Notes under the pieces: model-generated | Told to the model about the DNA's origin: nothing | The model's input: only the letters and a program-made list of their open reading frames with translations | Database searches by the model: none | Source of the DNA: an uncultured Gammaproteobacteria bacterium | GTDB lineage: Bacteria > Patescibacteriota > Patescibacteriia > UBA11705 > JABHMO01 | Assembly: GCA_964565345.1 (NCBI GenBank) | Contig: CAZMEQ010000001.1 | Span: forward strand, 9,838 to 73,837 | DNA length: 64,000 nucleotides | Direction of reading: 5' to 3' | In this document: piece after piece, positions 1 to 64,000 of the stretch | Layout of the letters: each line of letters opens with the position of its first letter | How positions within the stretch are numbered: the stretch's first letter is position 1 | Translations under genes and position numbers: made by a program

Positions 1-77
1 TTTTGAGGCGTGCAGCCGCTAATAACCAAACCGGAAAGGCCAAGAACGCATAGAATAATAAGTTTTTTGGGATTCAT
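1..77 (-). CDS. N-terminal fragment of a lipoprotein (continues beyond window start)
   Basis: Reverse complement of 1..77 reads ATG then MNPKKLIILCVLGLSGLVISGCTPQ. This is a signal peptide with a canonical lipobox (I-S-G-C). The frame stays open to the window edge. Confidence 0.4.
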   Translation of the reverse strand, partial: MNPKKLIILCVLGLSGLVISGCTPQ

Positions 78-202
78 AAAAATTTGTTTTGCACATATAT
101 TTTAGCATGAAAGTAGTCAAAAGATAATAATTAAAAGGTTTTTTTGACGATTTTGTGTTTTTGTGTCGCTCATGTTTGACATAGTGTGGAAAAAACAAAA
201 AA

Positions 203-245
203 GTCTCCGTATTTTTATATGCGGAGCTTGTCTTTTTTTGTTATG
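203..245. terminator. Bidirectional hairpin terminator downstream of the minus-strand gene 268..1485
   Basis: Imperfect inverted repeat CTCCGTAT / ATGCGGAG with a T-run on the plus strand and an A-run (T-run on minus) on the other side. Confidence 0.35.
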
Positions 246-267
246 CGTACTTTTTATGAAAAAGTAT

Positions 268-1485
268 CTATTTTTTTATTCTAGTTTTTTTGAAAAGAAG
301 CGCCCAGAGTAAGGAAATAAAAATAGTCGCAGCTATAGTAATGGTCCCGTAAAGTAATAAAGTTTTGAAGTCAAATGAAAGTAGGTCAGCTGTTGCTAGG
401 GGCTCGCCTAATTGATTGTAAAAAAATAATTTTGCAGAAGGGAAAGCACCAAGGGTTATAAATGAAACAACAACACCAATTAAAAAGATGAATTGCAACT
501 GGTTTAGTGATCTTTGTTGCTGCTCACTGTAGGCGGAGTTTAAGTGATTTATTTTATTAATAAGATTTTTTTCGGTCATCAAAAATATGTTTTTAAGATA
601 ATCAAACAAATAACTAATTTCATCAAAATAATTAGTTGTAATCAATTTACTTGTTGAAATTAAATGTTGTTTTCTAAAATCAATGTTTAGCTGGATTTGT
701 TCAATTCTATTTTGGATATTGCTAACATTCTTTGCATGTTCTGATAGTTTTTCGCTAGCGTCAATTAGTTTTGAGGCAATAACAGACTTACTGCTAACAA
801 GTTTTTCGGCGTCATCCCAGATGTAACGATGCGTTTGTAAAAGAGCATCGGCATGTTTTTTTGCTTCGTTGTAGAAAATTAAAAAATTAATTAAATTTTT
901 TTTTGCATTTTCACTAATTGAATTATCAATTAGAGTTTGTGAGCCTGAAGTAAAAACGTTTTTGCCTTCTAATTTCGTTGTTGTGTATTTTTGTCCCTGA
1001 TAAAGCAGTTCAGCATCCTCTTTCTTAGGGTTTTGAGCTAGTAAATAGATTGTTTTCTCGGAGCCAGGAAGTCGAATTATTTCCATTCCTTTGGCGCCCG
1101 AGCTATAAAGATAACTTAAAATAGGGGTAAGTACTTTGTTATAAAATTTTTCTATTTGTTTTTTTGCCCTTTTTACGTCCGCTGTTGTAAGCTGGACAGT
1201 TAGGAGACCATCTTCGTAATAGCAAAACTCGAAAACTCCGGAAAAAACCTGTAAGCCACGAATATTGTTTTCGTTTGTGAGGTGGATACTTTTTATCGTC
1301 AGGCGTTTATGTAAATCCTTAGCCTTGTCTAAATTAAGGCTAGGAATCACATTTTTGTTAATTAAAAAATTATAAAATTCATTGAAGTGGACACTTGTTT
1401 TGGGAAACCAGCTTCCGATGATGATAGAACATAATCGCATATGCAAAAAAACAATTTTTATTTTAGCTCTATTTAATTTTATCAT
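268..1485 (-). CDS. hypothetical membrane protein (coiled-coil region plus two C-terminal TM helices; CorA-like topology but no GMN motif)
   Basis: 405-aa ORF. Two hydrophobic helices at the C-terminus (FIFLIGVVVSFITLGAF, LLLYGTITIAATIFISLLWALLF). The start is uncertain; M16 is an alternative. Confidence 0.5.
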   Translation of the reverse strand: MIKLNRAKIKIVFLHMRLCSIIIGSWFPKTSVHFNEFYNFLINKNVIPSLNLDKAKDLHKRLTIKSIHLTNENNIRGLQVFSGVFEFCYYEDGLLTVQLTTADVKRAKKQIEKFYNKVLTPILSYLYSSGAKGMEIIRLPGSEKTIYLLAQNPKKEDAELLYQGQKYTTTKLEGKNVFTSGSQTLIDNSISENAKKNLINFLIFYNEAKKHADALLQTHRYIWDDAEKLVSSKSVIASKLIDASEKLSEHAKNVSNIQNRIEQIQLNIDFRKQHLISTSKLITTNYFDEISYLFDYLKNIFLMTEKNLINKINHLNSAYSEQQQRSLNQLQFIFLIGVVVSFITLGAFPSAKLFFYNQLGEPLATADLLSFDFKTLLLYGTITIAATIFISLLWALLFKKTRIKK

Positions 1486-1514
1486 TTTTATAGAATTAAA
1501 GATAGAAGTTTTTT

Positions 1515-2453
1515 GTGTTGAAAAAAGAAGTAAAATTGGGTATAATTAAATTTATGAATAAAAAAATAATAGTAGTACAAGGACCTACCGCCAGTGGCAA
1601 ATCATCTTTGGCTCTTAAACTAGCCCAAAAGTTTAATGGATTTTTGATTTCCGCGGATTCACGCATGGTTTATAAAGGAATGGATATAGGGACAAATAAA
1701 GATAAGGTCGAGTGGGTGAAGGACAAATTTTTTGTTCAGGGAGTGGAGGAAAAAATGATTGATCTAATACCCCCGGATCAAGATTATTGTGTTGATGATT
1801 GGGTTAAGCAGGTACGTTCAATAATTAAGGCTGACAAAAGGTTGCCAATTATTGTGGGCGGGACAGGTTTTTACACCCAAGCTTTAATTTATAATTTTAA
1901 GCTACCTGTTGGTAAAAATGCTAAGTTACGCGAACTATTGGAGAGGGAATTGGTAGAAAAGGGCATTGATGATTTGGTTAAGCAGATTCAAAAAATCGAT
2001 CCTGATATCGAATCAAAGATTGATATTCATAATCCACGACGTGTTGTGAGAGCCCTGGAAATTTGTTCACAAACACAAAAACCACTGGAACGTATAGCCG
2101 GAAAGCCGATCTATGATGTTTTACAGCTGGGCGTGAGTTTTGACCGAGAAAAATTATACGAAAAAATAGATAAACGAGTTGATGAAATGATAAAAGAGGG
2201 CCTAGTTGAGGAGGTGCAAGGGCTATTAAAACAAGGATATACAAAAAATATTCCAGCCATGACGGGCATTGGTTATCGGCAAATTGTGGAGTACCTAGAA
2301 GGCTCTAGAACGTTTGAAGAAGCTATTGATTTGATAAAAAGAGATACTCGCCGTTATGCTAAACGCCAAATCACTTGGCTAAAAAGAGATAAAACGATCC
2401 AGTGGGTTAAGAGCCTAAGTGAAGCGGAAAAAGTATTAAAGAAATTTATCTAA
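1515..2453 (+). CDS. miaA: tRNA dimethylallyltransferase (tRNA isopentenyltransferase)
   Basis: P-loop IIVVQGPTASGKSSLALKLA followed by SADSRMVYKGMDIGTNK, typical of the MiaA N-terminus. About 300 aa. Confidence 0.9.
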   Translation: MLKKEVKLGIIKFMNKKIIVVQGPTASGKSSLALKLAQKFNGFLISADSRMVYKGMDIGTNKDKVEWVKDKFFVQGVEEKMIDLIPPDQDYCVDDWVKQVRSIIKADKRLPIIVGGTGFYTQALIYNFKLPVGKNAKLRELLERELVEKGIDDLVKQIQKIDPDIESKIDIHNPRRVVRALEICSQTQKPLERIAGKPIYDVLQLGVSFDREKLYEKIDKRVDEMIKEGLVEEVQGLLKQGYTKNIPAMTGIGYRQIVEYLEGSRTFEEAIDLIKRDTRRYAKRQITWLKRDKTIQWVKSLSEAEKVLKKFI

Positions 2454-2479
2454 AATTAGATAAATTTCTTTGTTTTTAC

Positions 2480-2508
2480 TTGATTTATATCAAAAAACAT
2501 GCTATAAT
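2480..2508 (+). promoter_or_regulatory. sigma70-like promoter driving the GC-rich gene 2566..3072
   Basis: TTGATT at 2480-2485, 17-bp spacer, TATAAT at 2503-2508 with an upstream TGC (extended -10, TGCTATAAT). It lies in low-GC DNA directly abutting the high-GC ORF. Confidence 0.5.
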
Positions 2509-2565
2509 ATAATGTTCGGAGTTGAATTCCGATCGATCAATCCAATTCAAGAAGGAGGTGTTCTC

Positions 2566-3072
2566 ATGAAACGCATGATGCGTTCGATCCTGGTTCTCGT
2601 TCTGGCGGTGGTGTTCTGCAGCGGCTGCGACTTCATCATGGTAGACCCGTACTCCTGCACCTACGACGAGCAGTGTGGCGACGGTCACTACTGTGATCTG
2701 GACAGCTACACCTGCTTCCTCGTCGCCTGGGAGTTCGGTGGCCCCAACTGGTGTTTCGAGGATTCCCAGTGCGGTCCCGGCTACGTCTGCAACCCTGCCG
2801 ACAATTTCTGCTACGAGGAGGGGAACGTAGGGTACCATCCGGAGGATCAGAACTACTTTACTGGGTGGGATGAGAGCACTGGGCAGTGCAAGAACCAGTC
2901 GCACTGTCGCCCCAACGAAATCTGCGCCAACGGCTGGTGCACGCTTCCGGCAGGTAGCCACAACGGCAACGAGCCGGGCTACTACGACAACGATGGCCGG
3001 TGCCAGGACCACACGCAGTGCGCCAGCGACGAGGTCTGCGCCAACGGTTGGTGCACCGAGGCGCATTGGTAG
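2566..3072 (+). CDS. secreted cysteine-rich repeat protein (signal peptide; four C-x5-6-C-x5-C-x5-6-C modules, two ending CANGWCT); high-GC island 1
   Basis: RBS GAAGGAGGTG lies 6 nt before ATG 2566. The N-terminus is MKRMMRSILVLVLAVVFCSGC. Repeats include CKNQSHCRPNEICANGWCT and CQDHTQCASDEVCANGWCT. G+C is far above the flanks, and the antisense shadow ORFs are typical of a high-GC gene. Confidence 0.7.
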   Translation: MKRMMRSILVLVLAVVFCSGCDFIMVDPYSCTYDEQCGDGHYCDLDSYTCFLVAWEFGGPNWCFEDSQCGPGYVCNPADNFCYEEGNVGYHPEDQNYFTGWDESTGQCKNQSHCRPNEICANGWCTLPAGSHNGNEPGYYDNDGRCQDHTQCASDEVCANGWCTEAHW

Positions 3073-3080
3073 ACAACAAA

Positions 3081-3112
3081 GGCCCCCCGATTCCCAAGTG
3101 AATCGGGGGGCC
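3081..3112 (+). terminator. perfect GC hairpin terminator of island 1
   Basis: GGCCCCCCGATTC ccaagtg GAATCGGGGGGCC, a 13-bp perfect stem immediately after stop 3070-3072. T-rich DNA follows. Confidence 0.7.
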
Positions 3113-3127
3113 TGTTCGTACATTTTT

Positions 3128-4681
3128 TTATTTTGCTAAATATTCTTGCAATAGTTTTTCTGTTACCTGCGGATCTGCCTTCCCCTTGGTTTCGCGCATA
3201 ATCAAACCGAGAAAATATTTTATCACCACCGTTTTTCCTGATTTATATTCAGCGACTTGTTCTGGATATTCGGCTACGGTTTTTATTATTATGTCGTTTA
3301 AAGCGCCTTCATCGCTAGTTTGAGAGAGGTCTAAATCTTCCATTATGTGTGAAGGGTCGGCTCCGGTTTCGGACATTTTTTTTAAAATAGTTTGAGCGGC
3401 TGCGCTATTAATTTTACTTTCATAGACAAGACAAATAAATTCGGCAAAATTTTCAGCCGTTATGTTACTCGAGTTAAAAGAAAGTCCAGATTCAGAAAGC
3501 AAAGGGAGGTATTTATTAACGAGCCAGTTAGAAACCAATTTGATTAATTTCGTTTTGTTATTAGCCCAAACTTCATCCTTGTTGCCACTAACATTATCGA
3601 GAGTTTCGATCCAATCCTTTAACTCAGTGATGACGTTTTCAGTAAACGAGGCCAATTTTTTATTTTCAGTTATTATTTTAGCTTCCTCGCCCGTGAAACT
3701 GTACATGTCCACAAAGCGACGTCTTTTATCTTGAGGGAGCTCGGGTATGGAAGATTTTATTTCAAGAATTTCTGCTTCGGTAATGTTTAATGGTGGCAAA
3801 TCTGGCTCGGGAAAGTAGCGATAATCGCTTTCGCCTTCTTTAACACGTTGGCTTATGGTTGTGCCACTAGCCTCGTCCCAACCGCGAGTTTCTTCTTTCT
3901 CCGGTGGAGTATTAGCTAACCAAAGGAGAGTTTGTCTTTCGACTTCATAGGCGAGCGCGCGTTCCAGCGCTTTAAAGGAATTGATGTTTTTTAATTCTGT
4001 TTTGGGGTAAAGTTTTTTGTCACTGACTGGTCGTAAAGAAATATTGCCATCACAACGCAGCTGTCCTTTTTCCATGTCTGCATCAGAAACATTTAAGTGG
4101 CGCATAATCAGTTGCAACTCTTGCCCAAAGGTTTTGGCTTCTTGCGGGCTGGAGAGGTCCGGTGCAGTTACAATCTCAATGAGTGGCGCTCCGCCACGAT
4201 TATAGTCAATTAAAGTTCCATCGCTGATATGCGTCGATTTGGCGGCATCTTCTTCCATATGCAAACGGATAATGCCAATTCTTTTTAGTTGTGTTTCATC
4301 TGTTAAGGAGCCAGCTAAACCATCACGAGCCTGCCAGTTTATAACCAAAGACCCACTTAAAGCGAGTGGTTTGTCGTATTGGGAGATTTGGTAGCCTTTA
4401 GGTAAGTCAGGATAAAAATAATTTTTCCGATCGAATTTGGTAAATTGAGTAATACTACAATTTAAAGCTAGGGCCGCCTTTATGGCCATGTTTACAGCTT
4501 CTTCGTTAATGGTGGGTAATACTCCTGGGTGACCTAAGCAGATAGGGCAGACATTGACATTGGGCTCCTTGGGGTCATTTTCGTTGGGGCAAGCACAAAA
4601 CATTTTAGTTTTTGTTTTGAGTTGAACATGGAATTCTAGCCCAATTATAGCTTCTAATTTCATAGGATAATGGTTAATCAA
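3128..4681 (-). CDS. gatB: Asp-tRNA(Asn)/Glu-tRNA(Gln) amidotransferase subunit B
   Basis: N-terminus EAIIGLEFHVQLKTKTKMFCACPNE is GatB-like, plus a C-terminal GatB/YqeY-like tail. 517 aa. Confidence 0.9.
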   Translation of the reverse strand: MINHYPMKLEAIIGLEFHVQLKTKTKMFCACPNENDPKEPNVNVCPICLGHPGVLPTINEEAVNMAIKAALALNCSITQFTKFDRKNYFYPDLPKGYQISQYDKPLALSGSLVINWQARDGLAGSLTDETQLKRIGIIRLHMEEDAAKSTHISDGTLIDYNRGGAPLIEIVTAPDLSSPQEAKTFGQELQLIMRHLNVSDADMEKGQLRCDGNISLRPVSDKKLYPKTELKNINSFKALERALAYEVERQTLLWLANTPPEKEETRGWDEASGTTISQRVKEGESDYRYFPEPDLPPLNITEAEILEIKSSIPELPQDKRRRFVDMYSFTGEEAKIITENKKLASFTENVITELKDWIETLDNVSGNKDEVWANNKTKLIKLVSNWLVNKYLPLLSESGLSFNSSNITAENFAEFICLVYESKINSAAAQTILKKMSETGADPSHIMEDLDLSQTSDEGALNDIIIKTVAEYPEQVAEYKSGKTVVIKYFLGLIMRETKGKADPQVTEKLLQEYLAK

Positions 4682-4702
4682 TCATTATTTTAGCATTATT
4701 TT

Positions 4703-4740
4703 AGTGAAAATAAAACTCTGCATTTTAGGTGGCAGAGCTT
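4703..4740 (-). terminator. hairpin terminator ending the deoxypyrimidine operon
   Basis: On the minus strand: GCTCTGC cacctaaaat GCAGAG followed by TTTTATTTT, immediately after the tmk-tdk stop. Confidence 0.5.
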
Positions 4741-4746
4741 TATTCA

Positions 4747-6087
4747 TTATGAAGAATAATGTTTTTTATACTTGTTCTTGCAATGACGGCACAGTGCTAT
4801 GTATTGTTTGTCTCCCACCAAAATTTTTCCATCTAGTTGTTGTCTAGCGTTATTATCTAGCCAGCTCTTATTAGCTGTTTGACTCCCACATTCTACGCAA
4901 ACGGCTAGTTCTTTAGTTACAAATTCTGCTTCCACCATCAAAGCCGGTACTGGTCCAAAACCTTCATCGTCAAAAGTTTGATCTAAGCCGACAACAATAA
5001 CCCGCAACTTATAATCTTCAGCCAATCTTTTGCAAACTTGGACCAGGGAAAAATGGCAGAAATGTGCTTCTTCAATCACGACTGTAGTAACTTTTGGGTT
5101 ATATTGTTCGATATATTGGAGTATTAAGCTAGGTTGATCTTTGGGGAACTCAATGGCCGAAAAAACTTTGCCATTGCGGCTAACTAATTTCCCGGCAGTA
5201 TTAATATTCGCACCGGTTTCAGAAATAGTAATTTCTCGTTTTGATTCCTGTGGAGTAAAGATTAAAACTTCACGATTTTTTGACAAAAGTTCTTTTTCAA
5301 TTCTTTTGGCCGCTTCAGTGCTTTTGCCAGAAAACATACAGCCGCAAATAACTTCTATCCAACCTTCTTTGTTGGTTTCCATGATAGGTGGTTTTACATT
5401 TAAGAGTTGTTCTACTTCTTTCCAAACAGCGTTTTGTATTTCTTCACGAGTCATAATGCTATTGTTTCTGGTACATTCAATAAGCTTAAAGTTTGGATAA
5501 CTGGCAATTTCTAAATATGTTTGTTCGGCTCGTCTTAGGTGTTCAATATCTTCTTCATGAATGTCTTTTGTTTTGCCTTTCCAATCTTCGCGATGTCGTT
5601 CTTGGGCTAATTGTTGTGCGATATGCGAATCAACATGCAAAATGATATTCAAATCTGGCTGCGGAATTTTAAAAAGATTATATTCTAAATCGTAAAGCCA
5701 GTCGAAAAAGACTTTGCGTTCTTCGCTGTCATGGAGCTTTGCGCCTTGATGTCCCATGTTGGCTGAAACATAGCGATTGCTTACAACTATTTTACCTTCT
5801 TCGAGCCAGCGGCGTATTTTAAAGCTGGCATCATAACGGTCGCAAGCATAAAAGATTGAAGATATTTTGGGGTTGACTTGATCAGCTGTGCCATATTTGC
5901 CACTCAAGTATTCTTCCACTAATCCTGCCGATTTTGTATTGTATTGAGGGAAATCAGCGATTTCTACAGCAAAACCACGTTGCTTTAGGTTTTCTAAAAG
6001 TAGCGAGAACTGGGTTGTTTTTCCAGAACCGTCTGTCCCATCAATAACAATAAATTTTCCAGGCAAGTTTTGCATAAATTTATTCAT
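4747..6087 (-). CDS. fused thymidylate kinase (N-terminal) / thymidine kinase (C-terminal) bifunctional protein
   Basis: N-terminal half has FIVIDGTDGSGKTT, a P-loop and a CDRY motif (Tmk). C-terminal half has ICGCMFSGKSTE, VIEEAHF, GLDQTFDDEGF and a terminal C-x2-C...C-x2-C zinc ribbon (type II Tdk). Confidence 0.8.
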   Translation of the reverse strand: MNKFMQNLPGKFIVIDGTDGSGKTTQFSLLLENLKQRGFAVEIADFPQYNTKSAGLVEEYLSGKYGTADQVNPKISSIFYACDRYDASFKIRRWLEEGKIVVSNRYVSANMGHQGAKLHDSEERKVFFDWLYDLEYNLFKIPQPDLNIILHVDSHIAQQLAQERHREDWKGKTKDIHEEDIEHLRRAEQTYLEIASYPNFKLIECTRNNSIMTREEIQNAVWKEVEQLLNVKPPIMETNKEGWIEVICGCMFSGKSTEAAKRIEKELLSKNREVLIFTPQESKREITISETGANINTAGKLVSRNGKVFSAIEFPKDQPSLILQYIEQYNPKVTTVVIEEAHFCHFSLVQVCKRLAEDYKLRVIVVGLDQTFDDEGFGPVPALMVEAEFVTKELAVCVECGSQTANKSWLDNNARQQLDGKILVGDKQYIALCRHCKNKYKKHYSS

Positions 6088-7066
6088 TTATAATCCCTTT
6101 GGTAAAAGGAACCTCCTTGTGGATTAGCTCGATAATTTTTAGCGTGAATGGATTGTTTATTTTACTCAGTTCAAAAAAACCTTGCAAATCAAGATCAAGC
6201 AACGCGGTTTGTTTAACACCTAGAGGGAGTACATAGTGATTATGGGTTTTTTCAAAGTGTGCTTTAATACGATCTAGAATTTTTATCACTTCAGGATAAT
6301 GTTTTGTTTCGTTAAGCCTATTGCTAGTGTCTTTTAAATTTTGGAAATTTGGTTGTCGAATAATCAGGCTGAATTTCCCCGTTGTAAAAAGGGGAATAAG
6401 ATCAAAAAGAGCAGTTTTTATTTTTAGAGTGCAAAAGGGTTTAGTGAAAATTATTTTTGGTATTTTGTAGGCTGTTTCTCGTTGGCAAATTTGTTCAATA
6501 TAATTTTCTTTTTGCTCCAATGTCATTAAGTCTATCTTTTCTGATATTTTCGCTATTGTTTCTGATTTAGATTGTAAGAGATGGTAAAATATTATTTTGT
6601 TTTCTATGGAGTGATCGAGATCAATTAGATTTATATCTCCAGAGCTGTCCATCTGAGGTGTAACCGAGTTGCTAATTGGTTCATTCTTATGTTTTATTGT
6701 CGTTGATTCCAAAATAATTTTCTCGGCTATGTTTTTTAGTTCATAGCTATTACTGTGCGACCACTTATGTACTAGCTGTAACCAATCTCCGGTAGGAATA
6801 AGAAATTCTAGCTGTACTAATCGGCCTAATGGGACTAGCTCAGGTAAATTAAATTGTTGGGCACTTCTTAATAATAAGTCAGTTAACTCAAAATATTTTT
6901 GTCTATCGGAAAAATTATCATCGACATAACAATCATTTCTTTCTAGGTACCAAAATTTCAAAAGCGCACTATTGGTACAAATTTCAATTAAGCTCCAATA
7001 AGACAATCCTGCAATATTAACGCGGACGATATCCTCCGTAATATTTGTCACTTGGGTCTCTGGCAT
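6080..7066 (-). CDS. hypothetical protein embedded in the deoxypyrimidine operon
   Basis: 328-aa ORF with no recognisable motifs. It overlaps the downstream gene by 8 nt and lies 1 nt from the upstream gene, so it is co-transcribed. Confidence 0.55.
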   Translation of the reverse strand: MPETQVTNITEDIVRVNIAGLSYWSLIEICTNSALLKFWYLERNDCYVDDNFSDRQKYFELTDLLLRSAQQFNLPELVPLGRLVQLEFLIPTGDWLQLVHKWSHSNSYELKNIAEKIILESTTIKHKNEPISNSVTPQMDSSGDINLIDLDHSIENKIIFYHLLQSKSETIAKISEKIDLMTLEQKENYIEQICQRETAYKIPKIIFTKPFCTLKIKTALFDLIPLFTTGKFSLIIRQPNFQNLKDTSNRLNETKHYPEVIKILDRIKAHFEKTHNHYVLPLGVKQTALLDLDLQGFFELSKINNPFTLKIIELIHKEVPFTKGIINE

Positions 7067-7067
7067 A

Positions 7068-7622
7068 TTACGCTTGGAGTTCTGTTAAAAGAGTTTCTAG
7101 CTGTTGGTAGAGTTCTTCTTTGGTGCCGTCGTTATTAATTTTAGTCTCAGCCTCGGCTACTACTTGGGGGATTGTTATTTCTGTCTCTTTTGTTTGGTCC
7201 AATTTGAATTGTTCAAAAGTTTTGTTTTTATCGTCCGGATTTTCGCTGCGTTCGATGATGCGATTGTAGCGCTTCATTTCGTCGGCATAGATGTGAATTA
7301 GGTGAAAATTGGGTAGGGTTTTTAAGTATTTAATATCAGCCACTCTTCTTATGCCATCCACACAAACAATTTCGTTGGTGTCGTTTTCAACATCTTTTGT
7401 AATAACTTTAGCAAAAAGATCTTCACCAAAATTTTGGCGTAGAACAGTGGATAGATTCTGCATGTTTTCTCGTGCTTGCGGCAAGTATAACCGATCCAAA
7501 ATATCGCGCATGATAGTGGAGAATTTATAATAACCGGCACCGTATTTTTCAATAAAGTAATCGCAGGCTGTCCCTTTGCCGCTGGCGATTTCACCAACAA
7601 ATCCAATGATTAATTTTTTCAT
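7068..7622 (-). CDS. P-loop nucleoside-monophosphate kinase-like protein (AMP/CMP/dNMP kinase superfamily)
   Basis: IIGFVGEIASGKGT Walker A of the adenylate-kinase type (GKGT). 184 aa. Sits between the dCMP-deaminase-like and tmk-tdk genes. Confidence 0.5.
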   Translation of the reverse strand: MKKLIIGFVGEIASGKGTACDYFIEKYGAGYYKFSTIMRDILDRLYLPQARENMQNLSTVLRQNFGEDLFAKVITKDVENDTNEIVCVDGIRRVADIKYLKTLPNFHLIHIYADEMKRYNRIIERSENPDDKNKTFEQFKLDQTKETEITIPQVVAEAETKINNDGTKEELYQQLETLLTELQA

Positions 7623-7625
7623 AGT

Positions 7626-8096
7626 TTATCTTTTAAAAAGTTCCCAAGCTTTTTCTACTAAGTAGACATTTTTTATACCACCTTTGATCATCGCGTTCCA
7701 GCAAGACTTACAGCACCACCAATGTCCATACATGTAAACATCAGCGCCTTCAGTTTTTATTTTATTTTTTTTAGCCTCGGCCATTAATCTCGATTCAGAA
7801 TGTTGTTTTGATGTCGCACAGCCAGGACATAACCAATACCCCTTGCCACTGGGAACTTTTAAAATTCGTCGCGCACAATATTTGCTGTGTAGTTTAATCA
7901 GTTTGGGATTAATCAGTTTGGACATGTTCGAAGCGCGGGCGACTATTTGGCCATCTTTAACCATAACTATCCCAATGGGATTTTTGGCGTCAGTGGATGC
8001 GGCCTGCATTTTTTTTGCTTCTAACATGAATTGGTTCTCGGCTGGTACATAGAGTATTTCTCGATCGGCGGGTAAATATGGGTAGGGGATGGTCAT
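7626..8096 (-). CDS. dCMP/cytidine deaminase-family zinc enzyme
   Basis: H-S-E (QHSESRLMAEA) followed about 30 aa later by WCCKSCWNAMIKGGI, matching the H(A)E ... PCxxC zinc-ligand pattern of ComEB/dCMP deaminases. Confidence 0.7.
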   Translation of the reverse strand: MTIPYPYLPADREILYVPAENQFMLEAKKMQAASTDAKNPIGIVMVKDGQIVARASNMSKLINPKLIKLHSKYCARRILKVPSGKGYWLCPGCATSKQHSESRLMAEAKKNKIKTEGADVYMYGHWWCCKSCWNAMIKGGIKNVYLVEKAWELFKR

Positions 8097-8098
8097 AG

Positions 8099-8776
8099 TC
8101 AGATTTTTAATTTAAATTGAGTTTTGAGTTCATCAATTTTACCGGCTTTGATTAAGTCTACCTCTTCATTTGCATCAATTTTCGCTTCTAGACCATATGG
8201 AGTAGATCCAATATATTTTCCAGTTTGTTTTCCGTGTGCCTTAGCTTCTTCTTCGCTTAATTCACTGGCTAATTCAAATAATTGGAGCTGGCAAATTCTT
8301 TCACCCGGATAAATTTTGATGATGTGATTACTGTTGTTTACGACTGGAATGGTAAGCTGGCCACTGTAACGGCAATCAACTACGCCAGTGTTTATTTGTA
8401 ATCCGCGGCGGAGTGCTGAACTTCTGGGGAAAAGATTGCCGGCGATTCGGCCTGTATTTAAGGTTATTTTCTCTAAGGTCGAAATAATTATTGTTTCCTT
8501 GGGAAGTATTTCAAAAAATTGACCTGGTTTTAATTTTATTAACTTGAAGTATTCTTCTACGTTTTGGTAATCCAAATAGTCAGCAATTACCGCTAAGCGT
8601 CCTTTGTCGTTATATTTCCAGGTGTCAGGGATATAAAAACTCCAACCCACGCGTAAATCAATGGAATTCGGTTGCAATTGATATTCATCAAGTTCAGGCG
8701 TAAAGACTAGGGCCCCGCTGGAAATTAAATTTTGCATTTCTTTTTTCGTCAGTACCATAGGATTATTGTTAGTCAA
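8099..8776 (-). CDS. dcd: dCTP deaminase/dUTPase-superfamily protein
   Basis: QPNSIDLRVG and PRSSALRRGLQINTGVVDCRYSG motifs match Dcd/dUTPase family signatures. Confidence 0.75.
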   Translation of the reverse strand: MTNNNPMVLTKKEMQNLISSGALVFTPELDEYQLQPNSIDLRVGWSFYIPDTWKYNDKGRLAVIADYLDYQNVEEYFKLIKLKPGQFFEILPKETIIISTLEKITLNTGRIAGNLFPRSSALRRGLQINTGVVDCRYSGQLTIPVVNNSNHIIKIYPGERICQLQLFELASELSEEEAKAHGKQTGKYIGSTPYGLEAKIDANEEVDLIKAGKIDELKTQFKLKI

Positions 8777-8783
8777 ATTTAGA

Positions 8784-9296
8784 TTATTGAATGATTTTAT
8801 AGCGTAGATTTATAACGTTTTGTCCTAGGTCTCTGGTTTCTAACAGTTCAAGTTTAATATTAAGGTCTAAATCTTTAAAGAGTGTTAACCCGCCGCCAAA
8901 AAGAATCGGTTCCACTGTTATTTGTAATTCATTGACTAAGCCGGCTTGTAAGAATAGGGAATTAATAGTCGTCCCGCCACCGAGTATAACTTCTTTGTAA
9001 CCACGTTTTTCTAAGGAGCCTAGTAATTCTTGTGGTGGAAGGTTTGTGTATTCAAGTTTTTCTGGAATATTTGTTTCTAGCTCTGGCTCTTTAGTCAAGA
9101 TTATATTTAATCTGCCTGGCAGTGGTCTATTGATTGTTTTGTAGGTATTTAAACCCATTATAATAACACCGGCTTCTTTGGTACGTTGAATAAAGATTTC
9201 TTTATCCGCTGATGAGGTCCAGTCAGTTGATGTTTGATTAGAGTTTTTCGCAATAAAGCCATCTGCTGTCATTACCATCATTAAAGTAACTTTCAT
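8784..9296 (-). CDS. dihydrofolate reductase-family protein (RibD C-terminal/DHFR fold)
   Basis: MTADGFIAK ... VIIMGLNTYKTINRPLPGRLNIILT ... ILGGGTTINSLFLQAGLVNEL is the typical DHFR-family pattern. Adjacent to the ThyA homolog. Confidence 0.7.
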   Translation of the reverse strand: MKVTLMMVMTADGFIAKNSNQTSTDWTSSADKEIFIQRTKEAGVIIMGLNTYKTINRPLPGRLNIILTKEPELETNIPEKLEYTNLPPQELLGSLEKRGYKEVILGGGTTINSLFLQAGLVNELQITVEPILFGGGLTLFKDLDLNIKLELLETRDLGQNVINLRYKIIQ

Positions 9297-9300
9297 ATTT

Positions 9301-10131
9301 TTATAAAACTATTTTTAAGCCATTAATTGGACCAAGTGGTTTATATTTTGATTCTAATAGACCAGTAATTTCGTTAACTAAGGTTTCGTCGCCACGTTCG
9401 GCGCGGTCAAAATAATCAGACTGAGCTTCAAAGTGAACCGGAGGGTGATCATTGTCGCGTTCGATTAACTCCCAAGCTTGTTTGTAATGAATGTCGTATA
9501 TGTGAGCGTTGGAAATAGTATGTGTTAGTTTTCCAGGTTTAACTCCGAGTTTTCCAGCTAGTACGCAAAGCAATAAATAAAATCCCGCGACATCATGTGG
9601 GCAGCCGAGCATCATATCATTGGAACGGACAACACTATGTATATGTAATTTATTGGCGATAATATTGGCTGTCCAAGTAAAGGGGCAGGGAACGTTTTTT
9701 TTGGTTTCTGGATTACCCAAACCATCTTCGCGGGGGTCCCAAGTGATTACTACTCCATGACGTGAACCAGGGGTGCCTTGGAGATGTTGGACTAAAAGAC
9801 CCAGTTGATCCCGGCCAAAAGCATGGCGCCAACGATATCCATAAGCCGCGGGAATAGTGCCATCCTGCTCGGTAAAGTCTTGCCAAATCTTTGTGAATTT
9901 ATTTACAAAATCATCTGGATTTTTACTGCCCATGATAAACCAAATTTGTTCGGCTACAAAGAGTTTTATCGGTATTTTGCGCAAAGTTAAAAGCGGAAAG
10001 CCTTTGTCTAATTCAAAAGTTAGTCCTGGAATTATTTTGGTGTGGTGCCCGGTTCTTTCGTTGTATTCATCGAAGCCTTCATTCATTATTTTAAGAATTC
10101 CAGCTTTATAAAGTTCATCAAATTGTGTCAT
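9301..10131 (-). CDS. thyA: thymidylate synthase-family enzyme with Asp at the Asn177-equivalent specificity position; possible dCMP C5-methylase/hydroxymethylase
   Basis: Conserved blocks: FPLLTLRK, EQIWFIMG, YGYRWR, catalytic Cys in VPCPF, then R-S-N-D, PHDVAGFY and AHIY. A gapless alignment to E. coli ThyA from Cys146 to Tyr181 puts Asp at the position of Asn177, Pro at His147 and Val at Gln165. Confidence 0.85.
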   Translation of the reverse strand: MTQFDELYKAGILKIMNEGFDEYNERTGHHTKIIPGLTFELDKGFPLLTLRKIPIKLFVAEQIWFIMGSKNPDDFVNKFTKIWQDFTEQDGTIPAAYGYRWRHAFGRDQLGLLVQHLQGTPGSRHGVVITWDPREDGLGNPETKKNVPCPFTWTANIIANKLHIHSVVRSNDMMLGCPHDVAGFYLLLCVLAGKLGVKPGKLTHTISNAHIYDIHYKQAWELIERDNDHPPVHFEAQSDYFDRAERGDETLVNEITGLLESKYKPLGPINGLKIVL

Positions 10132-10240
10132 ATAGAAAATAACATTGTCTTCATTTTAACAGATAAATGGGGGGGAGGAAAGCACTTTTCTTGACAAGTT
10201 TTGCAAAAAATACCCTAGTAGGTGCATAACAAAATACCAC

Positions 10241-10268
10241 CCGGTAAAAGGGTGGTATTGGATGTATA
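10241..10268 (-). terminator. hairpin terminator after rplA
   Basis: On the minus strand: ATACCACCC ttttacc GGGTGGTAT followed by TTTTG. Confidence 0.5.
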
Positions 10269-10271
10269 ATT

Positions 10272-10955
10272 TTACTTAATTTCCAGCTTGATGCCAGGTC
10301 CCATGGTGGTGCAAAGAGTAGCATTTTTGATATATACACCCTTTGATGTCTCTGGTTTCACTTTTTTGACAGCATCGATGAAAGTTTGAAAGTTTTCCAC
10401 CAACTGAGCATCATTAAGGCTCAATTTCCCAACTATTTGATGGATATTGGCCGTGTCATCATTTTTAAAGGCAATTTTACCTTTTTTAAGTTCGCCAATT
10501 GTTCTGCCGAGGTTTTGTGTGATCGTTTCGTTCTTTGGTGAGGGCATTAATCCTTTGGTACCAAGCATTCTGGCCAGAGGGGCCAAATTTTTCATGATTT
10601 CTGGGATGGCTACGGCTATTTCAAAGTCGATTTTACCTGATTTTTGTAGTTCAGCTAGGTTTGATTCTGTGTAGATGACGTCAGCTCCAGCGGCCTTTGC
10701 TTCGGCGGCTTTTTCCTCGGTTACAAAGGCAGCTACAACTTTTGATTTACCAAAGCTATGAGGCAAAACAACAGTACTGCGCACTTGTTGGTCCCCCTTT
10801 TTAGGGTCAATGCCAAGGCGTAGATGAACTTCCACTGATTCATCAAACTTTTTACCAGCAAGAGTTCTTGATAAAGTGACAGCTTCAGAAATGGAGTAAA
10901 GTTTGTTAGTTTCGATTTTAGCAGATTGCTTTTTGATTCTTTTTGATTGTGCCAT
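10272..10955 (-). CDS. rplA: 50S ribosomal protein L1
   Basis: GKKFDESVEVHLRLGIDPKKGDQQVRSTVVLPH is typical L1. 227 aa. Confidence 0.9.
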   Translation of the reverse strand: MAQSKRIKKQSAKIETNKLYSISEAVTLSRTLAGKKFDESVEVHLRLGIDPKKGDQQVRSTVVLPHSFGKSKVVAAFVTEEKAAEAKAAGADVIYTESNLAELQKSGKIDFEIAVAIPEIMKNLAPLARMLGTKGLMPSPKNETITQNLGRTIGELKKGKIAFKNDDTANIHQIVGKLSLNDAQLVENFQTFIDAVKKVKPETSKGVYIKNATLCTTMGPGIKLEIK

Positions 10956-11083
10956 ATAAAAATAAGGGTACGCGACCCTTAATTTATCCTAGGTTTATTA
11001 GGAGAAAGAAGAGTCGTGGTGGTAACGTCCTTCGTAGCTTTAGCGAAGAAGGACTCCCACAACATTATAAATATTAATTTAAC
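10956..11083 (-). promoter_or_regulatory. structured rplK-rplA intergenic leader (candidate L1 autoregulatory mRNA site)
   Basis: Two hairpins on the minus-strand transcript: GTCCTTCTTCGC taaagcta CGAAGGAC and AAGGGTCGCGTACCCTT. The second lies directly upstream of the rplA start. Confidence 0.25.
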
Positions 11084-11506
11084 TTACTTGATTTCTACAC
11101 CCATTTGTCTTGCTGTGCCAGCAATACTCTTCATAGCTTGTTCAACATTGGTGGTATTAAGGTCTGGCAATTTTGTTTCAGCAATTTGACGTAATTGATC
11201 CTTGGTAATGCTCCCGGCTTTTTCGGTTAAAGGATTCTTGGCGCCGGATTTAATTCCAGCGGCTTTTTTGATTAATTCAGAAGCTGGAGGTGTCTTCATT
11301 ATAAAGTCGAAAGAACGATCTTCATAAACAGTAATTATAACTGGAACGATGTCTCCGCCTTTATCTTTTGTTGCTTCGTTAAAACGGTTAACAAAGTCTT
11401 GAATTGCGACACCATGTTGACCCAAGGCTGGACCAACTGGTGGTGCTGGGGTAGCCTTGCCACCTGCAATTTGCAGTTTGATTAAGGCTTTAATTTTTTT
11501 AGCCAT
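11084..11506 (-). CDS. rplK: 50S ribosomal protein L11
   Basis: [33 protein letters not shown] is a canonical L11 N-terminus. Confidence 0.9.
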
Positions 11507-11578
11507 ACTTGTAACAAGCGCTCGGGTATCTAATCTAATATCCCTATTTGATTAAAATCTGAGCAACTTAGTTATATT

Positions 11579-12124
11579 TTATAATTTTGTAACTTGTAAA
11601 TAATCGAGTTCAATAGGAGTCTCTCGACCAAACATAGAAACAAGAACTTTAACCTTGCCACGTTCTTCATCAATCGCAGAAATTTTTCCTTCAAAATTTT
11701 TGAATGGTCCATCAACGATTTTAACTGGAGCGTCCACCGTAACATCAATAGTGTATTTGGGTTCGTCAACACCCATGCGTTTTTGTAAATCCTTCATTTC
11801 CTTTTCTGATATTGGTGTCGGGACTGTGCCTGTACCAATAAAGCCAGTTACATTTGGAGTGTTTCTAACTACATACCAAGAATCATCGGTAACAATCATT
11901 TCAACAAAGACATAACCAGGAAATATTTTTTCAGTAATAACTTTTCTTTTCCCGTTCTTAATTTTTATTTTTTTCTCCGTAGGAATCAAAATGTTATAGA
12001 TTTTATCCTCCATATCCATTGATTCAATACGCTGCTTTAAATTCTCGGCTACATTTTCTTCGTAACCAGAATAAGTATGAATAACATACCAGCGGCGGCC
12101 ACGGTTCGCAACTTGTTTTGGCAT
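11579..12124 (-). CDS. nusG: transcription termination/antitermination factor NusG
   Basis: NGN domain (WYVIHTYSGYEENV) and a C-terminal KOW domain (GKVKVLVSMFGRETPIELD). Confidence 0.9.
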   Translation of the reverse strand: MPKQVANRGRRWYVIHTYSGYEENVAENLKQRIESMDMEDKIYNILIPTEKKIKIKNGKRKVITEKIFPGYVFVEMIVTDDSWYVVRNTPNVTGFIGTGTVPTPISEKEMKDLQKRMGVDEPKYTIDVTVDAPVKIVDGPFKNFEGKISAIDEERGKVKVLVSMFGRETPIELDYLQVTKL

Positions 12125-12134
12125 ATCTTAATAT

Positions 12135-12326
12135 TTATTTGATAAATAACCCTAAGATTTTTGAAAAGCCAAAGTCAAGAAGTCCAAGAAAAAAGGCAGT
12201 AAATAAACTAATCCCAATAACTATTAAAGTGTGTTTGGTTGTCTCTTTGCGAGTAGGCCAGGTTACTTTCTTGAGTTCATTTTTTGCAGAAATTAAGTAC
12301 TGAATAAAACGTAAATCTTTAAGATT
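12135..12326 (-). CDS. secE: preprotein translocase subunit SecE
   Basis: KNELKKVTWPTRKETTKHTLIVIGISLFTAFFLGLLDF has a single TM, and the gene sits upstream of nusG. The ORF is open to 12419, but an internal Met start gives the usual size of about 60 aa. Confidence 0.7.
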   Translation of the reverse strand, partial: NLKDLRFIQYLISAKNELKKVTWPTRKETTKHTLIVIGISLFTAFFLGLLDFGFSKILGLFIK

Positions 12327-12340
12327 CATATTGGTTGAAT

Positions 12341-12365
12341 GTATTTTAAAAAGGCCCTTTGGCCT
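12341..12365 (-). terminator. hairpin terminator after gyrB
   Basis: On the minus strand: AGGCCAAAGGGCCT followed by TTTTTAAAA. Confidence 0.4.
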
Positions 12366-12441
12366 ATTTATAACAAAATTATAGTACAAAAATGTCAACT
12401 TGGCAAGCTTGTAGTACAATTAGCTAAAATAAGCCAATATA

Positions 12442-14535
<2,094 letters not shown>

Positions 14536-14676
14536 CTATTCTAGCATAAAAGAATGGCAAAGTGAAGTCTTTAATACACAAAAATTTTCGTAAACAGGGC
14601 GTTTTGTGTTATAATTTAATTGTTTATAAAAGTACATATTCATGATTATATTCTTGAATAGGTACTAACAAAAAAT

Positions 14677-15561
14677 ATGTCAAACAATATTTACAACAAC
14701 TTGAGTGAAAAAGAATTAAAATACAGTTATTGGTATGTGACCCATCGTGTTTTTTTAAGAAAATTAGGGGTGTTGGCTTTGGCTTCGTGTTCTATAGGTT
14801 TGTTGATTTATGGGTTGTTTTTAGTTTCTAGCTATTATATTGAAGATGCTTCTAAGTCTCGGGATTTAGCTGCTAGCTTGTCGCAGGATAAGTTAAATTT
14901 AGAACTTTTAGCTGAGTCGAATAAGCCAAGGGATTTGCAGGTTAGTGAAACCCGTGTTTTGCGGGGAAATCAAGGAATGGTTGATTTTGTGGCTACAATT
15001 TTTAACCCCAACGTACAATGGGCAGTCGATAAGTTGGAATATTATTTTTTAAATGGTGAAGATAAAACAGAGCTTGCAACGGCATATATTTTGCCGGGTC
15101 AAGAAAAATATTTACTTCATTTTAATTATCCTTCTAGTAATACGGGTTTGCAGGTACGTATTATTATTGAAACCGTTCATTGGCAAAAGGTGGTAGATTT
15201 TACAGCTCAACAAGAAAATGCAGTCAACTTCGAAATAACAAATGCAGCCATAACTTCGATTATCAAGCCTGGTAAAGAAACAACCGAGAGCGTTACTAAT
15301 GTAACGTTTGATGTTTTAAATCGATCTGCATATAGTTTTTGGGAGCCGCGTTTTGTGGTTTTATTGGAACGGGGTGATCAGTTAATCGCGGTTGCAGAAA
15401 CACATCTAAGCACCCTGGGATCGAATGAGTTAAGAAAAGAAAGTATTAATTTGTTCCAAACTTTACCAGCCTCCACTCAGCTTCGTGTTGTGCCGGATAT
15501 TAATATCTTAGACCCCAATGTTTTTAAAGGTTTTAATATAGAGGTGGGCGAGCGTAAGTAG
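14677..15561 (+). CDS. hypothetical membrane-anchored protein
   Basis: 294-aa ORF with one N-proximal TM helix (LGVLALASCSIGLLIYGLFLV). Extended -10 TGTGTTATAAT lies upstream. Confidence 0.5.
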   Translation: MSNNIYNNLSEKELKYSYWYVTHRVFLRKLGVLALASCSIGLLIYGLFLVSSYYIEDASKSRDLAASLSQDKLNLELLAESNKPRDLQVSETRVLRGNQGMVDFVATIFNPNVQWAVDKLEYYFLNGEDKTELATAYILPGQEKYLLHFNYPSSNTGLQVRIIIETVHWQKVVDFTAQQENAVNFEITNAAITSIIKPGKETTESVTNVTFDVLNRSAYSFWEPRFVVLLERGDQLIAVAETHLSTLGSNELRKESINLFQTLPASTQLRVVPDINILDPNVFKGFNIEVGERK

Positions 15562-15612
15562 CTATACAATTTTGGTAAAATAAATTAAGATAGCGCTAGT
15601 CTCTATCTTTTT

Positions 15613-16701
15613 ATGTTGAAAAATGCGTTTTACAATTTACGCCGCTTGGATTGGTTACTTGTTTTGGCTGTTTTTGGTCTTTTTTGCCTTGGTTTGGCAG
15701 CGATTTATAGTATTGATTTGAGCAAAGACCAGAGTGACAATTTTGAAAAGCAGGTTATTTTTGGTGTTGTCGGCCTCTTATTTATGTTTATTTTAGCCTC
15801 GATTAATTATTCGGGTTGGCTTATTACCGGAAGACTAATTTATGTCCTAACCTGGTTGCTTTTAATAGCAGTTCTTTTTTTGGGATCAACGATTAGAGGA
15901 ACACGTGGTTGGTTTAATTTTTTGGGTTTAGGTATTCAACCGGCAGAATTAGCAAAAGTGGTTTTAATTATTATGTTGGCACACTTTTTCAGTAACAGAT
16001 TACAGCAATTCAGAGTGGGGAAGCATATAGTTTTTAGTTTTTTAGTTACATTGTTGTATGTTGTCCCGGTTATGTGGCAACCAGATTTTGGTTCAGCTGC
16101 AATTATGTTGGGCATTTGGTTTATTTTATTGATTTTAACAGGAATCCCCAAGGGATATATTATTGTTTTGGTTTCAGTAATTATTTTTGTTATGTGCTTA
16201 TCCTGGTTTTTCTTTTTGGCTGATTATCAGAAAGAAAGAATTGAAACCTTTCTTGATCCAACTTCCGATCCATTGGGGAGTGGTTATAATGTTTCGCAGT
16301 CTATTATTGGCATCGGTTCTGGGTATATTTGGGGGCGTGGTTTGGGGTTCGGTTCACAAAGTCAATTAAAATTTATCCCCGAGAGCCAAACGGATTTTGT
16401 TTTTGCTGTTATCGCAGAAGAGTTGGGTCTTTTTGGCGTTATTTTGGTTTTAGGTCTTTTTGCTATAGTTTTTTATCGATTGATTGCTATCGCCCGTCGA
16501 GCGCACGATGATTTTGGTTTATTCTTGGTTTTGGGGATAGTTATTGTCTTATTTTTACATGTTTTTATTAATATTGGCATGAATATGGGGGTAATGCCAG
16601 TTACAGGAATTTCTTTGCCCTTTCTAAGTTATGGAGGAAGCTTTTTATTGATATGTTTAGCGATGGTTGGGCTGGCTCAAAGTGTGGCTGTTAGAAGATA
16701 G
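15613..16701 (+). CDS. SEDS-family peptidoglycan glycosyltransferase (FtsW/RodA)
   Basis: Polytopic membrane protein with the FtsW/RodA signature GSGYNVSQSIIGIGSGYIWGRGLGFGSQ ... FIPESQTDFVFAVIAEELG. Confidence 0.85.
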   Translation: MLKNAFYNLRRLDWLLVLAVFGLFCLGLAAIYSIDLSKDQSDNFEKQVIFGVVGLLFMFILASINYSGWLITGRLIYVLTWLLLIAVLFLGSTIRGTRGWFNFLGLGIQPAELAKVVLIIMLAHFFSNRLQQFRVGKHIVFSFLVTLLYVVPVMWQPDFGSAAIMLGIWFILLILTGIPKGYIIVLVSVIIFVMCLSWFFFLADYQKERIETFLDPTSDPLGSGYNVSQSIIGIGSGYIWGRGLGFGSQSQLKFIPESQTDFVFAVIAEELGLFGVILVLGLFAIVFYRLIAIARRAHDDFGLFLVLGIVIVLFLHVFINIGMNMGVMPVTGISLPFLSYGGSFLLICLAMVGLAQSVAVRR

Positions 16702-16772
16702 TCTCTTGGGTTGACTAAAATAAGTACTTTTGGTATAATCCTTCTCGATATTAAGAAACTAAGTTTTCGTAT

Positions 16773-17438
16773 ATGATTTACAATTTAGAGGCATCTATTA
16801 GAAAAGAATTAAAAAAGAAGGTCCAGACGTTACGAAAAAACAGTTTGGTGCCTGGTGTTATTTATGGCCCAGAGGTCAAAGAGAATATTAATATCTCAAT
16901 TGATGCGGTTAAGTTAGAAAAAATTTATAATGAAGCTGGTGAAAACTCGTTGATCAATTTAACACTTGATAGCGGGAAGGAAGCTTTAGAAGTTTTGATT
17001 AAGGATGTTGTTTTTTCTCCAGTGAGCCATCGCATTGATCATGTTGATTTCTATCAAATTAAAAAGGGTCAAAAATTGGATATTGAACCAGAATTGGTTT
17101 TCTTTGGTGTCGCGCCTGCAGTTAAAGAATTGGGTGGAATTCTGGTTAAAAATCTTGATAAAATTGAAATTCGTTGTTTACCCAAGGATATGATTTCTGA
17201 GATTCAGGTGGATTTAACAAGTCTAAAAACTTTTGAAGATAAAATTTTAGTTAAGGACTTAAATATTCCAGAAAGCGTTGAAGTTTTGACAGATCTTGAA
17301 GAAGCGGTTGCTGTTATTTCTAAACCAGAGGAAGAAGAAAAATCTCAGGGAAGTGCTGAAGTTAAGGAGCCTGAGGTTATAGGTAAGAAAGAAGCTCCAG
17401 CAGAAGGTGGTGAAAACAAGGGAGACAAAAAAGAATAA
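16773..17438 (+). CDS. rplY: 50S ribosomal protein L25 (Ctc form)
   Basis: SIRKELKKKVQTLRKNSLVPGVIYGPEVKENINISI is an L25 N-domain, followed by an acidic/Lys-rich C-terminal tail. Confidence 0.8.
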   Translation: MIYNLEASIRKELKKKVQTLRKNSLVPGVIYGPEVKENINISIDAVKLEKIYNEAGENSLINLTLDSGKEALEVLIKDVVFSPVSHRIDHVDFYQIKKGQKLDIEPELVFFGVAPAVKELGGILVKNLDKIEIRCLPKDMISEIQVDLTSLKTFEDKILVKDLNIPESVEVLTDLEEAVAVISKPEEEEKSQGSAEVKEPEVIGKKEAPAEGGENKGDKKE

Positions 17439-17493
17439 TTTGCTTTAGCTTAAAAAGTGCCTTATATTGTAGAAGTATAAGGCACTTTTATTT

Positions 17494-18534
17494 ATGCTTA
17501 AAATAAGAAAACAACGTTTTAGTTTTATCTTTTTAATTGTTTTGTTGGTGGTATTTTTATCGATCGCCGTTGCTGTTGTAGTTAAGAATACCAAAACCGT
17601 AAATATTCCTATAAGCTCAATAAAAGAGACAGGCGATTTGTCTCAAGGCGTGTGTGAGTCTAGGCTGGCTATTGATGGCACCTGTATTGAAGGAATTGAC
17701 CCGGGAGTTTTTGCTGTGATGATTGATAATCATGTGGGAGCCAGGCCATCAGCGGGGTTGAGTCAGGCTAGATTGGTTTATGAAACAATCGTAGAACACC
17801 CGATTACTCGTTTTTTGGCTGTGTTTTCTTTTCTTGATGAAGTAGAGAAGATTGGACCTATCCGTTCGGCTCGCCCTTTTTATGTCGACTGGGCAAAAGA
17901 GTTTAATGGCCCGTATGTTCATGTTGGTGGGAGTGATAAGGCAATTGAAACTTTAAATGCAACCTATAAGTTTAATTTGGACGAATTTTATAACGGTAAA
18001 TATTTTTATCGAGACAATTACCGTAGTGCTCCGCACAATGTTTTTACTTCTAGTTTGAAAGTTAACCAGGCACTAAAAGATAAAGAATGGGTTCCAGAAG
18101 TTAGTTTTTCTTCATGGAAATACAATAATGAGGTCCCAGAAGATGGGGGGATAAAAACATTAGAGCTAAATTTTAAGACCTCCGATTTTTTAGTCCGCTG
18201 GGAATACGACGTGACAACAAAAGAATATGTCAGATATCAAAAAAATAAAATTCATGCCGATTTTGATGGAAGGGAAATACGTGCTAAGAACATTGCAGTA
18301 GTATACACAGATAGTGAGATTGTTGATGGGTATGGTCGCTTGGAAACAAGAACTATAGGTCGTGGTCCGAGTTTAGTTTTTAGAAATGGAGAAGTTGTGG
18401 AGGGATATTGGCAGAGGGAGTATTTGGCTGATAGAACTACTTTTTATGATAAGGCGGGGAATGAAATAACTTTTAATATCGGAACAACCTGGATAGAAGT
18501 AATAACGCCAGGTTGGGCTGAGGTCAAGTATTAA
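17494..18534 (+). CDS. secreted DUF3048-like protein
   Basis: N-terminal TM/signal. Motifs PSAGLSQARLVYETIVEHPITRFLAVF and GPIRSARPFY recall the DUF3048 family. Confidence 0.45.
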   Translation: MLKIRKQRFSFIFLIVLLVVFLSIAVAVVVKNTKTVNIPISSIKETGDLSQGVCESRLAIDGTCIEGIDPGVFAVMIDNHVGARPSAGLSQARLVYETIVEHPITRFLAVFSFLDEVEKIGPIRSARPFYVDWAKEFNGPYVHVGGSDKAIETLNATYKFNLDEFYNGKYFYRDNYRSAPHNVFTSSLKVNQALKDKEWVPEVSFSSWKYNNEVPEDGGIKTLELNFKTSDFLVRWEYDVTTKEYVRYQKNKIHADFDGREIRAKNIAVVYTDSEIVDGYGRLETRTIGRGPSLVFRNGEVVEGYWQREYLADRTTFYDKAGNEITFNIGTTWIEVITPGWAEVKY

Positions 18535-18535
18535 T

Positions 18536-19258
18536 ATGTCAACGAAAAAAGAAAATTTTTTTGCATTTTTGCTGATTTTAATTTTTGCATCAGGTCTCGC
18601 GATTTTTGTTTGGAATAAAATTCAAGGGAGGGATTTATCTAAAGCGCCCAATTTTGATTTGTCCGCCTATAATTCAATCGATTTAGTTAATGACCTTGAT
18701 CCTAGTATCAAAAAACAAATTAGTTCTGAGTTAGCGCGTGCCATGAAGTCAAAGGACAAGGGCGAGAATCTTTTCGCAGATAAGATCAATGTTGATAACA
18801 ATGATAAGGGGTTGTCATCTGGCTTTATATATTTTAAGGATTCCTTCCGTTTAGAAAACAACACTAAAACAACAAACATGATACAAAGTTTTTTGGATGA
18901 TTTTCCTGAGCTAAAAGGGGCAATGTTGGAAAATTTTGATGTTTTTAAGACTATAAAGATTGAGTTGCCTGCTTTAGAGCGAGACAAGATTTTAGAAGAA
19001 GTTAAAGCGCATGAGTTGGTGGCTGATGTTTTGTTAGTAAAGGCTCCAGTGTGGCAGATTAATTTTAAATTGGGTCGAAATGAAGAGGAGATACAAAACT
19101 TTATAAATAATTTTCCTGATGTAAAAATGCTTCCGATTGAAAGGACGATAGTTGAGGGGTATGTGGCTCGAGCCAGCATTAAGGAGTTAAAGCTAGAACC
19201 TGCTTTTATTGAAAAAATGCAAAAAGAATATTCTGATGTTATTACAATATTGCCATAA
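18536..19258 (+). CDS. hypothetical protein with N-terminal TM anchor
   Basis: 240-aa ORF starting 1 nt after the previous stop. TM helix FFAFLLILIFASGLAIFVW. Confidence 0.5.
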   Translation: MSTKKENFFAFLLILIFASGLAIFVWNKIQGRDLSKAPNFDLSAYNSIDLVNDLDPSIKKQISSELARAMKSKDKGENLFADKINVDNNDKGLSSGFIYFKDSFRLENNTKTTNMIQSFLDDFPELKGAMLENFDVFKTIKIELPALERDKILEEVKAHELVADVLLVKAPVWQINFKLGRNEEEIQNFINNFPDVKMLPIERTIVEGYVARASIKELKLEPAFIEKMQKEYSDVITILP

Positions 19259-19259
19259 T

Positions 19260-19943
19260 ATGAAAATAGGTTTTTCAACAGCAGATTTTTATCAAGAAAA
19301 AAATCAATTAGCACGTGATTTATTGGAACAGCAACTTAGCCTAGGATCAGAAGTAATTGAAGTGAATACTGGCGCGTCAGTGATTCGTGCTCAAATGCTT
19401 GGTTTATCCTCTAGCTATTTTGATGATTTTAAGTTTAAAACACTTCACGCGCCAGCAAGTATAGATGCTGCAGTTTTATCTGAATTAATCAGACTCCAAG
19501 ATAAATTTAATTTCGATTACATAAATTTTCATCCCGATCAGCTCGATATTAAGTTGTTAGAAGTTTTAGGACGTTCAGGGTTACCTGTTTGTGTCGAAAA
19601 CATGGATAGTCGTAAATTAAATTTTCGTGATGTTGAATCAATGGAAAAGTTATTGAATACATATCCTTTTGGCCTGGTTTTGGATTTGAATCATTGCTAC
19701 TCGAACGGGGAAAACATGGATTTAGTTAATGAGTTTTGGAATAGGTTGGAGAAGAGGATAAAATATTTTCATTTGAGTGGCTTTACTACTTTGCATGAAC
19801 CTTTGTATAAGACGAGACAACGAGAACTAGTTGATTTTGTTGAAAGTAAGGACAGGCCAGTGGTGATTGAAAGTATGTTAGCTGATCGTAGTGAAATGGA
19901 GCAAGAGTGGCACTACATTGTTGATAACATGCTTGATCGATAA
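19260..19943 (+). CDS. TIM-barrel sugar-phosphate isomerase/epimerase-like protein (tentative)
   Basis: ATG at 19260, right after the previous stop. MKIGFSTADF ... alternating beta/alpha pattern. Weak resemblance to the xylose-isomerase-like TIM-barrel family. Confidence 0.35.
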   Translation: MKIGFSTADFYQEKNQLARDLLEQQLSLGSEVIEVNTGASVIRAQMLGLSSSYFDDFKFKTLHAPASIDAAVLSELIRLQDKFNFDYINFHPDQLDIKLLEVLGRSGLPVCVENMDSRKLNFRDVESMEKLLNTYPFGLVLDLNHCYSNGENMDLVNEFWNRLEKRIKYFHLSGFTTLHEPLYKTRQRELVDFVESKDRPVVIESMLADRSEMEQEWHYIVDNMLDR

Positions 19944-20017
19944 TTTTTTGTTTTATTTTTGCGTGCTTAAGGGCATGCTTTTTTTATTTGTTTTTTCAAA
20001 AGAAAGTTATTTGCAAC

Positions 20018-20046
20018 TTGACATATTTGCCAAAATTAGATATTCT
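20018..20046 (+). promoter_or_regulatory. sigma70-like promoter of GC-rich island 2
   Basis: TTGACA 20018-20023, 17-bp spacer, TATTCT 20041-20046, in low-GC DNA. Confidence 0.4.
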
Positions 20047-20126
20047 GAAAAGCTCTTTTGAAGGCGGTTGCAGGATGTAGCCGTCTGTCTGGTTCAGTTC
20101 AAAATTCCATTGGGAGGTACCCGACC

Positions 20127-21077
20127 ATGAGGAAAAACATCCTCACCCTGTGCCTGATCGTCCTGTCCCTGGCGGCCTGCTCCACGAAGGAGAAGCCCGC
20201 CGACCCCGCGCCTGTCGCGGTGGCGCCCGTGCCCGAGGTCTGCACCATGGACAAGGCCAAGGCGCAGGTCCAGTACCGGGGCTTCGATGTCGCGATCGAG
20301 GGCGACACCCTGGTCTTCACCAAGGTGCTCTCCGGCGCCGACGGCCAGCGCCTCGGTCGCGAGATGCACGAGTTCAAGGTCGAGGACGACCAGGGCCAGT
20401 GCAAGCTGACCGAGTGCGTTGCCAGCCGCGAGGTCTCGGGCGAGAAGCTCGAGAATCTGTTCTGCCAGAAGCGTTCGCGCTTCTACAAGAACGGCGCGCT
20501 GGTCTGGGAGGACACCCTCCTCAAGGACAGCCAGTGGCTGCGCAGCTACGCCGGCCTAGACAAGGTCCTGATGGACGCGCCCAACTGGGCTTCGTCCGAT
20601 GGAATGGACATCTACATGACCTGGGTCTTGCGTTCGGCCGACAAGGCTGTGCGGGTGCCGGTCTGGGGCGTCCGGGCTATCTGGATCCGGGAGGGCGACG
20701 ACTACACCCTCATGGGCGGGGAAGTCGTCCTCAAGAACCCGAAGCGCGCCCCCACACCCGAGGAGGTCGTGACCTTCCTGCGCACCAACGCGCAGGGCGA
20801 GGTCAACACGCGTGGCGTCCTGTACCCGGTCTCCGGGGAGACGTTCACGGCCTATCTCTCGTACCTCAAGGACGAGGATAAGGGCTGGGAGCGAGACCAC
20901 GCCGGCGACAGCGAGGCCATGCTGGCCCACTTCGACGGGCCGGTCAAGCTCTCGCGTGGCCAGACCTGGCCGCTGGAGCGCGTCTTCCAGCACCGCGGCA
21001 CCCAGCAGTCCCGGCTGCCCAACGTGGACCCCGGCTTCCTGCCGGGCTTCCCGCTGGTCCCCAAGCTGGGCCAGTGA
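20127..21077 (+). CDS. lipoprotein of unknown function; high-GC island 2
   Basis: RBS GGGAGGT precedes ATG 20127. The N-terminus MRKNILTLCLIVLSLAACS has a canonical lipobox (L-A-A-C). G+C is far above the flanks. The ORF track's upstream extension to 20058 is not supported. Confidence 0.7.
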   Translation: MRKNILTLCLIVLSLAACSTKEKPADPAPVAVAPVPEVCTMDKAKAQVQYRGFDVAIEGDTLVFTKVLSGADGQRLGREMHEFKVEDDQGQCKLTECVASREVSGEKLENLFCQKRSRFYKNGALVWEDTLLKDSQWLRSYAGLDKVLMDAPNWASSDGMDIYMTWVLRSADKAVRVPVWGVRAIWIREGDDYTLMGGEVVLKNPKRAPTPEEVVTFLRTNAQGEVNTRGVLYPVSGETFTAYLSYLKDEDKGWERDHAGDSEAMLAHFDGPVKLSRGQTWPLERVFQHRGTQQSRLPNVDPGFLPGFPLVPKLGQ

Positions 21078-21085
21078 CAACAACG

Positions 21086-21142
21086 CGGTTGGCGTAACCA
21101 ACCACCCCCACATCGACACGTCGGTGTGGGGGTATTTTGTTG
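21086..21142 (+). terminator. tandem GC hairpins plus T-run terminating island 2
   Basis: GGTTGG cgtaa CCAACC, then CCCCCACATCGA cacg TCGGTGTGGGGG, followed by TATTTTGTTGTT. Confidence 0.6.
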
Positions 21143-21192
21143 TTACTAATCAACAAATTTTGTATAATGTTTTTAGAAATAAAATAATTTAT

Positions 21193-21966
21193 ATGACCTT
21201 GGATAAAGAGTTACAAAAAATCGGACTATCGGATAAAGAAGCGAAAGTTTACTTGGCAGCATTGGAATTAGGACAAGCTTCGGTTCAAAATATTGCCCGC
21301 AAAGCTGAAGTTAATCGCGCCACAACTTATTCTATTTTAGAGTCATTGATTAAAAAGGGCTTGTGCAGTATCAGCGAAAAAGATAAAAAAGTTTTTTATT
21401 TTGCTAGCGCGCCCGAGTCGTTACTTTCAATTTTTGATATTAAAAGGAAACATCTTGAAACAGAGGAAGAGGTTTTTAAAAGACTATTGCCAGAATTAAA
21501 TTCTGTTTTTAATAAACAAGCCGACAAGCCAACCGTACGTTTTTTTGATGGCAGACAAGGGTTGATTAATAGTTTGGGCGAATTTTATCGTGAAAAAACT
21601 GATGGCAATGAGCCAGTGCGCATGGTCTATAATAAAGATTTAATTGAAAAAACAATTGATGAAAGAGAACGACAAAAATTGAGAAAGATACGATTAACTA
21701 GAGAAATAAAATCCAAAGTTATATATAGCTACGAGGGCGGAGTTTTAAAAACAAACGTTGATGGCCAAAGAAGAAAAATTAATGGTGACGAATATCCTAT
21801 TTCATGTGATATAGAAATTTTGGGTGATGCAGTTATGTTTGTGCCTTTAACTGAAAAACTTCACGCTGTTTTAATTAAAGATAGACAAATAGCCGAAACA
21901 TTAAAGAGTTTTTTTGATCTGGCTTGGATTGGGGCCGAAATAAAAGAAGTTAAAGAGGAAAAATAA
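21193..21966 (+). CDS. TrmB-family transcriptional regulator
   Basis: N-terminal wHTH LSDKEAKVYLAALELGQASVQNIARKAEVNRATTYSILESLIKKGL is typical of TrmB-like regulators. The start was set at the first Met in low-GC sequence. The longer ORF in the track runs through the GC-rich island in the same frame by chance. Confidence 0.65.
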   Translation: MTLDKELQKIGLSDKEAKVYLAALELGQASVQNIARKAEVNRATTYSILESLIKKGLCSISEKDKKVFYFASAPESLLSIFDIKRKHLETEEEVFKRLLPELNSVFNKQADKPTVRFFDGRQGLINSLGEFYREKTDGNEPVRMVYNKDLIEKTIDERERQKLRKIRLTREIKSKVIYSYEGGVLKTNVDGQRRKINGDEYPISCDIEILGDAVMFVPLTEKLHAVLIKDRQIAETLKSFFDLAWIGAEIKEVKEEK

Positions 21967-21968
21967 AT

Positions 21969-22487
21969 ATGTTGGCAAAAAAAGATTTAGCAATTTATAT
22001 TTTAACTTTCTTGGTTTTAATTTTAGTCGTTTTTGTTTTATTCCAGTACTATTCGAATAATGATTCATCTCAGCCATTTGAACAAAACGAACCGGAATTA
22101 ATTTCTGTTCAGGTTTTTTATGCCAATAGTATCAAAAACCCCGAAATGCTTGATTGTTCATTAGTTTTTCCTGTTAGTCGGGTGGTAACTAGTCGCGAAA
22201 AAATATATGAGGAAACAATAAAACTATTATTGCAAGGTCCAAGTTTAGATGAAAAAACTGTTGGATACAAAAATATGATTTCGGAAAATGCGGGGCTTAA
22301 TTTTGCTAAGTTTAATAACGGGATTTTGGTAGCGGATTTTAATAGTCAGCTTGATTATGCAGTGGGAGGGTCATGTTGGACTGCGGCTATAAGATCGCAA
22401 ATTGAAAATACTATGAAACAGTGGCCGGAAGTAAAAGAAACCGTTATATCAATCAATGGCAAGAGCGAATATATATTACAGCCCTAA
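21969..22487 (+). CDS. GerMN-domain protein (membrane-anchored)
   Basis: N-terminal TM, then SVQVFYANSIKNPEMLDCSLVFPVSRVV ... KLLLQGPS, a pattern typical of GerM/GerMN domains. Confidence 0.65.
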   Translation: MLAKKDLAIYILTFLVLILVVFVLFQYYSNNDSSQPFEQNEPELISVQVFYANSIKNPEMLDCSLVFPVSRVVTSREKIYEETIKLLLQGPSLDEKTVGYKNMISENAGLNFAKFNNGILVADFNSQLDYAVGGSCWTAAIRSQIENTMKQWPEVKETVISINGKSEYILQP

Positions 22488-22488
22488 T

Positions 22489-23484
22489 ATGGATTTAAAT
22501 TCGTTGAATAATATTTTGAGTGATTATCCGTCTTTTCGTAAAAAACAGGTTTATCGTTTTATATTTAAAAATTTGATTGATAATTGGGACGAGGCTACCT
22601 CTTTGCCTGCAGATTTACGAATGGAGCTTAAAAAAAATTTCAGTTTAGATATAGAACACAAGGCTTATTTTAGTAAACACGATGATGCGGTTAAGGCGTT
22701 GGTGACTTTTGCTGATGGTGCTCAAGTAGAGACTGTTTTAATGAAGCACTCGGATGGCCGTAACACGGTGTGTGTGTCATCTCAAGTTGGTTGTGCTTTG
22801 GGTTGTGATTTTTGTGCGACGGGCAAGCTTGGGTTTAAACGTAATCTGACAAGTTCAGAAATAATTGCGCAGGTTTTGCTTTTTAATATAATTTTAAAAA
22901 AGAGTCAGGCTAAGGTAACTAACATTGTTTTTATGGGAATGGGTGAGCCAATGCGGAACTATCAAGCAGTCATGGAAAGCATAAAATTTATGAATGATAA
23001 GGATATTTTTAATCTTGGAGCGAGAAGGTTTTCTGTCTCCACTGTTGGCGTCGTTGATGGTATAAAAAAATTAGCTCAAGAACCACTAGAAATAAATTTG
23101 GCTGTTTCCATCCATGCTCCCAACGATATTTTGCGTTCTAAGTTAATGCCTATTAATAATAAATGGAATTTAAAGCAACTATTTTTAGCCATTGATAATT
23201 ACATTCATATAACAAATCGTCGTGTTATGCTGGAATATACTTTAATGGGCGGAGTTAATGATTCGTTGGATCAGGCGGCGCAGCTTTGTCAGTTGGTGAC
23301 GAATAAACTGTGTTTTGTGAATCTTATTACTTATAATAAAACTAAATTTTATACACCGCCTAAGCCCGAGGTTATTAAAAAATTTGAAAATTTTTTAATA
23401 AAAAATCATGTCGCCTGTACGACACGACAAAGGTTCGGTCATGATATTGCTGCTGCTTGTGGCCAACTTGCTGCGCGAAGTTAA
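22489..23484 (+). CDS. rlmN: 23S rRNA (adenine2503-C2)-methyltransferase, radical SAM
   Basis: VCVSSQVGCALGCDFCATG is a CxxxCxxC radical-SAM cluster motif in RlmN/Cfr context. The start was set at the Met immediately after the upstream stop. Confidence 0.8.
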   Translation: MDLNSLNNILSDYPSFRKKQVYRFIFKNLIDNWDEATSLPADLRMELKKNFSLDIEHKAYFSKHDDAVKALVTFADGAQVETVLMKHSDGRNTVCVSSQVGCALGCDFCATGKLGFKRNLTSSEIIAQVLLFNIILKKSQAKVTNIVFMGMGEPMRNYQAVMESIKFMNDKDIFNLGARRFSVSTVGVVDGIKKLAQEPLEINLAVSIHAPNDILRSKLMPINNKWNLKQLFLAIDNYIHITNRRVMLEYTLMGGVNDSLDQAAQLCQLVTNKLCFVNLITYNKTKFYTPPKPEVIKKFENFLIKNHVACTTRQRFGHDIAAACGQLAARS

Positions 23485-24314
23485 TTACTCCAAACAATTA
23501 GACGGTCTAATCCCGCTAGATCCTTATATAAGTCTACCGTTGCTTCTGGGTAGATTTTTTTTATGTAATTATTTAAGACAGAATATTGGTTTAAGCCGAT
23601 TTCGAGAATTATAAAAGAGGGAAGTGTTTTTTCTTTAGACAAGGATTTAATGAGTCGACGATACGCCTGTAGGCCATCTGGTCCTGAATAAAGAGCTGTT
23701 TTAGGTTCGTGCTTAATTGTTGGGTGTGTATAACTGGTGGGGAGATAGGGTAGGTTCGCAACAAGGATATCAATTTTTTTATTTTGGAGAGGTGAGATTA
23801 AATCTCCGTGGTGAAATTTAATTCTAACTATATTTTTTTTAGCGTTGTATTTTGCGATCAGCAAGGCTTTGCGTGATTTGTCCGTGGCATAGACAAGTGT
23901 CTTGGGATTTTTTTTCGCTAACGTTATGGCTATGGCGCCAGATCCGGTCCCTATGTCCGCAACGGTAAAGTTGTTGGAAAAATTTTTCTGAATAATCTCT
24001 TGCGTTTTATCAATTATAAGTTCTGTTTCTGGTCGCGGTATTAGTACGTCTTTGGTAACTTTAAAATCAAGTCCGTAGAATTCTTGTGATCCGATCAAAT
24101 AAGCCAAAGGCCACCCTTTAATTCTTTGTTTAACCATTTTTAGAAACTTGGCGCTTTGTAGCTTGTCCAACTTTGATTCCGGATGAGTAAAAAGATATTC
24201 ACGCGTCTTTTTGGCAACATAACTAAGAATTAACTCTATATCAAAATTAGAAAGAGTCCGATTACTTTTTTCTACAAATTTTAAGGCTAAGTGTAGAGCT
24301 TCTTTGATGGTCAT
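23481..24314 (-). CDS. prmC: release factor glutamine N5-methyltransferase (HemK/PrmC)
   Basis: VLIPRPETE, VADIGTGSGAIAI (motif I) and ANLPYLP (NPPY-type motif). Lies downstream of prfA. Confidence 0.85.
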   Translation of the reverse strand: MTIKEALHLALKFVEKSNRTLSNFDIELILSYVAKKTREYLFTHPESKLDKLQSAKFLKMVKQRIKGWPLAYLIGSQEFYGLDFKVTKDVLIPRPETELIIDKTQEIIQKNFSNNFTVADIGTGSGAIAITLAKKNPKTLVYATDKSRKALLIAKYNAKKNIVRIKFHHGDLISPLQNKKIDILVANLPYLPTSYTHPTIKHEPKTALYSGPDGLQAYRRLIKSLSKEKTLPSFIILEIGLNQYSVLNNYIKKIYPEATVDLYKDLAGLDRLIVWSN

Positions 24315-24380
24315 GTTTTTTTATTGTTAATTAGAAGAATCAGAACATTGCAATACGAAAAGAGCCCGGAGGCTCTTTTT

Positions 24381-25439
24381 TTATTTGGTTTGAAGCTTAA
24401 AGTCAGCTTCTTTAAGGGCATCTATGATAGGGGAAAGATCACCCGCAAGAATGGTAGTGATGTTGTTCCAGCTTTCTTTGATTCGATGATCGGTAATTCG
24501 ATCTTGAGGATAATTGTAAGTTCTAATTTTTTCACTTCGATCGCCGGTGCCAATTTGTGCGCGTCGTTGGCTGCCTAAGGCAGCTTCGCGTTTAGCCGTT
24601 TCTAATTCATAAAGACGTGATCGTAGCACGCGCATCGCTTTTTCTTTGTTTTGCGCTTGTGATCGTTCATCTTGGCAAGACACAACAGTATTAGTGGGTA
24701 GGTGGGTGAGCCGAACAGCTGATTTGGTGGTATTAACGCTTTGTCCACCAGCGCCACCAGAACAGAAGGTGTCAATTTTAACATCAGCTGGGTCAATTTT
24801 TAAATCAACCTCTTCCACTTCTGGCAATACAGCCACCGTAATCGCGGATGTGTGTATGCGGCCTTGTTTTTCAGTCTCTGGAACACGTTGAACACGGTGT
24901 GTTCCACTTTCATATTTTAAAGTTCCATAAACATTTGGTCCGTTGACTTCAAAAACAACTTCCTTAAAACCGCCCAGCTCGCTCACACTGCTAGAAACTA
25001 TATGTGTTTTCCATCCAACTCGTTCTGCAAACTTGCCATACATTCGAAATAATTCAGCAGCAAATAATGCTGATTCATCACCACCTGTGCCAGCTCTGAT
25101 TTCCACAATGACGTTTTTTTTGTCATTAGGGTCTTTGGGGGTAAGAGCATATTTTACCTGTTGTTCTAGTTCAGAAACTTCGGGTTCCAAAGTATCTATT
25201 TCTTGTTGTGCTAACTCATGCATTTCTGCTTCGTTGGGATTAGCTAAAGTTTCTTGAGCTTCTTTGAGGTGAGCTAGCTTTTTTTCATAATCATTAAAAA
25301 GATCAACCAAGGGCGCAACTTCTGCATGTTCACTGGAAACTTGTTTAAGTCTTTCTGGATTATTAATAACTGAAGAGTTCTGGAGTTGTTGTTCCAGTTC
25401 TTTAAAGCGATTTTTAATTTTTTCTATTTGATCATGCAT
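24381..25439 (-). CDS. prfA: peptide chain release factor 1
   Basis: [16 protein letters not shown] and [12 protein letters not shown] (GGQ motif). The prfA-prmC operon arrangement is conserved. Confidence 0.8.
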
Positions 25440-25507
25440 AATGCTTATCTTATTATATCAAAAAACCGTCCAGAAAAACATAAATCATTGGGACGGTTTT
25501 GCGTATG

Positions 25508-25792
25508 TTATTTATTGACCTTGGCAGCCTTCTTTTCGTTTTTTGCGGTACGTTTAGCTTTTTTACCCTTGCTAGCTGTGGCTGAAGTGTCTTTCTTAGA
25601 TAGACGTTCTTGGAATTTCTCTACACGGCGAGCAGTGTCGACCAACTTTTGTTTGCCAGTATAAAAAGGATGGCAAAGATGGCAGATTTCAACTTTGATC
25701 TCTTTTTGAGTTGAGCCGGTAGTAAATTCATTACCACAAACACAAATGACCTTAGCGTCTTTGTAATACTTTGGATGTATATCTTTCTTCAT
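25508..25792 (-). CDS. rpmE: 50S ribosomal protein L31
   Basis: [10 protein letters not shown] ... CVCGNEF ... [10 protein letters not shown] is a zinc-ribbon L31, with a Lys-rich C-terminal extension. Confidence 0.85.
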
Positions 25793-26014
25793 AAAGTTTT
25801 TTCCTTGTCATGCTGAACTTGTTTCAGCATCTGGAATGTAATTAGCAGATCCTGAAATAAATTCAGGATGACACCTGGATTAATTTCGTAATCAGAGGAT
25901 ATCATATTACTATAAATTTGGCAAGAATAGTGGTCTTTTGAGGGTGGAAACGTCTTTTGTGGATAAAGGGGGCAAGACTTTAAAAAACATGTGCTATAAT
26001 ATCACTAGAATAAC

Positions 26015-26356
26015 TTGAAATTTATGAAAACCAAGAAGTTTTTAGGTGGTTTAGCGTTAGGCGCTCTTATTGGTGGGGCTTTGGGATTATTTTTGAGCCC
26101 AGGTAAGGGTAAGGAAAACCGCGCTAAGTTTCAAAAGGTTAGCAAGCAGTTAAGCGAAAAACTTGTAGCTGATGTTGCCAAGCTCAAGAAAATTGGCAAA
26201 GAAGAATACGAAGAAATTGTCGAAAATCTGATTAAGAAGTATTCCAAGTCTGATTTGATGAGTGTGGCCGCCTGGGAGGAGATTGGTCAAGAATTGAAAC
26301 TCCGCTGGAAAGATATTCAGAAGGAATTGGGCGCAAAAAAGAGCGCTAAAAAGTAA
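26015..26356 (+). CDS. YtxH-like small membrane protein
   Basis: N-terminal TM GGLALGALIGGALGLFLSPGKGKENR followed by a charged helical tail. Extended -10 TGCTATAAT lies upstream. Confidence 0.5.
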   Translation: MKFMKTKKFLGGLALGALIGGALGLFLSPGKGKENRAKFQKVSKQLSEKLVADVAKLKKIGKEEYEEIVENLIKKYSKSDLMSVAAWEEIGQELKLRWKDIQKELGAKKSAKK

Positions 26357-26440
26357 GTAATTATCCCTACGGTAATTAGCCAAGGGGTTTAATTATATTG
26401 ATGTTGCGTAAATTGCAACTCTAAAAACCTAGAGAGAGTA

Positions 26441-26475
26441 AAGCCTCCGTTTTAAACGGGGGTTTTATTTTTTAG
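26441..26475 (+). terminator. hairpin terminator after 26015..26356
   Basis: CCTCCGTTT taa AACGGGGGTT followed by TTATTTTTT. Confidence 0.5.
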
Positions 26476-26476
26476 C

Positions 26477-26504
26477 TTGACAAAAAGAGGAAAATCATTA
26501 TAAT
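26477..26504 (+). promoter_or_regulatory. sigma70-like promoter of GC-rich island 3
   Basis: TTGACA 26477-26482, 16-bp spacer, TATAAT 26499-26504. Confidence 0.5.
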
Positions 26505-26560
26505 AAATAACGCTTCCACGTAGAAGCAGGGTGTTTCAACTGTCCACTGAGGAGGAGCTA

Positions 26561-27052
26561 ATGACCGAGAAGAAGACGTGTCTGCAGGTGGAGAAGGAGA
26601 TCCGAGCGGGTCTGCCCGTCGGTTTCGCTGAGGCGGTGCGCTTCGACGTGCGCCAGTCCAAGAAGGGCTTGCGTGTCGTCGTGCCGAACCACCGGCTCGG
26701 CAAGATCGCGATCACCGCGACGTGCTTCAATGGCAACAGCGACCTCGTCGGTCGCACGATCTCCCACTTCACCCAGATCGTCCCCGAAGGAACCGTGGTC
26801 GAGGCCCCGCGCAACGTGGTGTGTGACCGGGTTCGCCGGGCGATTCGTGCCACGCTGCCGAAGGATTACGCGACCGCGGTGCGCTTCGATGTTCGTAGCG
26901 CTCGTGATGGCCTGGCCGTCATGATCCCGGCTCACCGCGCCAACGGCATCTACATCGATCGGCAGCGCTTCGAGCTGCCCGACCCCGATCGCCTCGTGAC
27001 CATGGCCGTCCGGCACATCTGCCAGTTCGTGCCCACGAACGCCACCGTCTAG
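26561..27052 (+). CDS. small protein built from two tandem ~70-aa repeats; high-GC island 3
   Basis: RBS GAGGAGGAG precedes ATG 26561. Repeat 1 is KEIRAGLPVGFAEAVRFDVRQSKKGLRVVVPNHRLGKIAI. Repeat 2 is RRAIRATLPKDYATAVRFDVRSARDGLAVMIPAHRANGIYI. No signal peptide. Far higher GC than the flanks. Confidence 0.6.
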   Translation: MTEKKTCLQVEKEIRAGLPVGFAEAVRFDVRQSKKGLRVVVPNHRLGKIAITATCFNGNSDLVGRTISHFTQIVPEGTVVEAPRNVVCDRVRRAIRATLPKDYATAVRFDVRSARDGLAVMIPAHRANGIYIDRQRFELPDPDRLVTMAVRHICQFVPTNATV

Positions 27053-27093
27053 ACACGGTGAGCTGATCTTTCTCTGACCAGACGCTGATTCAC

Positions 27094-27132
27094 GGCGCTC
27101 GTCCAATCACTTGGGCGAGCGCTAATTTTTTT
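27094..27132 (+). terminator. GC hairpin plus T-run terminating island 3
   Basis: GCGCTCG tccaatcacttggg CGAGCGC followed by TAATTTTTTT. Confidence 0.6.
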
Positions 27133-27206
27133 AAAAACAATAGTTGTTCACGGGAAAAGGAGAAGTTTTGTTTAATAGAAAGCCGGTTATTTGCTATAAT
27201 CAAGCT

Positions 27207-28037
27207 ATGATAAATTTTTTGCATACATTTCATCCCACACCAATTATTTTTCAAATCGGTCCATTGGCTGTTCATTGGTATGGGTTCCTCATGGTTATTG
27301 GAGGTCTATTAGGCTTTTATTTAATTTTGAAATTAGCTGAAAGATATAAATTAGATAAAAAGTTTTTTGAAGATCTTTTATTTTGGTTTGTTATTGGGGC
27401 TATTATTGGCGCCAGAATCTATTACGTCATTTATGCTTGGCCAATGTATAAAGAGAATCTATTAGACATCCTAAAAATTTGGGAGGGTGGGTTAGCGATA
27501 CACGGAATTATGCTCGGTGGGTTTATTGCAACTTTTATTTATTGTCGAATAAAGAAAAGAGATTTTTTGCTTACAGCTGATTTAGCGGTAACAGGGTTAG
27601 TTGCCGCGCAGATAATTGGCCGAGTTGGAAATTATTTCAATCAAGAAATTTTTGGGTTACCAACAAATTTACCGTGGGGCATACCAATTGATCCCATTTT
27701 TCGTCCGGAGCAATATGCGCAGTTCCAATATTTTCATCCCACGTTTATCTATGAGTCATTGGGGAATGTTGTGATATTGGCGATATTACTGTTTGTCCAT
27801 TACTACCGATTTAAAAGAAAGGAATTTAATCCTGGACAAATATTCTTGTTTTACCTCGTATTGTATTCTTGTTTGCGCTTTAGCCTAGAGTTTTTGAGAA
27901 TTGATTATAGTCCGATCTTTTTTGGGATCCGGTGGGCAATGTTTTTTAGTCAGGCTATTTTCATGATGAGTATTTTAATTATCATGTGGAGAGATTTATT
28001 TATAAGGTTAGAGCTTGTCAAAAAACAAAAATCGTGA
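27207..28037 (+). CDS. lgt: prolipoprotein diacylglyceryl transferase
   Basis: IFQIGPLAVHWYGFLMVIGGLLGFY ... GARIYYVIY ... IWEGGLAIHG are Lgt signature blocks. Confidence 0.85.
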   Translation: MINFLHTFHPTPIIFQIGPLAVHWYGFLMVIGGLLGFYLILKLAERYKLDKKFFEDLLFWFVIGAIIGARIYYVIYAWPMYKENLLDILKIWEGGLAIHGIMLGGFIATFIYCRIKKRDFLLTADLAVTGLVAAQIIGRVGNYFNQEIFGLPTNLPWGIPIDPIFRPEQYAQFQYFHPTFIYESLGNVVILAILLFVHYYRFKRKEFNPGQIFLFYLVLYSCLRFSLEFLRIDYSPIFFGIRWAMFFSQAIFMMSILIIMWRDLFIRLELVKKQKS

Positions 28038-28186
28038 TAATATAGCCCTTGTAACATTTATTTAATAAAACACATACTTTTCTTGGCTTATTTTAGCCAA
28101 AGTCATTGGACCTGCTGGTAAACTCAGCCCTGATGATTAGAAGAGTAGAGGCTCTCGCTTCGGCGGGGAAGAAAGGACAATTTAGT

Positions 28187-28876
28187 ATGGTAAAAGTTCC
28201 AAGTTTACAAGACTTGATGAAAGCGGGCGCTCATTTTGGTCATCAAAAATCAAAATGGCATCCTAAAATGAAACCTTATATCTTTATCGAAAAGAATGGG
28301 GTTCATATAATTAACTTAGAAGAAACTCAAAAGGCTTTAGAAGTTGCTTTGAATTTCATTACAGAAACTGTTGCTGCTGGCGGAACAGTTCTTTTTTTAG
28401 GCACAAAAAAGCAAGCACGTGACATTGTTAAAGATGCGGCACTTTCTTGCAACATGCCTTATGTAACCAATCGTTGGTTAGGTGGTACGTTAACTAATGC
28501 CCCAACTGTCTTGGGCTTAGTTAAAAAGTTTAGAAAGTTAAAAGAAGAAAAAGCTTCTGGTAAGTTATTAAAGTATACCAAGAAAGAACAATTAGAAATG
28601 GCTCGAGAAATTGAACGTTTAGAAACAATTGTCGGCGGTATCGAAAAGTTGGATCGAATTCCAGACGCTATGTTCTTGGTGGACATTAAAACAGATAGAA
28701 CGGCTATTAAGGAAGCTGCTCGCAAAAAAGTTCCAGTAGTCGCTCTCTGCGATTCAAATACTAATCCTGAATTAGTTAATTATCCTATTCCATCAAATGA
28801 TGATGCCGTTAAAACATTGCAATTAATGGCTAACTTAGTCGCTGAAACCATTAAAGAGGCAAAGTCAAAAGAATAG
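28187..28876 (+). CDS. rpsB: 30S ribosomal protein S2
   Basis: MVKVPSLQDLMKAGAHFGHQKSKWHPKMKPYIF is a canonical S2 N-terminus. RBS GAAAGGA lies upstream of ATG 28187. Confidence 0.9.
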   Translation: MVKVPSLQDLMKAGAHFGHQKSKWHPKMKPYIFIEKNGVHIINLEETQKALEVALNFITETVAAGGTVLFLGTKKQARDIVKDAALSCNMPYVTNRWLGGTLTNAPTVLGLVKKFRKLKEEKASGKLLKYTKKEQLEMAREIERLETIVGGIEKLDRIPDAMFLVDIKTDRTAIKEAARKKVPVVALCDSNTNPELVNYPIPSNDDAVKTLQLMANLVAETIKEAKSKE

Positions 28877-28977
28877 AGCTCTTTGATTCTAATCAAATAA
28901 AATAAAATAATTACGTAGCCAATAATCGTTTTCGTAACTTCTGGTTACTGGTCACTGATTACTGGTTACTTAGTAAT

Positions 28978-29565
28978 ATGGCAGACACACAAACAGTTGT
29001 TAAATTACGCAATCAAACTGGAGCTGGTATGATGGATTGCAAAAAAGCCTTAGATGAGGCAAATGGCGATTATGATAAAGCGGTTGATATATTGAGACAA
29101 AAGGGTGAGCTTAAAGCTGCCAAAAAGATTGAAGAGCGTACTGCTACTGAAGGTATTGTTTATTCTTACATCCACTCTAATAATAAGGCTGGAGCCATGA
29201 TTGCGCTTGCTTGCGAAACTGATTTTGTTGCTCGTACTGAGGATTTCAAAAACTTAGCGCATGAAATAGCTATGCAAGTGGTAGCCATGATGCCGGATTA
29301 TTTAAATCCCGAAGAGGTTCCAGTCGATGTTTTGGAACATGAAAAAAGTATTTATGCCGAGCAACTAAAAAATGAAGGTAAGCCAGAAAATATTATTGAG
29401 AAAATTATGTCTGGTAAGCTGGAAAAGTTTTATGCTGAAACCTGTTTGGTTAAACAGCCATATATTAAAGATGATGCTATTACTATTGAAGAGTTGATCA
29501 ATCAATATATTGCTAAAACAGGAGAAAAAATTCAAATCAGTCGTTTTGTTCGCTTTCAAATTTAA
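28978..29565 (+). CDS. tsf: elongation factor Ts
   Basis: VKLRNQTGAGMMDCKKALDEANGDYDKAVDILRQKG is the UBA-like N-domain of EF-Ts. Lies downstream of rpsB. Confidence 0.9.
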   Translation: MADTQTVVKLRNQTGAGMMDCKKALDEANGDYDKAVDILRQKGELKAAKKIEERTATEGIVYSYIHSNNKAGAMIALACETDFVARTEDFKNLAHEIAMQVVAMMPDYLNPEEVPVDVLEHEKSIYAEQLKNEGKPENIIEKIMSGKLEKFYAETCLVKQPYIKDDAITIEELINQYIAKTGEKIQISRFVRFQI

Positions 29566-29576
29566 TTTTCAACTTC

Positions 29577-30365
29577 ATGAAAATTGTCAAAGTACAATTT
29601 GCGCCCTGGGATAAGGCTTATAGCTTTAGTTTTGATAGTGAAAGCTTGAAAGTGGGAGATTATGTTGTTGTGGAAACAAAACTGGGCATTGAAATGGCCA
29701 AAGTTATTGCTATTGATGAAAAGGGGGACACTGTTACGGCTGAAGCTGATCCAATTAAGCCTATCTCGCGGATTGCAACTAAAGAGGATTTGGATTTAGT
29801 GTTGGAGCAAAATCGTCAAAAAGACAAAGTTTTTCAGAAATGTGTTTCGTTAATCCGCAAGAATCAATTGCCAATTAAATTGGTAGACGTTCATTTTTCG
29901 CTCGATGATACGCGTTTAACTTTTGCCTTTATTGCCGATGGCCGAGTTGACTTTAGAGAATTATTAAAAGATTTAAACAGGGAATTTAAAAAGAATATTC
30001 GTTTGCAACAAATTGGTATCCGTGACGAGATCAAAATCAGTGGCGATATCGGTTGCTGTGGTATGAATCTTTGTTGTCAGGGTTTTTATAAAGAATTGGG
30101 AAATGTTACATCTGAATTAGCGGCTCTGCAACAGGTGGCTCATAGAGGGTCGGAACGACTCTCTGGTGTTTGCGGTCGTTTAAAGTGTTGTTTGACCTTT
30201 GAAGAAAAACTATACAATGAGTTGGCCGAAAAACTTCCTATGATTGGTGAGAAGGTTAAGACTCAGCATGGTAAAGGGGAGGTGATTGGTTGGCACGTCC
30301 TAAAACAAACAGTGGATGTTCTGCTTGAAGATAATACGACAATCGTTGAAATGCCTATAGAATAA
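29577..30365 (+). CDS. PSP1 C-terminal domain protein (YaaT/RicT-like)
   Basis: FAPWDKAYSF ... VVVETKLGIEMAKVIAI ... C-rich GCCGMNLCCQG ... CGRLKCCL segment typical of PSP1/RicT. Confidence 0.65.
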   Translation: MKIVKVQFAPWDKAYSFSFDSESLKVGDYVVVETKLGIEMAKVIAIDEKGDTVTAEADPIKPISRIATKEDLDLVLEQNRQKDKVFQKCVSLIRKNQLPIKLVDVHFSLDDTRLTFAFIADGRVDFRELLKDLNREFKKNIRLQQIGIRDEIKISGDIGCCGMNLCCQGFYKELGNVTSELAALQQVAHRGSERLSGVCGRLKCCLTFEEKLYNELAEKLPMIGEKVKTQHGKGEVIGWHVLKQTVDVLLEDNTTIVEMPIE

Positions 30366-30454
30366 TAGGCATTTTATGTTATAATATTATTAATCTTAAA
30401 CAAAGCAGAAAAAATCTGTTTGCTTAGTAATTTGCGCAATAATGAAATAAATTT

Positions 30455-31492
30455 ATGAAAAAACAATTGTTGCAACTGCGTGAAGACGGTCGCTTAGAAA
30501 TTTCTAAATGTGAAAATTTAGAGACATTAGAAAATATCCAGATAAAATATTTTGGTCGCAAAGAGGGTCTGTTAACAGTTTTATTAAAAAGTCTGAAGGA
30601 TCTATCGCCTGAAGATAAAAAGGAAGTTGGTCAGCTAGCAAATCAAATCAAAATTGAATTGGAGGAAGCCATTGCAGCTCAACAAGTGATTTTAAAAAAA
30701 CAGGAAGTGGCCGAGGCCTTAGAAAGTGACTCTATTGACTTAACCTTGCCAGCTATTGCGCCAAAGAATGGGAGTCTCAACCCCACTTCAATCGTTCAGT
30801 ATGAACTAGAAGACATTTTTAAGTCACTTGGTTTTATGGTTTTGGATGGCCCGGAACTTGAATCAGATTATTATAATTTCGAAGCCTTAAATATTCCTGA
30901 ACACCATCCAGCACGTGACATGCAAGACACTTTTTATATTAAAGGTTGGGCTAAGAACGAAAAAAGAGTTTTGAGAACCCACACTTCACCAGTTCAGGTA
31001 CGGGCTATGCAAAAATATGGAGCACCGCTTCGCGCCATAGCGCCCGGACGTGTTTTTCGTTATGAAAACATAGATGCTTCGCATGAAAACACTTTTTATC
31101 AACTTGAAGGCATAATGATAGATGAAAACATTTCTATCACTAATTTGATTGCTGTCATGAAGACTTTGTTGCGAGGAATATTTAAACGTGAGGTTAAAGT
31201 TCGTTTACGCCCTGGTTTTTTTCCGTTTGTTGAACCTGGCTTCGAACTCGATATTAACTGTTTAATTTGCGGTGGGACTGGTTGTTCTGTGTGCAAGCAG
31301 TCTGGTTGGGTAGAGCTTTTGCCCTGTGGTATGATTCATCCTAATGTTTTACGAGCAGGCAACATTGACCCCGAAAAATATTCTGGATTTGCCTTTGGCC
31401 TAGGTCTGACTCGTTTAGTTATGATGAAATATGGGATTGACGATATCCGCCTTCTGCTTTCGGGCGATCTTCGATTCTTAAAGCAATTTTAA
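30455..31492 (+). CDS. pheS: phenylalanine--tRNA ligase alpha subunit
   Basis: FEALNIPEHHPARDMQDTFYI and class II aaRS motifs. Lies upstream of pheT. Confidence 0.9.
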   Translation: MKKQLLQLREDGRLEISKCENLETLENIQIKYFGRKEGLLTVLLKSLKDLSPEDKKEVGQLANQIKIELEEAIAAQQVILKKQEVAEALESDSIDLTLPAIAPKNGSLNPTSIVQYELEDIFKSLGFMVLDGPELESDYYNFEALNIPEHHPARDMQDTFYIKGWAKNEKRVLRTHTSPVQVRAMQKYGAPLRAIAPGRVFRYENIDASHENTFYQLEGIMIDENISITNLIAVMKTLLRGIFKREVKVRLRPGFFPFVEPGFELDINCLICGGTGCSVCKQSGWVELLPCGMIHPNVLRAGNIDPEKYSGFAFGLGLTRLVMMKYGIDDIRLLLSGDLRFLKQF

Positions 31493-31502
31493 ACTCAAAT
31501 AT

Positions 31503-33941
31503 ATGAATATATCATTAAATTGGATCAAGCAATATGCCAATTTGCCCAAGGCTGTTAAACCAGAAGAACTGGGTTTGAAATTAACCATGGCCACAGTTGA
31601 AGTTGAGGGTGTAGAAAACAGGGCTGAAAGTTTAAATAATGTTGTTGTTGGTAAAATTACTAAATTACAAAAACATCCAGACGCGGATCGTTTAAGATTG
31701 GCTGAAGTCGATATTAGTAGCCGTAGGGTTAATGTCGTCTGTGGCGGTATTAACTTGGTTGAAGGCATGCTCGTTGCCTTAGCTTTGCCAGGAGCCAAGG
31801 TTCGTTGGCATGGCGCAGGTGAGCCAATTATTTTAGAAAAAGCGAAGGTTCGTGGCGTCGAAAGTGAAGGAATGATCTGCGCTAGCGATGAAATTGGCTT
31901 GGGTGGAATGTTCCCAGCTAAAGAAGTAGGCGAAATTGTTGATCTCTCCAGTTTAAAGTGTATGACCGGAGAAAATTTGGCGAACGCTCTACGTTTAGAT
32001 GATGCTATATACGAAATTGATAATAAGTCGGTTACCAATCGTCCGGACTTATGGGGGCATTATGGTATGGCTCGGGAAGTAGCGGCTATTTATGGTTTGG
32101 AATTTAAAAAATACCCAGCAAAAAAAATAGAGGCTGGAAAGGAACTAGATATAAAAGTTAAAGTTGAAAATAAAGAAGCTTGTCCGCGCTATATGGCGGT
32201 GGCAGTGGAGGGGATTAAAATCGGGCCTTCACCAGATTGGTTACAACAAAGATTATTGTCTATTGGCCAAAAGCCGATTAATAATGTTGTTGATGTTACC
32301 AATTACATCATGTACGACTTGGGACAACCACTGCATGCTTTTTCAGCCAAGCAGATTAAAGATAATAATATAATTGTTCGGTTAGCTAGAGAGGGTGAGA
32401 AGATTATTACGCTAGACGAAGTCGAGCGAACGTTATGCTCTGATGATTTAGTTATTGCGACACCAGAGAAAGCCGTTGCTTTGGCGGGTATTATGGGGAA
32501 TTTAAATTCGCAAATAGAAGATGGCTCGGACTGCATTATTTTAGAATCAGCGACCTTTAATCCAGTTACAATCAGACGCACCTCTAGCCGTTTAGGATTA
32601 CGAACAGAAGCCTCCGTCCGCTATGAAAAAAGTTTAGACCCCAATATCGCTGAGTTAGCCATTCAACGCGCGGTTGAATTAATTAAAGAAGCGATTCCTT
32701 CAGCTAAAGTTGCGAGTTCGGTTATTGATATTAATAATTACAAGTTTGAAATTAAGCCGATTTTAATAGATTTTGATTTTATAAATAAAAGGATTGGTGT
32801 TGATTTGGGAGCAGATTTGATTATAAGGATATTGACCAATTTGGGTTTTCAAATCAAGGCGACTAAGAAGGGGCTAAAGGTATCTGTTCCTTCTTGGCGC
32901 GCAACTAAGGACATTAATATAAAAGAAGATCTCATTGAAGAAATTACGCGTATTTATGGTTATGATAATTTGAGCCCCGAAATGCCGGCTGTTAAGAGTG
33001 AGTACAAAGAAACGAATCTTTTGCGTAACTTAGAGCGGCAGGTTAAAGATATTTTAGTGCTCAAGTTTTGCTCTAACGAAATTTATAATTATTCTTTTGT
33101 TGATAAAACTTGGTTGGCAAAAATTGGGTTTGCTTCAGATCATATTGAATTGCAAAATCCTTGGGCTGAAAACGTCAGTTGTATGCGTAAAAGTTTAATC
33201 CCTAACCTTTTGCAAAACGTAGTGGATAATTTGCGCTTTTATGACGACATAAATATTTTCGAAGTCGGTAAAACTTTTATTGAAAATCAAAGCGGCCCAC
33301 AAGCACGTTTTAACTCAGAGGTTAATTTGCCTGCACAAGATTCTATTGTTGGCGGCGCCTTGGGCGGAGAATCTTCGGAAAAAGTTTTTTTAAGGGCTAA
33401 GGGCAGGGTTGAGGCCTTGTTCGATAAAGCGCAATTGAAAGCCTCTTATGATACACAAAGTATGGTTTTGCCTTGGTGTCATCCAAAACAAACAATGCGT
33501 GTTTTGGTGGGCAAAGAAGTTTTGGGTTATTTGGCGGTTTTACATCCAGAAATAAGTCAAAAATTAGGGATCGCTCAGCCGATAGCTGTTTGGGAATTAA
33601 ATCTAAATTTGTTATTGAAATATTCTGAAGACAAAATTAAATATAAATCATTACCTAAATACCCTAGTGTGGAGTTAGATTTGTCTGTCATTGTAGGGGG
33701 ACAGACTGTTTGGCAGGATATTCAACAGTTAGTTAAAGCTGTTGATCCTAAAATAATCAAGAATGTTAGTTTGTTGGATGTGTTTAAAAATGATAAAATT
33801 GAAGTAGGGAAAAAGAGTATAACGTTCAGAATTACGTATCAGGTTGAAGATCGCACCTTAGAGATGGAAGAAGTTGCAACTGTGCAAAAAAAGATTATTG
33901 AACAGCTCGGTAAGGCAGTTAAGGCTGAAGTCCGTCAATAA
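31503..33941 (+). CDS. pheT: phenylalanine--tRNA ligase beta subunit
   Basis: MNISLNWIKQYANL N-terminus, tRNA-binding, B3/B4, B5 and FDX-ACB-like C-terminus. 812 aa. Confidence 0.9.
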   Translation: MNISLNWIKQYANLPKAVKPEELGLKLTMATVEVEGVENRAESLNNVVVGKITKLQKHPDADRLRLAEVDISSRRVNVVCGGINLVEGMLVALALPGAKVRWHGAGEPIILEKAKVRGVESEGMICASDEIGLGGMFPAKEVGEIVDLSSLKCMTGENLANALRLDDAIYEIDNKSVTNRPDLWGHYGMAREVAAIYGLEFKKYPAKKIEAGKELDIKVKVENKEACPRYMAVAVEGIKIGPSPDWLQQRLLSIGQKPINNVVDVTNYIMYDLGQPLHAFSAKQIKDNNIIVRLAREGEKIITLDEVERTLCSDDLVIATPEKAVALAGIMGNLNSQIEDGSDCIILESATFNPVTIRRTSSRLGLRTEASVRYEKSLDPNIAELAIQRAVELIKEAIPSAKVASSVIDINNYKFEIKPILIDFDFINKRIGVDLGADLIIRILTNLGFQIKATKKGLKVSVPSWRATKDINIKEDLIEEITRIYGYDNLSPEMPAVKSEYKETNLLRNLERQVKDILVLKFCSNEIYNYSFVDKTWLAKIGFASDHIELQNPWAENVSCMRKSLIPNLLQNVVDNLRFYDDINIFEVGKTFIENQSGPQARFNSEVNLPAQDSIVGGALGGESSEKVFLRAKGRVEALFDKAQLKASYDTQSMVLPWCHPKQTMRVLVGKEVLGYLAVLHPEISQKLGIAQPIAVWELNLNLLLKYSEDKIKYKSLPKYPSVELDLSVIVGGQTVWQDIQQLVKAVDPKIIKNVSLLDVFKNDKIEVGKKSITFRITYQVEDRTLEMEEVATVQKKIIEQLGKAVKAEVRQ

Positions 33942-34060
33942 ACAAAAACAAAAATAAAGTTACGAATATCTACACAAGAAGGATTTTCCGAATTATTTTG
34001 AAATTTGGTTGCCGACCAATAATTCGAAACATCGGTGTAAGTATGTATTCGTAAAAAAGT

Positions 34061-34327
34061 ATGATAGAAAACACCAAGGACATCTTTTATATTGTTTTAT
34101 CTTTTTGTGTTTTTTGGTTGACTGTTTTTTTGTGCTGGGGTTTGTATTACATGATACAAACGTTTAAGCAAACGAATGAGATCTTGGTAAATTTCAGGTC
34201 TCGTTTAGAAAGTATTTCTAAGCTGGTGGAATTTTTAAAAGGCAAGGCGGTTGGTTTTGTAGCTAAAAAGGCGGTTGATTTCATGTCTGACCGAAGACAA
34301 AAACCTAAAAACAAAAAAAAGGAATAA
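34061..34327 (+). CDS. small membrane protein (one TM plus Lys-rich tail)
   Basis: FYIVLSFCVFWLTVFLCWGLYYMI TM helix. The stop lies 1 nt before the start of the coupling-protein-like gene. Confidence 0.4.
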   Translation: MIENTKDIFYIVLSFCVFWLTVFLCWGLYYMIQTFKQTNEILVNFRSRLESISKLVEFLKGKAVGFVAKKAVDFMSDRRQKPKNKKKE

Positions 34328-34328
34328 T

Positions 34329-36899
34329 ATGCCAGTAGTAGAATTAGATCTCGCGGCTGGGAGTTCAATAGTTAATAACCCACTAATTATTAGCGGATTA
34401 GGAATTGCGTTCCTGGTCTTTTTATTTGTCCTGATGGTGTTTGTGTTGCGTTATTTTTCTTTGAATAAGGGACGTGTTTCGGTTGCTTTCCAAAAAAAGA
34501 TTATTATGGTGACTTTGCCCAAGGCTGCACCTAAAGACGGCGGTGGAACCGAACCGCCGGCTTGGCAGCAGGTCCAGGAAAAAATTGCGGTCATGGAAAC
34601 TTTGTTTTCGACTATCGCGGGCCTAAAGGCAGAGAAGGGGATAAAAACATGGTTTTTTGGCCATCGCGATGTTTTTTCTTTGGAAATAGTGGCGGATAGG
34701 GAGGGCAAAATTAATTTTTTTATCGCTATCCCAGCGCATTTCCAACAGTATGTCGAAGAACAGCTACAAGCCCAATTCCCGCAGGCATTTTTGGAGGAAA
34801 TTCCTGATTATAATATTTTTTCCCCAACGGCAGTTATTGCAGGTAAGATGTTAACTTTTAAGCGAGAATATATTTTTCCGATAAAAACTTTTAAAAAATT
34901 TGATTCTGATCCATTAAATGGAATTACCAATGCACTAAGTAAAATTGAAAAAGGCGATGGAGCGGCTATCCAGATAGTGATAAAATCAGCACCAGGAAGG
35001 TGGCATAATTTGGGCATTAAATTGGCCTCTAAAATGCAACAGGGCAAAAAGCTCGAAGAAGCTATGGATGAAGTTACGGGCGGTTTTTTTCATTTCATAG
35101 GGGGATTTATAAAAGCAGCTAAACCTAAGTCGGAAAGTGTCCAAGCCGAACAATATCGACTTTCTCCCATGGAAGAAGAAGTCGTCAAAGGGCTTGAAGA
35201 AAAATCAAGTAAGGCCGGAGTAGATGCCAATATTAGAATAATAGTTGCTTGCGAACGTGCGGAAAAAGCAAAAATGCATTTAGATAGTTTGATCAATGCC
35301 TTTTCCCAGTATAGCATCTATCAGTTTGGTAATGGCTTTTCACCAGCCGAGCCAGCCTTAAAGAGGGTAGTAACTGATTTTATATACCGTAATTATGATA
35401 GTAAAAGAAGTATGGTTTTTAATACAGAAGAATTAGCTAGTTTATATCATTTTCCAATTCCGTTAGTAAACGAAACCCCGACCATCCGTTGGTTAGATGC
35501 TAAAAAGGCTCCAGCGCCGCTTAATATGCCGAACGAAGGCATAATTTTGGGCAAGAATTTATATCGTGGTCGCGAAACAATGGTGCGTGTTAAACGTGAA
35601 GATCGACGTCGTCACCAATATATTATTGGTATGACTGGTACTGGTAAATCTTGGTATCAAGAAGGTCTTATCATGCAAGACATTGCTAATGGTGAGGGGT
35701 GCTGTTTTATTGACCCACATGGAGATGCTATTCAACATATTTTAGAGCATATCCCGCCTGAACGTGCTGAAGATGTTGTCATTTTAGATCCTAGTGATGT
35801 CCGCCGCCCTATTGGTTTAAATCTTTTAGAATATAAAACGCAAGAAGAAAAGACTTTTGCTATTAACGAAATCATGGCTATTTTCGATAAGTTATATGAC
35901 TTAAAGGCCACTGGTGGTCCAATGTTTGAACAATATTTTAAGAATGCCGCTGCCTTGATCATGGCCGATCCTGCCTCTGGCTCAACGATGTTGGAAATAT
36001 CGCGTGTGCTAGCGGATGATGATTTTAGAAAATATAAACTATCTGTCTGCAAAGATCAATTGGTAAAAGATTTTTGGGAAAAGGAAGCTCTAAAAGCTGG
36101 GGGAGAGGCATCTTTGCAAAATATGGTGCCTTATATTACCAGTAAGATGTCACCGTTCATATCGAACGATTTTGTTCGACCTATCATTTCTCAGCAAAAT
36201 AGCACGATTGATTTTGCTGATATTATGAATACACAGAAAATTTTGTTGGTTCAGTTGTCCAAAGGTAAAATTGGTAACATTAATGCTAATTTGTTGGGTA
36301 TGTTGATAATCGGTAAATTGCTTATGGCCGCACTAGGCCGATCAGATATGGCTGAAGATGATCGAAAGGATTTTTATCTTTATGTTGATGAATTCCAGAA
36401 CTTTTTGACAGATAGTATGGAAATTATTCTTTCTGAAGCGCGAAAGTACAGATTGTGTTTAACTATAGGTCACCAGTATATTGGGCAATTAATTAAGGGT
36501 GGGGATACAAAGTTTAAAGATGCTATTTTTGGTAACGTGGGGACTAAGGTTGCTTTTCGTATTGGTGTTGATGATGCCGAAGCATTAACAAAGGAGTTTG
36601 CTCCAATTTTTAATGAGTATGATTTTTTGAATGTCCCTAAATATAACTGTTATATTAAATTACTCGTTGATAATGCTAACCCTCCTGGTTTTAACATGGC
36701 TACAATCCCTTTTGACAAAATTCCTGGTGTTCCAGCAGCAAATAAAGAATTGTGCGATGCTATCCGTGAGTTATCCCGCTTGAAATATGGTAAAGATCCA
36801 GATATAATTGATATGGAAATAAAAGAAAGACAGCAAAAAGTTTTTAAAAAAGAAGTACCACCGCTACCTAAACCGCCTCTAGGCCCCTCTGGGATTTAA
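34329..36899 (+). CDS. VirD4/TraD/TraG-like type IV coupling-protein-family ATPase with N-terminal TM anchor
   Basis: RBS AGGAA precedes ATG 34329. Walker A IIGMTGTGKSW, then CFIDPHGD (the DPxGD motif of T4CPs), Walker B FYLYVDEFQNF, and LTIGHQ sensor-like motif. About 855 aa. Confidence 0.65.
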   Translation: MPVVELDLAAGSSIVNNPLIISGLGIAFLVFLFVLMVFVLRYFSLNKGRVSVAFQKKIIMVTLPKAAPKDGGGTEPPAWQQVQEKIAVMETLFSTIAGLKAEKGIKTWFFGHRDVFSLEIVADREGKINFFIAIPAHFQQYVEEQLQAQFPQAFLEEIPDYNIFSPTAVIAGKMLTFKREYIFPIKTFKKFDSDPLNGITNALSKIEKGDGAAIQIVIKSAPGRWHNLGIKLASKMQQGKKLEEAMDEVTGGFFHFIGGFIKAAKPKSESVQAEQYRLSPMEEEVVKGLEEKSSKAGVDANIRIIVACERAEKAKMHLDSLINAFSQYSIYQFGNGFSPAEPALKRVVTDFIYRNYDSKRSMVFNTEELASLYHFPIPLVNETPTIRWLDAKKAPAPLNMPNEGIILGKNLYRGRETMVRVKREDRRRHQYIIGMTGTGKSWYQEGLIMQDIANGEGCCFIDPHGDAIQHILEHIPPERAEDVVILDPSDVRRPIGLNLLEYKTQEEKTFAINEIMAIFDKLYDLKATGGPMFEQYFKNAAALIMADPASGSTMLEISRVLADDDFRKYKLSVCKDQLVKDFWEKEALKAGGEASLQNMVPYITSKMSPFISNDFVRPIISQQNSTIDFADIMNTQKILLVQLSKGKIGNINANLLGMLIIGKLLMAALGRSDMAEDDRKDFYLYVDEFQNFLTDSMEIILSEARKYRLCLTIGHQYIGQLIKGGDTKFKDAIFGNVGTKVAFRIGVDDAEALTKEFAPIFNEYDFLNVPKYNCYIKLLVDNANPPGFNMATIPFDKIPGVPAANKELCDAIRELSRLKYGKDPDIIDMEIKERQQKVFKKEVPPLPKPPLGPSGI

Positions 36900-36924
36900 A
36901 GTAATACAAAAATAAAAATAAAAT

Positions 36925-37539
36925 ATGATGAGTTTTTTTCGTAAGAAAAAAGAAAATATTCCTACAAATAATAGTGTTCCCCCAGATGTTCCGCTCACAC
37001 AAAGGGAAATGATTCAGACGATAACACGCATGCAGCGTGAATTGGATCGTTTAAAGTCTGTTATTACAAATGGGAAAATGGAAGCTGCCGCAGAACCAAA
37101 TAAAGTGCTCGAAGAAGCTTTATTAGCTATTCAAAATAAAGAGGATGCTGTCCAAAACAGTGAAACCGAAAAAGTTGTAGAGGGTGTTTTTGATGGAGAG
37201 AGCATGGTGGGGGCTGATGGCCAACGTTATGACATTCCTGCTAACTATGCTTCCAAATCAAAGTTAGTTGAGGGGGACATCCTTAAGCTGACTATTAATA
37301 ACCTAGGATCATTTATTTATAAACAGATAAAACCTATTGATCGAGCCCGCATGGTTGGAGTTTTGGAGCAAGATGAGCGTAATTTACAATATTATGTTGT
37401 TTGTGATGATAAAAAATGGAAATTGTTAACTGCCAGTGTTACTTATTATAAAGGTGAACCAGGAGATGAAGTCGTTTTCTTAATTCCGGCTGAAGGTGGC
37501 AGTCGTTCCGCGGCGGTTGAAAATATTATTAAAAGTTAG
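36925..37539 (+). CDS. hypothetical protein
   Basis: 204-aa ORF with no recognisable motifs, downstream of the T4CP-like gene. Confidence 0.5.
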   Translation: MMSFFRKKKENIPTNNSVPPDVPLTQREMIQTITRMQRELDRLKSVITNGKMEAAAEPNKVLEEALLAIQNKEDAVQNSETEKVVEGVFDGESMVGADGQRYDIPANYASKSKLVEGDILKLTINNLGSFIYKQIKPIDRARMVGVLEQDERNLQYYVVCDDKKWKLLTASVTYYKGEPGDEVVFLIPAEGGSRSAAVENIIKS

Positions 37540-37542
37540 AGT

Positions 37543-37584
37543 AAAAAAAACGGGACCTCGCTGTGAGCGGGGTCCCTTTGTTGT
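37543..37584. terminator. bidirectional GC hairpin between convergent genes (A-run / GGGACC..GGTCCC / T-run)
   Basis: AAAAAAAA CGGGACCTCGCTGTGAGCGGGGTCCC TTTGTTG. Serves the plus gene ending 37539 and the minus MTAP gene ending 37585. Confidence 0.65.
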
Positions 37585-38460
37585 CTAGTCGAACGGAACA
37601 CCTAAGATTCGGTTGCTGTCGTTGTCCGGTCTGGCCGATGCCGCCGTGTGAACGGCAAAGCCTTGCAGTACTTTCCGGCATTCGCAAGGAGGAAGCTTGT
37701 CCATGACGCAAAGAACTTGAGCGACCATGTTGTCGGTGAAGGAACCGAAGTTGGCCAACCCAGATTTGACTTCGTCGGCCGTGACAGCTTCGCCATCGCG
37801 CCAGGCATCATAATCCGAGGGCATGGCTACCACGGCATAGCTGATACCGGCTTCGCGTGCGAGAGCAGCCTCGGGTAGGGCGGTCATGCCAATTACGGTA
37901 GCGTCTGGAACAGTGTTACGGAAGAAGTGTGATTCGGCTGCGGTGGAGAACTGTGGCCCTTCGATGACCACATAGGTCCCCTTGGTGTGGACTTGCTTGG
38001 GGGCGCAACGCCGCGCACATTCGATGAGCGTTTCGCGCCACGGGGTGCAGAAGGGTTCACCCATTGGTACGTGCACGGCTAGTCCTGTGTCGAAGAAGGT
38101 TCGTGCGCGTAGCCCCTTGGTGAAGTCGAAGAGTTGGTCGGGGATGACGATGTCTTCACCAGGTGCAATGTAGGCTTGAAGGCTACCGACTGCGCTGAAG
38201 GCTAGGATGTGTGTGACACCCAAACTCTTCAGCGCGTAGATGTTGGCTCGATAGTTGACCTGTGATGGTGCGTACTCGTGTGCTTGTCCATGTCGTGGCA
38301 ACAAGACAACTTCGTGGCCAGTACTGAGTCTGGCAACAATCGGATTGGCCGAGGTGAGGCCAAAAGGAGTCATGCGAGGGAATACTTGCGTTTGATCGGC
38401 CGGGAGTTCGAGCAGCGCAGTGCCACCCAGGATTCCCAGTTTGGGTGTTACAGAAGTCAT
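37585..38460 (-). CDS. mtnP: S-methyl-5'-thioadenosine/purine nucleoside phosphorylase (MTAP/PNP family II); high-GC island 4
   Basis: N-terminus MTSVTPKLGILGGTAL (MTAP GIIGGSGL-type motif). HGQAHEY ... NIYALKSLGVTHI ... VIGMTALPEAALAREAG blocks. RBS GAGGT precedes ATG 38460. Very high GC. Confidence 0.75.
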   Translation of the reverse strand: MTSVTPKLGILGGTALLELPADQTQVFPRMTPFGLTSANPIVARLSTGHEVVLLPRHGQAHEYAPSQVNYRANIYALKSLGVTHILAFSAVGSLQAYIAPGEDIVIPDQLFDFTKGLRARTFFDTGLAVHVPMGEPFCTPWRETLIECARRCAPKQVHTKGTYVVIEGPQFSTAAESHFFRNTVPDATVIGMTALPEAALAREAGISYAVVAMPSDYDAWRDGEAVTADEVKSGLANFGSFTDNMVAQVLCVMDKLPPCECRKVLQGFAVHTAASARPDNDSNRILGVPFD

Positions 38461-38589
38461 GCCGGACCTCATTGTTGAAGGGCAAAACAGGCTTTGAGCC
38501 AAGTATAATTTTAGCTTAAATTAGTAGAAAATGCAAAAAATTATCTGGGTTGAAAAGAGAGTCTTTTTCTGGTAAAATAATGACACACT

Positions 38590-40182
38590 ATGTCAGTCGC
38601 CTTATATCGAAAATATAGACCGAAAAATTTTTCTGATGTTACCAATCAGAACCATATTAAAATTACCTTGCAACACGAAATTGAAAATGATCATTTGGGG
38701 CATGCGTATTTATTTTGTGGACCGCGTGGTACCGGAAAGACTACTATTGCACGTTTGTTGGCCAAGGCCGTTAATTGTGTAGATTTAAAACCCAATGCTG
38801 AACCTTGTAATGTCTGTGCTAGCTGTGTCGAAATAATGGAAAATCGTTCTTTAGATATAATGGAGGTAGATGCTGCTTCGCACACTGGAGTAGACAATGT
38901 TCGAGAAAATATTATCAACAACGCTCGTTTTACTCCAACCAAGAGTAAGTATAAAGTTTTTATTATTGATGAAGTTCACATGCTTTCCATTTCGGCTTTT
39001 AATGCTTTGCTTAAGGTTTTAGAGGAGCCGCCTAAACATGTAATTTTTATTTTAGCCACTACCGAAGCACATAAAGTTCCGGCTACCATAATTTCACGCT
39101 GCCAACGTTTCGATTTTAAAAAGATATTTGCTAAGGACTTGGTGTCTCGTTTAGGGTGGATTGTTCAACAAGAAAAAATGCAAGTTGATGAGAGCGTATT
39201 AAAAAGTATTGCCAAACAAGCGGGCGGATGTGTTCGTGATGCAGAAAGTTTATTAGAACAAGTTCTATCTTTGGGTGGAGAAAAAATCACCGAGGAACAA
39301 GCGTCATTAATTCTGCCACGCTCTAACCAAAATTTATTTTTAGATCTTTTTAAAATAATACTAAACAAACAAAAAGCCGAAGGCTTGATTTTGATAAATC
39401 GTTTGGTTGATGATGGTGTTGATTTAAATCAATTTATTGATTCTTTCGTTGAATTTTTGCGTCAATTATTAATTTACCGGGTTACCAATAACCCCCATGA
39501 TTTAGCTCGAGACTTGGATGATTCTTTGGTCACAGAGTGCATTGAATTGTTAAAAAACGTAGACGAAGCTAGGCTTATTGGCATGATTAGTAAATTTTTA
39601 GAAAATAAAGATTTGTTTAAACAAAACTATTTGACGCAGTTGTCATTAGAAGTGTCGGTGATAGAGTTGTGCGATATTAATAATGTTTATCAAGCTAGAC
39701 CGAAGATAGAAGTAAAAACTGAACCAAAGGTTGAAATAGTCCCTGCGAAGACTCAGATATCTGAGGAGTCAGTCGCCCCAAAACCAGTTGTTGATGCTGG
39801 GGATTTAGACAGCTTTATGTTGCATTGGCCTAAAGTTTTAAATGATGTTAAGGCTCAGCATTATTCCTTGTTTATGTCCTTGCATATGAGTAAACCATTA
39901 AGCTTTATCGAAGATAAGTTGGTGCTTGGTTTTTTATTTGAATTACAACGTTCTAGGGTTGACGATTTGAAAGCAAAGAATATAATTAAGGAAGCTTTAT
40001 TTAAAGTTTTTGGGCGCAAGATAGAAATAGAGACATTCATAGATCAAAATTTGTCTTTGGCTGATTTGCCCAAAAACAATAACATTGAATCGGCAATAGA
40101 GGTGCCACTCGCGCCGGTTTCTCCGGAAGATTCTGCAGCCGAGGATTTGGCGGGCGCTTTTGGCGGCCAAATTGTTAGTTAA
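38590..40182 (+). CDS. dnaX: DNA polymerase III subunit gamma/tau
   Basis: YRKYRPKNFSDV ... HAYLFCGPRGTGKTT Walker A, Zn module CNVCASC, SRC motif ISRCQRF. Confidence 0.9.
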   Translation: MSVALYRKYRPKNFSDVTNQNHIKITLQHEIENDHLGHAYLFCGPRGTGKTTIARLLAKAVNCVDLKPNAEPCNVCASCVEIMENRSLDIMEVDAASHTGVDNVRENIINNARFTPTKSKYKVFIIDEVHMLSISAFNALLKVLEEPPKHVIFILATTEAHKVPATIISRCQRFDFKKIFAKDLVSRLGWIVQQEKMQVDESVLKSIAKQAGGCVRDAESLLEQVLSLGGEKITEEQASLILPRSNQNLFLDLFKIILNKQKAEGLILINRLVDDGVDLNQFIDSFVEFLRQLLIYRVTNNPHDLARDLDDSLVTECIELLKNVDEARLIGMISKFLENKDLFKQNYLTQLSLEVSVIELCDINNVYQARPKIEVKTEPKVEIVPAKTQISEESVAPKPVVDAGDLDSFMLHWPKVLNDVKAQHYSLFMSLHMSKPLSFIEDKLVLGFLFELQRSRVDDLKAKNIIKEALFKVFGRKIEIETFIDQNLSLADLPKNNNIESAIEVPLAPVSPEDSAAEDLAGAFGGQIVS

Positions 40183-40289
40183 AAACCGCATTGTTCGGGG
40201 ATCATCCCCGTACTATACACCTGCGGTGTAAGTACGGGGCAGGCTAATGGTAGTTCCTTGCCCCGCACATTTTACAATTTAGTTTTATT
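40183..40289 (+). repeat. stacked GC palindromes between dnaX and tRNA-Gln, including a tRNA 5'-half-like fragment
   Basis: CGGGGATcATCCCCG (shares TCGGGGATC with the tRNA 5' end). CCCCGTACTATACACC tgc GGTGTAaGTACGGGG. GGGGCAGG CTAATGGTAG ttCCTTGCCCC (same CTAATGGTAG D-loop motif as the tRNA). Confidence 0.5.
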
Positions 40290-40291
40290 GC

Positions 40292-40365
40292 TCGGGGATC
40301 GTCTAATGGTAGGACAGCAGGTTCTGGCCCTGCTAATCTTGGTTCGATTCCAGGTCCCCGAGCCA
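40292..40365 (+). tRNA. tRNA-Gln (anticodon CUG), CCA encoded
   Basis: Manual fold: acceptor TCGGGGA/TCCCCGA, D-arm GTC-TAATGGTAG-GAC, anticodon stem GCAGG/CCTGC with loop TTCTGGC (CTG), T-arm CTTGG-TTCGATT-CCAGG, discriminator G, then CCA. Confidence 0.75.
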
Positions 40366-40408
40366 TAAAACTAAGCTTCGTAAGAAATGTAAAATGGTGC
40401 GGGGGTGG

Positions 40409-40443
40409 ACCTGCTTATCTTGGTTCGAATCCAGGTCCCCGAG
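40409..40443 (+). repeat. direct repeat of the 3' half of tRNA-Gln (att-site-like scar)
   Basis: CCTGCTTATCTTGGTTCGAATCCAGGTCCCCGAGC matches the tRNA 3' half from the anticodon stem to the acceptor 3' strand with 2 substitutions. There is no matching 5' half and no CCA. Confidence 0.6.
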
Positions 40444-40542
40444 CTGTGCGGTTTTTGTATTTATAGCAACAGGCAATATTTTTTGCATAAAAATGATATT
40501 TCGCATATAGCGTAAAACTTTGATTAAGGGTAGAATAAAGAT

Positions 40543-41442
40543 ATGAATATATCATCAAAGCTCGAAAATTTTCATACATATTTTAGAAGCCAGGCTAAGA
40601 ATAAACATGAGGCGATTAGTCCTACGGCTTGGTTAGTGGCATATCGGAGGGCTTTTTCAGATATTCCTTATGCGAAGGCAATATCTAAGGGGATCGAGAA
40701 GTATCGACTTAATTTAAAAATGCCGGAATTACCTGATGAATATAAGTTTTTAGCCACAATCCCATTGTTTGAAGCACGCCATAAGCTTGTTCACGGTATT
40801 GCTAAAAGCTTAAAGTGTGATCAAATTCTGGATATTGCGGCAGGTCTTAGCCCTCATGGATTAGAGTTGACCAAGGCAAAGACAATAAATTACGTAGAGT
40901 TTGATCTGCCCGAAATGATAGCAGAAAAGAAAAAAATAGTTGGTTGGATTTTAAAAAAGAATAAAGCAAAAAGAGAAAACCTACATTTCGTTTCTGGAAA
41001 TGGCCTTATCTACGCTGATTTAGAAAAGGCATTAAAATATTTTAATAAGCATAAACCAATAACAGTCATAACGGAGGGACTGTTACGTTATTTTGATGAA
41101 GAGGAAAAAAAACAAATTTCCAAAAATATTTATAAGATTTTAACTCAGTACGGTGGCTATTGGGTAACTCCAGATATTATATACAAAAGAAAGTTAAATA
41201 AAGAAGCACAAGAAAATAGTAGGAGAGTGGCTGAAATGACTGGGGTCGATATTGAAAATAATAAATTTGAAAGTGTCGCACAGGCAAAAAGTTTTTTTAA
41301 ATCATTAGGTTATATAATAAAAACGTTTAAATTTGTTGATGTTTTAAGTCAACTTGTTTCACACAAAAAAATATCCTTGACTCTAAAAGAGGCAAAAAGA
41401 GTTATAAAACATAGAGTCGTTTTTGTCATGAAAATAAAATAA
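40543..41442 (+). CDS. LCM-family (leucine carboxyl methyltransferase-like) SAM-dependent methyltransferase (tentative)
   Basis: ILDIAAGLSPHG resembles the V-x-LGAGLDTR motif of the LCM/Ppm1-type O-methyltransferase fold. 299 aa. Confidence 0.4.
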   Translation: MNISSKLENFHTYFRSQAKNKHEAISPTAWLVAYRRAFSDIPYAKAISKGIEKYRLNLKMPELPDEYKFLATIPLFEARHKLVHGIAKSLKCDQILDIAAGLSPHGLELTKAKTINYVEFDLPEMIAEKKKIVGWILKKNKAKRENLHFVSGNGLIYADLEKALKYFNKHKPITVITEGLLRYFDEEEKKQISKNIYKILTQYGGYWVTPDIIYKRKLNKEAQENSRRVAEMTGVDIENNKFESVAQAKSFFKSLGYIIKTFKFVDVLSQLVSHKKISLTLKEAKRVIKHRVVFVMKIK

Positions 41443-41447
41443 TAGTT

Positions 41448-41942
41448 ATGGACATAATCTCGCATGGTCTTTGGGGCGGCTTGGCCTTTGGCCGTAAAAA
41501 CAAGATACAGTATTTGTGGGGGGTGTTTTTCGGCGTCATGCCTGATCTGTTTTCTTTCGGTATTTTTACAATTGCCAGCTTTTTGGGTCTGGTTCAACGC
41601 CCTGAGTGGGGGAATGGAGTGCCTCATCCTGATACTATACCGGGCTTTGTACATATTCTGTATGATCTAACCCATAGCTTAATAATGTTTAGTTTAGTCT
41701 TTATCTTGGTTTGGTTGATACGTCGCAAACCATTTGTGCCACTTTTAGCCTGGGTTTTACATATTGCCATTGATATTCCAACACACTCGATTCAATTTTT
41801 CCCTACACCATTTTTAGAACCAATATCTGATTATGTATTTGACGGGATAAGTTGGGGCACGCCCATTGTTTTTTTCTCTAATTTAGGTTTGTTGTTTATT
41901 GGCTATGCAATTTGGTTTATAGCAAAACGTTTTAAAAAATAG
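41448..41942 (+). CDS. membrane-bound metal-dependent hydrolase-like protein (YdjM/DUF457-like, tentative)
   Basis: Four or five TM helices with conserved His positions (ISHGLWGG ... HIAIDIPTHS). Confidence 0.35.
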   Translation: MDIISHGLWGGLAFGRKNKIQYLWGVFFGVMPDLFSFGIFTIASFLGLVQRPEWGNGVPHPDTIPGFVHILYDLTHSLIMFSLVFILVWLIRRKPFVPLLAWVLHIAIDIPTHSIQFFPTPFLEPISDYVFDGISWGTPIVFFSNLGLLFIGYAIWFIAKRFKK

Positions 41943-42036
41943 AGCTTTTTATTCTAGGCTATGCCTAGATTTTATTTACATAAAAATTTACTTGTGCTAT
42001 ACTTGACTTGTCAATAATATTAATAAAAATATAATT

Positions 42037-42471
42037 ATGCATCAAGTATCAAACGAAGTCCGCTTGTTTACTGAATTAAGTCGGGCTGGCACTATACTTT
42101 CTAGTCGCTTAGATCGCGGTTTGGGCGGGTTAGGCTGGAATGAATTTCTAATTCTATTTTATCTTGATCAGAACGAGCCAAAAAAGTTGAGCCGTATTGA
42201 ATTAGCCGAAAAATTGGGGATGACGGCTTCGGGCATTACCAGATTATTGCTCCCCATGGAAAAAGTTCATTTAATCAAAAGTGGGCCAGTGGAAAACGAT
42301 GCGCGTGTTCGCGCAGTTATGCTAGACGCAGGAGGAAAGTTGCGTTTAGAAGAGTCGATGGCGCGTCTCAATGAATATGCAGAAGAAGTTTTTGAAGATG
42401 TGCCAGCGGAAACGGTCACAAAAACAATTAAGTCACTCAACAATTTTATTGGAAAAATTTTAGCGCTTTAA
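42037..42471 (+). CDS. MarR-family transcriptional regulator
   Basis: wHTH LSRIELAEKLGMTASGITRLLLPMEKVHLI. 144 aa. Confidence 0.6.
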   Translation: MHQVSNEVRLFTELSRAGTILSSRLDRGLGGLGWNEFLILFYLDQNEPKKLSRIELAEKLGMTASGITRLLLPMEKVHLIKSGPVENDARVRAVMLDAGGKLRLEESMARLNEYAEEVFEDVPAETVTKTIKSLNNFIGKILAL

Positions 42472-42492
42472 TTTGTTCAATCCTAAAATATT

Positions 42493-43077
42493 ATGATTGA
42501 CTCTGATAAAAATAGGTTGGTTAAAGATTATTTGTTAGGTGATAAGGATGCTTTGGAAGAATTAATTCGAGACGCTTTGCCTCATGTCTATCGTTATCTG
42601 TTTCGCTTTGTTTATAATGATGATAACGCACAAGAATTAACTCAAGAAACGTTTATTAAGGTTTGGCGTAAGATTAAGAGATTCGATACAAGAAAAAACT
42701 TTAACACGTGGGTATTGTCTATAGCACGGAATACGGCTATCGATTTTTTGCGTAAACAAAAACGAAAAGAGGTTGAAAGTATCAACACCCAAGAATGCGA
42801 GGGTGATTTTTTAGAAGAAACAGTGGCAGATGAGTTGCCGGCAATTGAGGTAGTATTGGATAATAATATATTGGCCACTCAGTTAGAAGACGCAATAAAA
42901 GCATTACCATTAAAATATCGGGAAACTCTTATGCTGTGTTTTTATGAAGATTTGAGTTTAGAAGAGATCTCTGTTATTCAAAACACTCCATTGAATACTG
43001 TTAAAACGCGTAAATTAAGAGGAATTAAGTTGCTTAAGTCAGAATTAGAAAGAATGAACCTAAATGATGAAAAATAA
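42493..43077 (+). CDS. ECF-type RNA polymerase sigma factor (sigma-70 family)
   Basis: Region 2 ETFIKVWRKIKRFD ... NFNTWVLSIARNTAIDFLRK and region 4 LSLEEISVIQNTPLNTVKTRKLRGIKLL. Confidence 0.8.
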   Translation: MIDSDKNRLVKDYLLGDKDALEELIRDALPHVYRYLFRFVYNDDNAQELTQETFIKVWRKIKRFDTRKNFNTWVLSIARNTAIDFLRKQKRKEVESINTQECEGDFLEETVADELPAIEVVLDNNILATQLEDAIKALPLKYRETLMLCFYEDLSLEEISVIQNTPLNTVKTRKLRGIKLLKSELERMNLNDEK

Positions 43078-43495
43078 CGTATATATTAGTATGAGCCATA
43101 ACATAAAAAAATTTTTTCAAAGCTTGCCAGATGTTCAGGTCCCGGCTGGATTGAATGAGAAAATTTTGCATGAAATTTTTAGACGTCAAAAAAGAGCGGG
43201 TTTAATCAAAGCTGTTATTTTTAGTTCGTTATCTGTTATTTTTGGCCTATCATTGATAATGTCGATAGATTACATGCTGGGGATGGCTGTTGCTAGTGGT
43301 TTTGTTCAATTTTTGTCATTGCTTTTAACTGATGCTACCCAGTTAATAGGTTCTTCTAGCTATTATTATATTTTAGCTCAAACGGTTCCGGTTTTTGGAG
43401 TCTTCTTGGTTATGAGTTTTTTGATTATGTTTTTGCAGACGGCAAGGCTTGGGTTAAATAATTTTCGGAGAATTAATTTTGGACAAAATAATTAA
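43064..43495 (+). CDS. membrane protein, candidate anti-sigma factor
   Basis: Overlaps the sigma gene by 14 nt. Short cytoplasmic N-terminus then three TM helices. Confidence 0.4.
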   Translation: MMKNNVYISMSHNIKKFFQSLPDVQVPAGLNEKILHEIFRRQKRAGLIKAVIFSSLSVIFGLSLIMSIDYMLGMAVASGFVQFLSLLLTDATQLIGSSSYYYILAQTVPVFGVFLVMSFLIMFLQTARLGLNNFRRINFGQNN

Positions 43496-43501
43496 AATAA
43501 T

Positions 43502-43972
43502 ATGAATGAGTTATTAAAGAACAAAATTTTTCAAGTTTTTATTTTAGTTTTATGCGTTTTGTTGGTATTTATATCTGGCTTTTGGCTTGGGTTAAGAGTT
43601 GGGGAACATCAGCGTGGCTTTGCTAGAGACTGGAGCGATAATTACCATAAGAATTTTGCTGGACCGCGTGGTGGCTTCTTAAAAGAGATGAGGGACCACG
43701 AGTTTATAAATGCCAATGGGGTTTTTGGTCAAATTATAAAAATAGAAGGAACAACAGTGATTGCCAAAGGCGAGGCAGATATTGAAAAAATTATTATGGT
43801 TAGTGAAAGAACCATTATAAATAGAGGGCCAGAAAAAATAAATGTTTCTCAACTCCAAGTTGATGATAACATTATTGTCGTGGGGGAGCCAGATAATCAA
43901 GGGCGGATAATGGCCAAATTAATCCGTGTTATGCCACCTAAGCTAATAACACCCACGGAGCCAGCTAATTAG
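43502..43972 (+). CDS. TM-anchored small beta-rich protein (DUF5666-like), paralog of 47851..48309
   Basis: N-terminal TM, then GVFGQIIKIEGTTVIAKG ... VDDNIIVVGEPDNQGRIMAKLIRVMPP. The same pattern appears in the C-terminus of 47851..48309. Confidence 0.4.
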   Translation: MNELLKNKIFQVFILVLCVLLVFISGFWLGLRVGEHQRGFARDWSDNYHKNFAGPRGGFLKEMRDHEFINANGVFGQIIKIEGTTVIAKGEADIEKIIMVSERTIINRGPEKINVSQLQVDDNIIVVGEPDNQGRIMAKLIRVMPPKLITPTEPAN

Positions 43973-43984
43973 AGTAAATTTATT

Positions 43985-45931
43985 ATGAATTTAATTAATA
44001 AAATTATACCTTTGATAAGAAGTCACAAAATTATTGCTGTTATAGGTTTAATAGGAGTTTGTCTGGGTGGTTACTTAACTTATCATTATGCAACTAGTGG
44101 TAGTTTAAAAACACGTTATCAGTTTTCAACAGTAGAACGAGGCACTATTATTAAATCTGTTTCTGGTAGCGGACAAATCGTGGCTTCGAGCCAAATTGAG
44201 ATCAAGCCAAAGGTCTCTGGCGATGTTATAAAGGTAGCAGTGAAAAAAGGGCAGGAAGTTAAGGCGGGTGATTTATTGATTCAATTGGATTCTGGCGATG
44301 CTTGGAAGGATGTACGTGATGCTCAGTTAAATTTAAGAAGTGCGCAGCTGGCCTATAAAGAAGTGAAGGATGGCGCAACTGAAGCAGAACTTTTACAAGC
44401 AGAGAACTCTTTAAATAGTGCTAAAACTACCGTTGAAAAGTTAAAATTATCACAACAGGATGGATATATGGAGGCCTTAGAGACAAAAGATAAACTAAAG
44501 GATTCCATTGTCAAATCTTACGACGATATGTTCAATGAAATTTCTGATTCCTTTTTGGATTTCCCGGATGTTATTACTGGCTTGAACGAAGTTCTTTATG
44601 GTGACGGGATAGCAGATGCGGAAATTGCGGTAAATTCCGGTACCTTAAATTTGGATGCGTTAGTAAATACAATACGAAAAGAGGGGAACAAGGGGAAGGT
44701 TGTTAGTTTAAGAGCTTTAGCCGAGAGTAATTATAAAGAAGCACGAACAAAATATGATACTACTTTTTCCGAGTATAAATATTTAACTCGAGCTTCTCAA
44801 CAAGAAGATTTAAATTCTTTTTTACAAAAAACAATTGACCTCACCAGGAGCTTGTTTGAAACAGCGAAAAGCGAGAGTAATTTGTTAGATTCTTGGGTAG
44901 ATGTTCAAACGATTGAGGGGGCGTCAATTTTTAGTACCGTAACAGCATACCAGAATGATTTAGCTGGTTACTTGGGTACAATCAATTCGCATTTAACCAG
45001 CTTATTGTCGGTTGAAAGCACATTGGAATCAAATATAATCTCTCTAGCGCAGAAAGAAAGAAATATTCAATCCTTAGTTCAAAATAATCCCCTTGACTTA
45101 GCATCTGCAGAAGCCACCTTAAAAGAAAGACAACTTGCTTATGATAAAATAAAAGCTGGTCCAGATGAAGCTGATTTGTTGACGCAAGAAATTTCGTTAC
45201 GCCAAAGGCAAAATGCACTTCTAGATGCACAAGAAAATTATGCTGAATATGCAGTCAAAGCTCCTTTTGATGGGGTCGTCGCTGATTTAAATATTACCAA
45301 GGGTGACAGTGTAACTTCTTCTTTGTCTATAGCGACGATTATTACAAAGCAGCAAACCGCAGTGTTGTCATTAAACGAAGTTGATGTTGCCAAGGTCGAT
45401 GTTGGGCAAAAAGCCAATGTAACCTTTGATGCTTTGGACGATTTGAACATTACGGGACAAGTTGCGGAAGTCGATTCTTTGGGAACGACTTCGCAGGGTG
45501 TTGTCTCTTATGAAGTAAAAATATTACTTGATGTTCAAGATGAACAGGTTAAACCCGGAATGTCTGTTTCCGTTGATATAACAACTGAAGCTAAAACAGA
45601 CGTTTTGGTTATCCCAAGTTCAGCTATTAAAAGTTTGGGCGAGACTTATTATGTTCAGATACCAAATAAAAAAATTACTGATTCTGACGCTTTTTCAACT
45701 GCCGGGATTGAGTATCCTGGTGAATTTACTATGCAAGTGATTGAAACTGGTATGAGCAGTGATACGGATACCGAAGTTATGTCCGGTCTAGCTGAAGGCG
45801 ATCAAATTTTGCTAAAAACAATAGCTAATACCAATAATAATAATTCAAACGGGGCTACGCAAACGAAAAGTCTTTTACAAACAACAGCTGGCATGGGTGG
45901 TGGTATGGGGCGTGTTCCCATGGGACGATAG
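43985..45931 (+). CDS. HlyD/MacA-family periplasmic adaptor (membrane fusion) protein
   Basis: N-terminal TM. Biotinyl-lipoyl-like KPKVSGDVIKVAVKKGQEVKAGDLLIQLDS. Long coiled coil. Beta-barrel C-region. Gly/Met-rich C-terminal tail. Confidence 0.7.
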   Translation: MNLINKIIPLIRSHKIIAVIGLIGVCLGGYLTYHYATSGSLKTRYQFSTVERGTIIKSVSGSGQIVASSQIEIKPKVSGDVIKVAVKKGQEVKAGDLLIQLDSGDAWKDVRDAQLNLRSAQLAYKEVKDGATEAELLQAENSLNSAKTTVEKLKLSQQDGYMEALETKDKLKDSIVKSYDDMFNEISDSFLDFPDVITGLNEVLYGDGIADAEIAVNSGTLNLDALVNTIRKEGNKGKVVSLRALAESNYKEARTKYDTTFSEYKYLTRASQQEDLNSFLQKTIDLTRSLFETAKSESNLLDSWVDVQTIEGASIFSTVTAYQNDLAGYLGTINSHLTSLLSVESTLESNIISLAQKERNIQSLVQNNPLDLASAEATLKERQLAYDKIKAGPDEADLLTQEISLRQRQNALLDAQENYAEYAVKAPFDGVVADLNITKGDSVTSSLSIATIITKQQTAVLSLNEVDVAKVDVGQKANVTFDALDDLNITGQVAEVDSLGTTSQGVVSYEVKILLDVQDEQVKPGMSVSVDITTEAKTDVLVIPSSAIKSLGETYYVQIPNKKITDSDAFSTAGIEYPGEFTMQVIETGMSSDTDTEVMSGLAEGDQILLKTIANTNNNNSNGATQTKSLLQTTAGMGGGMGRVPMGR

Positions 45932-45934
45932 ATT

Positions 45935-46615
45935 ATGTTTGAATGTAAAAATATTACAAAATGCTACCCCAGTGGGGATGACAACGTAGAAGTTTTAAAA
46001 GGGTTGTCATTTTTGGTACGTGATGGTGAGTTTGTAGCCATAGTTGGCCCATCGGGTTCTGGTAAATCAACTTTGATGCATATCCTGGGAGCGCTGGATA
46101 CTCCTACAACAGGAAAATACTATATTGATGGCGAAGACCTTTCAACTCTGGATGATGATGCTTTAGCAAAAATGAGAAAATTGAAAATCGGATTTGTTTT
46201 TCAGGCGTTTAATCTATTGCCCCGTGCCACTGTTTTACGGAATGTAATGTTGCCATTGGTTTACGCCAATGTTCAACCAAAAGAAAGAGAAAAAAAAGCG
46301 CGTTTGGTTTTAAATAGTGTGGGCATTGAAGAGGATAGATTTAATCATCACTCTAATCAGCTCTCTGGAGGTCAAATGCAACGCGTGGCTATAGCACGAG
46401 CCTTGATAAATCAACCGGTTTTGATCTTGGCCGATGAACCAACGGGCAATTTAGACACTAAAACCGGTGCATTAGTTTTGGATTTATTTAAAAAATTAAA
46501 TCGAGAAGAACACAGAACCATAGTAATAATTACTCACGATATGGAGGTGGCCAGATCAGCAGATAGGATAATTTCCATTCGTGATGGAGTAATTGTCTCA
46601 GATATTTATGCTTAG
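45935..46615 (+). CDS. ABC transporter ATP-binding protein (MacB/LolD-type)
   Basis: Walker A GPSGSGKST, Q-loop, signature LSGGQMQRVAIARAL, Walker B ILADEPTGNLD. Confidence 0.9.
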   Translation: MFECKNITKCYPSGDDNVEVLKGLSFLVRDGEFVAIVGPSGSGKSTLMHILGALDTPTTGKYYIDGEDLSTLDDDALAKMRKLKIGFVFQAFNLLPRATVLRNVMLPLVYANVQPKEREKKARLVLNSVGIEEDRFNHHSNQLSGGQMQRVAIARALINQPVLILADEPTGNLDTKTGALVLDLFKKLNREEHRTIVIITHDMEVARSADRIISIRDGVIVSDIYA

Positions 46616-47831
46616 ACAAGATGTTTTAGAAGAAATTTATTTATCTTTAGTGGCCAATAAAGCCCGATCATTTTTAACAATATTAGGGATAGTTATTGGT
46701 ATCGGTTCTGTTATTGCGATGATTGCCATAGGTCAGGGATCTCAGTCAAGTATAGAAAGCAGTATCCAATCTTTGGGATCTAACTTGATACAAGTTTATC
46801 CTGGTATGCAGCGTGGCGTTGGTATGCAGGTGAGCCAGGGGCGGGGTAGCGCACAAACTTTAGTGATGGAAGATGTCGACGCCATGGAAAGTCAGTTGAC
46901 TGGGGTCGAAGCTATCGCTCCAGAACTTTCCAATCGTTATCAAGTAACAGCCAAGGGAACAAATACGAATACTTCAGTTGTTGGAGTCACTTCAAATTAT
47001 CTGGGAGTTCGTAATGTCGAAATTGCTAATGGATTATTTATTTCTGATCAGAATAATGTCGCCAGATCAAAAGTCGCAGTTTTGGGGCCAGCGGTGATTG
47101 AAGATTTATTTGGGGAGGGAGTCGATGTTATTGGAAAAACAATTAAAATTAATAACTTGAATTTTCAAATTATAGGAACAACCGTGTCTAAGGGCGGCAC
47201 GGGGTTTGGTAGTCAGGATGATATGATTTTCATCCCATTAGAGACCGCACAACAATATTTATCCGGGAGTCAACGTTTAAGTACTGTAAGCGTTAAGGCT
47301 CAAAACGCAGAAGACATGACACAGATACAAACAGACATAACAAATTTATTGTTAGCACGACATAATATCTCAGATCCAACTATGGCTGATTTTTCAGTAT
47401 TAAACCAATCAGATATTGTGAGCGCTGCTTCATCTGTTACAGATACATTTACATTGTTGCTTGGTTCAGTCGCAGCGATCTCATTGCTTGTTGGCGGAAT
47501 TGGTATTATGAATATGATGTTAACCAACGTGACCGAGAGAACAAGGGAAATTGGGTTACGTAAATCAATTGGTGCAACTAGAAAAGAAATAAACAATCAA
47601 TTTTTAGCCGAAGCAGCGACATTAACTGTTTTAGGTGGAATTTTTGGTGTTTTAATTGGTTGGTTGGTAGCTTTAATAGTTAAAAAAATTGGAGGTATAA
47701 GTACGAACGTAACCTTATCGTCTGTCATTTTAGCTTTTGGAGTTTCTGCTGCAATTGGTATTGTTTTTGGCTACTATCCTGCGAAGCGTGCTTCTAAGCT
47801 CAATCCTATTGAGGCTTTACGTCACGAATAA
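46608..47831 (+). CDS. ABC transporter permease, FtsX/MacB-like
   Basis: N-terminal TM, large periplasmic domain (MacB_PCD-like), C-terminal FtsX four-TM bundle. ATG overlaps the ABC stop (ATGCTTAG). Confidence 0.8.
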   Translation: MLRQDVLEEIYLSLVANKARSFLTILGIVIGIGSVIAMIAIGQGSQSSIESSIQSLGSNLIQVYPGMQRGVGMQVSQGRGSAQTLVMEDVDAMESQLTGVEAIAPELSNRYQVTAKGTNTNTSVVGVTSNYLGVRNVEIANGLFISDQNNVARSKVAVLGPAVIEDLFGEGVDVIGKTIKINNLNFQIIGTTVSKGGTGFGSQDDMIFIPLETAQQYLSGSQRLSTVSVKAQNAEDMTQIQTDITNLLLARHNISDPTMADFSVLNQSDIVSAASSVTDTFTLLLGSVAAISLLVGGIGIMNMMLTNVTERTREIGLRKSIGATRKEINNQFLAEAATLTVLGGIFGVLIGWLVALIVKKIGGISTNVTLSSVILAFGVSAAIGIVFGYYPAKRASKLNPIEALRHE

Positions 47832-47850
47832 ATAATAAATATAGTTATCT

Positions 47851-48309
47851 ATGAACAAAAAAAACGTTATTTTATGTGCAGTCGGAGGAGCTATTATTTT
47901 AGCACTGGGCTTCGCTGGTGGATTGGGGGTATCAAAATTAAGTAAAAATAATCGTAATTTTGGTCAAGGTCAACTTTTTGATGGGAGTAAAATGGGGATG
48001 ATGGGAAACCTAAAAAATAGTGGGCGTGGTTTAGGTTCTGGTTTTAACAATGGTGAAGTTTTATCCATTGATGATAAAAGTATAATAATTAAATTGCCGA
48101 GTGGTGGTTCAAAAAGCATACTTTACTCTGACTCAACCAAAGTCTATAAATCTGTGGAAGGGGCTTTAACAGATATAAATACAGGGGATAGAATTATGGT
48201 GATTGGAAAAAATAATACAGATGGGAGTGTCAGTGCGGAAAGTATTCAAATACAACAAGTTCAGCCTGTGGAAATAGCACCAACAGAAAAGGAAGAAATA
48301 AAAAAATAA
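47851..48309 (+). CDS. secreted Gly-rich small beta-rich protein (DUF5666-like), paralog of 43502..43972
   Basis: N-terminal TM/signal. GEVLSIDDKSIIIKLPSGGSKSILYSDSTKVYKS ... GDRIMVIGKNNTDGSVSAESIQI. Confidence 0.4.
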   Translation: MNKKNVILCAVGGAIILALGFAGGLGVSKLSKNNRNFGQGQLFDGSKMGMMGNLKNSGRGLGSGFNNGEVLSIDDKSIIIKLPSGGSKSILYSDSTKVYKSVEGALTDINTGDRIMVIGKNNTDGSVSAESIQIQQVQPVEIAPTEKEEIKK

Positions 48310-48319
48310 GTAGAAATAT

Positions 48320-48360
48320 AAAAAATCTCCCCCACACCTATGCGTAGATGTGGGGGAGTT
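48320..48360. terminator. bidirectional GC hairpin (A-run / CTCCCCCACA..TGTGGGGGAG / T-run on minus)
   Basis: AAAAAAT CTCCCCCACA cctatgcgtaga TGTGGGGGAG, between convergent genes ending 48309 (+) and 48364 (-). Confidence 0.65.
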
Positions 48361-48363
48361 GCG

Positions 48364-49038
48364 TCAGTTCTTGCGCCCTCCCTTGCCCATGATCTTGAGC
48401 AGCTGGAGGAAGAGGTTGGCGATGTCGAGGTAGATCGCGACGGCGCTGTCCACCGCGTTGTCCAGGGTTCGCGGCAGCTGTACCGCGCGGTTCCAGTCGT
48501 AGATGATGTACAGGGTGAACAGCAATGCAGCCGCGTAGTCGATGAAGGGCCAGTCGTAGAGGTTGTTGCTCACTCCGAAACTGGCCGCGATGAGCTGTCC
48601 GAAGCGAACGAAGACGAGCACGGTGAGCGCACCGAACAGGTAGCCGCCCCAGCTCAGGAGGAGCGTGGGGAAGGCGACTCCGATGATGCTCATGACCACG
48701 GTCACAGCTGCGGTGGCCACGAGTGCGTTCACGACCACGGCGCTCTGGTACAGGTTGACCGTGGGGCCCATGATGGCACCCAGGCCGCAGACCACCATCA
48801 GGTAGCCCACCAGGCTCACCAGCCAGTTGTCGCTGCCCATCGCGATGAAGATGCCGATGATCGGGATGACCAGGCCCACCCCCAGCGCGGCCCAGATGTT
48901 GGGCTGCCAGGGCATGGTGAGGAAGGCGATACCGGCGGAGATAATGAGCCCCACCATCGTGAAGCCCGAGACCGCGAAGATGTACTCGCGGAGGCTGAGC
49001 TCCGAACCGATGCCTCGTTGTTCCGAACGTTCCCAAAC
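48364..49038 (-). CDS. Bax-inhibitor-1/YccA (TMBIM) family integral membrane protein; high-GC island 5
   Basis: Seven predicted TM helices and a C-terminal ...NLFLQLLKIMGKGGRKN typical of the BI-1/YccA family. The start was chosen at MVWERSEQRG; the upstream in-frame extension is possible. Very high GC. Confidence 0.65.
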   Translation of the reverse strand, partial: VWERSEQRGIGSELSLREYIFAVSGFTMVGLIISAGIAFLTMPWQPNIWAALGVGLVIPIIGIFIAMGSDNWLVSLVGYLMVVCGLGAIMGPTVNLYQSAVVVNALVATAAVTVVMSIIGVAFPTLLLSWGGYLFGALTVLVFVRFGQLIAASFGVSNNLYDWPFIDYAAALLFTLYIIYDWNRAVQLPRTLDNAVDSAVAIYLDIANLFLQLLKIMGKGGRKN

Positions 49039-49331
49039 CATGCTGGAAAGACCTATCTGACCCTCCACTTTTATAGGGAATTCATCTGTCCGAAATGGAC
49101 TTAATATTGTAATATAAAGACTAGTATTTGTCAAGGTAGGAGTTTTTATGTTTTCACCTAAAATTACACCTTATATTGACATTTTAGTCGTAATGCGCTA
49201 TACTTAAGATGTTTGTTAGGTGCTCAAAGAGTTTCCAAGGCCAAAGATCTTTAGTCTTTCGTGCGGAAGAAAGTTATTTGAGGTAAAGTGTCGACCTGCA
49301 ACATTTTATTAAAAAGACTAAGTACAGTACT

Positions 49332-49589
49332 ATGGCAAAGAAACTTTTTGTTGGCAGCATTGCCTTCAAAACAACTGACGAAGGTTTACGAGCTTTTTTC
49401 GAAACAGTCGGTACAGTTGAAACAGCTACTATCATCAAAGATAGAATGACTGGTCGTTCAAAAGGCTTTGGTTTCGTTGAAATGTCAAATGACGACGAAG
49501 CTATGAAAGCTATTGAACAGCTTAATGGTAAGGAATTAGATGGCCGCGCTATCGTTGTAAACGAAGCTCGCCCTCGTGAAGATAAATAA
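49332..49589 (+). CDS. RRM-type RNA-binding protein
   Basis: RNP2 LFVGSI and RNP1 KGFGFVEM. 85 aa. Confidence 0.8.
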   Translation: MAKKLFVGSIAFKTTDEGLRAFFETVGTVETATIIKDRMTGRSKGFGFVEMSNDDEAMKAIEQLNGKELDGRAIVVNEARPREDK

Positions 49590-49605
49590 TTTCTTCCAAT
49601 AAAAA

Positions 49606-49648
49606 ACCCTCCTTCGCCTAATCGGCTTCGGAGGGTTTTTTTATTGTG
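49606..49648. terminator. bidirectional hairpin terminator (A-run, CCCTCC...GGAGGG, T-run)
   Basis: AAAAAACCCTCCTTCGCC taat CGGCTTCGGAGGGTTTTTTT, between convergent genes. Confidence 0.55.
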
Positions 49649-49663
49649 TTTGAATCTACAAGC

Positions 49664-50632
49664 TTAGTAACCGACTCTGGCAGCACTGCGCATATCAGAT
49701 TCGAATTGTGCTTGATTAGCACGGTATCTTTCTAGGGCTATTGAAGCGGCATTAGTTCTGCCCATAGCAAATCGGTCATAATATTCACGCATTAACTTAT
49801 CTGGGTCAATTTTTTCAGCTGATGCTAATTTTGCACGAGCAGCTTTTTGCTCTGGGGTTCTGAATAGAATACTGGCATCAAGAAATTTTAAACCAAGGTT
49901 TCGGAAAGCGCCAAAAAATCCTTTAGCTTTTTCTCCTGAAGCTTTTTTTGAAGCATCAAGTTCAGCTTTTGCTTTTTCAACTTCTGAAAAAGCACTAAGA
50001 ACTTCGAGTCTTTTATTGTCTTGAGCTACTTCTAAGTCGAATTTCTGCATGGCCAAGGTGTGCTCGGCTAGTTGAAGTTCAAGGTTTTCTAAGATTTGTT
50101 CTTGAGTTCTGATTTTGCTTATTAAACGACTACGTTCATTGGCACTTTTCATTGCTTCATCGTGGTTGTAACCTTCTGCACTATTTCTTTCCTTTGGTGA
50201 AAGTACGGCCATCTCTGGTAAAGCGGCTAATTCGCTTTTTAATTTTTCTAAAGAGACAGCTTCGGTTTGTAAACGTCCTGCGCAATCAACCTGTTTTGTC
50301 GCTTCCATCCAAGATAAATAGCGAGGACTTGTTTTATCCCAAGATGCTTTTACTTCTTTGGCTGCTTCAGGTGTTAACCCTTTTTTACGTGTCGCTGCTT
50401 CTTCACGGAAAAATTTATTAGCAGCTTGAAAACGTTCAGTTGCGTCTACAGCATAAACTGAGACTTGTTTACCCCAAAATACTGATTCTGGTGCATTAGC
50501 ATCTTCACCCTCAACAACAGAAAGTTTTGGAGCTTCTGCTTCGCTACGTTTTTCTTCTGGCTCTAATTCTGTCTTTGGAGCTTCAGCTGGTTTAACAGCA
50601 GCTGATCCACGGAACATGTCAAAAATTCCCAT
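49664..50632 (-). CDS. hypothetical coiled-coil protein (N-terminus MGIF... reminiscent of PspA/IM30, tentative)
   Basis: 322-aa ORF. Charged helical repeats. Low-complexity Pro/Glu-rich N-region. Confidence 0.4.
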   Translation of the reverse strand: MGIFDMFRGSAAVKPAEAPKTELEPEEKRSEAEAPKLSVVEGEDANAPESVFWGKQVSVYAVDATERFQAANKFFREEAATRKKGLTPEAAKEVKASWDKTSPRYLSWMEATKQVDCAGRLQTEAVSLEKLKSELAALPEMAVLSPKERNSAEGYNHDEAMKSANERSRLISKIRTQEQILENLELQLAEHTLAMQKFDLEVAQDNKRLEVLSAFSEVEKAKAELDASKKASGEKAKGFFGAFRNLGLKFLDASILFRTPEQKAARAKLASAEKIDPDKLMREYYDRFAMGRTNAASIALERYRANQAQFESDMRSAARVGY

Positions 50633-50765
50633 AGAATTTTCAATTAAGTTAATTTTGAAAAGCTTATATACAAATTAATTATTACATATACAATTATAGC
50701 ATACTTTTTATTATTTGTCAAACATTTTGTCTAAATTTAGTTAAAATTTTGCGAAATTATGAGAA

Positions 50766-51941
50766 ATGAGTATAATTAAGCTGTTTATGGGAAATATATT
50801 TGACGCCATTGTTATTCATTTTGATGAGATTGGTTTAAAGGGGAAGAACCAAATTTTTTTTGTTAGAAAATTACAAACAAATATCGCACAAAGATTAAAC
50901 ACTAAGGTTCATATCGGCCCGAAAAAACTTATTGCTCTTTGGCCTAAAGATAAAAAGTTAAATGAGATTATTGATGTTTTAAAATGCGTTCCTGGTATTG
51001 CTTTTTTTGCCCCAGCAATTTTAGTCAAAAGTAAAATCGAAAAGATCGAAGATGTTGTTAAACAAATGATAAATTATTATAATCCACAGAGTTTCCGTTT
51101 CTCGGCGCGACGGGCAGATAAAAGTTTCCCTCTAGATTCGATGTCACTCAGTCGACATTTGGGAGAAAAGGTGTTGGAGTCATTTCCTAATTTAATTGTA
51201 GCTATGAAAGGCGCTGATTTGGAAATTCGGGTAGAAATAGATAAGGAACAAACTGCAATCCTCGGTGCTATCGAACGGGGACTGGGTGGGTTGCCCACTG
51301 GCTCAACCGGAGAATTATTGTGCTTGCTGTCCGGTGGTTTTGATAGTCCTGTTGCTGCTTATATGATGATGAAGCGTGGTGCTCATGTAAATTTTATTCA
51401 TTTTTATAATCAAACCATTAATCAAAGTGGAGTAGAAGAAAAAATAAAAGATTTGGTAAAACAGTTAACACGATTCCAGGGGGAGTCAAAATTATTTTGG
51501 GTGCCGTTTGCGGATTTGCAACGTCAGGTTGTAAAAAATGTCCCAGCGGATGTCCGAATGATTATTTATAGAAGGTTGATGTTTAAGATTGCCGAGCGTG
51601 TGGCGATGGAAAATAAATACCTGGCACTGGTCACTGGTGATAACTTGGGACAGGTTGCCTCCCAGACTTTAGAAAACATGCATGTTATAGCGTCAGTCAC
51701 CACAATGCTTAAGTTAACACCGCTCGCAGGTTTTAATAAAAACGAGATTATCAATCTGGCGCAAAATATTGGAACGCATGACATTTCTGTGCGTCCTTAT
51801 GGTGACTGTTGTAGTCTGTTAGTGTCTAAACACCCGCAGACAGCGTCAAAGTTAGATTATATAAAACGTATTGAATTAGCGGCTGATATAGATGGTTTGT
51901 GTGAAAAGGTTGTCCAAGAAATTGAAATTCTAAAATTTTAA
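50766..51941 (+). CDS. thiI: tRNA 4-thiouridine synthase / tRNA sulfurtransferase
   Basis: THUMP-like N-region and PP-loop LLSGGFDSPVAAYMMMKRG. Confidence 0.85.
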   Translation: MSIIKLFMGNIFDAIVIHFDEIGLKGKNQIFFVRKLQTNIAQRLNTKVHIGPKKLIALWPKDKKLNEIIDVLKCVPGIAFFAPAILVKSKIEKIEDVVKQMINYYNPQSFRFSARRADKSFPLDSMSLSRHLGEKVLESFPNLIVAMKGADLEIRVEIDKEQTAILGAIERGLGGLPTGSTGELLCLLSGGFDSPVAAYMMMKRGAHVNFIHFYNQTINQSGVEEKIKDLVKQLTRFQGESKLFWVPFADLQRQVVKNVPADVRMIIYRRLMFKIAERVAMENKYLALVTGDNLGQVASQTLENMHVIASVTTMLKLTPLAGFNKNEIINLAQNIGTHDISVRPYGDCCSLLVSKHPQTASKLDYIKRIELAADIDGLCEKVVQEIEILKF

Positions 51942-51942
51942 T

Positions 51943-52131
51943 ATGCCTTGTCCAAAAACAAATTTAGAAACATGTCGTTGTACTTATCTTGAATGTGATT
52001 TGCGCGGGAAGTGTTGTGCCTGTGTGCGTTATCACAGAGATAAAGATGAGTTGCCGGGGTGCTTTTTTTCAAAAGAAATAGAAAAAACTTACGACAGGTC
52101 CGTTAAAAATTTCATTAAAAACCATAAATAA
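51943..52131 (+). CDS. small cysteine-rich protein (8 Cys in first 40 aa), translationally coupled to thiI
   Basis: MPCPKTNLETCRCTYLECDLRGKCCACVRYH. The start codon lies 1 nt after the thiI stop (TAATATG). Confidence 0.45.
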   Translation: MPCPKTNLETCRCTYLECDLRGKCCACVRYHRDKDELPGCFFSKEIEKTYDRSVKNFIKNHK

Positions 52132-52134
52132 ATT

Positions 52135-52638
52135 ATGGAGATACTAAAAACGTTAAAAGATTCTGATTTTGGTTTTGACGAGAAACCAGGGGAATTAAAA
52201 TTGCGCGAAGCGGCACGTTCGGTTGTTGTGAATGATTTTAATGAGTTGGCTATATTGTATGTTTCCACCAAGAATTTTTATAAAATTCCTGGTGGTGGAG
52301 TCGAGGCGGGTGAGAATTATCTTTCTGCTTTAAAACGGGAAGTGCGAGAAGAAGCTGGTTGTGAGATCGAAGTTACAAGAGAGTTAGGTGCGATTATAGA
52401 ATATAGAACGCATTTTAAAGTTTTACAAAAATCATATTGCTATTTGGCTAAAGTCGTGGGGAAGGTTGGCGCTCCACAATTTGATCCTGGCGAGTTAGCA
52501 GATGGCTTTGAGGTTAAATGGATGAGTTTAGCCGAGGCAGAGAAGCGTATTAAAACAGTCAAAACTGACGACTATCTGGGCCAGTTTGTAACTGATAGGG
52601 AATTAACAATTCTTAAAGAAGCCAAGAAATATCTATAG
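52135..52638 (+). CDS. NUDIX hydrolase
   Basis: Nudix box GGGVEAGENYLSALKREVREEAGCEI. Confidence 0.8.
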   Translation: MEILKTLKDSDFGFDEKPGELKLREAARSVVVNDFNELAILYVSTKNFYKIPGGGVEAGENYLSALKREVREEAGCEIEVTRELGAIIEYRTHFKVLQKSYCYLAKVVGKVGAPQFDPGELADGFEVKWMSLAEAEKRIKTVKTDDYLGQFVTDRELTILKEAKKYL

Positions 52639-52647
52639 TAATTAAGT

Positions 52648-52670
52648 GAGATTCGTTCTCACTTTTTTAT
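52648..52670 (+). terminator. hairpin terminator after NUDIX gene
   Basis: AGTGAGA ttcgt TCTCACT followed by TTTTTTATTT. Confidence 0.55.
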
Positions 52671-52823
52671 TTAGGGCAGGGGAGTCATTTAAAAGTAAAA
52701 AGTTATAAGCGAGATAAGTGGTAATGATTTTGTCTGTACAGCTGCTAGAGGCGGATAGTGTAGACTGTGGATAACTTTTGTCTTACTGCCCTATTAGTAA
52801 TATAATTTAATTAGGAATTATTC

Positions 52824-53249
52824 TTGATTAGATTTTATAATCATATGGTTAATGAATTACAGCCAGTTCGTAATACTAATCAACGCCAACTTATTTTTGA
52901 ATATTTACAGCGCACACTCACCCACCCAACCGCTGAGCAGATTTTTAATCAAATGAGAAAAGAATTGCCGCGAATCAGCTTTGGTACGGTTTACCGCAAT
53001 CTTGATATATTAGAAAAACAAGGCTTGATTTCAACGGTAATTTATTCCAAGGAACACGTTCGATACCACTGCGGAGTCAACACTCATTCTCATTTTGTTT
53101 GTAATATTTGTGATCGAATTATAGACGTTGATGTAGAGGATCTTTTAGAACTTGAGCACCAGGTTTCCAAGCGATATAAACTTAAAGTTTTGAAACATAA
53201 TCTTATTTTTTACGGACAGTGTGAAGTCTGTCAGAAACTTTATCGGTAA
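52824..53249 (+). CDS. Fur-family metalloregulator (Fur/Zur/PerR)
   Basis: wHTH PTAEQIFNQMRKELPRISFGTVYRNLDILEKQGLI, H-x-H and C-x2-C ... C-x2-C metal sites. AT-rich inverted repeats lie upstream. Confidence 0.75.
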   Translation: MIRFYNHMVNELQPVRNTNQRQLIFEYLQRTLTHPTAEQIFNQMRKELPRISFGTVYRNLDILEKQGLISTVIYSKEHVRYHCGVNTHSHFVCNICDRIIDVDVEDLLELEHQVSKRYKLKVLKHNLIFYGQCEVCQKLYR

Positions 53250-53312
53250 GGCAATTTTCCCTAATTTTGGCCACGTTGACTTTTGTTTGAATTTATGCTA
53301 TAATTAGTATAT

Positions 53313-54476
53313 ATGAAGATAGCCTTTATTGGTCAAAAAGGTATCCCTATGAAGTTTGGCGGCGTTGAAAAACATGTCGAGCGTCTTGCTGTTGGTTTGG
53401 CTGAACGTGGCCATAAAGTTTATGCTTACACGCGGCCATGGTATACCCCAGCCAAACAAAAAGAATATAAAGGAGTAAAATTGATTTCTTTGAAATCACT
53501 TAATACCAAAAATTTGGATGCGATCACCCACTCCTTGCGTGCTAGTCTGGATGTCTTAAAGCGTAATTATGATGTCGTTCATTATCATGGTGTGGGGCCA
53601 GCTTTAACAGCCTGGATTCCAAAGCTTTTTAAGCCAAGTTGTAAGGTTGTTATTACATTCCATTGTATCGATAGGTTCCATCAAAAATGGGGTCGCTTAG
53701 CTCGTTGGGCACTTTATTGGGGTGAATGGGCTGCTGTGCATTTTGCGCATGACACCATTACTGTATCTAAAAATTTACAAAATTATTGTGCTGATACATA
53801 TAGCGCTGATACTATTTATATCCCCAATGGTGTGGATAGAGTTCGCGAATCTTCTGCTCAAGTCATCAAAAAAAAGTACGGTCTAACTAAAGGGAGTTAT
53901 ATTTTGTTTATGTCACGTTTGGTTAGACATAAAGGCGCGCACTATTTGGTTAAAGCTTATAATGAAATTCAGACGGATAAAAAGCTAGTCATCGCTGGTG
54001 GCTCAGCTTTTACCGACGATTATGTTAATTGGTTAAAAAAAGAAGCTCAATACAACCCAAATATTATTTTTACTGGCAATATAACAGGTGGTAGTAATGA
54101 ATGGCAGGAATTATATTCCAATGCTTATATGTTTGTTCATCCCTCAGAAAGCGAGGGGCTTCCGATTGTTATTTTAGAGGCGATGAGTTTCGGCCTGCCT
54201 GTTTTAGCTTCAAATATCCCAGAAAACATGGAGGCAATTGCGGGCGGATATGGATTTAGTTTTAAGAACAAAAGTGTCAATGATTTAAAAAAGAAATTAC
54301 AATATTTATTGAGTTCGCCAGAAATAATAAAGCAAGTTGGTTTATCTGCGAAAGAACATGTTTTGGAAAATTATAATTGGAATGATATTGTTGTTTCAGT
54401 TGAACATGTTTATGAGGAGCTATTGCGTCGGAATGTAGTGCGTAGCTTTACTGGAAAAGCTATTCATCTAAAATAA
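53313..54476 (+). CDS. GT4-family glycosyltransferase (GT-B fold)
   Basis: C-terminal E-x7-E region: SESEGLPIVILEAMSFGLPVLASNIPE. N-terminal Gly-rich donor/acceptor region. Extended -10 TGCTATAAT lies upstream. Confidence 0.8.
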   Translation: MKIAFIGQKGIPMKFGGVEKHVERLAVGLAERGHKVYAYTRPWYTPAKQKEYKGVKLISLKSLNTKNLDAITHSLRASLDVLKRNYDVVHYHGVGPALTAWIPKLFKPSCKVVITFHCIDRFHQKWGRLARWALYWGEWAAVHFAHDTITVSKNLQNYCADTYSADTIYIPNGVDRVRESSAQVIKKKYGLTKGSYILFMSRLVRHKGAHYLVKAYNEIQTDKKLVIAGGSAFTDDYVNWLKKEAQYNPNIIFTGNITGGSNEWQELYSNAYMFVHPSESEGLPIVILEAMSFGLPVLASNIPENMEAIAGGYGFSFKNKSVNDLKKKLQYLLSSPEIIKQVGLSAKEHVLENYNWNDIVVSVEHVYEELLRRNVVRSFTGKAIHLK

Positions 54477-54593
54477 AAAATGTTGCGGACAACGCATACG
54501 CGTTGTAGGGATAGGTCGTTCACCTTCCGAAGTCTCGTACGGAGGACAGGCGACCTGTCCCTATCGCACGTCCCGTGCGGCCGCAACATTTTT
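54476..54593. other. A-run / 13-bp outer stem / T-run terminator-like element whose 92-nt 'loop' is a high-GC three-hairpin insert (four-way-junction fold)
   Basis: Outer stem AAAAATGTTGCGG (54476-54488) pairs with CCGCAACATTTTT (54581-54593). Inside are three hairpins: ACAACGC atac GCGTTGT; GGGATAGGTCG...CGACCTGTCCC with an internal CCTTCCG/CGGAGG sub-hairpin; and CGCACG tccc GTGCG. Confidence 0.5.
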
Positions 54594-54876
54594 ATTTTGT
54601 TGGGATTATTTTGGGATCTGGGCTAAACTTTTTGTTTTTTATACGCCATTGTTCGACGTATTGACCGAGCCCCTTTTTTTCGAGTTTGTTCTTGACTGAT
54701 GTTCTTTTTTGTGACCAGTTTAAAAGGCTTTCAAAGTTAATTTTATATCTGCCTTGGACTACGATATATCTTAGTTCTTCGCGGTTTATGGCCCGTCTAA
54801 TGGTGTGTGAATCAACCCCAAAGAGCCGAGCTGCCTCGGACACAGAAACTCTAATAGGATTTTTTTCTTGGTCCAT
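54592..54876 (-). CDS. small HTH DNA-binding protein of the excisionase/AlpA (MerR-like Xis) type
   Basis: VSVSEAARLFGVDSHTIRRAINREELRYIV is an HTH_17-like motif. 94 aa with a basic C-terminus. Confidence 0.45.
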   Translation of the reverse strand: MDQEKNPIRVSVSEAARLFGVDSHTIRRAINREELRYIVVQGRYKINFESLLNWSQKRTSVKNKLEKKGLGQYVEQWRIKNKKFSPDPKIIPTK

Positions 54877-55089
54877 ATTTTGAGTAATTTGTCTACACCA
54901 GTGTATACAAATTTAACATTTTTAGTATATAGTGAGGGGCTTTTTTTGTCAATAGTTTTGAGCAAAATAAGCTTAATTTTGAGTTTTCCACGTTTACTTT
55001 TTGCTATTTATCGTGTATAGTAGGCAACATCAGCGGGTGGCCTTATCTACCCTGTTTGTAACAAAAATAACCTTTTAACGTCTTATTAA

Positions 55090-55641
55090 ATGAGCGCCAA
55101 TTCTTTACAAGAAAAATTTCTCATCTATAAGGTCCGACAAAATAAAGATGCAGAGGCTTACGGTAAGCTCTACGATTATTATGTGGACCGAATTTATCGC
55201 TTTGTTTATTTCAAAATAAACAGTCAGGAAGATGCGGAAGATATTACCTCAGAAGTCTTTTTAAAAGCGTGGGAATATATTAATACCACTAATAAAAAGA
55301 TTGAAAACTTTAATGCCTTGATCTACCGGGTGGCGCGAAATTCTGTAATCGATTATTACCGTAACAGAAAGATAAATGTAAGTACTGATGATGAAGAAAA
55401 TTTAATCCAAATACAAGACAAAGTAAATGTAGCTGAAAATGTTGATCAAGTATTGGACAGAACAAATATTGAAAAGTTATTGAGTAACTTAAAAGAAACG
55501 TACCGGGATGTAATTCTTCTGCGGTTTATCGAAGATTATAGCATTGCTGAAATCTCCGAAATAACGGGTAAGTCTAAGGCTAATGTCCGAGTATTATTAC
55601 ACCGCGGCATCCAAGCCTTAAAAGAAATAAGCGAGGGCTAA
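55090..55641 (+). CDS. ECF-type RNA polymerase sigma factor
   Basis: Region 2 DITSEVFLKAWEYI ... YRVARNSVIDYYR and region 4 YSIAEISEITGKSKANVRVLLHRGIQALK. Confidence 0.8.
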   Translation: MSANSLQEKFLIYKVRQNKDAEAYGKLYDYYVDRIYRFVYFKINSQEDAEDITSEVFLKAWEYINTTNKKIENFNALIYRVARNSVIDYYRNRKINVSTDDEENLIQIQDKVNVAENVDQVLDRTNIEKLLSNLKETYRDVILLRFIEDYSIAEISEITGKSKANVRVLLHRGIQALKEISEG

Positions 55642-55645
55642 TAAA

Positions 55646-56827
55646 ATGGACAAGATTGTTGAACAACTTAAAGAACTTAAGCAAATCAAACCACGTGCTG
55701 AATGGGTAAATTCTTCACGCGAACTTTTGTTGTCTCAAATTAGCGCTCAGTCTGAAAATACAAAAACTTCTTTTACTGGCAATGTTTGGTTTTTGACCAA
55801 GTCAGTCGTGCCAACTGGCCTTTTACGTTTTGTGGCCCAGCCAATTGGTGTTTTGAGTTTAATTATTGCCACTGTAGTTGGGACTGGGGTGCTTGGCGTT
55901 AACGCTTCTAGAACAAGCTTGCCGGGCGATTTACTTTATCCTGTTAAATTAACTTCAGAAAAAATATCAATATCTTTAACTATTAATGATAGTAAAAAAG
56001 CTGAAAAGCACATTGAGTATGCAGAAGAGCGAGTAAAAGAGTTGGAAGCGGTTTCCGAACAAGCATTAGGTGTTAATGAAAAAAAAGATAAAATGATGCA
56101 GGCTGTTTCTGGTTTGGTGGATCAAATGGAACAAGTGCAGACACAATTAGATAAAGTTAAGGACGCAGGCGTTTCGGGCGCTAATGCTAATAAGGTTATC
56201 GTGGAAGTTGCTTTGGGTGTAGACAAAAGAGCTGAGCAGATAAACCAAAAAATTGCAGTTAAAAAAGAAGAATATAAGCAAGATGTAGAATTAGAAAATG
56301 TCTTGCGCGAAGCTCAGGCTAGCACAAATGTGACGAGCGTAAAAGCAGTTGAGGTGGTAATTAAGGGAGTAGAAAAGTCACCTGTAGAGTTGCCTACAAA
56401 GGAAATAATGAATGTAATTCAAAAACAGATAGAAAACACAGCTGTTCGTGTTGAAGAAATGAAGGCTTCAATCGAGCGTGTTGGCGTTAAAGTAAATGAA
56501 GCTCAGTCTGTGCCAGCAACAACCGAAACCAACAATGAAGCCGTCAATCCAGTCGATGTTATTGTGACAATTAAGGATAAGCCAACTGCAGCTACCTCCT
56601 CTCTTTCAGAGGCGCAGGCTTTATTGAATCAAGGCGATTTAACAAAAGCTATTGAAATGATTAAGAGTACTGTTGATATAACTAATGCAGTAAAAACAAC
56701 TGTTACTCAAATAGAAGAGACCCTTGTTGCACCTGCTCCTGTGGCGAGTAGTCCAGCTGAGACTACAGCTCCAGAATCAGTTGAAGAAAAAACAAGTACG
56801 GATGTTATTATTCAACCAACTAATTAA
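55646..56827 (+). CDS. membrane-spanning anti-sigma-like protein (DUF5667-like)
   Basis: Starts 2 nt after the sigma gene stop. Central TM helix (VAQPIGVLSLIIATVVGTGVLGV). Long helical extracytoplasmic region. Confidence 0.45.
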   Translation: MDKIVEQLKELKQIKPRAEWVNSSRELLLSQISAQSENTKTSFTGNVWFLTKSVVPTGLLRFVAQPIGVLSLIIATVVGTGVLGVNASRTSLPGDLLYPVKLTSEKISISLTINDSKKAEKHIEYAEERVKELEAVSEQALGVNEKKDKMMQAVSGLVDQMEQVQTQLDKVKDAGVSGANANKVIVEVALGVDKRAEQINQKIAVKKEEYKQDVELENVLREAQASTNVTSVKAVEVVIKGVEKSPVELPTKEIMNVIQKQIENTAVRVEEMKASIERVGVKVNEAQSVPATTETNNEAVNPVDVIVTIKDKPTAATSSLSEAQALLNQGDLTKAIEMIKSTVDITNAVKTTVTQIEETLVAPAPVASSPAETTAPESVEEKTSTDVIIQPTN

Positions 56828-56997
56828 GTTATTATTTATAAATCCTAAAGAACTCTCTTTGGGTTGTAGTAACCTAACAGGTCGAGGGGCCTCAAAACCT
56901 CGGTTGCTGCATAACTAAAATATAAAAGGGAGTGTAAATTGTTTCTATCTATAGAGGAAACAATTCATACTTCCAAAAGAAAGATTTAAATTAAAGT

Positions 56998-59900
56998 ATG
57001 AAAAAAGTTCTAGTCATGAGTGTCGTTTTAGCTACACTCGTATGGACAATGGGCTTGGCTGCATTTGTTCCAGCCGTTTCAGCTGCTACATTATCAGCTG
57101 GCGACTTGATCAAGGGTAGCGGTCCAGCTGTATATTACTATGCAGCTGATGGAAAGCGTTATACTTTCCCTACATTGTCAACATACATGACTTGGTATTC
57201 AGATTTCAGTAAGGTTAAAACCATTACTGACAGCGAATTAGCTGCTATTTCATTGGCAGGTAACGTAGTTGTAAGAGCTGGTACAAAGTTAGTTAAAATC
57301 GATACAGTTCCAAAAGTTTTCGCTGTAGAACCTAAGGGTAAATTATTGTGGGTTGATTCAGAAACATCTGCTTCTACACTTTATGGTGCAGAATGGAATA
57401 AGAGAATTATCACTATTCCAGATGGCTTTTGGACAAACTACACAGATTCAGGTTTGACATTAAGTGGTACTACATATCCAGAAGGACAGCTTGTTAAATG
57501 GGCTGGTTCAACAAACGTCTACTATGTTACTGGCGGAAAGAAAGCTTTGATTTCTTCAGACGCTGCTTTTGCTGCTAACATGTGGAAGACTTCTGATATC
57601 GTTACTGCTCCTGCTGCAATCACAATGACAGATGGCACAGCTATCTCAGCTGTTGTTCCAACTTACGTTGATGTTTCACAGGGTGGTGGCGCTGGTTCAA
57701 CAACATTACCAACAGGCGCTGGCACTTTAACAGTCGCTTTGGCTGGTGATACTCCAGCTGCTTCTCCTGTTGCAACTAATGGTGTTGCCAACTTCATGAA
57801 GTTTGGTTTAACAGCTAATGGTGCTGCAATGACTGTTTCTAAAATCCTTGTAACAAAGGGTGGTTATTCAGCAACTGGTGATGTTGAAAACATTAAGATT
57901 ACTGATTTAAGCGGAGTTGCTTTAACAAATTCAACAAGCTTAAACACAAACGGCACCGCTTATTTGACATTCTCTCCTGCTTTAACATTAGCAGCTGGTG
58001 AAACACGTTATTTCTTTGTCAAATCAGGTGTTATTACTGGCGCTACTACTGGTGGTACAATCTCTTTTGCTATTGCTTCATCTGCCGATGTTACTTCATC
58101 AGCAGCAACAGTAGCAGGAAATTTCCCTGTCCAAAGTAATGCCATGAGTATTATTTCTGTAACAATTGGTAGCGCAACTGTTTACGCTGATGGTACTGTT
58201 ACAAATACCACTCCAGATTCAGGTGACACCAATGTTATTGTTAATAAATTCAGAATTGAGGCTGGCACTACGGAGGCCATCACAATTGAATCAATTTCTT
58301 TGATGGAATCTGGTACTGCGTCTTTATCAGATGTTAAGAACATCGAACTTTGGAGTGTTACTCAAAACAAATCATTGGGTGAGGTTGCATCTTACGACAC
58401 TAATGGCAAAGTTAGTTTTACTAACTTAAACATCGTTGTTGGTAAGGGCGAAATCCATCGCTTTGTTGTCCGTGAGGATATCGTAAGTGGCGCTAGCTTA
58501 ACAACTAACGCTGATTTAACTGACGGAACTGATGTCTTAATGTCAGTAAAGGGTAACGCATATGGATTCTATATCTCACCAACAGTTGGTGGCGGTTGGA
58601 ACGGTAAGGGTGCTGCTGACCAGGTTATTAATGCTGGTTCATTATCAATTTCAAAGGCAACGAGCACACCAGCAACAGGTAAAATTGCTGAAGCTCCAGA
58701 CCAATTGTTAGCAGTTTTTGATTTCGATGCTAAAGGCGAAGAAGTTAAAGTCTCTGCTTTCAAGGTTAACTTCACAATGACTGGTACTGCTGATGGTGCT
58801 GACCTTATCTCTTGTAAGTTATTAGACAAGGATGGTAATTTGGTTGCTGGACCAGTTGATGGTACAGATGCTAATGACTATGTAAACTTCACTGATACTT
58901 TTATTGTTCCTGTTGGAGTAAATAAGTATTCAATGAAGTGCCGTGTCTTTGATAGCGATTCAAATGATTTTAATGGCGGTGCATCATGGCAAATGGTTGC
59001 TGATTCTGCCAATATGACAGCTAAGGGATATACTACAAACGATACAATTGTCCCAACTGGCGTTGCAACTGCAAACCCAATGACAGTAGCTACAGCAAAA
59101 TTGGTTGCTACTACTCTTGGTACTCCAGCTGCACAAAGCATTGCTCCTGGTTTAGCTAATTTCGTTTTTGCAACATTCTCGTTAGATGCAGCAAATTCTG
59201 GTGAAAACGTAAATGTTACAAACATCGTTTTAGAAGACACTGTAACACACTCAGGTGCTACAGAAGGTAATGCAGAAGACATTGACAATGTTGAAATCTG
59301 GTGCGACATGACCAGCGCTTCAAGTGAACGTGGTGATGTCTATGAAAAACTTTTCACTAACAGTGAATCTTGGACTGGTACTGGCGATGGCGACGACACT
59401 CTATCAATGAATTTCAATGAAACTCTTGTTATCACAAAAAATTCATTCGTTAAGTGCGCTGTTGTTGCAGATTTAGCTTCTGGTGCTGCTGTTAATGAAA
59501 AACACACAATTAGCATTGACAATGATGAGAATGATGTTTCAGCTACAGGTGCTGATACAGGTTCAACTATTACAGTTGCTGCTGCAGGTGGCAATGGTCA
59601 AACTATGACTGTTGCAGCTAACGGCGCTTTAACTATAACGGTTGATTCAACTTCTCCAAAGGCTGCTATTCTTGTTTCAAGTGAACAAAAGCAAACTTTG
59701 GGCGTCTTCCGTTTGGCTGCTGATTCTGTCGAATCTTTAGATTTAGACGAATTAACAGTCACTGATGATGGAAGTGATACTGGCGTTGCTATGTACTACT
59801 TCTATAGTAATAAGCGCGCTGATGGCGTTGCTATTACTGAACCTATTGCCACTAAACCAGGTGGAGCTACAGCACAAGCGGTTATCACTGATGGTACTGT

Positions 59901-60630
59901 AACTATCCCTGCAAGTGGTTATGTATTGATTACTGTTAAGGGTGACGTAAGTTATGTTGATGGTACAACTGTTGATAACGCTGCTACTGTCAGAGCTACA
60001 ATCGCTCTTGGTACAGATGTTGATGCAACTGGTTTATCATCTGGTTCTGCTGTTACAGGTGGCGGTAATTCATATGATGCTGCTATACACAGATTATACG
60101 AAGCTCGTCCTATTGTAACTAAGGACAGCAGTTCTCCAAGTGGCACTATCGGTACTGGTGTTAGCACTTTGGTTGCAGTCTTTAAGATTGACAACACTTC
60201 TGGCACCAAGGACGTAGTGATGTCTGCTGCTGGCGACAATGATATGGTATTCAACCTATCTGGCGCTGCTTCAGGAGCCTCTTGTGCTGGTGGATGTGCA
60301 GTAACTTTCAAGGATAAGAATGGCAATTTATTGTCAGATTCTGCAACAGCTGTTGACCTAGGTGGTTCTATTGCTGTTACAGATCTTAACCTCGACTTTA
60401 CTGATGGCACATTAACTGTTCCTGCTGGTGATTACGAGTTGATTAAGGTCTATGCTGATACCACAGACTTTACAACTGCTGGTAACTCATTACAGGTATG
60501 GTTAGATGATGTTGCTCCTGCAAACTTCTCATGGGGTATTGATAGTACAGCTGGTGGTACTACACAGGTTATGGAAACAGCTGACATTACTTTCCGTGGT
60601 GATATCTATGCTAATACACTTGGTAAATAA
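56998..60630 (+). CDS. giant secreted Thr/Ala/Gly-rich surface protein (S-layer/adhesin-like), 1210 aa
   Basis: Signal peptide MKKVLVMSVVLATLVWTMGLAAFVPAVSA. An N-terminal ~110-aa domain is shared with the C-terminus of the next gene. Long low-complexity beta-rich repeats follow. Confidence 0.8.
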   Translation: MKKVLVMSVVLATLVWTMGLAAFVPAVSAATLSAGDLIKGSGPAVYYYAADGKRYTFPTLSTYMTWYSDFSKVKTITDSELAAISLAGNVVVRAGTKLVKIDTVPKVFAVEPKGKLLWVDSETSASTLYGAEWNKRIITIPDGFWTNYTDSGLTLSGTTYPEGQLVKWAGSTNVYYVTGGKKALISSDAAFAANMWKTSDIVTAPAAITMTDGTAISAVVPTYVDVSQGGGAGSTTLPTGAGTLTVALAGDTPAASPVATNGVANFMKFGLTANGAAMTVSKILVTKGGYSATGDVENIKITDLSGVALTNSTSLNTNGTAYLTFSPALTLAAGETRYFFVKSGVITGATTGGTISFAIASSADVTSSAATVAGNFPVQSNAMSIISVTIGSATVYADGTVTNTTPDSGDTNVIVNKFRIEAGTTEAITIESISLMESGTASLSDVKNIELWSVTQNKSLGEVASYDTNGKVSFTNLNIVVGKGEIHRFVVREDIVSGASLTTNADLTDGTDVLMSVKGNAYGFYISPTVGGGWNGKGAADQVINAGSLSISKATSTPATGKIAEAPDQLLAVFDFDAKGEEVKVSAFKVNFTMTGTADGADLISCKLLDKDGNLVAGPVDGTDANDYVNFTDTFIVPVGVNKYSMKCRVFDSDSNDFNGGASWQMVADSANMTAKGYTTNDTIVPTGVATANPMTVATAKLVATTLGTPAAQSIAPGLANFVFATFSLDAANSGENVNVTNIVLEDTVTHSGATEGNAEDIDNVEIWCDMTSASSERGDVYEKLFTNSESWTGTGDGDDTLSMNFNETLVITKNSFVKCAVVADLASGAAVNEKHTISIDNDENDVSATGADTGSTITVAAAGGNGQTMTVAANGALTITVDSTSPKAAILVSSEQKQTLGVFRLAADSVESLDLDELTVTDDGSDTGVAMYYFYSNKRADGVAITEPIATKPGGATAQAVITDGTVTIPASGYVLITVKGDVSYVDGTTVDNAATVRATIALGTDVDATGLSSGSAVTGGGNSYDAAIHRLYEARPIVTKDSSSPSGTIGTGVSTLVAVFKIDNTSGTKDVVMSAAGDNDMVFNLSGAASGASCAGGCAVTFKDKNGNLLSDSATAVDLGGSIAVTDLNLDFTDGTLTVPAGDYELIKVYADTTDFTTAGNSLQVWLDDVAPANFSWGIDSTAGGTTQVMETADITFRGDIYANTLGK

Positions 60631-60650
60631 TCAAGTCTATCTAGTATAAA

Positions 60651-60690
60651 AAGAGTGCCTCTCCGCTATGTGCGGGGAGGGCTCTTTTTT
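60651..60690 (+). terminator. hairpin terminator after the 1210-aa gene
   Basis: AGAGTGCCTCTCCGC tatgt GCGGGGAGGGCTCT followed by TTTTTTTT. Confidence 0.6.
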
Positions 60691-60732
60691 TTCTTTTAAA
60701 TCTGTTATAATAAAGGAAAGAATAAATTTATC

Positions 60733-62346
60733 TTGAATATGAAGAGACTAATGATTCCTTTGTTATTATTGATTTTTGCGTTGCCTGTTTGGGCTTTAGA
60801 TGATAGCTTATTTGAAAAAACAGATGTCCCGACAGCAACTTGGTATATAGCACAGTTTGATAAACTAGCCCTAGACGTTGTTATTCCCTCTGGTAATGGT
60901 GGAAATGATACTCTTAAAGCCTTAACAGTACTAAATAATGGAACAGCTTATTATGCCCATGGATTGCAAAATTTACGTTTGTGGGTTGATGCTGGGGCTC
61001 CTGGTTTTCAGGGCTGGGGAATTGATAAGGATTTGGGCCCAGGTAGCACATCAGGTATGCAAAATAGCTGGAATTGGACTGATTTAAATGAAGGGTTGGG
61101 GGCTAATGGCAAAAGATTTTTTGTTAGCGCTGAAATGTGGCCTAATGCGCCTGCTTCTGCTATCAACTACACGGTTCAGTTATTAATTCCAGAATTAGTT
61201 GATGCAAATGGTAATGGGGTCTATGATCCTGATGACCAAGGCGTATTTTTGGAGTCAAAAAATAATGGCCCAACATCAAGCTATTTGCTGAATGTCTCAA
61301 GTCAAATTATTAGTTATTCAAACCTTGATGTGGAGGGACCAAAGGTAATTATTTCTAACTTGACGGAAAATCAAGTCGTAACGACGGGTTCTTATGTAAT
61401 ACAAGGGCAGGCACGCGATCAGGGTAAGTCTTCGGCTGAATTTGTAAAAATAAAAATATCTAAAGTCGGTGGTGCTTCGGGTGATTTTGATTTGGTTGAG
61501 TCTTTGACAGATAACTTTAGTAATTGGCAATATAAATGGATTAATATTGCGGACGGTACATATAAAATTTCAACACAATCGCAAGATTTTTTGGGGTATG
61601 TGTCATCGACTTCAGCTATAACGGTTATTGTAAATAAGGGGGGGGAGCTTTCACAACAGTATTCATCTGTTAGTGTTGATCAAAATACGGCAGTGGCCAA
61701 TGGAAGTGATACGATAAATATCAATGTTATTTTGAAAAATGGGAATGATTATCCACTTAAGGAAAAAACGGTTTATTTAAAAGAAATTAGACCTAACGGT
61801 GATTCTATTATAAAGACATCTGGTTCTGGCCAAACGGGTAAAGTAGTTTTTGCTCTACGAGCATATGAGCCTTCAACTGGGGTCTACAAGGTTACTATGG
61901 ATGATGAACAAGTCGGTAATAATTTTAATCTTTCTTTTGTGGAGAAGAGCGCAAATGATTCTAGCGATTACACAGAAGGACGTTGGATTAAAATTCAAGG
62001 CCACCCAGCAGTATATTTTTTAGATGCCGATAATGTGCGGCATGCTTATCCTACGCAAGCAGTTTGGGAAAGCTATTTTGGCAATGATTTTTCTAAGGTG
62101 GAGATTGTTTCGGCCACAGAAATGGCTAATTATACCTTGGGTAAGAATGTGACTTTTAAAATTGGGACTTTAATGAAATTACCCACAATTCCAAAAGTTT
62201 ATAAAGTAGAAAGCGGTGGTGTTATTAGATGGGTAATTTCAGAAACTATAGCACGTGCGTATTTTGGACTCGACTGGGCTGATAAGATAAGGACTATTCC
62301 GGATTCATTTTTTACAGATTACAAAGAAGGCGCTGATATTTACTAG
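60733..62346 (+). CDS. secreted surface protein (537 aa) with Ig-like middle region and C-terminal domain paralogous to the N-terminus of 56998..60630
   Basis: Signal peptide MNMKRLMIPLLLLIFALPVWA. C-terminal PAVYFLDADNVRHAYPTQAVWESYFGNDFSKVEIVS ... IRTIPDSFFTDYKEG aligns with PAVYYYAADGKRYTFPTLSTYMTWYSDFSKVKTIT ... IITIPDGFWTNYTDSG of the upstream gene. Confidence 0.8.
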   Translation: MNMKRLMIPLLLLIFALPVWALDDSLFEKTDVPTATWYIAQFDKLALDVVIPSGNGGNDTLKALTVLNNGTAYYAHGLQNLRLWVDAGAPGFQGWGIDKDLGPGSTSGMQNSWNWTDLNEGLGANGKRFFVSAEMWPNAPASAINYTVQLLIPELVDANGNGVYDPDDQGVFLESKNNGPTSSYLLNVSSQIISYSNLDVEGPKVIISNLTENQVVTTGSYVIQGQARDQGKSSAEFVKIKISKVGGASGDFDLVESLTDNFSNWQYKWINIADGTYKISTQSQDFLGYVSSTSAITVIVNKGGELSQQYSSVSVDQNTAVANGSDTININVILKNGNDYPLKEKTVYLKEIRPNGDSIIKTSGSGQTGKVVFALRAYEPSTGVYKVTMDDEQVGNNFNLSFVEKSANDSSDYTEGRWIKIQGHPAVYFLDADNVRHAYPTQAVWESYFGNDFSKVEIVSATEMANYTLGKNVTFKIGTLMKLPTIPKVYKVESGGVIRWVISETIARAYFGLDWADKIRTIPDSFFTDYKEGADIY

Positions 62347-62363
62347 ATAAAGTTATCCACAGC

Positions 62364-62390
62364 TGTCGACTTAGGTCGACAGCTTTTGTT
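62364..62390 (+). terminator. perfect hairpin plus T-run (terminator; possible left-end hairpin of an IS200-like unit)
   Basis: CAGCTGTCGAC ttag GTCGACAGCT followed by TTTGTTTTT. Confidence 0.55.
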
Positions 62391-62514
62391 TTTGGCTGAA
62401 TTTTAGAGTGCATCAGGTGTCGGAGCGGTCAGTCAAAATTACCTCGGAGTTAAAAGGCTATTATGAAACAATAAGAGTAAGCAAAACTAGGGTTTAATAA
62501 ATGTAATTATTAGT

Positions 62515-63234
62515 ATGGAGAAAAAAATGAATGCTAAAAACCCAGCATTACAGACGGGAACTGAATGCGGGGTGCAGTCAAAACAAAACTCAAAGTTTAC
62601 CAGACCATTAAGACAAAAGGGTGGAATTTACTTTTATGCAGGTTCCATAACTAGACGTAAAAATGTCTTTGTTACGCCTGAGTACATTAACTTGTTAGTT
62701 AATGCTTTTAAGTATTCGGAATTGAAAAAAGATATAAAAAATTTGGCCTATGTTGTGATGCCTAATTTTTTCTATTGGATTTTTAAGTTGAGTGATTTGC
62801 AAGATGATCCAGTTAATATTTTTGGTGAAGTAAAGCGAGATGTCGCGCGTGAGGTCATTAACAATTTAAAGATGGAAACAAAGAATGGTGATTTTGCACT
62901 AGATCCGATTATGAAAGGGAATAAACAAGTGGCCCGTTCTACTCCGCAACGTATCTTAGCGACCTTTGCCGAAGAGGCCAAAAAGTATGAGAATAAACGT
63001 TATCGAGTTTGGACACCCAAGACCGAGTTGCGTTTGATTGATAGTGCTGAATTATTGCAAGAAAAATTGGCCTTGTTGACCAAGGCTCCAGCTAATGAGC
63101 GTTGGCAATTGGTTAAGGATGCAAAAAAATATCCGTATTTGTATTTAGCAGAAGATCTAGCGCAATTATCTTGTGAGGAGCTTAAAAGTTATACTCTGAA
63201 TCTTTTAGAAACGGTCACTTATTCCAATACCTAG
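62515..63234 (+). mobile_element. IS200/IS605-type (Y1 HUH, REP-associated-transposase-like) domain protein with degenerate catalytic motifs
   Basis: GGIYFYAGSITRRKNVF and AYVVMPNFFYWIF resemble the IYHVTxRxxRR and LMPNHVHLL blocks of Transposase_17-family proteins. Both His of the HUH motif are replaced (F, Y), and no clear catalytic Tyr is present. GC hairpins flank the gene at 62364-62390 and 63261-63284. Confidence 0.3.
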
Positions 63235-63260
63235 TTTTTGCCCATATCTAATTCATTACA

Positions 63261-63284
63261 CCCCGCCGCTTTTATGCGGCGGGG
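63261..63284 (+). terminator. perfect 9-bp GC hairpin after the transposase-like gene
   Basis: CCCCGCCGC ttttat GCGGCGGGG. Confidence 0.45.
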
Positions 63285-63296
63285 TACAAGGGAGTT

Positions 63297-64000
63297 ATGA
63301 CAAAAAGAATATGTCTGATTGTGTTTTGTGTCTTAATTACTATGAGTATGAATATCCCTTTAGTTTCCGCGTCCATAGTTGATAATAGTATTGCCGCCAC
63401 TACAGTGCAACAATTTTATTTTTTTGACTGTGAGGATATGGATTGTCGAATGTGGTTAGAAGAAATGATCACAAGCGATTCTCTGAATGGCCAGAACAGT
63501 TCTGCTTCTATATCTGAAATCATTACAGAGACTGTTAATGAGGAGCCCTCGGCTATTGATGTTTCTGCTGGTAACACTGCAGTCGTTAATTTAGTCCCTG
63601 CTGTATTCCATTCGGTTCGTATTAATGAAATTGTCTCGGCGGTCGAAACAGGCGAGAAAGAATGGGTGGAATTGTATAATAATAGCACGGGTGTAATTAA
63701 TCTAAAGGATTGGTTTATCGAAGAGGGCGGTGGTACAAAAACAATTTTAGCAGGTGAAATTGAGGCCGCGGGATATTTAGTTTTTGAGACTAAAAACTTG
63801 AACAACAGTGGTGATATTATTTATTTAAAAGATTCGACTGGGCAGATTATCGATCAGGTTGTCTATGGAGACTGGAATGATGGCAGCCCTGTGGATAACT
63901 TTTTAGCCAGTGGGAAAGGGGAGTCATTGTCGTTAATTAATGATTCCTATGTGATTAATCCAAATATTACTAAAGGAGCGATAAACAGATATGAACAATT
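63297..64000 (+). CDS. secreted lamin-tail-domain (LTD) protein, 3' end beyond window
   Basis: RBS AAGGGAG precedes ATG 63297. Signal peptide MTKRICLIVFCVLITMSMNIPLVSA. LTD pattern RINEIVSAVETGEKEWVELYNNSTGVINLKDWFIEEGGG ... AAGYLVF ... NNSGDIIYLKDSTGQIIDQVVYG. The frame is open to position 64000. The minus-strand ORF 63416..63805 in the track is its antisense shadow. Confidence 0.7.
   Translation, partial: MTKRICLIVFCVLITMSMNIPLVSASIVDNSIAATTVQQFYFFDCEDMDCRMWLEEMITSDSLNGQNSSASISEIITETVNEEPSAIDVSAGNTAVVNLVPAVFHSVRINEIVSAVETGEKEWVELYNNSTGVINLKDWFIEEGGGTKTILAGEIEAAGYLVFETKNLNNSGDIIYLKDSTGQIIDQVVYGDWNDGSPVDNFLASGKGESLSLINDSYVINPNITKGAINRYEQ

Follow-up and report, generated by a model that had tools for sequence, protein, structure and literature searches.

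CPR/Patescibacteria are believed to spend their lives attached to host cells, and the surface molecules that mediate this attachment are almost uncharacterised. A surface protein locus of unusual composition is known from Borrelia burgdorferi, where vlsE/vls encodes a surface lipoprotein, is GC-rich within an AT-rich genome and evolves by recombination. A deviating GC content is routinely taken as a sign of recent horizontal transfer. Small units of four cysteines are a feature of disulfide-directed beta-hairpin (DDH) mini-proteins and of the inhibitor cystine knot (ICK) peptides that derive from them, such as spider and scorpion toxins and squash trypsin inhibitors; the published DDH consensus is C-X4-19-C-X2-(G/P)-X2-C-X4-19-C, and the fold is an antiparallel hairpin of two strands with 1-3 and 2-4 disulfides.

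Here we describe a gene that encodes a similar four-cysteine unit in four tandem copies. It lies at positions 2566–3072 of a 64-kb stretch of DNA, which is referred to below as the window, and it is a genuine gene, predicted to be transcribed on its own, in a genome of the Parcubacteria (CPR/Patescibacteria). The reading that we favour, and consider probable, is that it codes for a lineage-specific, Sec-exported and lipid-anchored protein of four modules, and that it represents an old insertion whose GC content has been maintained. Such a clade-specific, fast-evolving, recombining and disulfide-rich lipoprotein would be a candidate interface molecule of a size suited to expression and structure determination.

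The transcription unit between miaA and gatB

The elements of the unit, and the terminator that precedes it, are as follows.

2440–2477, + strand: miaA terminator, read from the sequence; an AT-rich hairpin (AGAAATTTATCT / AGATAAATTTCT) across the miaA stop codon, then TTGTTTTT
2480–2508, + strand: sigma-70-type promoter of the gene itself; -35 TTGATT, 17-nt spacer, extended -10 TGCTATAAT (TG-n-TATAAT)
2515–2565, + strand: 5' UTR of about 51 nt, counted from a presumed start, with a 5'-proximal hairpin and a Shine-Dalgarno site
2566–3072, + strand: coding sequence, 168 aa and stop; GC 60%, GC3 82%; cysteines invariant in the ortholog alignment
3080–3129, no strand assigned: terminator hairpin, GC-rich, a perfect 14 bp (3080–3093 / 3100–3113) with a 6-nt loop

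The open reading frame runs on the + strand from ATG 2566 to TAG 3072. An entry in the list of open reading frames (2470–3072) begins at an upstream TTG, within the promoter; ATG 2566 aligns with the start methionine of the orthologs and has a strong and perfect 8-nt Shine-Dalgarno site (AAGGAGGT, 2552–2559) 6 nt upstream. An antisense frame of 212 aa (2485–3123, minus strand) was discarded as arising from the GC-rich coding sequence, because the pattern GC3 >> GC1 > GC2 is found in the + frame only, where the protein is conserved and indels are in-frame.

The promoter matches the consensus at 10 of 12 positions, carries the TG, and is orthologous and conserved in three related loci (L082, L085 and L087). 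Further copies of its extended -10 were found at 25992, 27192 and 53296 on the + strand and at 50701 and 55543 on the minus strand, and TGnTATAAT as such occurs 11 times in the window against 3.6 expected. The preliminary description had assigned the same element to native genes at four positions. The copies in the regions of 25999 and 53290 are indeed there, whereas the elements given for 14601 and 16725 read TGTTATAAT (at 14607) and TGGTATAAT (at 16731), respectively.

The 5' UTR has a GC content of 43%, compared with 33% in backbone intergenic DNA, and contains the hairpin TCGGA-GTTGAAT-TCCGA at 2516–2532. A search of Rfam matched no family in or near the gene unit. The mRNA folding z-score of -3.2 was not accepted as an indication of a structured RNA since the terminator hairpin accounts for the value.

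The miaA terminator is the upstream boundary of the unit, and all three loci (L082, L085 and L087) retain it; L085 shows a compensatory change (GTCT/AGAC), and the change in L082 is G-U-compatible. At the downstream end, the arms of the hairpin are 100% complementary over 14 bp, not the 13 bp first described, and the core CCCCC/GGGGG is conserved in the same three loci. On the + strand a T-run follows at 3123–3129, and the minus strand has TTGTTGT; gatB is convergent to the gene and its stop codon lies at 3128–3130, and the hairpin is probably a bidirectional terminator common to both genes. The earlier view of the unit, with a promoter of native type and a strong hairpin, is supported.

Export signal and cysteine modules

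The protein can be divided as follows.

2566–2628, + strand: signal peptide and lipobox-like F-C-S-G-C; residues 1–20 with three basic residues and an 11-residue hydrophobic core, Cys21 being the presumed lipidated +1 residue
2656–2715, + strand: module 1 (residues 31–50), CTYDEQCGDGHYCDLDSYTC; fits the DDH consensus and is conserved better than any other part of the family
2752–2811, + strand: module 2 (residues 63–82), CFEDSQCGPGYVCNPADNFC; fits the DDH consensus
2821–2844, + strand: linker motif G-[HN]-V-x-Y-H-P-E (residues 86–93); Y90, H91 and P92 invariant, motif also present in the L087 variant
2887–2940, + strand: module 3 (residues 108–125), CKNQSHCRPNEICANGWC; Asn at the G/P position of the DDH consensus
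3001–3054, + strand: module 4 (residues 146–163), CQDHTQCASDEVCANGWC; a duplicate of module 3

The N-terminus, MKRMMRSILVLVLAVVFCSGC, is exactly as it was first quoted. Three of its first seven residues are K/R, the maximum 10-residue hydropathy is 3.73, and every member of the family retains an export signal of this kind, made up of a basic n-region followed by a hydrophobic h-region. Cys21 is invariant in the family alignment. Under a PS00013-type rule ([LVI][ASTVI][GAS]-C, with the cysteine at positions 15–35) the ortholog lipoboxes LAGC, FSGC and LVSC, whose cysteine aligns with Cys21, are satisfactory; the C-S-G-C21 of the window protein has a cysteine at -3, is non-canonical and fails the strict rule, and the CLAC of L088 likewise has a cysteine at -3. 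It can be seen that in three of the five family variants a canonical lipobox is followed by the conserved tether C-D-[LFV]-x-x-V-[ND]-P. The window also contains lgt (27144–28037; PF01790, 230 bits, 3.2e-68), and a motif scan of its 64 kb found no lspA. Because the orthologs carry canonical lipoboxes and lgt is present in the window, the protein is, as judged from sequence, most likely a lipid-anchored lipoprotein rather than a freely secreted one. The earlier proposal of a secreted protein with a signal peptide holds for export, and has to be revised in favour of a lipoprotein-type signal. The protein would be exported via Sec, most likely acquire a diacylglyceryl group at Cys21, and remain anchored to the membrane on its outer side.

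Two of the 18 cysteines fall in the signal peptide and lipobox and the other 16 in the mature part, where they make up the four modules. Modules 1 and 2 follow the spacing C-x5-C-x5-C-x6-C and modules 3 and 4 the spacing C-x5-C-x5-C-x4-C, so that the four modules and 16 cysteines originally reported are confirmed and the last gap is corrected to x6 or x4, in place of x5-6. Shuffling the mature sequence 200,000 times never produced three or more modules and produced two in 23 cases. All of the module cysteines are invariant across the family. Modules 3 and 4, which end in EICANGWCT and EVCANGWCT, are carried on a 63-nt direct repeat (2880–2942 / 2994–3056) that is 75% identical. The mature protein is rich in aromatic residues (22 of 147), Gly, Asn and Asp.

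Each module is predicted to form a DDH-like beta-hairpin pinned by two disulfides. The repeats had been called disulfide-knotted; the Cys-rich modules remain, but the four cysteines of each allow two disulfides and a DDH-like hairpin in place of a knot. An AF2 model built from a 3-sequence alignment had a mean pLDDT of 50 and placed a hairpin, at low confidence, over Cys3–Cys4 of every module. Foldseek against the PDB with this model returned nothing at E ≤ 0.001, and a whole-protein sequence search of the PDB gave zero matches even at E = 10. The weak PDB similarities were to knottin, DDH or Dkk-type mini-proteins only, none of them significant, and no curated family is convincingly matched by the modules.

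These features bear on two other accounts of the protein. A freely secreted, SPase I-cleaved knottin-like effector, acting as a protease inhibitor, toxin or bacteriocin, would suit the non-canonical lipobox of the window protein, and the best weak similarities are indeed to squash trypsin inhibitors and to spider and cone-snail toxins; the modules also conform to the DDH consensus, the presumed origin of knottins. We nevertheless regard such an effector as unlikely, since the lipobox at the aligned cysteine is canonical in the majority of variants and leads into the conserved tether, the inhibitor similarities have E ≥ 0.001 against the PDB alone and are dominated by cysteine, and no immunity or export partner gene adjoins. 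It is much harder still to credit a metal-binding protein of metallothionein or zinc-finger type with cysteines as metal ligands, which the 16 cysteines in regular four-Cys units and the invariant His41 and His91 might suggest. All members keep the N-terminal export signal, the spacing C-x5-C-x5-C-x4/6-C contains no CxxC pairs, and the weak matches are all to extracellular disulfide domains; zinc-finger, ferredoxin and metallothionein families were unmatched in Pfam and NCBIfam, including the common intracellular zinc finger that the preliminary description had named as the finding that would count against it. From the architecture of the protein and its evolutionary rate (below), we infer instead a disulfide-stabilised, protease-resistant surface module for binding or adhesion, possibly lectin-like, at the symbiont–host or symbiont–environment interface.

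Distribution, evolution and base composition

A full HMMER scan of 1.84 billion representative proteins identified P0001 and P0002 as the sole matches, and their clusters comprise 4 sequences among about 15 billion. A word-indexed homolog search gave no match with the window protein as query, and family members only when P0001 or the family alignment was used. Exact look-up of this protein (island 1) and of the GatB, MTAP and Tmk-Tdk proteins found none on record, and island 1 had no match among phage and plasmid records, viral contigs, PHROGs or PADLOC. The arrangement miaA -> gene <- gatB is also found in GW2011_GWC2_38_7 and in metagenome contigs, and at least four further sequences from related Parcubacteria (L082/L091, L085/L086, L087 and L088) have the gene in the same slot; in the more distant L001 the gene is absent and miaA abuts gatB. 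The samples of origin are Rifle GW2011, JGI Ga0172368-75 and SRR11050167. On these data the family is confined to a single small group of ultra-small (Parcubacteria) bacteria.

Amino-acid identity for the protein is 44%, compared with 70–84% for its neighbours, and outside the cysteine scaffold it changes about four times faster than they do. Its dN is 0.4–0.5 against about 0.1–0.2 in the neighbours, a rate that is to be read without dN/dS, which is not interpretable because the gene's own dS is not reliably estimable under the extreme codon bias. Among strains, the locus has a mosaic structure created by recombination. We envisage that the ancestor of a small clade gained the gene by insertion between miaA and gatB, that it was then inherited in this slot together with its promoter and terminator, and that strains swap alleles by homologous recombination.

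The GC3 of 82% compares with 0.23–0.46 in all backbone genes (about 31%), and lies at 0.75–0.95 in all lineages of the family; GC1, GC2, R/(R+K) and the UTRs are likewise GC-shifted. Between the same lineages the flanking GatB and MiaA genes have pS values of 0.69–0.80 and are saturated, and codon identity at conserved residues of the protein is that expected from codon usage alone. Since the gene is equally GC-rich across lineages in which flanking synonymous sites are saturated, its GC-richness is maintained rather than a residue of recent transfer, and it is a conserved property of the whole transcribed unit, kept up against an AT-biased background. Candidate forces are selection at the level of the transcript and GC-biased gene conversion at a recombination-active locus. 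A polarised comparison of W->S and S->W changes among the close alleles L085, L088 and L087 contained few informative sites, two of them synonymous.

Composition alone could prompt the reading of a recent, unameliorated import from a GC-rich donor, for example from the Myxococcota, which have similar Cys-rich repeats. The GC3 is foreign-like, the amino-acid usage is GC-shifted, a weak similarity to TIGR04201 exists (17 bits), and absence from L001 means that the gene was gained at some point. However, the slot, promoter and terminator are orthologous where flanking synonymous sites are saturated, no homolog exists outside the clade among the representative proteins scanned, and a search of the site (2400–3200) for mobility genes, tRNAs and flanking direct repeats found none. 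An ancient gain is likely and a recent one is not, and import from such a donor strikes us as highly improbable. The foreign island implied by the preliminary description, which had called for a taxonomic survey of homologs, is upheld in its atypical composition and not in its recent arrival, the relatives lying solely in related Parcubacteria. Ordinary translational selection for optimal codons under very high expression also seems improbable. It would be in keeping with the near-consensus promoter, the perfect 8-nt Shine-Dalgarno site and the strong terminator, and Cys, Asp, Tyr, Asn, His and Phe, whose C-ending codons match GNN anticodons, make up 40% of the residues. Yet the GC3 range of the backbone genes includes the ribosomal-protein genes and so reveals no genome-wide preference, the preference also covers G-ending GAG and CAG as well as four-fold codons rich in GC, and the shift extends to the untranslated regions, to GC1 and GC2 and to the Arg/Lys ratio. 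The implied bias, with ln odds of 1.9–3.7, equals or exceeds the strongest codon selection reported for bacteria that grow fast.

The GC-richness that we take to be maintained in this old insertion has parallels in the window, where four other single-gene units are also GC-rich. The five units encode two lipoproteins (one of them the product of this gene), a Bax1-I membrane protein, MTAP and an unknown protein with a duplicated domain, and all of them combine an AT-rich native promoter with a GC-enriched UTR and a GC-rich hairpin terminator. The other four had no relatives in any fetched locus; islands 2 and 3 matched no viral contigs, and islands 2–5 matched nothing in PHROGs or PADLOC. GC-rich islands are rare at 80 other Patescibacteria gatB loci, and a literature search on GC-rich or Cys-rich genes in CPR found nothing relevant. 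We put forward, tentatively and as somewhat the less likely case, that this Parcubacteria lineage keeps a class of single-gene units at GC3 0.6–0.95 in a genome of 37–39% GC, with an undescribed mechanism separating two compositional classes of genes; persistence past saturated neutral sites holds for one traceable unit, the gene described here. Such a mechanism could be selection on transcript composition (through resistance to an AU-specific RNase or toxin, for example, or very long mRNA life), codon-based gating of expression, or GC-biased gene conversion of unusual strength at accessory loci that recombine actively. If the same were true of the other GC-rich units, composition-based calls of horizontal transfer would be misleading in these genomes, and a force beyond known codon selection, whether transcript-level selection or gene conversion, would shape a defined subset of genes.

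Comparison with known families and systems

Whole-protein scores narrowly exceed the gathering thresholds of three Pfam families, the Dickkopf_N/colipase-type PF04706 (27.6 against 25), the EB module PF01683 (24.5 against 24.3) and DUF7107, PF23416 (27.3 against 24.6), each match being summed from weak repeats over less than roughly half the profile. A full PF04706 domain of about 51 positions and 10 cysteines was not found, the score of 27.6 coming from three partial stretches of which the best spans profile positions 30–51 of 51. The orthologs P0001, P0002 and L087 fall below every threshold (PF04706 score ≤19.2), and the units of these families have 6–10 cysteines in contrast to the four seen here. 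The N-terminal region of Dkk4 was among the top fold matches, at a non-significant level.

The Myxococcales-type Cys-rich repeat TIGR04201 (Myxo_Cys_RPT) is alike in being a short repeat of the CxxDxxC...G..C type in exported bacterial proteins. Residues 63–80 score 17 bits against it (E 0.0048), under the 25-bit cutoff, and there is no whole-protein homolog in Myxococcota. Small disulfide-rich lectins such as scytovirin and the hevein-like domains are likewise built from small, aromatic- and Gly-rich, disulfide-stabilised repeats; sequence similarity to them is absent, and the top Foldseek match to scytovirin (E = 0.16, TM 0.17–0.28, on the pLDDT-50 model) carries no real meaning.

With respect to the DDH and ICK peptides, modules 1 and 2 fit the DDH consensus exactly, and modules 3 and 4 fit its spacing with N or D at the G/P position, which is Gly in 10 of the 16 aligned family modules. 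A profile of the modules weakly matches Jingzhaotoxin (E 0.0012) and the squash trypsin inhibitor EETI-II (E 0.01), neither of which is statistically convincing, and the likeness in fold and disulfide connectivity is a predicted one. The protein differs from these peptides in being bacterial, in its predicted lipoprotein anchor and in its four tandem units; it also has no knot because the third disulfide is absent.

Compared with vlsE/vls, a silent cassette array is absent and a second copy was not found in the window. Moreover, the other GC-rich units encode cytoplasmic and membrane proteins (MTAP, Bax1-I) and the class is therefore not specifically an antigenic-variation system. What the locus would share with vlsE/vls is a gene for a surface lipoprotein, far above genome GC, at a recombining locus with mosaic alleles.

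Transcription unit of the Cys-rich gene

The Cys-rich gene (Island 1 in the preliminary description) is an independent unit with strong signals of its own, and its region of the forward strand is organised as one clean transcription unit:

2480-2508 (+), sigma-70-type promoter with an extended -10 element (TTGATT, 17 nt, TGCTATAAT)
5' UTR of ~51 nt (+), with AAGGAGGT at its end, 6 nt upstream of the ATG at 2566
2566-3072 (+), Cys-rich ORF of 168 codons
3080-3113, perfect GC-rich hairpin of 14 bp with T-rich runs beside it on both strands

The hairpin at 3080-3113 is positioned 14 nt past the stop codon of the convergent gatB and, since T-rich runs flank it on both strands, it probably terminates both genes. 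A perfect hairpin had already been described here, but its length was given as 13 rather than 14 bp. Likewise, two of the four sites earlier cited as TGCTATAAT are in fact TGTTATAAT and TGGTATAAT. The extended -10 sequence TGnTATAAT occurs at 11 sites in the window against 3.6 expected (examples out of the 11 are at 2500, 14607, 16731, 25992, 27192, 30377 and 53296), a number reached in 0 of 100 shuffles, and the organism seems to depend on promoters of this extended -10 type. Upstream, an AT-rich hairpin at 2440-2477, followed by TTGTTTTT, spans the miaA stop codon. Its conservation in four genomes, with one compensatory base-pair change, makes it a probable intrinsic terminator of miaA, though its stem is not G-C-rich.

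Distribution of the gene and inheritance of its slot

The backbone of the genome is that of the Patescibacteria; the top-ranking GatB match in the GTDB species representatives has 66% identity, and the top matches are all CPR MAGs. A word-indexed homolog search with the Cys-rich protein gave no match, but scanning 1.84 billion representative proteins in full with HMMER recovered only two that are real relatives, P0001 (E 5e-30) and P0002 (E 4e-13), the second carrying a hypothetical-protein annotation from 'Parcubacteria group bacterium GW2011_GWC2_38_7'. The P0002 gene occupies the miaA-gatB slot as in the window, and the Tmk-Tdk fusion and nucleotide-metabolism genes that come after it are also the same; this slot also holds the P0001 gene and two further variants on JGI metagenome contigs (L087/L089 and L088). 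The gene is positionally orthologous and restricted to one clade, with four family members in two clusters among ~15 billion sequences, plus the window copy. Searches of phage, plasmid, viral-contig, PHROGs and PADLOC collections with the Cys-rich gene showed no relationship. In L001, a more distant relative (GatB 66%), miaA and gatB are directly convergent with 47 nt and no gene between them, and this absence points to a single gain ancestral to a small clade. Four genomes can be aligned over these elements:

miaA stop region and its AT-rich putative terminator hairpin, with the compensatory change
-35 element and the TGCTATAAT box
start of the UTR
CCCCC/GGGGG core of the 3' hairpin

Since the promoter, the UTR start and both hairpins align, the entire unit has been inherited in place.

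The surroundings of the slot were also compared with the P0002 locus, L082. An additional AT-rich ORF of 91 aa (L082 10562-10837, -) stands there between the Cys-rich gene and gatB and is not in the window. The thymidylate kinase-thymidine kinase fusion of the window (4747-6087, -; 446 aa) has an 84% identical ortholog in L082 (PF02223 + PF00265) and heads a conserved nucleotide-metabolism cluster including dCMP deaminase, a dCTP deaminase/dUTPase-family gene, DHFR and ThyA. Two backbone ORFs are without a Pfam family, at 268-1485 (-, 405 aa) and 6080-7066 (-, 328 aa); the 328-aa protein has a positional ortholog in L082 with only 45% identity, against ~84% for its neighbours.

Persistence of the GC-rich composition

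Backbone genes, ribosomal proteins included, have GC3 values of 0.23-0.46. The Cys-rich gene has a GC of 0.60 and a GC3 of 0.82, with GC1, GC2 and the Arg/(Arg+Lys) ratio likewise shifted, and its UTRs are 43% and 58% GC compared with 33% for backbone intergenic DNA. All 7 Gln codons of the gene are CAG; the sole tRNA in the window (40292-40365, +) is tRNA-Gln(CUG), which reads this G-ending codon.

A composition of this kind could be read as recent horizontal transfer, but the label 'foreign island' should be replaced. The ortholog is equally GC-rich in the same slot in every lineage (GC3 0.75 in L082, 0.82 in the window, 0.90 in L087 and 0.95 in L085, on contigs of ~37-43% GC), despite saturated synonymous sites in the flanking genes. 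Among these lineages amino-acid identity is 83-86% for GatB and 70-81% for MiaA, with pS at 0.69-0.80 and four-fold third-base identity at 0.32-0.42; codon identity at conserved residues (0.42-0.52) is only slightly above that expected from usage (0.40-0.45). In the Cys-rich gene it equals the usage expectation (e.g. 41 observed, 40.0 expected). Over this distance a neutral foreign segment would have fallen toward a GC3 of ~0.3, which argues that the GC-richness is held in place, and we do not favour a recently transferred island. Plain translational codon selection could also raise GC3, but the log-odds shift implied relative to the backbone is computed as 1.9-3.7, which equals or exceeds the strongest translational codon selection reported in fast-growing bacteria. 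Because this shift is so large, the ribosomal-protein genes lack such bias and the UTRs are GC-enriched too, ordinary codon optimisation is an unlikely cause and is not favoured either.

The alleles diverge in patches. Between L085 and L087, gatB DNA is 100% identical, the Cys-rich gene ~77% and the 3' part of miaA ~87%. L085 and L088 are 100% identical over ~680 bp that begin where coding of the mature protein starts, run across the terminator and reach into the 3' end of gatB, with ~65-70% identity in the signal-peptide region and ~85% in the remaining gatB. These sharp switches, from 100% to ~65-87% within 1-2 kb, have breakpoints within the Cys-rich gene, where the signal peptide meets the mature part, and within gatB, indicating a mosaic locus whose alleles are shuffled by homologous recombination between diverged co-occurring strains. 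As Cys-rich alleles recombine, GC-biased gene conversion is a candidate, beside transcript-level selection, for the compositional anomaly. The protein itself diverges fast, with 44-58% identity versus 70-86% for its neighbours and a dN about four times higher.

Four further single-gene units of the same character lie in the 37-39% GC backbone of the window, each combining an AT-rich consensus-like promoter with a UTR enriched in GC and a terminator hairpin:

20127-21077 (+), 316-aa lipoprotein with a LAAC lipobox, no family match, GC3 0.93
26561-27052 (+), 163-aa protein, no family match, GC3 0.85
37585-38502 (-), MTAP-like phosphorylase, GC3 0.61 (TIGR01694 258 bits, below the cutoff of 275)
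48364-49134 (-), Bax1-I family membrane protein, GC3 0.89

The two halves of the 163-aa protein (island 3) are 41% identical (E 2e-17) and both contain LP..[FY]A.AVRFDVR....GL.V..P.HR, the pattern of an internal tandem duplication; the protein lacks a signal peptide and matches none of the Pfam, NCBIfam, PHROGs or PADLOC families. Another GC-rich unit, equipped with a TTGACT...TACAAT promoter and a terminator hairpin of its own, lies directly upstream of miaA in L086 (6177-6704, = L085 1-465) and encodes a DUF218 protein (PF02698, 4e-19). It is missing from that position in the window and L082, so the set of GC-rich units varies between relatives. Neither this unit nor the four in the window could be traced in other genomes, and persistence of GC-richness is demonstrated for the Cys-rich gene alone. 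This evolutionarily stable compositional dichotomy is the unusual element of the finding; the searchable literature yielded no description of it, which does not prove absence. The protein itself is of moderate interest, the compositional phenomenon of higher interest.

The Cys-rich protein and its mini-modules

The finding is real and its preliminary description accurate apart from small corrections; the N-terminus of the protein, MKRMMRSILVLVLAVVFCSGC, reads as first given. This export signal combines a basic n-region with a strongly hydrophobic core. The lipobox-like C-S-G-C21 fails a strict PS00013-type rule, owing to Cys at -3, but the aligned orthologs have canonical lipoboxes (LAGC, FSGC, LVSC) and, directly after them, conservation of a C-D-x-x-x-V-[ND]-P segment, and the window encodes Lgt (PF01790, 230 bits). 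The protein is most likely lipid-anchored and extracytoplasmic.

Of its 18 cysteines, 16 fall in four conserved 4-Cys modules, spaced C-x5-C-x5-C-x6-C in modules 1 and 2 and C-x5-C-x5-C-x4-C in modules 3 and 4; shuffling the mature sequence 200,000 times never produced as many as three such modules. Modules 3 and 4 stem from a tandem duplication that has since diverged, seen as a 63-nt direct repeat of 75% identity. Relatives have four or five modules, and all 16 module cysteines, G40-H41-Y42 and Y90-H91-P92 are invariant in the aligned family. Cys21 would be lipidated, and two disulfides per module would produce a protease-resistant beta-hairpin string on the cell surface, which may serve in binding or adhesion where the cell meets a host or substrate. 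Aromatics make up 22 of the 147 mature residues; glycan binding, proposed from the aromatic-, Gly-, Asn- and Asp-rich composition alone, is speculative. We favour this anchored string over a free knottin-like effector or a metal-binding protein.

No curated family matched convincingly. Dickkopf_N, DUF7107 and EB scored 0.2-2.7 bits over their thresholds solely as summed partial stretches, with the orthologs below threshold for all three, and TIGR04201 reached 17 bits (cutoff 25). Against the PDB the module profile gave weak matches only (E 0.001-0.01), to a spider toxin, a 4-module eggshell-membrane protein and EETI-II. The AF2 model (pLDDT 50) places a hairpin across Cys3-Cys4 in every module; Foldseek with this model returned no significant match, and the non-significant list is mostly small disulfide proteins (scytovirin, the Dkk4 N-terminal region, knottins). 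Since these matches are weak or non-significant, we describe the protein as DDH-like (disulfide-directed beta-hairpin) in sequence pattern, with no family membership claimed. It represents a new, tiny family whose mini-modules are of a known kind. The module consensus is xxCxxDSxCxxGxxCxxxDGxCY, and the published DDH consensus is Cys-X4-19-Cys-X2-(G or P)-X2-Cys-X4-19-Cys (PMC3381931). Modules 1 and 2 fit the latter, as do most ortholog modules, whereas modules 3 and 4 differ from it by an N or D at the G/P position.

Follow-up and report, generated by a model that had tools for sequence, protein, structure and literature searches.

A Patescibacteria gene cluster predicted to make thymidylate through 5-methyl-dCMP

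Seven genes related to deoxypyrimidine metabolism lie together between rplA and gatB in the window, the whole 64-kb stretch of DNA analysed here, and their ThyA homologue carries Asp where thymidylate synthase (TS) carries Asn. The locus raises the question of whether this block makes thymidylate from dUMP in the ordinary way, makes it through a methylated cytosine nucleotide, or supplies modified nucleotides for DNA. An earlier note on this sequence had proposed either nucleotide-level DNA cytosine modification or a two-step thymidylate bypass.

Organization and conservation of the operon

The ORF list of the window places seven co-oriented ORFs on the minus strand between positions 4747 and 10131 (Table 1), with successive junctions of 4, 7, 2, 3, 1 and -8 nt. 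A terminator-like hairpin stands 3' of rplA (10272-10955), and the operon promoter presumably lies in the 140-nt spacer that leads to the thyA start. Another hairpin, with a TTTTATTTT tail, stands 3' of the Tmk-Tdk stop codon and is followed by gatB (3128-4681); its loop exceeds the 8-nt limit of the hairpin scanner, and it is consequently absent from the scanner's list. ORF coordinates, junctions and both hairpins agree with the earlier description of seven tightly packed genes between terminator-like hairpins, as do the Pfam, NCBIfam and PHROG assignments with the gene families named there.

Table 1. Features of the operon and its boundaries
Feature	Position	Strand	Details
rplA terminator-like hairpin	10233-10259	-	10 pairs, 5 G-C; between rplA and operon
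ThyA-family ORF	9301-10131	-	276 aa; Pfam PF00303 (Thymidylat_synt)
RibD_C-type DHFR ORF	8784-9296	-	170 aa; PF01872 + PF00186
Dcd-like ORF	8099-8776	-	225 aa; DCD/dUTPase, PF22769
Deaminase-family ORF	7626-8096	-	156 aa; dCMP_cyt_deam_1
P-loop nucleotide kinase ORF	7068-7622	-	184 aa; AAA_17, phrog_139
Probable degenerate tandem-ThyX ORF	6080-7066	-	328 aa; no Pfam/NCBIfam/PHROG family
Tmk-Tdk fusion ORF	4747-6087	-	446 aa; Thymidylate_kin + TK
dTMP kinase part of fusion	~5383-6087	-	residues ~1-235
Thymidine kinase part of fusion	4747-5379	-	residues ~237-446
Terminator-like hairpin, end of operon	~4707-4738	-	CTCTGC, 10-nt loop, GCAGAG, then TTTTATTTT; direct sequence reading

The same ThyA type was found in at least 440 species genomes, nearly all of them Patescibacteria (CPR), with the recurrent gene order ThyA-DHFR-Dcd-like-deaminase(-kinase-Tmk-gatB). 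In 44 well-flanked species loci, the genes found within 6 kb of ThyA were the deaminase (40/44), the Dcd-like gene (39/44), DHFR (34/44), Tmk (26/44) and the P-loop kinase (20/44). The earlier note had suggested looking for this order in CPR; since the linkage is repeated in dozens of species, the arrangement is not due to chance. The cluster is a core chromosomal one, located beside rplKA/gatB and kept across many Patescibacteria classes; its core includes neither Tdk nor the ThyX relic, which are additions specific to certain lineages. A reading of the operon as a phage island is ruled out by the rplKA/gatB setting and by the conservation in many classes. The earlier note had held that such conservation, together with a normal synthase activity of the ThyA homologue, would speak for a plain dTMP cluster. 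The operon is indeed conserved in relatives, but so is the Asp signature, and conservation therefore does not turn the ThyA homologue into a normal synthase.

Predicted activities of the encoded proteins

The ThyA homologue matches its Pfam family with E 9e-49 and scores below the cut-off of all NCBIfam TS equivalogs. Three PDB alignments and MAFFT all place E. coli GLPFN(177)IASY opposite its GCPHDVAGF segment, which bears out the Asp-for-Asn variant reported earlier. The substitutions are, in E. coli numbering, N177D, H147P, W83F, Q165V, C168N, F176H, D205N and R127H; the retained residues are C146, E58, Y94, R21, R126, R166, S167, D169, H207, Y209 and W80, together with the C-terminal tail. 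D177 is invariant (121/121 database homologues and 80/80 species loci) and is accompanied in the homologues examined by P147, F83 and a hydrophobic residue instead of Gln at 165, which is Val, Ile or Leu in all members. The nearest phage relatives belong to the Xp12/PaMx74/Mallos clade, with which the F83/P147/hydrophobic-165/D177 signature is held in common: Xp12 TS is 36% identical (E 5e-45), and the CPR and Xp12-type TSs form one clade in 199/200 bootstraps of a tree with few outgroups. Unlike the ThyA homologue, the one D177 'pyrimidine hydroxymethylase' compared keeps W83/H147/Q165. The positions that best set cytosine-modifying TS homologues apart are 177 and 147; Xp12 TS and five of seven D177 metavirome TSs make 5mdCMP in vivo, and N177D/N229D mutations turned TS into a dCMP methylase (Liu & Santi 1992; Hardy & Nalivaika 1992; both as cited in PMC8670742). 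From its residues and its clade the protein is predicted to methylate dCMP at C5 with CH2-THF, giving 5-methyl-dCMP and DHF. That the methylation is reductive, with DHF as a product, and not a hydroxymethylation is favoured by the neighbouring DHFR gene and by the retention of W80, Y94 and the C-terminal tail. Neither the window nor 1.26 Mb of flanks contained a second ThyA or a functional ThyX.

The Dcd-like ORF reaches its full length from a TTG start, with an alternative ATG start at residue 7, and matches PF22769 (E 2.4e-25) and TIGR02274 (91.2 bits, against a cut-off of 92.8). The earlier assignment to the Dcd/dUTPase family is correct, but the implied role of dCTP deaminase is ruled out, because the catalytic Glu (Mtb E129/E. 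coli E138) is replaced by Pro; the 70 complete cluster-linked homologues have Pro (67) or Ser (3) at this position. The Asp corresponding to E. coli D128/Dut D90 and the RSS..R motif are retained, and the protein is probably a trimeric dUTPase-superfamily pyrophosphatase acting on dCTP and/or dUTP. The loss of Glu excludes deamination; a dCTPase role does not follow from it. Some clusters also contain a canonical Dut, fused to Tmk, which argues that the Dcd-like protein beside it is not simply the dUTPase. CPR/Chloroflexi Dcd homologues are the nearest prokaryotic relatives of Dictyostelium Dcd2, which complements E. coli delta-dcd, a relationship that does not imply membership of the Glu-less clade.

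The DHFR ORF matches PF01872 (RibD_C; E 4.7e-22) and PF00186 (DHFR_1; E 7e-13), and is 28% identical to the DHFR-like protein of Xp12 (E 9e-11). It is predicted to recycle the DHF released by the ThyA homologue; folA genes from CPR are able to rescue an E. coli delta-folA strain (PMC11974145). The deaminase is a divergent zinc enzyme of the dCMP-deaminase family, from a lineage that is CPR-specific and marked by a GHWWCC motif; it is predicted to convert 5-methyl-dCMP to dTMP, with dCMP to dUMP possibly as an additional reaction. No orthology with the phage 5mC-selective deaminases was detected (hmmsearch scores of at most 20 bits); the sole characterised phage deaminase of a 5mC system, mSCD-B5, acts on triphosphates (5mdCTP) and not on 5mdCMP. 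The P-loop kinase has a GxxxxGKGT motif, matches phrog_139 dNMP kinase (E 8.5e-22), NF006226 (E 3e-16) and SSO1041 (PDB 3lw7/3h0k; E 2.5e-12), and is of the UPF0200/phage dNMP-kinase type. Only ThyA and DHFR have recognisable Xp12-type relatives, and no close phage homologues of the deaminase, the Dcd-like protein or the kinase were found.

The last ORF joins a dTMP kinase (PF02223, residues 15-208; NF005923, E 3.8e-36) to a thymidine kinase (PF00265, residues 242-436; NF003296, E 3.1e-40), a fusion that also occurs in loci L004, L010 and L037. The preceding 328-aa protein, listed earlier as unknown, can now be identified: it is homologous to tandem ThyX (hhalign probability 99.6%), and a ThyX fold is predicted. 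The RHR and S..S.RY motifs and the conserved arginines are gone, and the protein falls about 180 residues short of the active tandem ThyX enzymes. Fusion or adjacency to Tmk is known for tandem ThyX proteins as well. The 328-aa protein is confined to a few CPR lineages and is a probable pseudoenzyme, a degenerate tandem ThyX with all catalytic motifs lost.

Thymidylate from 5-methyl-dCMP or from dUMP

The bypass raised in the earlier note is adopted here, as a preferred reading only, to which we give slightly better than even chances: these cells would make thymidylate much as in the Xp12 route, running from dCTP through dCMP, 5-methyl-dCMP and dTMP to dTDP. The Glu-less Dcd-like protein might release dCMP and PPi from dCTP; the ThyA homologue, judging from its residue signature and Xp12 clade, would convert dCMP and CH2-THF to 5-methyl-dCMP and DHF; the adjacent DHFR, of a family active in CPR, would restore THF; the divergent deaminase would turn 5-methyl-dCMP into dTMP, and Tmk would phosphorylate this to dTDP. 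Thymidine salvage would be added by Tdk, which this lineage carries as a fusion with Tmk, the putative dNMP-kinase-like protein would serve deoxynucleotide salvage, and the ThyX relic would have no catalytic part. DNA would remain canonical, since 5-methyl-dCMP would be merely an intermediate. In phages, a D177 TS makes 5mdCMP, and the neighbouring deaminase was proposed to give T from 5mC nucleotides, bypassing a second TS (bioRxiv 10.1101/2024.12.05.627091; Kuo et al. 1982, as cited in PMC8543423). If the preferred reading is true, the cluster is a chromosomal, phylum-wide counterpart of what Kuo, Chow & Lin (1982, as cited in PMC8543423) termed new thymidylate biosynthesis in Xp12-infected cells. 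Against it stand the CPR deaminase, which is not orthologous to the 5mC-selective enzymes of phages, and the canonical Dut of some clusters, which implies that dUMP is made, a dead end unless the ThyA homologue accepts it.

That Dut, fused to Tmk in relatives, equally favours an ordinary dUMP-centred cluster, in which dUMP arises from dUTP through the Dcd-like protein, acting as a dUTPase, and from dCMP through the deaminase, the Asp177 ThyA still makes dTMP from dUMP, and DHFR, Tmk and Tdk keep their textbook roles. The complementation of delta-dcd by the Dcd2 relative likewise counts for this alternative and against the preferred reading. Every gene fits a textbook role, all database sources label the ThyA homologue a thymidylate synthase, its best PDB matches are genuine TSs (~35% identity), and the Dcd-like protein is similar to Dut in its motif III/IV region (GVVDCRYSGQLTIPVVN...PGERICQ). 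In the work of Liu and Santi, Asn-to-Asp TS mutants reportedly keep some dUMP activity. However, a preference for dUMP is not known from any TS with Asp177, natural or engineered; the match to Xp12-type 5mdCMP synthases goes beyond position 177 to the whole active-site signature, and the Gln165 that positions Asn177 to recognise uracil is lost throughout. Moreover, close linkage of a TS gene to a deaminase gene is characteristic of cytosine-modifying systems (70% versus 6% in MetaGPA contigs), and a dUTPase-acting Dcd-like gene would be redundant beside a canonical Dut in the same cluster. We regard the dUMP-centred cluster as unlikely, though a serious contender.

Cytosine replacement in DNA appears distinctly improbable. 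It would require that 5-methyl-dCMP be phosphorylated by the dNMP-kinase-like enzyme and then Ndk, with dCTP depleted by a Dcd-like dCTPase, so that genomes carry 5mC for much or all C and the deaminase diverts part to thymidine nucleotides. The gene set functionally equals that of Xp12/PaMx74, phages that replace C fully by 5mC, and a phage-dNMP-kinase relative lies within the operon; if the CPR deaminase acted on 5mdCTP like mSCD-B5, this nucleotide would be in the pool. The 1.26 Mb of ThyA-D contigs showed no C5-MTase, a result that is uninformative. Nevertheless, the place of Tmk in the core cluster suggests that the product is a monophosphate (dTMP), more than half of the clusters lack the kinase, and the deaminase and Dcd-like protein are unrelated to their phage counterparts. 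The prior is also very low: we know of no cellular organism with wholesale 5mC DNA, nor of any such report from the many long-read CPR genomes. A dCMP (or other pyrimidine) hydroxymethylase feeding hypermodification is hardly credible: D177 is also a hallmark of T4-type dCMP hydroxymethylases, but the ThyA homologue lacks the W83/H147/Q165 pattern of the D177 enzyme compared and retains a TS-like C-terminal tail, the linked DHFR is not needed by a hydroxymethylase, and the cluster contains no glycosyl-, amino- or other transferase genes.

Comparison with known systems

The 328-aa ORF resembles tandem (fused two-domain) ThyX in homology and predicted fold, and differs in its lost motifs, shorter length and occurrence in only a few CPR lineages. 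With the canonical dTMP pathway (Dcd/Dut or dCMP deaminase leading to dUMP, ThyA Asn177, FolA, Tmk) the cluster has in common the same families, the same end product (dTMP, then dTDP) and the coupling of ThyA and DHFR, as in thyA-folA. In contrast, the CPR ThyA has Asp177/Pro147/Phe83 without Gln165, the catalytic Glu is missing from the Dcd homologue, the DHFR belongs to the RibD_C type and a single operon encodes all steps. The T4 dNTP set (gp56 dCTPase/dUTPase, gp42 dCMP hydroxymethylase, gp1 dNMP kinase, cd, td, frd, tk) corresponds to the function list of the earlier note and, in gp42, has Asp at the specificity position. However, T4 has both td and gp42 where CPR have one ThyA-family gene, whose signature is that of a methylase; the T4 genes are not clustered this way, and the CPR cluster is without glucosyltransferases.

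The likeness to a phage-type pathway drawn earlier holds as an analogy, with the 5mC phages Xp12/PaMx74 and not T4 as the comparator, although the operon is not a phage-like island. Four functions stand side by side in both (pyrophosphatase, D177 TS homologue, deaminase and RibD_C-type DHFR), the ThyA signature and clade are common, and for these phages there is a described route that leads from 5mC nucleotides to thymidine nucleotides without dUMP. The CPR system is known from its genes, and in the preferred reading the likeness would not extend to 5mC in cellular DNA. Its genes are chromosomal, between rplKA and gatB, and conserved in at least 440 bacterial species; its pyrophosphatase is a Glu-less Dcd-like trimer, whereas the NTP pyrophosphatase of the phages is a MazG/HAD enzyme; its deaminase is of another, CPR-specific lineage; and its operon adds Tmk, a dNMP-kinase-like protein, Tdk and the ThyX relic.

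The deoxypyrimidine cluster and its distribution

The seven minus-strand ORFs of the operon are separated, in order, by junctions of 4, 7, 2, 3, 1 and -8 nt. The operon had been described in the earlier note from the sequence alone, and its ORFs, junctions, hairpins and protein families all agree with the coordinates and profile searches obtained here. The remaining genes of the window are ordinary CPR housekeeping genes (miaA, ftsW, L25, DUF3048 and gyrB). Scans of the window for ThyX and for C5- and N6-methyltransferase motifs found none, with an expected count too low to be informative.

Features of the operon, of the rest of the window and of related loci (L-numbers are loci of relatives retrieved for comparison; all other positions are in the window)
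Feature	Position	Strand	Basis or remark
ThyA homologue	9301-10131	-	Profile search; thymidylate-synthase family
RibD_C/DHFR	8784-9296	-	Profile search
Dcd-like protein	8099-8776	-	Profile search; DCD/dUTPase family
dCMP/cytidine deaminase	7626-8096	-	Profile search
P-loop kinase	7068-7622	-	Profile search; kin to phage dNMP kinases and archaeal UPF0200
328-aa ORF	6080-7066	-	No family in initial profile searches
Tmk-Tdk fusion	4747-6087	-	Profile search
rplA	10272-10955		Upstream of operon; ends in 10-bp hairpin at 10233-10259
CTCTGC/GCAGAG hairpin, T-rich tail	~4707-4738		3' of last gene, then gatB
Cys-rich, repeat-like predicted secreted protein	2470-3072	+	Overlapped by several long antisense ORFs
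Antisense ORF	2485-3123	-	Overlaps 2470-3072
Additional ORF	2858-3139		Overlaps 2470-3072
ftsW-L25-DUF3048	15613-18534; L001:1-2478		Syntenic block
GC-rich 2-kb segment	20001-22000		50% GC vs ~38% elsewhere
Overlapping ORFs of this segment	20058-21077; 20150-20881; 20812-21966		Several frames
Relatives of 328-aa ORF	L004:13070-14062; L007:12298-13416; L008:7041-8030; L010:13679-14530; L037:14545-15417
Dut-Tmk fusions	L022:13653-14828; L035:4310-5512; L050		397-aa ORF in L050
Deaminase with Nuc_deoxyrib_tr domain	L020:2638-3612; L026:12033-12944; L041:12012-12899
Deaminase with HAD_2 domain	L016:11523-12611		Jacksonbacteria
Tmk-ThyX-ThyX fusion	L092:659-2884; L093		741 aa
Tandem ThyX	L094:8001-9515		504 aa

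Relatives of the window ThyA number in the thousands, come from Patescibacteria and are annotated as 'thymidylate synthase'. A strict pattern scan of one genome per species placed this ThyA type in at least 440 species-level genomes, including Falkow-, Kuenen-, Magasanik-, Jackson-, Harrison-, Moran-, Doudna-, Portnoy-, Shapiro-, Woese-, Nomura- and Uhr-bacteria, among others. The nearest genome, Parcubacteria GW2011_GWA2_40_23, shares 90% ThyA identity and an identical seven-gene order. The co-occurrence that the earlier note proposed to look for was found: the order ThyA-DHFR-Dcd-like-deaminase(-kinase-Tmk-gatB) is widely recurrent in relatives. When genes within 6 kb of ThyA were counted in 44 species loci flanked on each side by 6 kb or more, the deaminase was present in 40, the Dcd-like gene in 39, DHFR in 34, Tmk in 26, the kinase in 20, Tdk in five and the 328-aa ORF in two. 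Since gene order and linkage recur across species loci, the cluster is a core housekeeping unit with lineage-specific additions and not a mobile or phage-derived island. Neither a second ThyA nor an active ThyX was detected in the 64-kb window or in 1.26 Mb of relatives' flanks; a scan of 1.26 Mb of related loci for C5-methyltransferases also found none, at an expected count too low to inform.

The D177/P147 ThyA type was also observed in three Ktedonobacterales MAG contigs (L058, L060 and L065; 64-67% GC) and one Anaerolineaceae contig (L079; 48% GC), all with 55-57% identity, and these Chloroflexota contigs carry a Dcd-like gene of the Pro type as well, where the sequence reaches. Their high GC content argues against mis-binned CPR DNA. 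The ThyA and Dcd-like pair on the Ktedonobacterales contigs suggests that cultivable organisms may exist for tests. Elsewhere, the ftsW-ribosomal protein L25-DUF3048 block is syntenic between the window and L001 (68% ThyA identity), where it lies on the opposite side of the thymidylate cluster. The predicted secreted protein of the window has recurring C..D..C and 'CANGWCT' motifs and lies in a stretch of locally raised GC (44% vs 38% for the window). The 2-kb segment of 50% GC had no Rfam match and is therefore not rRNA.

Active site of the ThyA homologue

The window ThyA belongs to the PF00303 superfamily of thymidylate synthases (TSs) and pyrimidine C5-(hydroxy)methylases (E 9.4e-49) and aligns to genuine TSs with ~35% identity. 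Cys146, Glu58, Tyr94, the phosphate-binding Arg21, Arg126 and Arg166, and Asp169 (E. coli numbering) are invariant in 121 homologues, and the window protein also retains Ser167, His207, Tyr209, Trp80 and a TS-like C-terminal tail. Six substitutions, N177D, H147P, W83F, Q165V/I/L, C168N and D205N, are invariant or nearly so in the 121 database homologues and the sampled species loci. In a canonical, dUMP-specific ThyA (EC 2.1.1.45), Gln165 orients Asn177 and His147 takes part in the O4 water network; all CPR members instead have Asp177, Val, Ile or Leu165, and Pro147. All NCBIfam ThyA equivalog models scored below their cut-offs (TIGR03284, 107.8 vs 108.35; NF002497, 130.8 vs 327). According to PMC8670742, Asn177 is the established switch of uracil/cytosine specificity, its replacement by Asp turns a TS into a dCMP methylase, and positions 177 and 147 best separate cytosine-modifying from ordinary TS homologues in metaviromes.

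The residues instead match the signature of the dCMP C5-methyltransferase of Xp12, a phage with 5-methylcytosine (5mC) DNA: Phe83, Pro147, a hydrophobic residue 165 and Asp177 are common to the Xp12-type phage enzymes and the CPR proteins. The closest phage relatives (33-38% identity) belong to a clade made up of Xanthomonas phages Mallos and Xp12, Pseudomonas PaMx74, Achromobacter 83-24, Rhodobacter RcSimone-Hastad and Ruegeria Tedan; Xp12 TS itself matched the window protein in BLASTP with 36% identity (E 5e-45). CPR and Xp12-type sequences formed one clade in 199 of 200 bootstraps of a neighbour-joining tree with thin outgroup sampling. The likeness extends to gene neighbourhoods. Beside the phage TS gene lie genes for an NTP pyrophosphatase of MazG/HAD type, a dCMP-deaminase-family protein and DHFR, and the latter two are the genes linked to CPR ThyA at 40/44 and 34/44 loci; the DHFRs of Xp12 and the window are both of RibD_C type (28% identity, E 9e-11). 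5-Methyl-dCMP (5mdCMP) is the product of Xp12 TS and of five out of seven metavirome homologues with D177 (bioRxiv 10.1101/2024.12.05.627091), and a 'new thymidylate biosynthesis' specific to Xp12 was described in 1982, as cited in PMC8543423.

Proteins encoded beside ThyA

Alignment of the window Dcd-like protein with M. tuberculosis and E. coli Dcd placed Pro at the catalytic Glu (E129/E138), and among 70 complete cluster-linked homologues this position is Pro in 67 and Ser in three. The protein scored 91.2 on TIGR02274 (cut-off 92.8). Replacement of the catalytic Glu means that it cannot be a dCTP deaminase, and neither Dcd nor bifunctional Dcd-Dut is an acceptable assignment. It does belong to the trimeric dUTPase superfamily, as the motif III Asp (Dut D90/Dcd D128) is found in 71 of 75 homologues and the Arg-Ser phosphate-binding motif (R-S-S..R) in at least 69 of the 75. 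A role as the sole dUTPase was weakened in turn, because three species have a canonical Dut-Tmk fusion in the same cluster as the Glu-less gene, so that the latter is not simply the dUTPase of the cell. The Dut part of these fusions is trimeric (PF00692, E 1e-26 to 1e-29) with a C-terminal GFGSSG/GSTG motif. By analogy with the phage NTP pyrophosphatase, we infer a dCTP-directed pyrophosphatase, which is the weakest step of the proposed pathway.

Both zinc motifs, H-x-E and C-x-x-C, are present in the deaminase, and its fold is nearest to that of dCMP deaminases, which places it in the nucleotide branch of the CDA superfamily. It falls outside the phage mSCD lineage: the phage enzymes reach no more than 20 bits against an HMM of the CPR deaminase, and its tblastn matches in phages were confined to ComEB-like genes of Clostridium phages. 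A phage origin of the whole cluster was considered and rejected, the deaminase matches being weak and the Dcd-like protein matching only archaeal-virus Dcd/Dut at 28-31% identity. In three loci the cluster deaminase carries a C-terminal Nuc_deoxyrib_tr domain (DNPH1/Rcl-like, 'PSLGVGxELxxA'), and in a Jacksonbacteria locus a HAD_2 phosphatase domain instead; a dNMP N-hydrolase fused in this way could clear away dUMP or modified dNMPs that the cell does not want. The kinase weakly resembles (28 bits) the kinase-like N-terminal domain of NF041025, the NCBIfam 'anti-phage dCTP deaminase' model of a kinase-deaminase fusion, and its position beside the deaminase may be related to that architecture. 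CPR folA genes complement E. coli delta-folA (PMC11974145). The last gene combines a dTMP kinase (PF02223, E 7e-24) with a thymidine kinase (PF00265, E 1e-26), and its translation contains the P-loops GTDGSGKTT and GCMFSGKST and the Tdk zinc-ribbon cysteines CVECGS...CRHC.

The 328-aa ORF occurs only in the clade to which the window belongs, and invariably has the kinase on one side and Tmk/Tdk on the other. Pfam matched none of seven family members, even with the E threshold relaxed to 10, a comparison with one ThyX sequence by hhalign was not significant, and the link to ThyX was revealed only by structure search and an all-against-library profile search. A profile search found 31 family proteins among 1.84 billion representatives (50% clustering), the distant ones being bona fide tandem ThyX (PF02511, E down to 1e-56), one of them fused to Tmk. 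Profile-profile comparison of the family with ThyX gave 99.6% probability (E 4e-24) over 314 columns, and homology and fold both identify the protein as ThyX-related. The catalytic motif (RHRxxSxxxxSxR) and the substrate/FAD-binding arginines are nonetheless gone: RHR and S.RY are absent from the window protein and from its L010 and L037 relatives, other residues stand in place of the RHR and S..S.RY motifs and of every conserved arginine, and the motif positions are occupied in the family profile by non-conserved hydrophobic residues. Judged from these residues, the protein is a putative ThyX-derived pseudoenzyme, a degenerate tandem ThyX, and may be what remains of an ancestral ThyX-Tmk arrangement that the route through the Asp177 ThyA has displaced. 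Tandem ThyX proteins were also observed as a Tmk-ThyX-ThyX fusion adjoining serine hydroxymethyltransferase (L092 and L093) and on a contig with archaeal markers (Sec61-beta, L34e and aEF-1beta; L094); in these proteins the motif is divided between the domains, with RHR kept by the second alone and the S..S.RY half by the first alone.

Routes to thymidylate and known systems

The proposed route would run from dCTP to dCMP, 5mdCMP, dTMP and dTDP. We favour this 5mdCMP reading, with guarded confidence, over one centred on dUMP, because it accounts for the ThyA signature, the clade with Xp12 TS, the tight TS-deaminase-DHFR linkage, the lost deaminase residue of the Dcd homologue and the coexisting canonical Dut, and because it has experimental precedent in phages. 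A caveat comes from Dictyostelium Dcd2, which complements E. coli delta-dcd and has its nearest prokaryotic kin among proteins of CPR and Chloroflexi (PMC10733785, which does not give the Dcd2 active-site residues). Were the Dcd-like protein a dUTPase, the deaminase a source of dUMP from dCMP and ThyA an enzyme acting on dUMP, the gene set would be coherently explained too; such a route must, however, account in some other way for an active-site signature of several residues that spans the phylum and, in other settings, marks dCMP methylases, and we consider it rather unlikely.

Gene content is also compatible with cells that make 5mdCTP and incorporate it into their DNA, as happens with Xp12; in the cluster-bearing Patescibacteria and some Ktedonobacteria, 5mC produced at the nucleotide level would then be replacing a large share or all of the chromosomal cytosine. 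We hold this to be improbable, because its prior is low and the conserved cluster partner is Tmk, not the kinase.

Should the ThyA homologue prove to methylate dCMP, one of the major radiations of bacteria would be making an indispensable precursor of DNA in a way for which infections by Xp12-type phages are so far the only documented case, and the finding would concern the central metabolism of that whole radiation. Metabolic reconstructions listing 'thyA, dcd, dCMP deaminase' would misstate the mechanism, the loss of the deaminase residue in the Dcd homologue would be explained, and the nucleotide metabolism of CPR and Xp12-like phages would be evolutionarily linked. The radiation would also be a rich and varied source of candidate dCMP methylases and 5mC-nucleotide deaminases, two kinds of enzyme in which biotechnology now takes an interest. 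Whether 5mC made at the nucleotide level exists in any cellular DNA is a directly testable question, and, with true 5mC substitution, these bacteria would be the first cellular life in which a base is substituted globally in the manner of phages. Full-text literature searches found no paper tying CPR thymidylate synthases to Asp177 or 5mdCMP.

With the T4-type dCMP hydroxymethylase, CPR ThyA has only the Asp at the specificity position in common. The D177 'pyrimidine hydroxymethylase' used for comparison has W83, H147, Q165 and D205, whereas the window ThyA has F83, P147 and V165. The T4-type enzyme yields no DHF and therefore needs no coupling to DHFR, unlike the CPR ThyA, which adjoins it; judged on its DHFR neighbour and on residues compared with that hydroxymethylase, the CPR protein is not of the T4 type. 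Xp12-type phages are the closer parallel, and both dCMP-methylation chemistry and the pairing of TS with a deaminase are already known from phages. Formation of 5mdCMP from dCMP and CH2-THF has been shown for Xp12 and five of seven metavirome enzymes only, and is predicted from sequence for the CPR proteins. The phage NTP pyrophosphatase is of MazG/HAD type, whereas its putative functional analogue in CPR is the Glu-less Dcd-like protein, and the CPR deaminase is of a lineage distinct from the 5mC-selective deaminases of phages. What seems new is a chromosomal, conserved, cellular version of the system, with other accessory enzymes (the Glu-less Dcd-like protein and the distinct deaminase lineage), Tmk and Tdk attached and a ThyX relic in the cluster.

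Follow-up and report, generated by a model that had tools for sequence, protein, structure and literature searches.

A phage-type signature on the sole thymidylate synthase-like gene of a Patescibacteria thymidine operon suggests a 5-methyl-dCMP route to thymidylate or 5-methylcytosine in DNA

To our knowledge, the formation of thymidylate from dUMP, with either ThyA or ThyX as the enzyme, is regarded as universal in cells, and we know of no dCMP-methylating ThyA homologues outside the phages that rewrite their DNA. A ThyA-family gene in a 64-kb stretch of a Patescibacteria chromosome (64,000 nucleotides, hereafter the window) raises the question of which pyrimidine its product methylates, since the residue that determines pyrimidine specificity is Asp and not Asn. 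The gene is labelled simply thyA in the Patescibacteria literature and databases, and a search of the literature on Patescibacteria/CPR thymidylate, dCMP or 5-methylcytosine, incomplete in coverage, found no mention of the Asp signature or of unusual 5mC. The gene heads a tight operon, whose features are listed in Table 1.

Table 1. Features of the thymidylate operon, in window coordinates.
Feature	Position	Strand	Remarks
ThyA-family protein, Xp12-type active site	9301..10131	minus	ATG start, 276 aa; predicted dCMP C5-methyltransferase, CH2-THF in, DHF out
Codons of N146-V-P-C149-P150	9682..9696	minus	Asn at L143, catalytic Cys, Pro at H147; KNVPCP motif common with Xp12
Codon of Asp180	9592..9594	minus	E. 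coli Asn177 equivalent, pyrimidine-specificity residue; from alignments and direct translation
Dihydrofolate reductase (DHFR), T. maritima type	8784..9296	minus	170 aa; Pfam RibD_C 79 bits, DHFR_1 49 bits
dCTP-deaminase/dUTPase-fold (DCD-fold) protein	8099..8776	minus	225 aa; without deaminase catalytic Glu; Pfam DCD 90 bits
Divergent dCMP-deaminase-family zinc deaminase	7626..8096	minus	156 aa; HxE, CxxC, extra Cys cluster; Pfam dCMP_cyt_deam_1 41 bits
P-loop nucleotide kinase, dNMP-kinase-like	7068..7622	minus	184 aa; PHROG 139 'deoxynucleoside monophosphate kinase' 79 bits
328-aa ORF within operon	6080..7066	minus	No Pfam, NCBIfam or PHROG match; in only 3/80 loci
Tmk-TK fusion, last gene of cluster	4747..6087	minus	446 aa; Pfam Thymidylate_kin residues 15-208, TK 242-436

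The protein matches Pfam PF00303 (Thymidylat_synt) with 166 bits over residues 8-237 (cut-off 24.3), scores 107.8 with TIGR03284 (cut-off 108.35) and misses all NCBIfam ThyA equivalog cut-offs, the best score being 130.8 against a cut-off of 327. Its AF2 model (pLDDT 85.4) adopts the TS fold, with TM scores of 0.7-0.82 to solved TS structures; the best structural matches are full-length canonical TS, and PDB 1NJC, which represents the N177D/N229D mutants, is among the fold matches. An earlier note, made by eye from the sequence, had placed Asp opposite E. coli Asn177, 20 residues between the catalytic Cys and Arg as in E. coli ThyA, and Pro and Val at the positions of His147 and Gln165. Phmmer, MAFFT, Pfam and direct translation bear this out. 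When phmmer aligns the protein without gaps to three ThyA sequences of solved structure, RSNDMMLGCPHDVAGF falls opposite RSADIFLGVPFNIASY, a MAFFT alignment with E. coli ThyA (from NC_000913) yields the identical register with the same Cys-to-Arg spacing, and the minus-strand translation of positions 9583-9699 is KNVPCPFTWTANIIANKLHIHSVVRSNDMMLGCPHDVAG.

The complete catalytic set is present in the window protein (E. coli equivalents in brackets): C149 (C146), R169 (R166), S170 (S167), D172 (D169), E61 (Glu58), Y97 (Tyr94) and H210/Y212 (H207/Y209), among them the Cys, Arg, Asp and H-x-Y motif that the earlier note had read as retained. Together with Arg21, Arg126, Trp80, the full-length fold and a hydrophobic, ThyA-like C-terminal tail (KIVL), these residues are shared with the canonical ThyA of E. 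coli and L. casei. What sets the window protein apart from canonical ThyA is the loss of the uracil-selection set Asn177/His147/Gln165, replaced by Asp180, Pro150 and Val168, further changes at Leu143 (now Asn146), Arg127 (now His) and W83, and an insertion of 6-8 residues (DGLGxxxxK) ahead of the catalytic Cys.

The nearest characterised relatives, which are also the best phage matches, form the Xp12/PaMx74 group. The window protein scores 141-163 bits, at 36-38% identity, with the Xp12, Mallos and Tedan TS homologues, versus 95 bits (28%) with E. coli ThyA and 53 bits (25%) with T4 gp42; in alignment with both ThyA and gp42 the specificity position is occupied by Asp, not Asn. At positions 143/147/165/177, four residues that surround the O4/N4 edge of the pyrimidine and have changed in concert, the window protein reads N,P,V,D, Xp12 reads N,P,L,D and E. 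coli reads L,H,Q,N. Asp177, Pro147, Asn143 (in the motif KNVPCP) and the retained Asp169 are identical in Xp12, PaMx74, Mallos, Tedan and the window protein, and the Xp12/PaMx74 enzymes (EC 2.1.1.54) also share with it a hydrophobic residue at 165, the DGxG insertion before the Cys and a block AAYGYRWRxxFGRDQL. The window protein departs from these phage enzymes in having His for Arg127, His rather than Tyr at residue 176 and KIVL rather than EV[IV]E at the C-terminus. In a neighbor-joining tree (100 bootstraps) the Patescibacteria clade is supported at 99% and the split between Asn-type and Asp-type enzymes at only 48-58%; rooting with T4 gp42 is unreliable, and the branch assignment rests on the shared indel and the signature residues, not on the tree.

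What is known of these relatives argues for a cytosine substrate. The DNA of phages Xp12 and PaMx74 contains 5mC throughout. The Xp12 TS and five of seven related metagenomic TS yielded 5mdC in vivo (bioRxiv 10.1101/2024.12.05.627091). Positions 177 and 147 best separate the TS homologues of cytosine-modified phage contigs from those of unmodified contigs (PMC8670742), and the window protein is altered at both. The N177D and N229D mutants of genuine TS become dCMP methylases, as cited in PMC8670742. From the signature residues and the characterised homologues we infer specificity for dCMP, which, at the level of sequence, supports what the earlier note had proposed from the Asp.

Conservation of the Asp was assessed across the relatives of this gene, which span at least 390 GTDB species, using orthologues fetched from 80 of them. 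All 80 encode Asp at the 177 position (GAT in 53, GAC in 27). Among the 120 database homologues nearest to the window protein (65-96% identity) 119 have Asp as well, and the last one did not match the motif pattern. Asn, whose codon is a single transition from that of Asp, occurs in none of the 80 orthologues nor in the 119 of 120 homologues that match the motif pattern. The 143-equivalent Asn is likewise found in 80 of 80 orthologues, the 147-equivalent Pro in 79, and Asp172, the Asp169 equivalent, is invariant in the family. Val168, like Asp180 and Pro150, is invariant or nearly so across the 80 species. The conservation of Asp180 far exceeds chance and, with both synonymous codons in use, the sequences indicate strict purifying selection on this residue.

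We consider it unlikely that the enzyme is an ordinary thymidylate synthase that methylates dUMP despite Asp180. If protonated, the Asp might in principle mimic Asn and pair with uracil, and this reading accommodates the retention of the other catalytic TS residues and of the ThyA-like C-terminus, the full-length canonical TS as best match of the fold model, and the treatment of the gene as thyA in the Patescibacteria literature. Against it, all Asp-type enzymes reported as characterised in the literature we read act on cytosine nucleotides (T4 gp42, MilA, Xp12, five metagenomic enzymes and RB69/DLP3), the N177D and N229D exchanges switch genuine TS to dCMP, and H147, Q165 and L143, which support recognition of uracil O4 in real ThyA, are all replaced as in Xp12. 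Also weighing against a dUMP methylase are NCBIfam scores that reach none of the ThyA equivalog cut-offs and the lack of Asn in every orthologue with a readable motif.

If dCMP is the substrate, the nature of the product can be approached from published markers, according to which an acidic residue 143 denotes a hydroxymethylase and D169N a 5-hydroxy-dCMP synthase of the RB69 gp48 type. Since residue 143 is not acidic (Asn146, where gp42 has Asp) and D169 is kept as Asp172, both markers are absent. T4 gp42 and MilA/BcmA resemble the window protein in the RSND motif and in having Asp at the specificity position; gp42 and MilA differ in the acidic residue 143 and in releasing THF, not DHF, and it is gp42 that lacks the long C-terminal segment. 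The ribose markers of MilA/BcmA (Ala at Ser167, Lys at Arg126') are missing as well, the window protein having the deoxyribose-type Ser170 and Arg124 at these positions.

The adjacent DHFR-family gene had led the earlier note to favor methyl rather than hydroxymethyl transfer, and the evidence assembled here, although drawn from sequence, sustains that argument. That neighboring gene encodes a genuine DHFR, whose best match among solved structures is the T. maritima DHFR (PDB 1CZ3, E 1.4e-26, full length) and which is 28% identical to the Xp12 DHFR (BLASTP, E 1.6e-9). In 55 of the 80 species a DHFR gene lies within 8 kb of TS, and DHFR is also in cis to TS in Xp12, PaMx74 and Mallos, in a MazG/HAD-TS-cd-DHFR arrangement. 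Such linkage is sensible only if DHF is produced, which, along with the missing product markers, the retained deoxyribose residues, the low similarity to T4 gp42 and an operon free of glycosyltransferase or other tailoring genes, makes it extremely improbable that the product is 5-hydroxymethyl-dCMP, 5-hydroxy-dCMP or a ribonucleotide destined for modification or a natural-product pathway. Such a product would agree with the occurrence of Asp177 in both hydroxymethylases and 5-hydroxy-dCMP synthases and with a residue 143 that is polar. Under the published rule, methyl products go with a bulky hydrophobic residue at 143, proposed to exclude water; the window protein has Asn, and at this position only its identity with Xp12 supports methyl.

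The remaining genes of the operon bear on where 5-methyl-dCMP would go. The DCD-fold protein scores 91.2 with TIGR02274 (cut-off 92.8), and in alignment with M. tuberculosis DCD-DUT its TIPVVN lies opposite TLELSN, placing Pro at the catalytic Glu (E138 in E. coli, E129 in M. tuberculosis). Among the 65 orthologues with a motif match this position is Pro in 62 and Ser in three. The protein carries a dUTPase-like D-x-x-Y-x-G motif, its gene is linked to TS in 70 of the 80 species, and a tblastn search of the 64-kb window revealed no second DCD/dUTPase-family gene. We predict from these sequence features a pyrimidine dNTP pyrophosphatase converting dCTP to dCMP and/or dUTP to dUMP.

The deaminase, linked in 65 of 80 species, matches S. 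mutans dCMP deaminase in a profile search of the PDB (E 1.7e-9), and the top eight Foldseek matches of its AF2 model (pLDDT 90.5) are all dCMP deaminases; we predict that it deaminates a 5-methyl-dC nucleotide, yielding the corresponding dT nucleotide. The 184-aa kinase (25 of 80 species) scores 60 bits with NCBIfam PRK08356, resembles the kinase domain of an anti-phage dCTP deaminase and has an AdkA-like PDB match, SSO1041 (E 2.5e-12). The 328-aa ORF is probably not a core operon component; its kinship with the Xp12 HAD/MazG protein was considered and rejected, the 27-residue match (E 0.039 in a tiny database) being judged due to chance. Of the 80 species, 41 have Tmk in the vicinity of TS and six have TK there.

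The operon is a conserved Patescibacteria 'thymidylate operon' with TS as its lead gene. The recurrence in a cell of the phage gene set (DHFR 55/80, deaminase 65/80, pyrophosphatase-like protein 70/80) supports a dCMP-methylating role. In Xp12 and PaMx74 too, TS is accompanied in cis by DHFR and by a gene of the dCMP-deaminase family, and natural fusions join a deaminase to TS(D) in P0135 and MazG(PRA-PH) to TS(D) in P0177; a Glu-less DCD-like neighbor also occurs at the fusion locus. The operons differ in that the pyrophosphatase of the window is of the DCD/dUTPase fold and that of the phages is MazG/HAD, that the window operon includes Tmk and TK, and that its deaminase shows no BLAST-detectable similarity to that of the phages. 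In BLASTP comparisons with the neighbors in Xp12, PaMx74, Mallos and Tedan, neither the deaminase nor the DCD-like protein nor the kinase of the window gave a match, and only DHFR and TS matched.

With moderate confidence, we favor the view that the window gene is a cellular member of the Xp12-type TS branch and serves a 5-methyl-dCMP route to dTMP that bypasses dUMP. The substrates and products of all operon enzymes, and the order of steps, are those we infer. The Glu-less DCD-fold enzyme would hydrolyse a pyrimidine dNTP, most attractively dCTP to dCMP, a role thought to belong to MazG-type enzymes in phages. ThyA(Asp) would then methylate C5 of dCMP, not dUMP, with 5,10-methylene-THF, giving 5-methyl-dCMP and releasing DHF (the chemistry of EC 2.1.1.54), and DHFR would regenerate THF. 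The in-cis deaminase would act on the 5-methyl-dC nucleotide, as either the mono- or the triphosphate, to give the dT nucleotide, and Tmk would take dTMP onward, so that dC nucleotides would yield dTTP without a dUMP intermediate.

That Tmk adjoins the cluster in 41 of the 80 species, and that the window has a Tmk-TK fusion, points to dTTP as the end product. The earlier note had expected a methylated or hydroxymethylated dCMP rather than dTMP; this probably holds for the immediate product of the enzyme and not for the end product, which, given the deaminase, Tmk and TK of the operon, is probably still dTMP/dTTP. A comparable step has been proposed for the mSCD-B5/Xp12 route, in which a TS(Asp) gene also adjoins a dCMP-deaminase-family gene and a 5-methyl-dC nucleotide would be deaminated to a thymidine nucleotide (bioRxiv 10.1101/2024.12.05.627091). 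In that case, however, the phage genomes are fully 5mC and the tested phage deaminase needs a triphosphate, whereas the window holds a bacterial housekeeping operon with a deaminase on a separate, very divergent branch.

The gene content is also just that of the textbook dUMP pathway, which speaks for the ordinary thymidylate synthase. In the standard Gram-positive-type route, dUTPase and dCMP deaminase would supply dUMP from dUTP and from dCMP, ThyA would form dTMP, DHFR would recycle the folate and Tmk would phosphorylate dTMP, leaving a role for each operon gene; the dUTPase-type D-x-x-Y-x-G motif of the DCD-fold protein agrees with this. Should that protein be a plain dUTPase, its product would be dUMP, which leads nowhere if ThyA does not accept it.

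A further use of 5-methyl-dCMP would be modification of the genome. The dNMP-kinase-like protein would phosphorylate it, the DCD-fold enzyme would remove dCTP, and 5mC would replace much or all of the C, with part of the 5-methyl-dC pool deaminated to dTTP. The operon has a counterpart for every Xp12 function (pyrophosphatase, TS(D), DHFR, deaminase and PHROG 139 kinase). In addition, the characterised phage deaminase acts on the triphosphate, implying a 5mdCTP pool (bioRxiv 10.1101/2024.12.05.627091), and no C5 DNA methyltransferase was found by tblastn with an M.HhaI query in 1.17 Mb, a very weak test at about 17 kb per genome. Nevertheless, the linkage of the kinase in just 25 of 80 species and the association of canonical Tmk and TK with the operon make this quite improbable in our judgement; that no report of unusual Patescibacteria 5mC was found, in literature of incomplete coverage, is weak evidence in the same direction. 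Pre-replicative base replacement is known to us in no cellular organism. It is very unlikely that operon-carrying Patescibacteria incorporate 5-methyl-dCTP and would be the first cells in which chromosomal C is largely or wholly 5mC before replication, as in Xp12.

The setting of the operon is that of a Patescibacteria chromosome, with rplA, rplK, nusG, secE, gyrB and gatB as neighbors in the window, and in a 68%-identical relative it lies amid rpsB, tsf, gap, gatB, pgk and eno. Since housekeeping genes flank the operon in both, an origin in a prophage or mobile island was rejected; Xp12 and PaMx74 carry their enzymes on phage genomes, unlike the window gene, which is chromosomal in a cellular lineage and adjoins ribosomal protein genes. 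Scans for promoters and terminators gave background levels, the one notable feature being a 10-bp hairpin at 10233-10259, after rplA. A tblastn search that covered the 64-kb window and the 80 orthologous loci (1.1 Mb, about 17 kb per genome) detected neither ThyX nor a second ThyA; this is weak evidence, and that the window TS is the only thymidylate synthase of the organism is an assumption.

At least 390 Patescibacteria species have the phage-type signature as a fixed feature of their thymidylate operon, and its presence on the sole TS-like gene of an ultra-small bacterium's thymidine operon suggests that hundreds of these species use a 5-methyl-dCMP route or carry 5mC in their DNA. If this is true, a large share of the Candidate Phyla Radiation would make dTMP in a changed order, with methylation before deamination, while avoiding dUMP/dUTP, or would hold pool-derived 5mC in DNA. 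Metabolic reconstructions of Patescibacteria would change, predictions for antifolates and 5-fluorouracil would be affected, and new 5mC-nucleotide deaminases and pyrophosphatases would become available as tools. Finally, it would bear on where the DNA-modification enzymes of phages came from.

The ThyA-family gene is a real open reading frame that begins with ATG and encodes 276 amino acids. Its product is a member of the thymidylate synthase (TS) family (Pfam PF00303, 166 bits, residues 8-237) and reaches none of the NCBIfam ThyA equivalog cut-offs (best score 130.8 against a cut-off of 327; TIGR03284, 107.8 against 108.35). Ungapped phmmer alignment to solved ThyA structures gave the same register as aligning the protein with E. 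coli ThyA (NC_000913) in MAFFT; in it, D180 occupies the position of E. coli N177, and P150 and V168 those of H147 and Q165, as the earlier note had read by eye. The retention of Cys146, Arg166, Asp169 and the H-x-Y motif that it described was likewise evident (C149, R169, D172 and H210/Y212, the last pair equivalent to H207/Y209), S170 and H179 align with S167 and F176, and direct translation of 9583-9699 on the minus strand (KNVPCPFTWTANIIANKLHIHSVVRSNDMMLGCPHDVAG) agreed, so the sequence observation was right in all details. Also retained are E58, W80, Y94, R21 and R126 (E. coli numbering, as for residue positions below), and W83, R127 and L143 are replaced by Phe, His and Asn, respectively. 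An AF2 model of the protein (pLDDT 85.4) has a full-length TS fold (TM 0.7-0.82 to solved TS structures), and among its structural matches is 1NJC, a structure of L. casei N229D in complex with dCMP.

Of the 120 nearest homologues in the database, which were 65-96% identical, 119 kept the P-H-D-[VI]-A-G-F motif and one did not match the pattern; all named sources were Patescibacteria. When one genome per GTDB species was scanned, a relative was found in at least 390 species; the 80 that were fetched cover many Patescibacteria lineages (Falkow-, Kuenen-, Magasanik-, Jackson-, Harrison-, Moran-, Doudna-, Portnoy-, Shapiro-, Davies-, Woese-, Wildermuth-, Uhr-, Nomura-, Colwell- and Vogelbacteria). 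Asp at position 177 was invariant in these 80 orthologues (codons GAT in 53 and GAC in 27), and none carried Asn there, although it is a single transition away. Asn at 143 was equally invariant, Pro at 147 was present in 79, and residue 165 was always Val, Ile or Leu. As judged from these sequences, the Asp signature is not due to chance. The titles of many operon-bearing GTDB representative MAGs (locus records L012, L014, L017, L023-L027 and others) read "uncultured Gammaproteobacteria bacterium" or "uncultured Candidatus Saccharibacteria bacterium"; these names are probably placeholders or taxonomically incorrect.

In a tblastn search of 50,697 phage records, the best matches to the window protein formed a tight group of 74 records that includes Xanthomonas phage Xp12, Pseudomonas phage PaMx74, Mallos, and Achromobacter, Roseobacter, Rhodobacter and Ruegeria phages. 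Identity was 38% to the Tedan (163 bits) and Mallos (153 bits) enzymes, 36% to Xp12 (141 bits) and 33% to PaMx74 (142 bits), compared with 28% to E. coli ThyA (95 bits) and 25% to T4 gp42 (53 bits). The KN[VI]PCP motif, P-[YH]-D and an AAYGYRWRxxFGRDQL block are common to the Xp12 group and the window protein, as are a hydrophobic side chain at 165 and an inserted DGxG segment of 6-8 residues ahead of the Cys. A HMMER all-against-library search found 12,052 relatives; among the approximately 148 near-full-length cluster representatives nearest the query, 101 were Cys/Pro/Asp and 19 canonical Cys/His/Asn. In a neighbor-joining tree the Patescibacteria clade had 99% support and the Asn-type clan only 48-58%, so the argument is carried by the signature and the indel rather than by the tree.

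Positions 177 and 147 best separate the TS homologues of cytosine-modified viral contigs (Asp) from those of unmodified ones (Asn) (PMC8670742), and Asp is common to the cytosine-specific enzymes T4 gp42, MilA and BcmA (PMC5175136). In MilA and BcmA, unlike in deoxy-specific enzymes, the Ser167 and Arg126' positions are occupied by Ala and Lys (PMC5175136), whereas Ser and Arg are found there in the window protein. A 2026 study associates an acidic residue 143 with hydroxymethylases and D169N with 5-hydroxy-dCMP synthases (PMC13326640). The window protein has neither marker and shares Asn at 143 with Xp12, although the residue-143 rule would fit it only by analogy with Xp12. These markers, together with linkage to DHFR, speak against a different C5 product, which we consider highly improbable. 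Cytosine is wholly replaced by 5-methylcytosine (5mC) in the Xp12 and PaMx74 genomes, and the TS homologue of Xp12 made 5-methyl-dC (5mdC) in vivo, as did five of the seven metagenomic homologues (bioRxiv 10.1101/2024.12.05.627091). In addition, mSCD-B5, a dCMP-deaminase-family gene adjoining these TS homologues, converts 5mdCTP to dTTP, which frees the phage from needing a true thymidylate synthase (bioRxiv 10.1101/2024.12.05.627091). By analogy with these nearest characterized enzymes (36-38% identity), we infer that the window protein is a dCMP methylase.

The gene lies on a Patescibacteria chromosome, with rplA, rplK, nusG, secE and gyrB immediately upstream of the operon and gatB, miaA, ftsW, L25, prfA, prmC, lgt and rpsB elsewhere in the window. 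It is the first of seven consecutive genes separated by gaps of at most 7 nt (Table). The orphan ORF has gaps or overlaps of 1-8 nt with its neighbors. The 140 nt between rplA and the ThyA-like gene contain, directly after rplA, a terminator-like hairpin, which suggests that the thymidylate operon is transcribed from a promoter of its own. A relative with 68% identity carries the operon at another chromosomal site, between rpsB-tsf-gap and gatB-pgk-eno, in a conserved order (ThyA, DHFR, DCD-like, deaminase, kinase, Tmk). Within 8 kb of the TS gene in the 80 species, a DCD-like gene was present in 70, the deaminase in 65, DHFR in 55, Tmk in 41, the kinase in 25, TK in six (the number of loci with the Tmk-then-TK arrangement) and the orphan ORF in three. 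CPR folA genes, not necessarily orthologues of the window DHFR, complement an E. coli folA deletion (PMC11974145). As a weak test of whether this is the only thymidylate synthase, a search of the window and of 1.1 Mb of related loci revealed neither ThyX nor a second ThyA.

Features of the thymidylate operon and other elements in the window
Feature	Coordinates	Strand	Evidence or description
ThyA(Asp)	9301-10131	-	Pfam PF00303
DHFR	8784-9296	-	nearest solved relative T. maritima DHFR, E 1.4e-26
DCD/dUTPase-fold protein	8099-8776	-	Pfam DCD, 90 bits
Deaminase	7626-8096	-	Pfam dCMP_cyt_deam_1, 41 bits
P-loop kinase	7068-7622	-	PHROG 139 dNMP kinase, 79 bits; SSO1041-like
Orphan ORF, 328 aa	6080-7066	-	no family matches (Pfam, NCBIfam, PHROG)
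Tmk-TK fusion, 446 aa, last operon gene	4747-6087	-	Pfam Thymidylate_kin (residues 15-208) and TK (residues 242-436) in a single protein
Terminator-like hairpin	10233-10259	-	10-bp stem, then T-rich tail
GC-rich island	~2560-3075
GC-rich island	20200-21100
GC-rich island	26500-27100
GC-rich island	48340-49135
Lipoprotein-like ORF	2470-3072	+	signal peptide and lipobox; in island
Lipoprotein-like ORF	20058-21077	+	signal peptide and lipobox; in island
BI-1/YccA-family membrane protein	48364-49134	-	in island; nearest homologues Patescibacteria, <=64% identity

The operon is also exactly the textbook gene set for an ordinary dUMP-dependent TS, and the Asp, if protonated, could pair with uracil. 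This reading is nevertheless unlikely, since all characterized Asp-type TS-family enzymes in the papers cited act on a cytosine nucleotide and three more uracil-side residues are altered as in Xp12.

The DCD-fold protein can be aligned from end to end with M. tuberculosis DCD-DUT and has Pro at the position of the deaminase catalytic Glu (TIPVVN versus TLELSN; Pro in 62 and Ser in three of the 65 orthologues with a motif match). Having lost this Glu and kept the dUTPase-type D-x-x-Y-x-G motif, it is predicted to be a pyrophosphatase rather than a deaminase, and may act on dUTP, dCTP or 5mdCTP. This Glu-less subfamily nearly always adjoins an Asp-type TS (in the window, in loci L010-L089 and at 9335-9973 of metagenomic locus L090) and may represent an uncharacterized dCTP pyrophosphatase family. 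The window deaminase is very divergent, a single-sequence PDB search finding only a TadA (E 0.006); the family profile found S. mutans dCMP deaminase (E 1.7e-9), and the top eight structural matches of the AF2 model (pLDDT 90.5) were dCMP deaminases, with T4 Cd, human DCTD and PBCV-1 dCMP/dCTP deaminase among the matches. Extra invariant residues of the family (C74, R76, C90 and a CPGC motif; H125-W-W-C-C before the CxxC zinc motif), missing from aligned solved dCMP deaminases, suggest that the enzyme has a second metal site and that the lid of its active site is unusual. Two metagenomic polypeptides, one fusing a dCMP-deaminase domain to TS(Asp) (P0135; L090, 8001-9302) and one fusing a MazG-type PRA-PH pyrophosphatase domain to TS(Asp) (P0177), tie the deaminase, MazG-type and TS(Asp) functions together; a neighbor of P0135 is also Glu-less and DCD-like (motif IFPIQN).

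In the proposed pathway, the DCD-fold pyrophosphatase would convert dCTP to dCMP for the methylase, as MazG is proposed to do in phages, or alternatively would keep dUTP or 5mdCTP out of DNA. ThyA(Asp) would methylate dCMP with CH2-THF, releasing DHF for recycling by DHFR, the neighboring deaminase would convert the 5-methyl-dC nucleotide to a dT nucleotide, and Tmk would carry this onward, such that dTTP would be made without a dUMP step. Since 5mdCMP is a poor substrate for ordinary CMP kinases and 5-substituted dCMP is accepted by dCMP deaminases, 5mdCMP could be a safe intermediate. That pool-derived 5mC is instead built into the chromosome, as in Xp12, is improbable: we know of no precedent in cells, and only 25 of the 80 operons include the extra kinase.

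Elsewhere in the window are four sharply bounded GC-rich islands (GC 0.59-0.68 versus approximately 0.36 for the genome) that lack mutual similarity and appear to be coding; they may have been acquired recently from a GC-rich relative or host, or may reflect a chimeric assembly.

This type of enzyme is already known from phages. Our literature search found no paper noting the Asp signature in Patescibacteria; for this group the gene is described as an ordinary thyA. What is new is that a predicted phage-type dCMP methylase, with a DCD-fold partner where phages have a MazG partner, would have become a fixed housekeeping gene throughout a large bacterial radiation.
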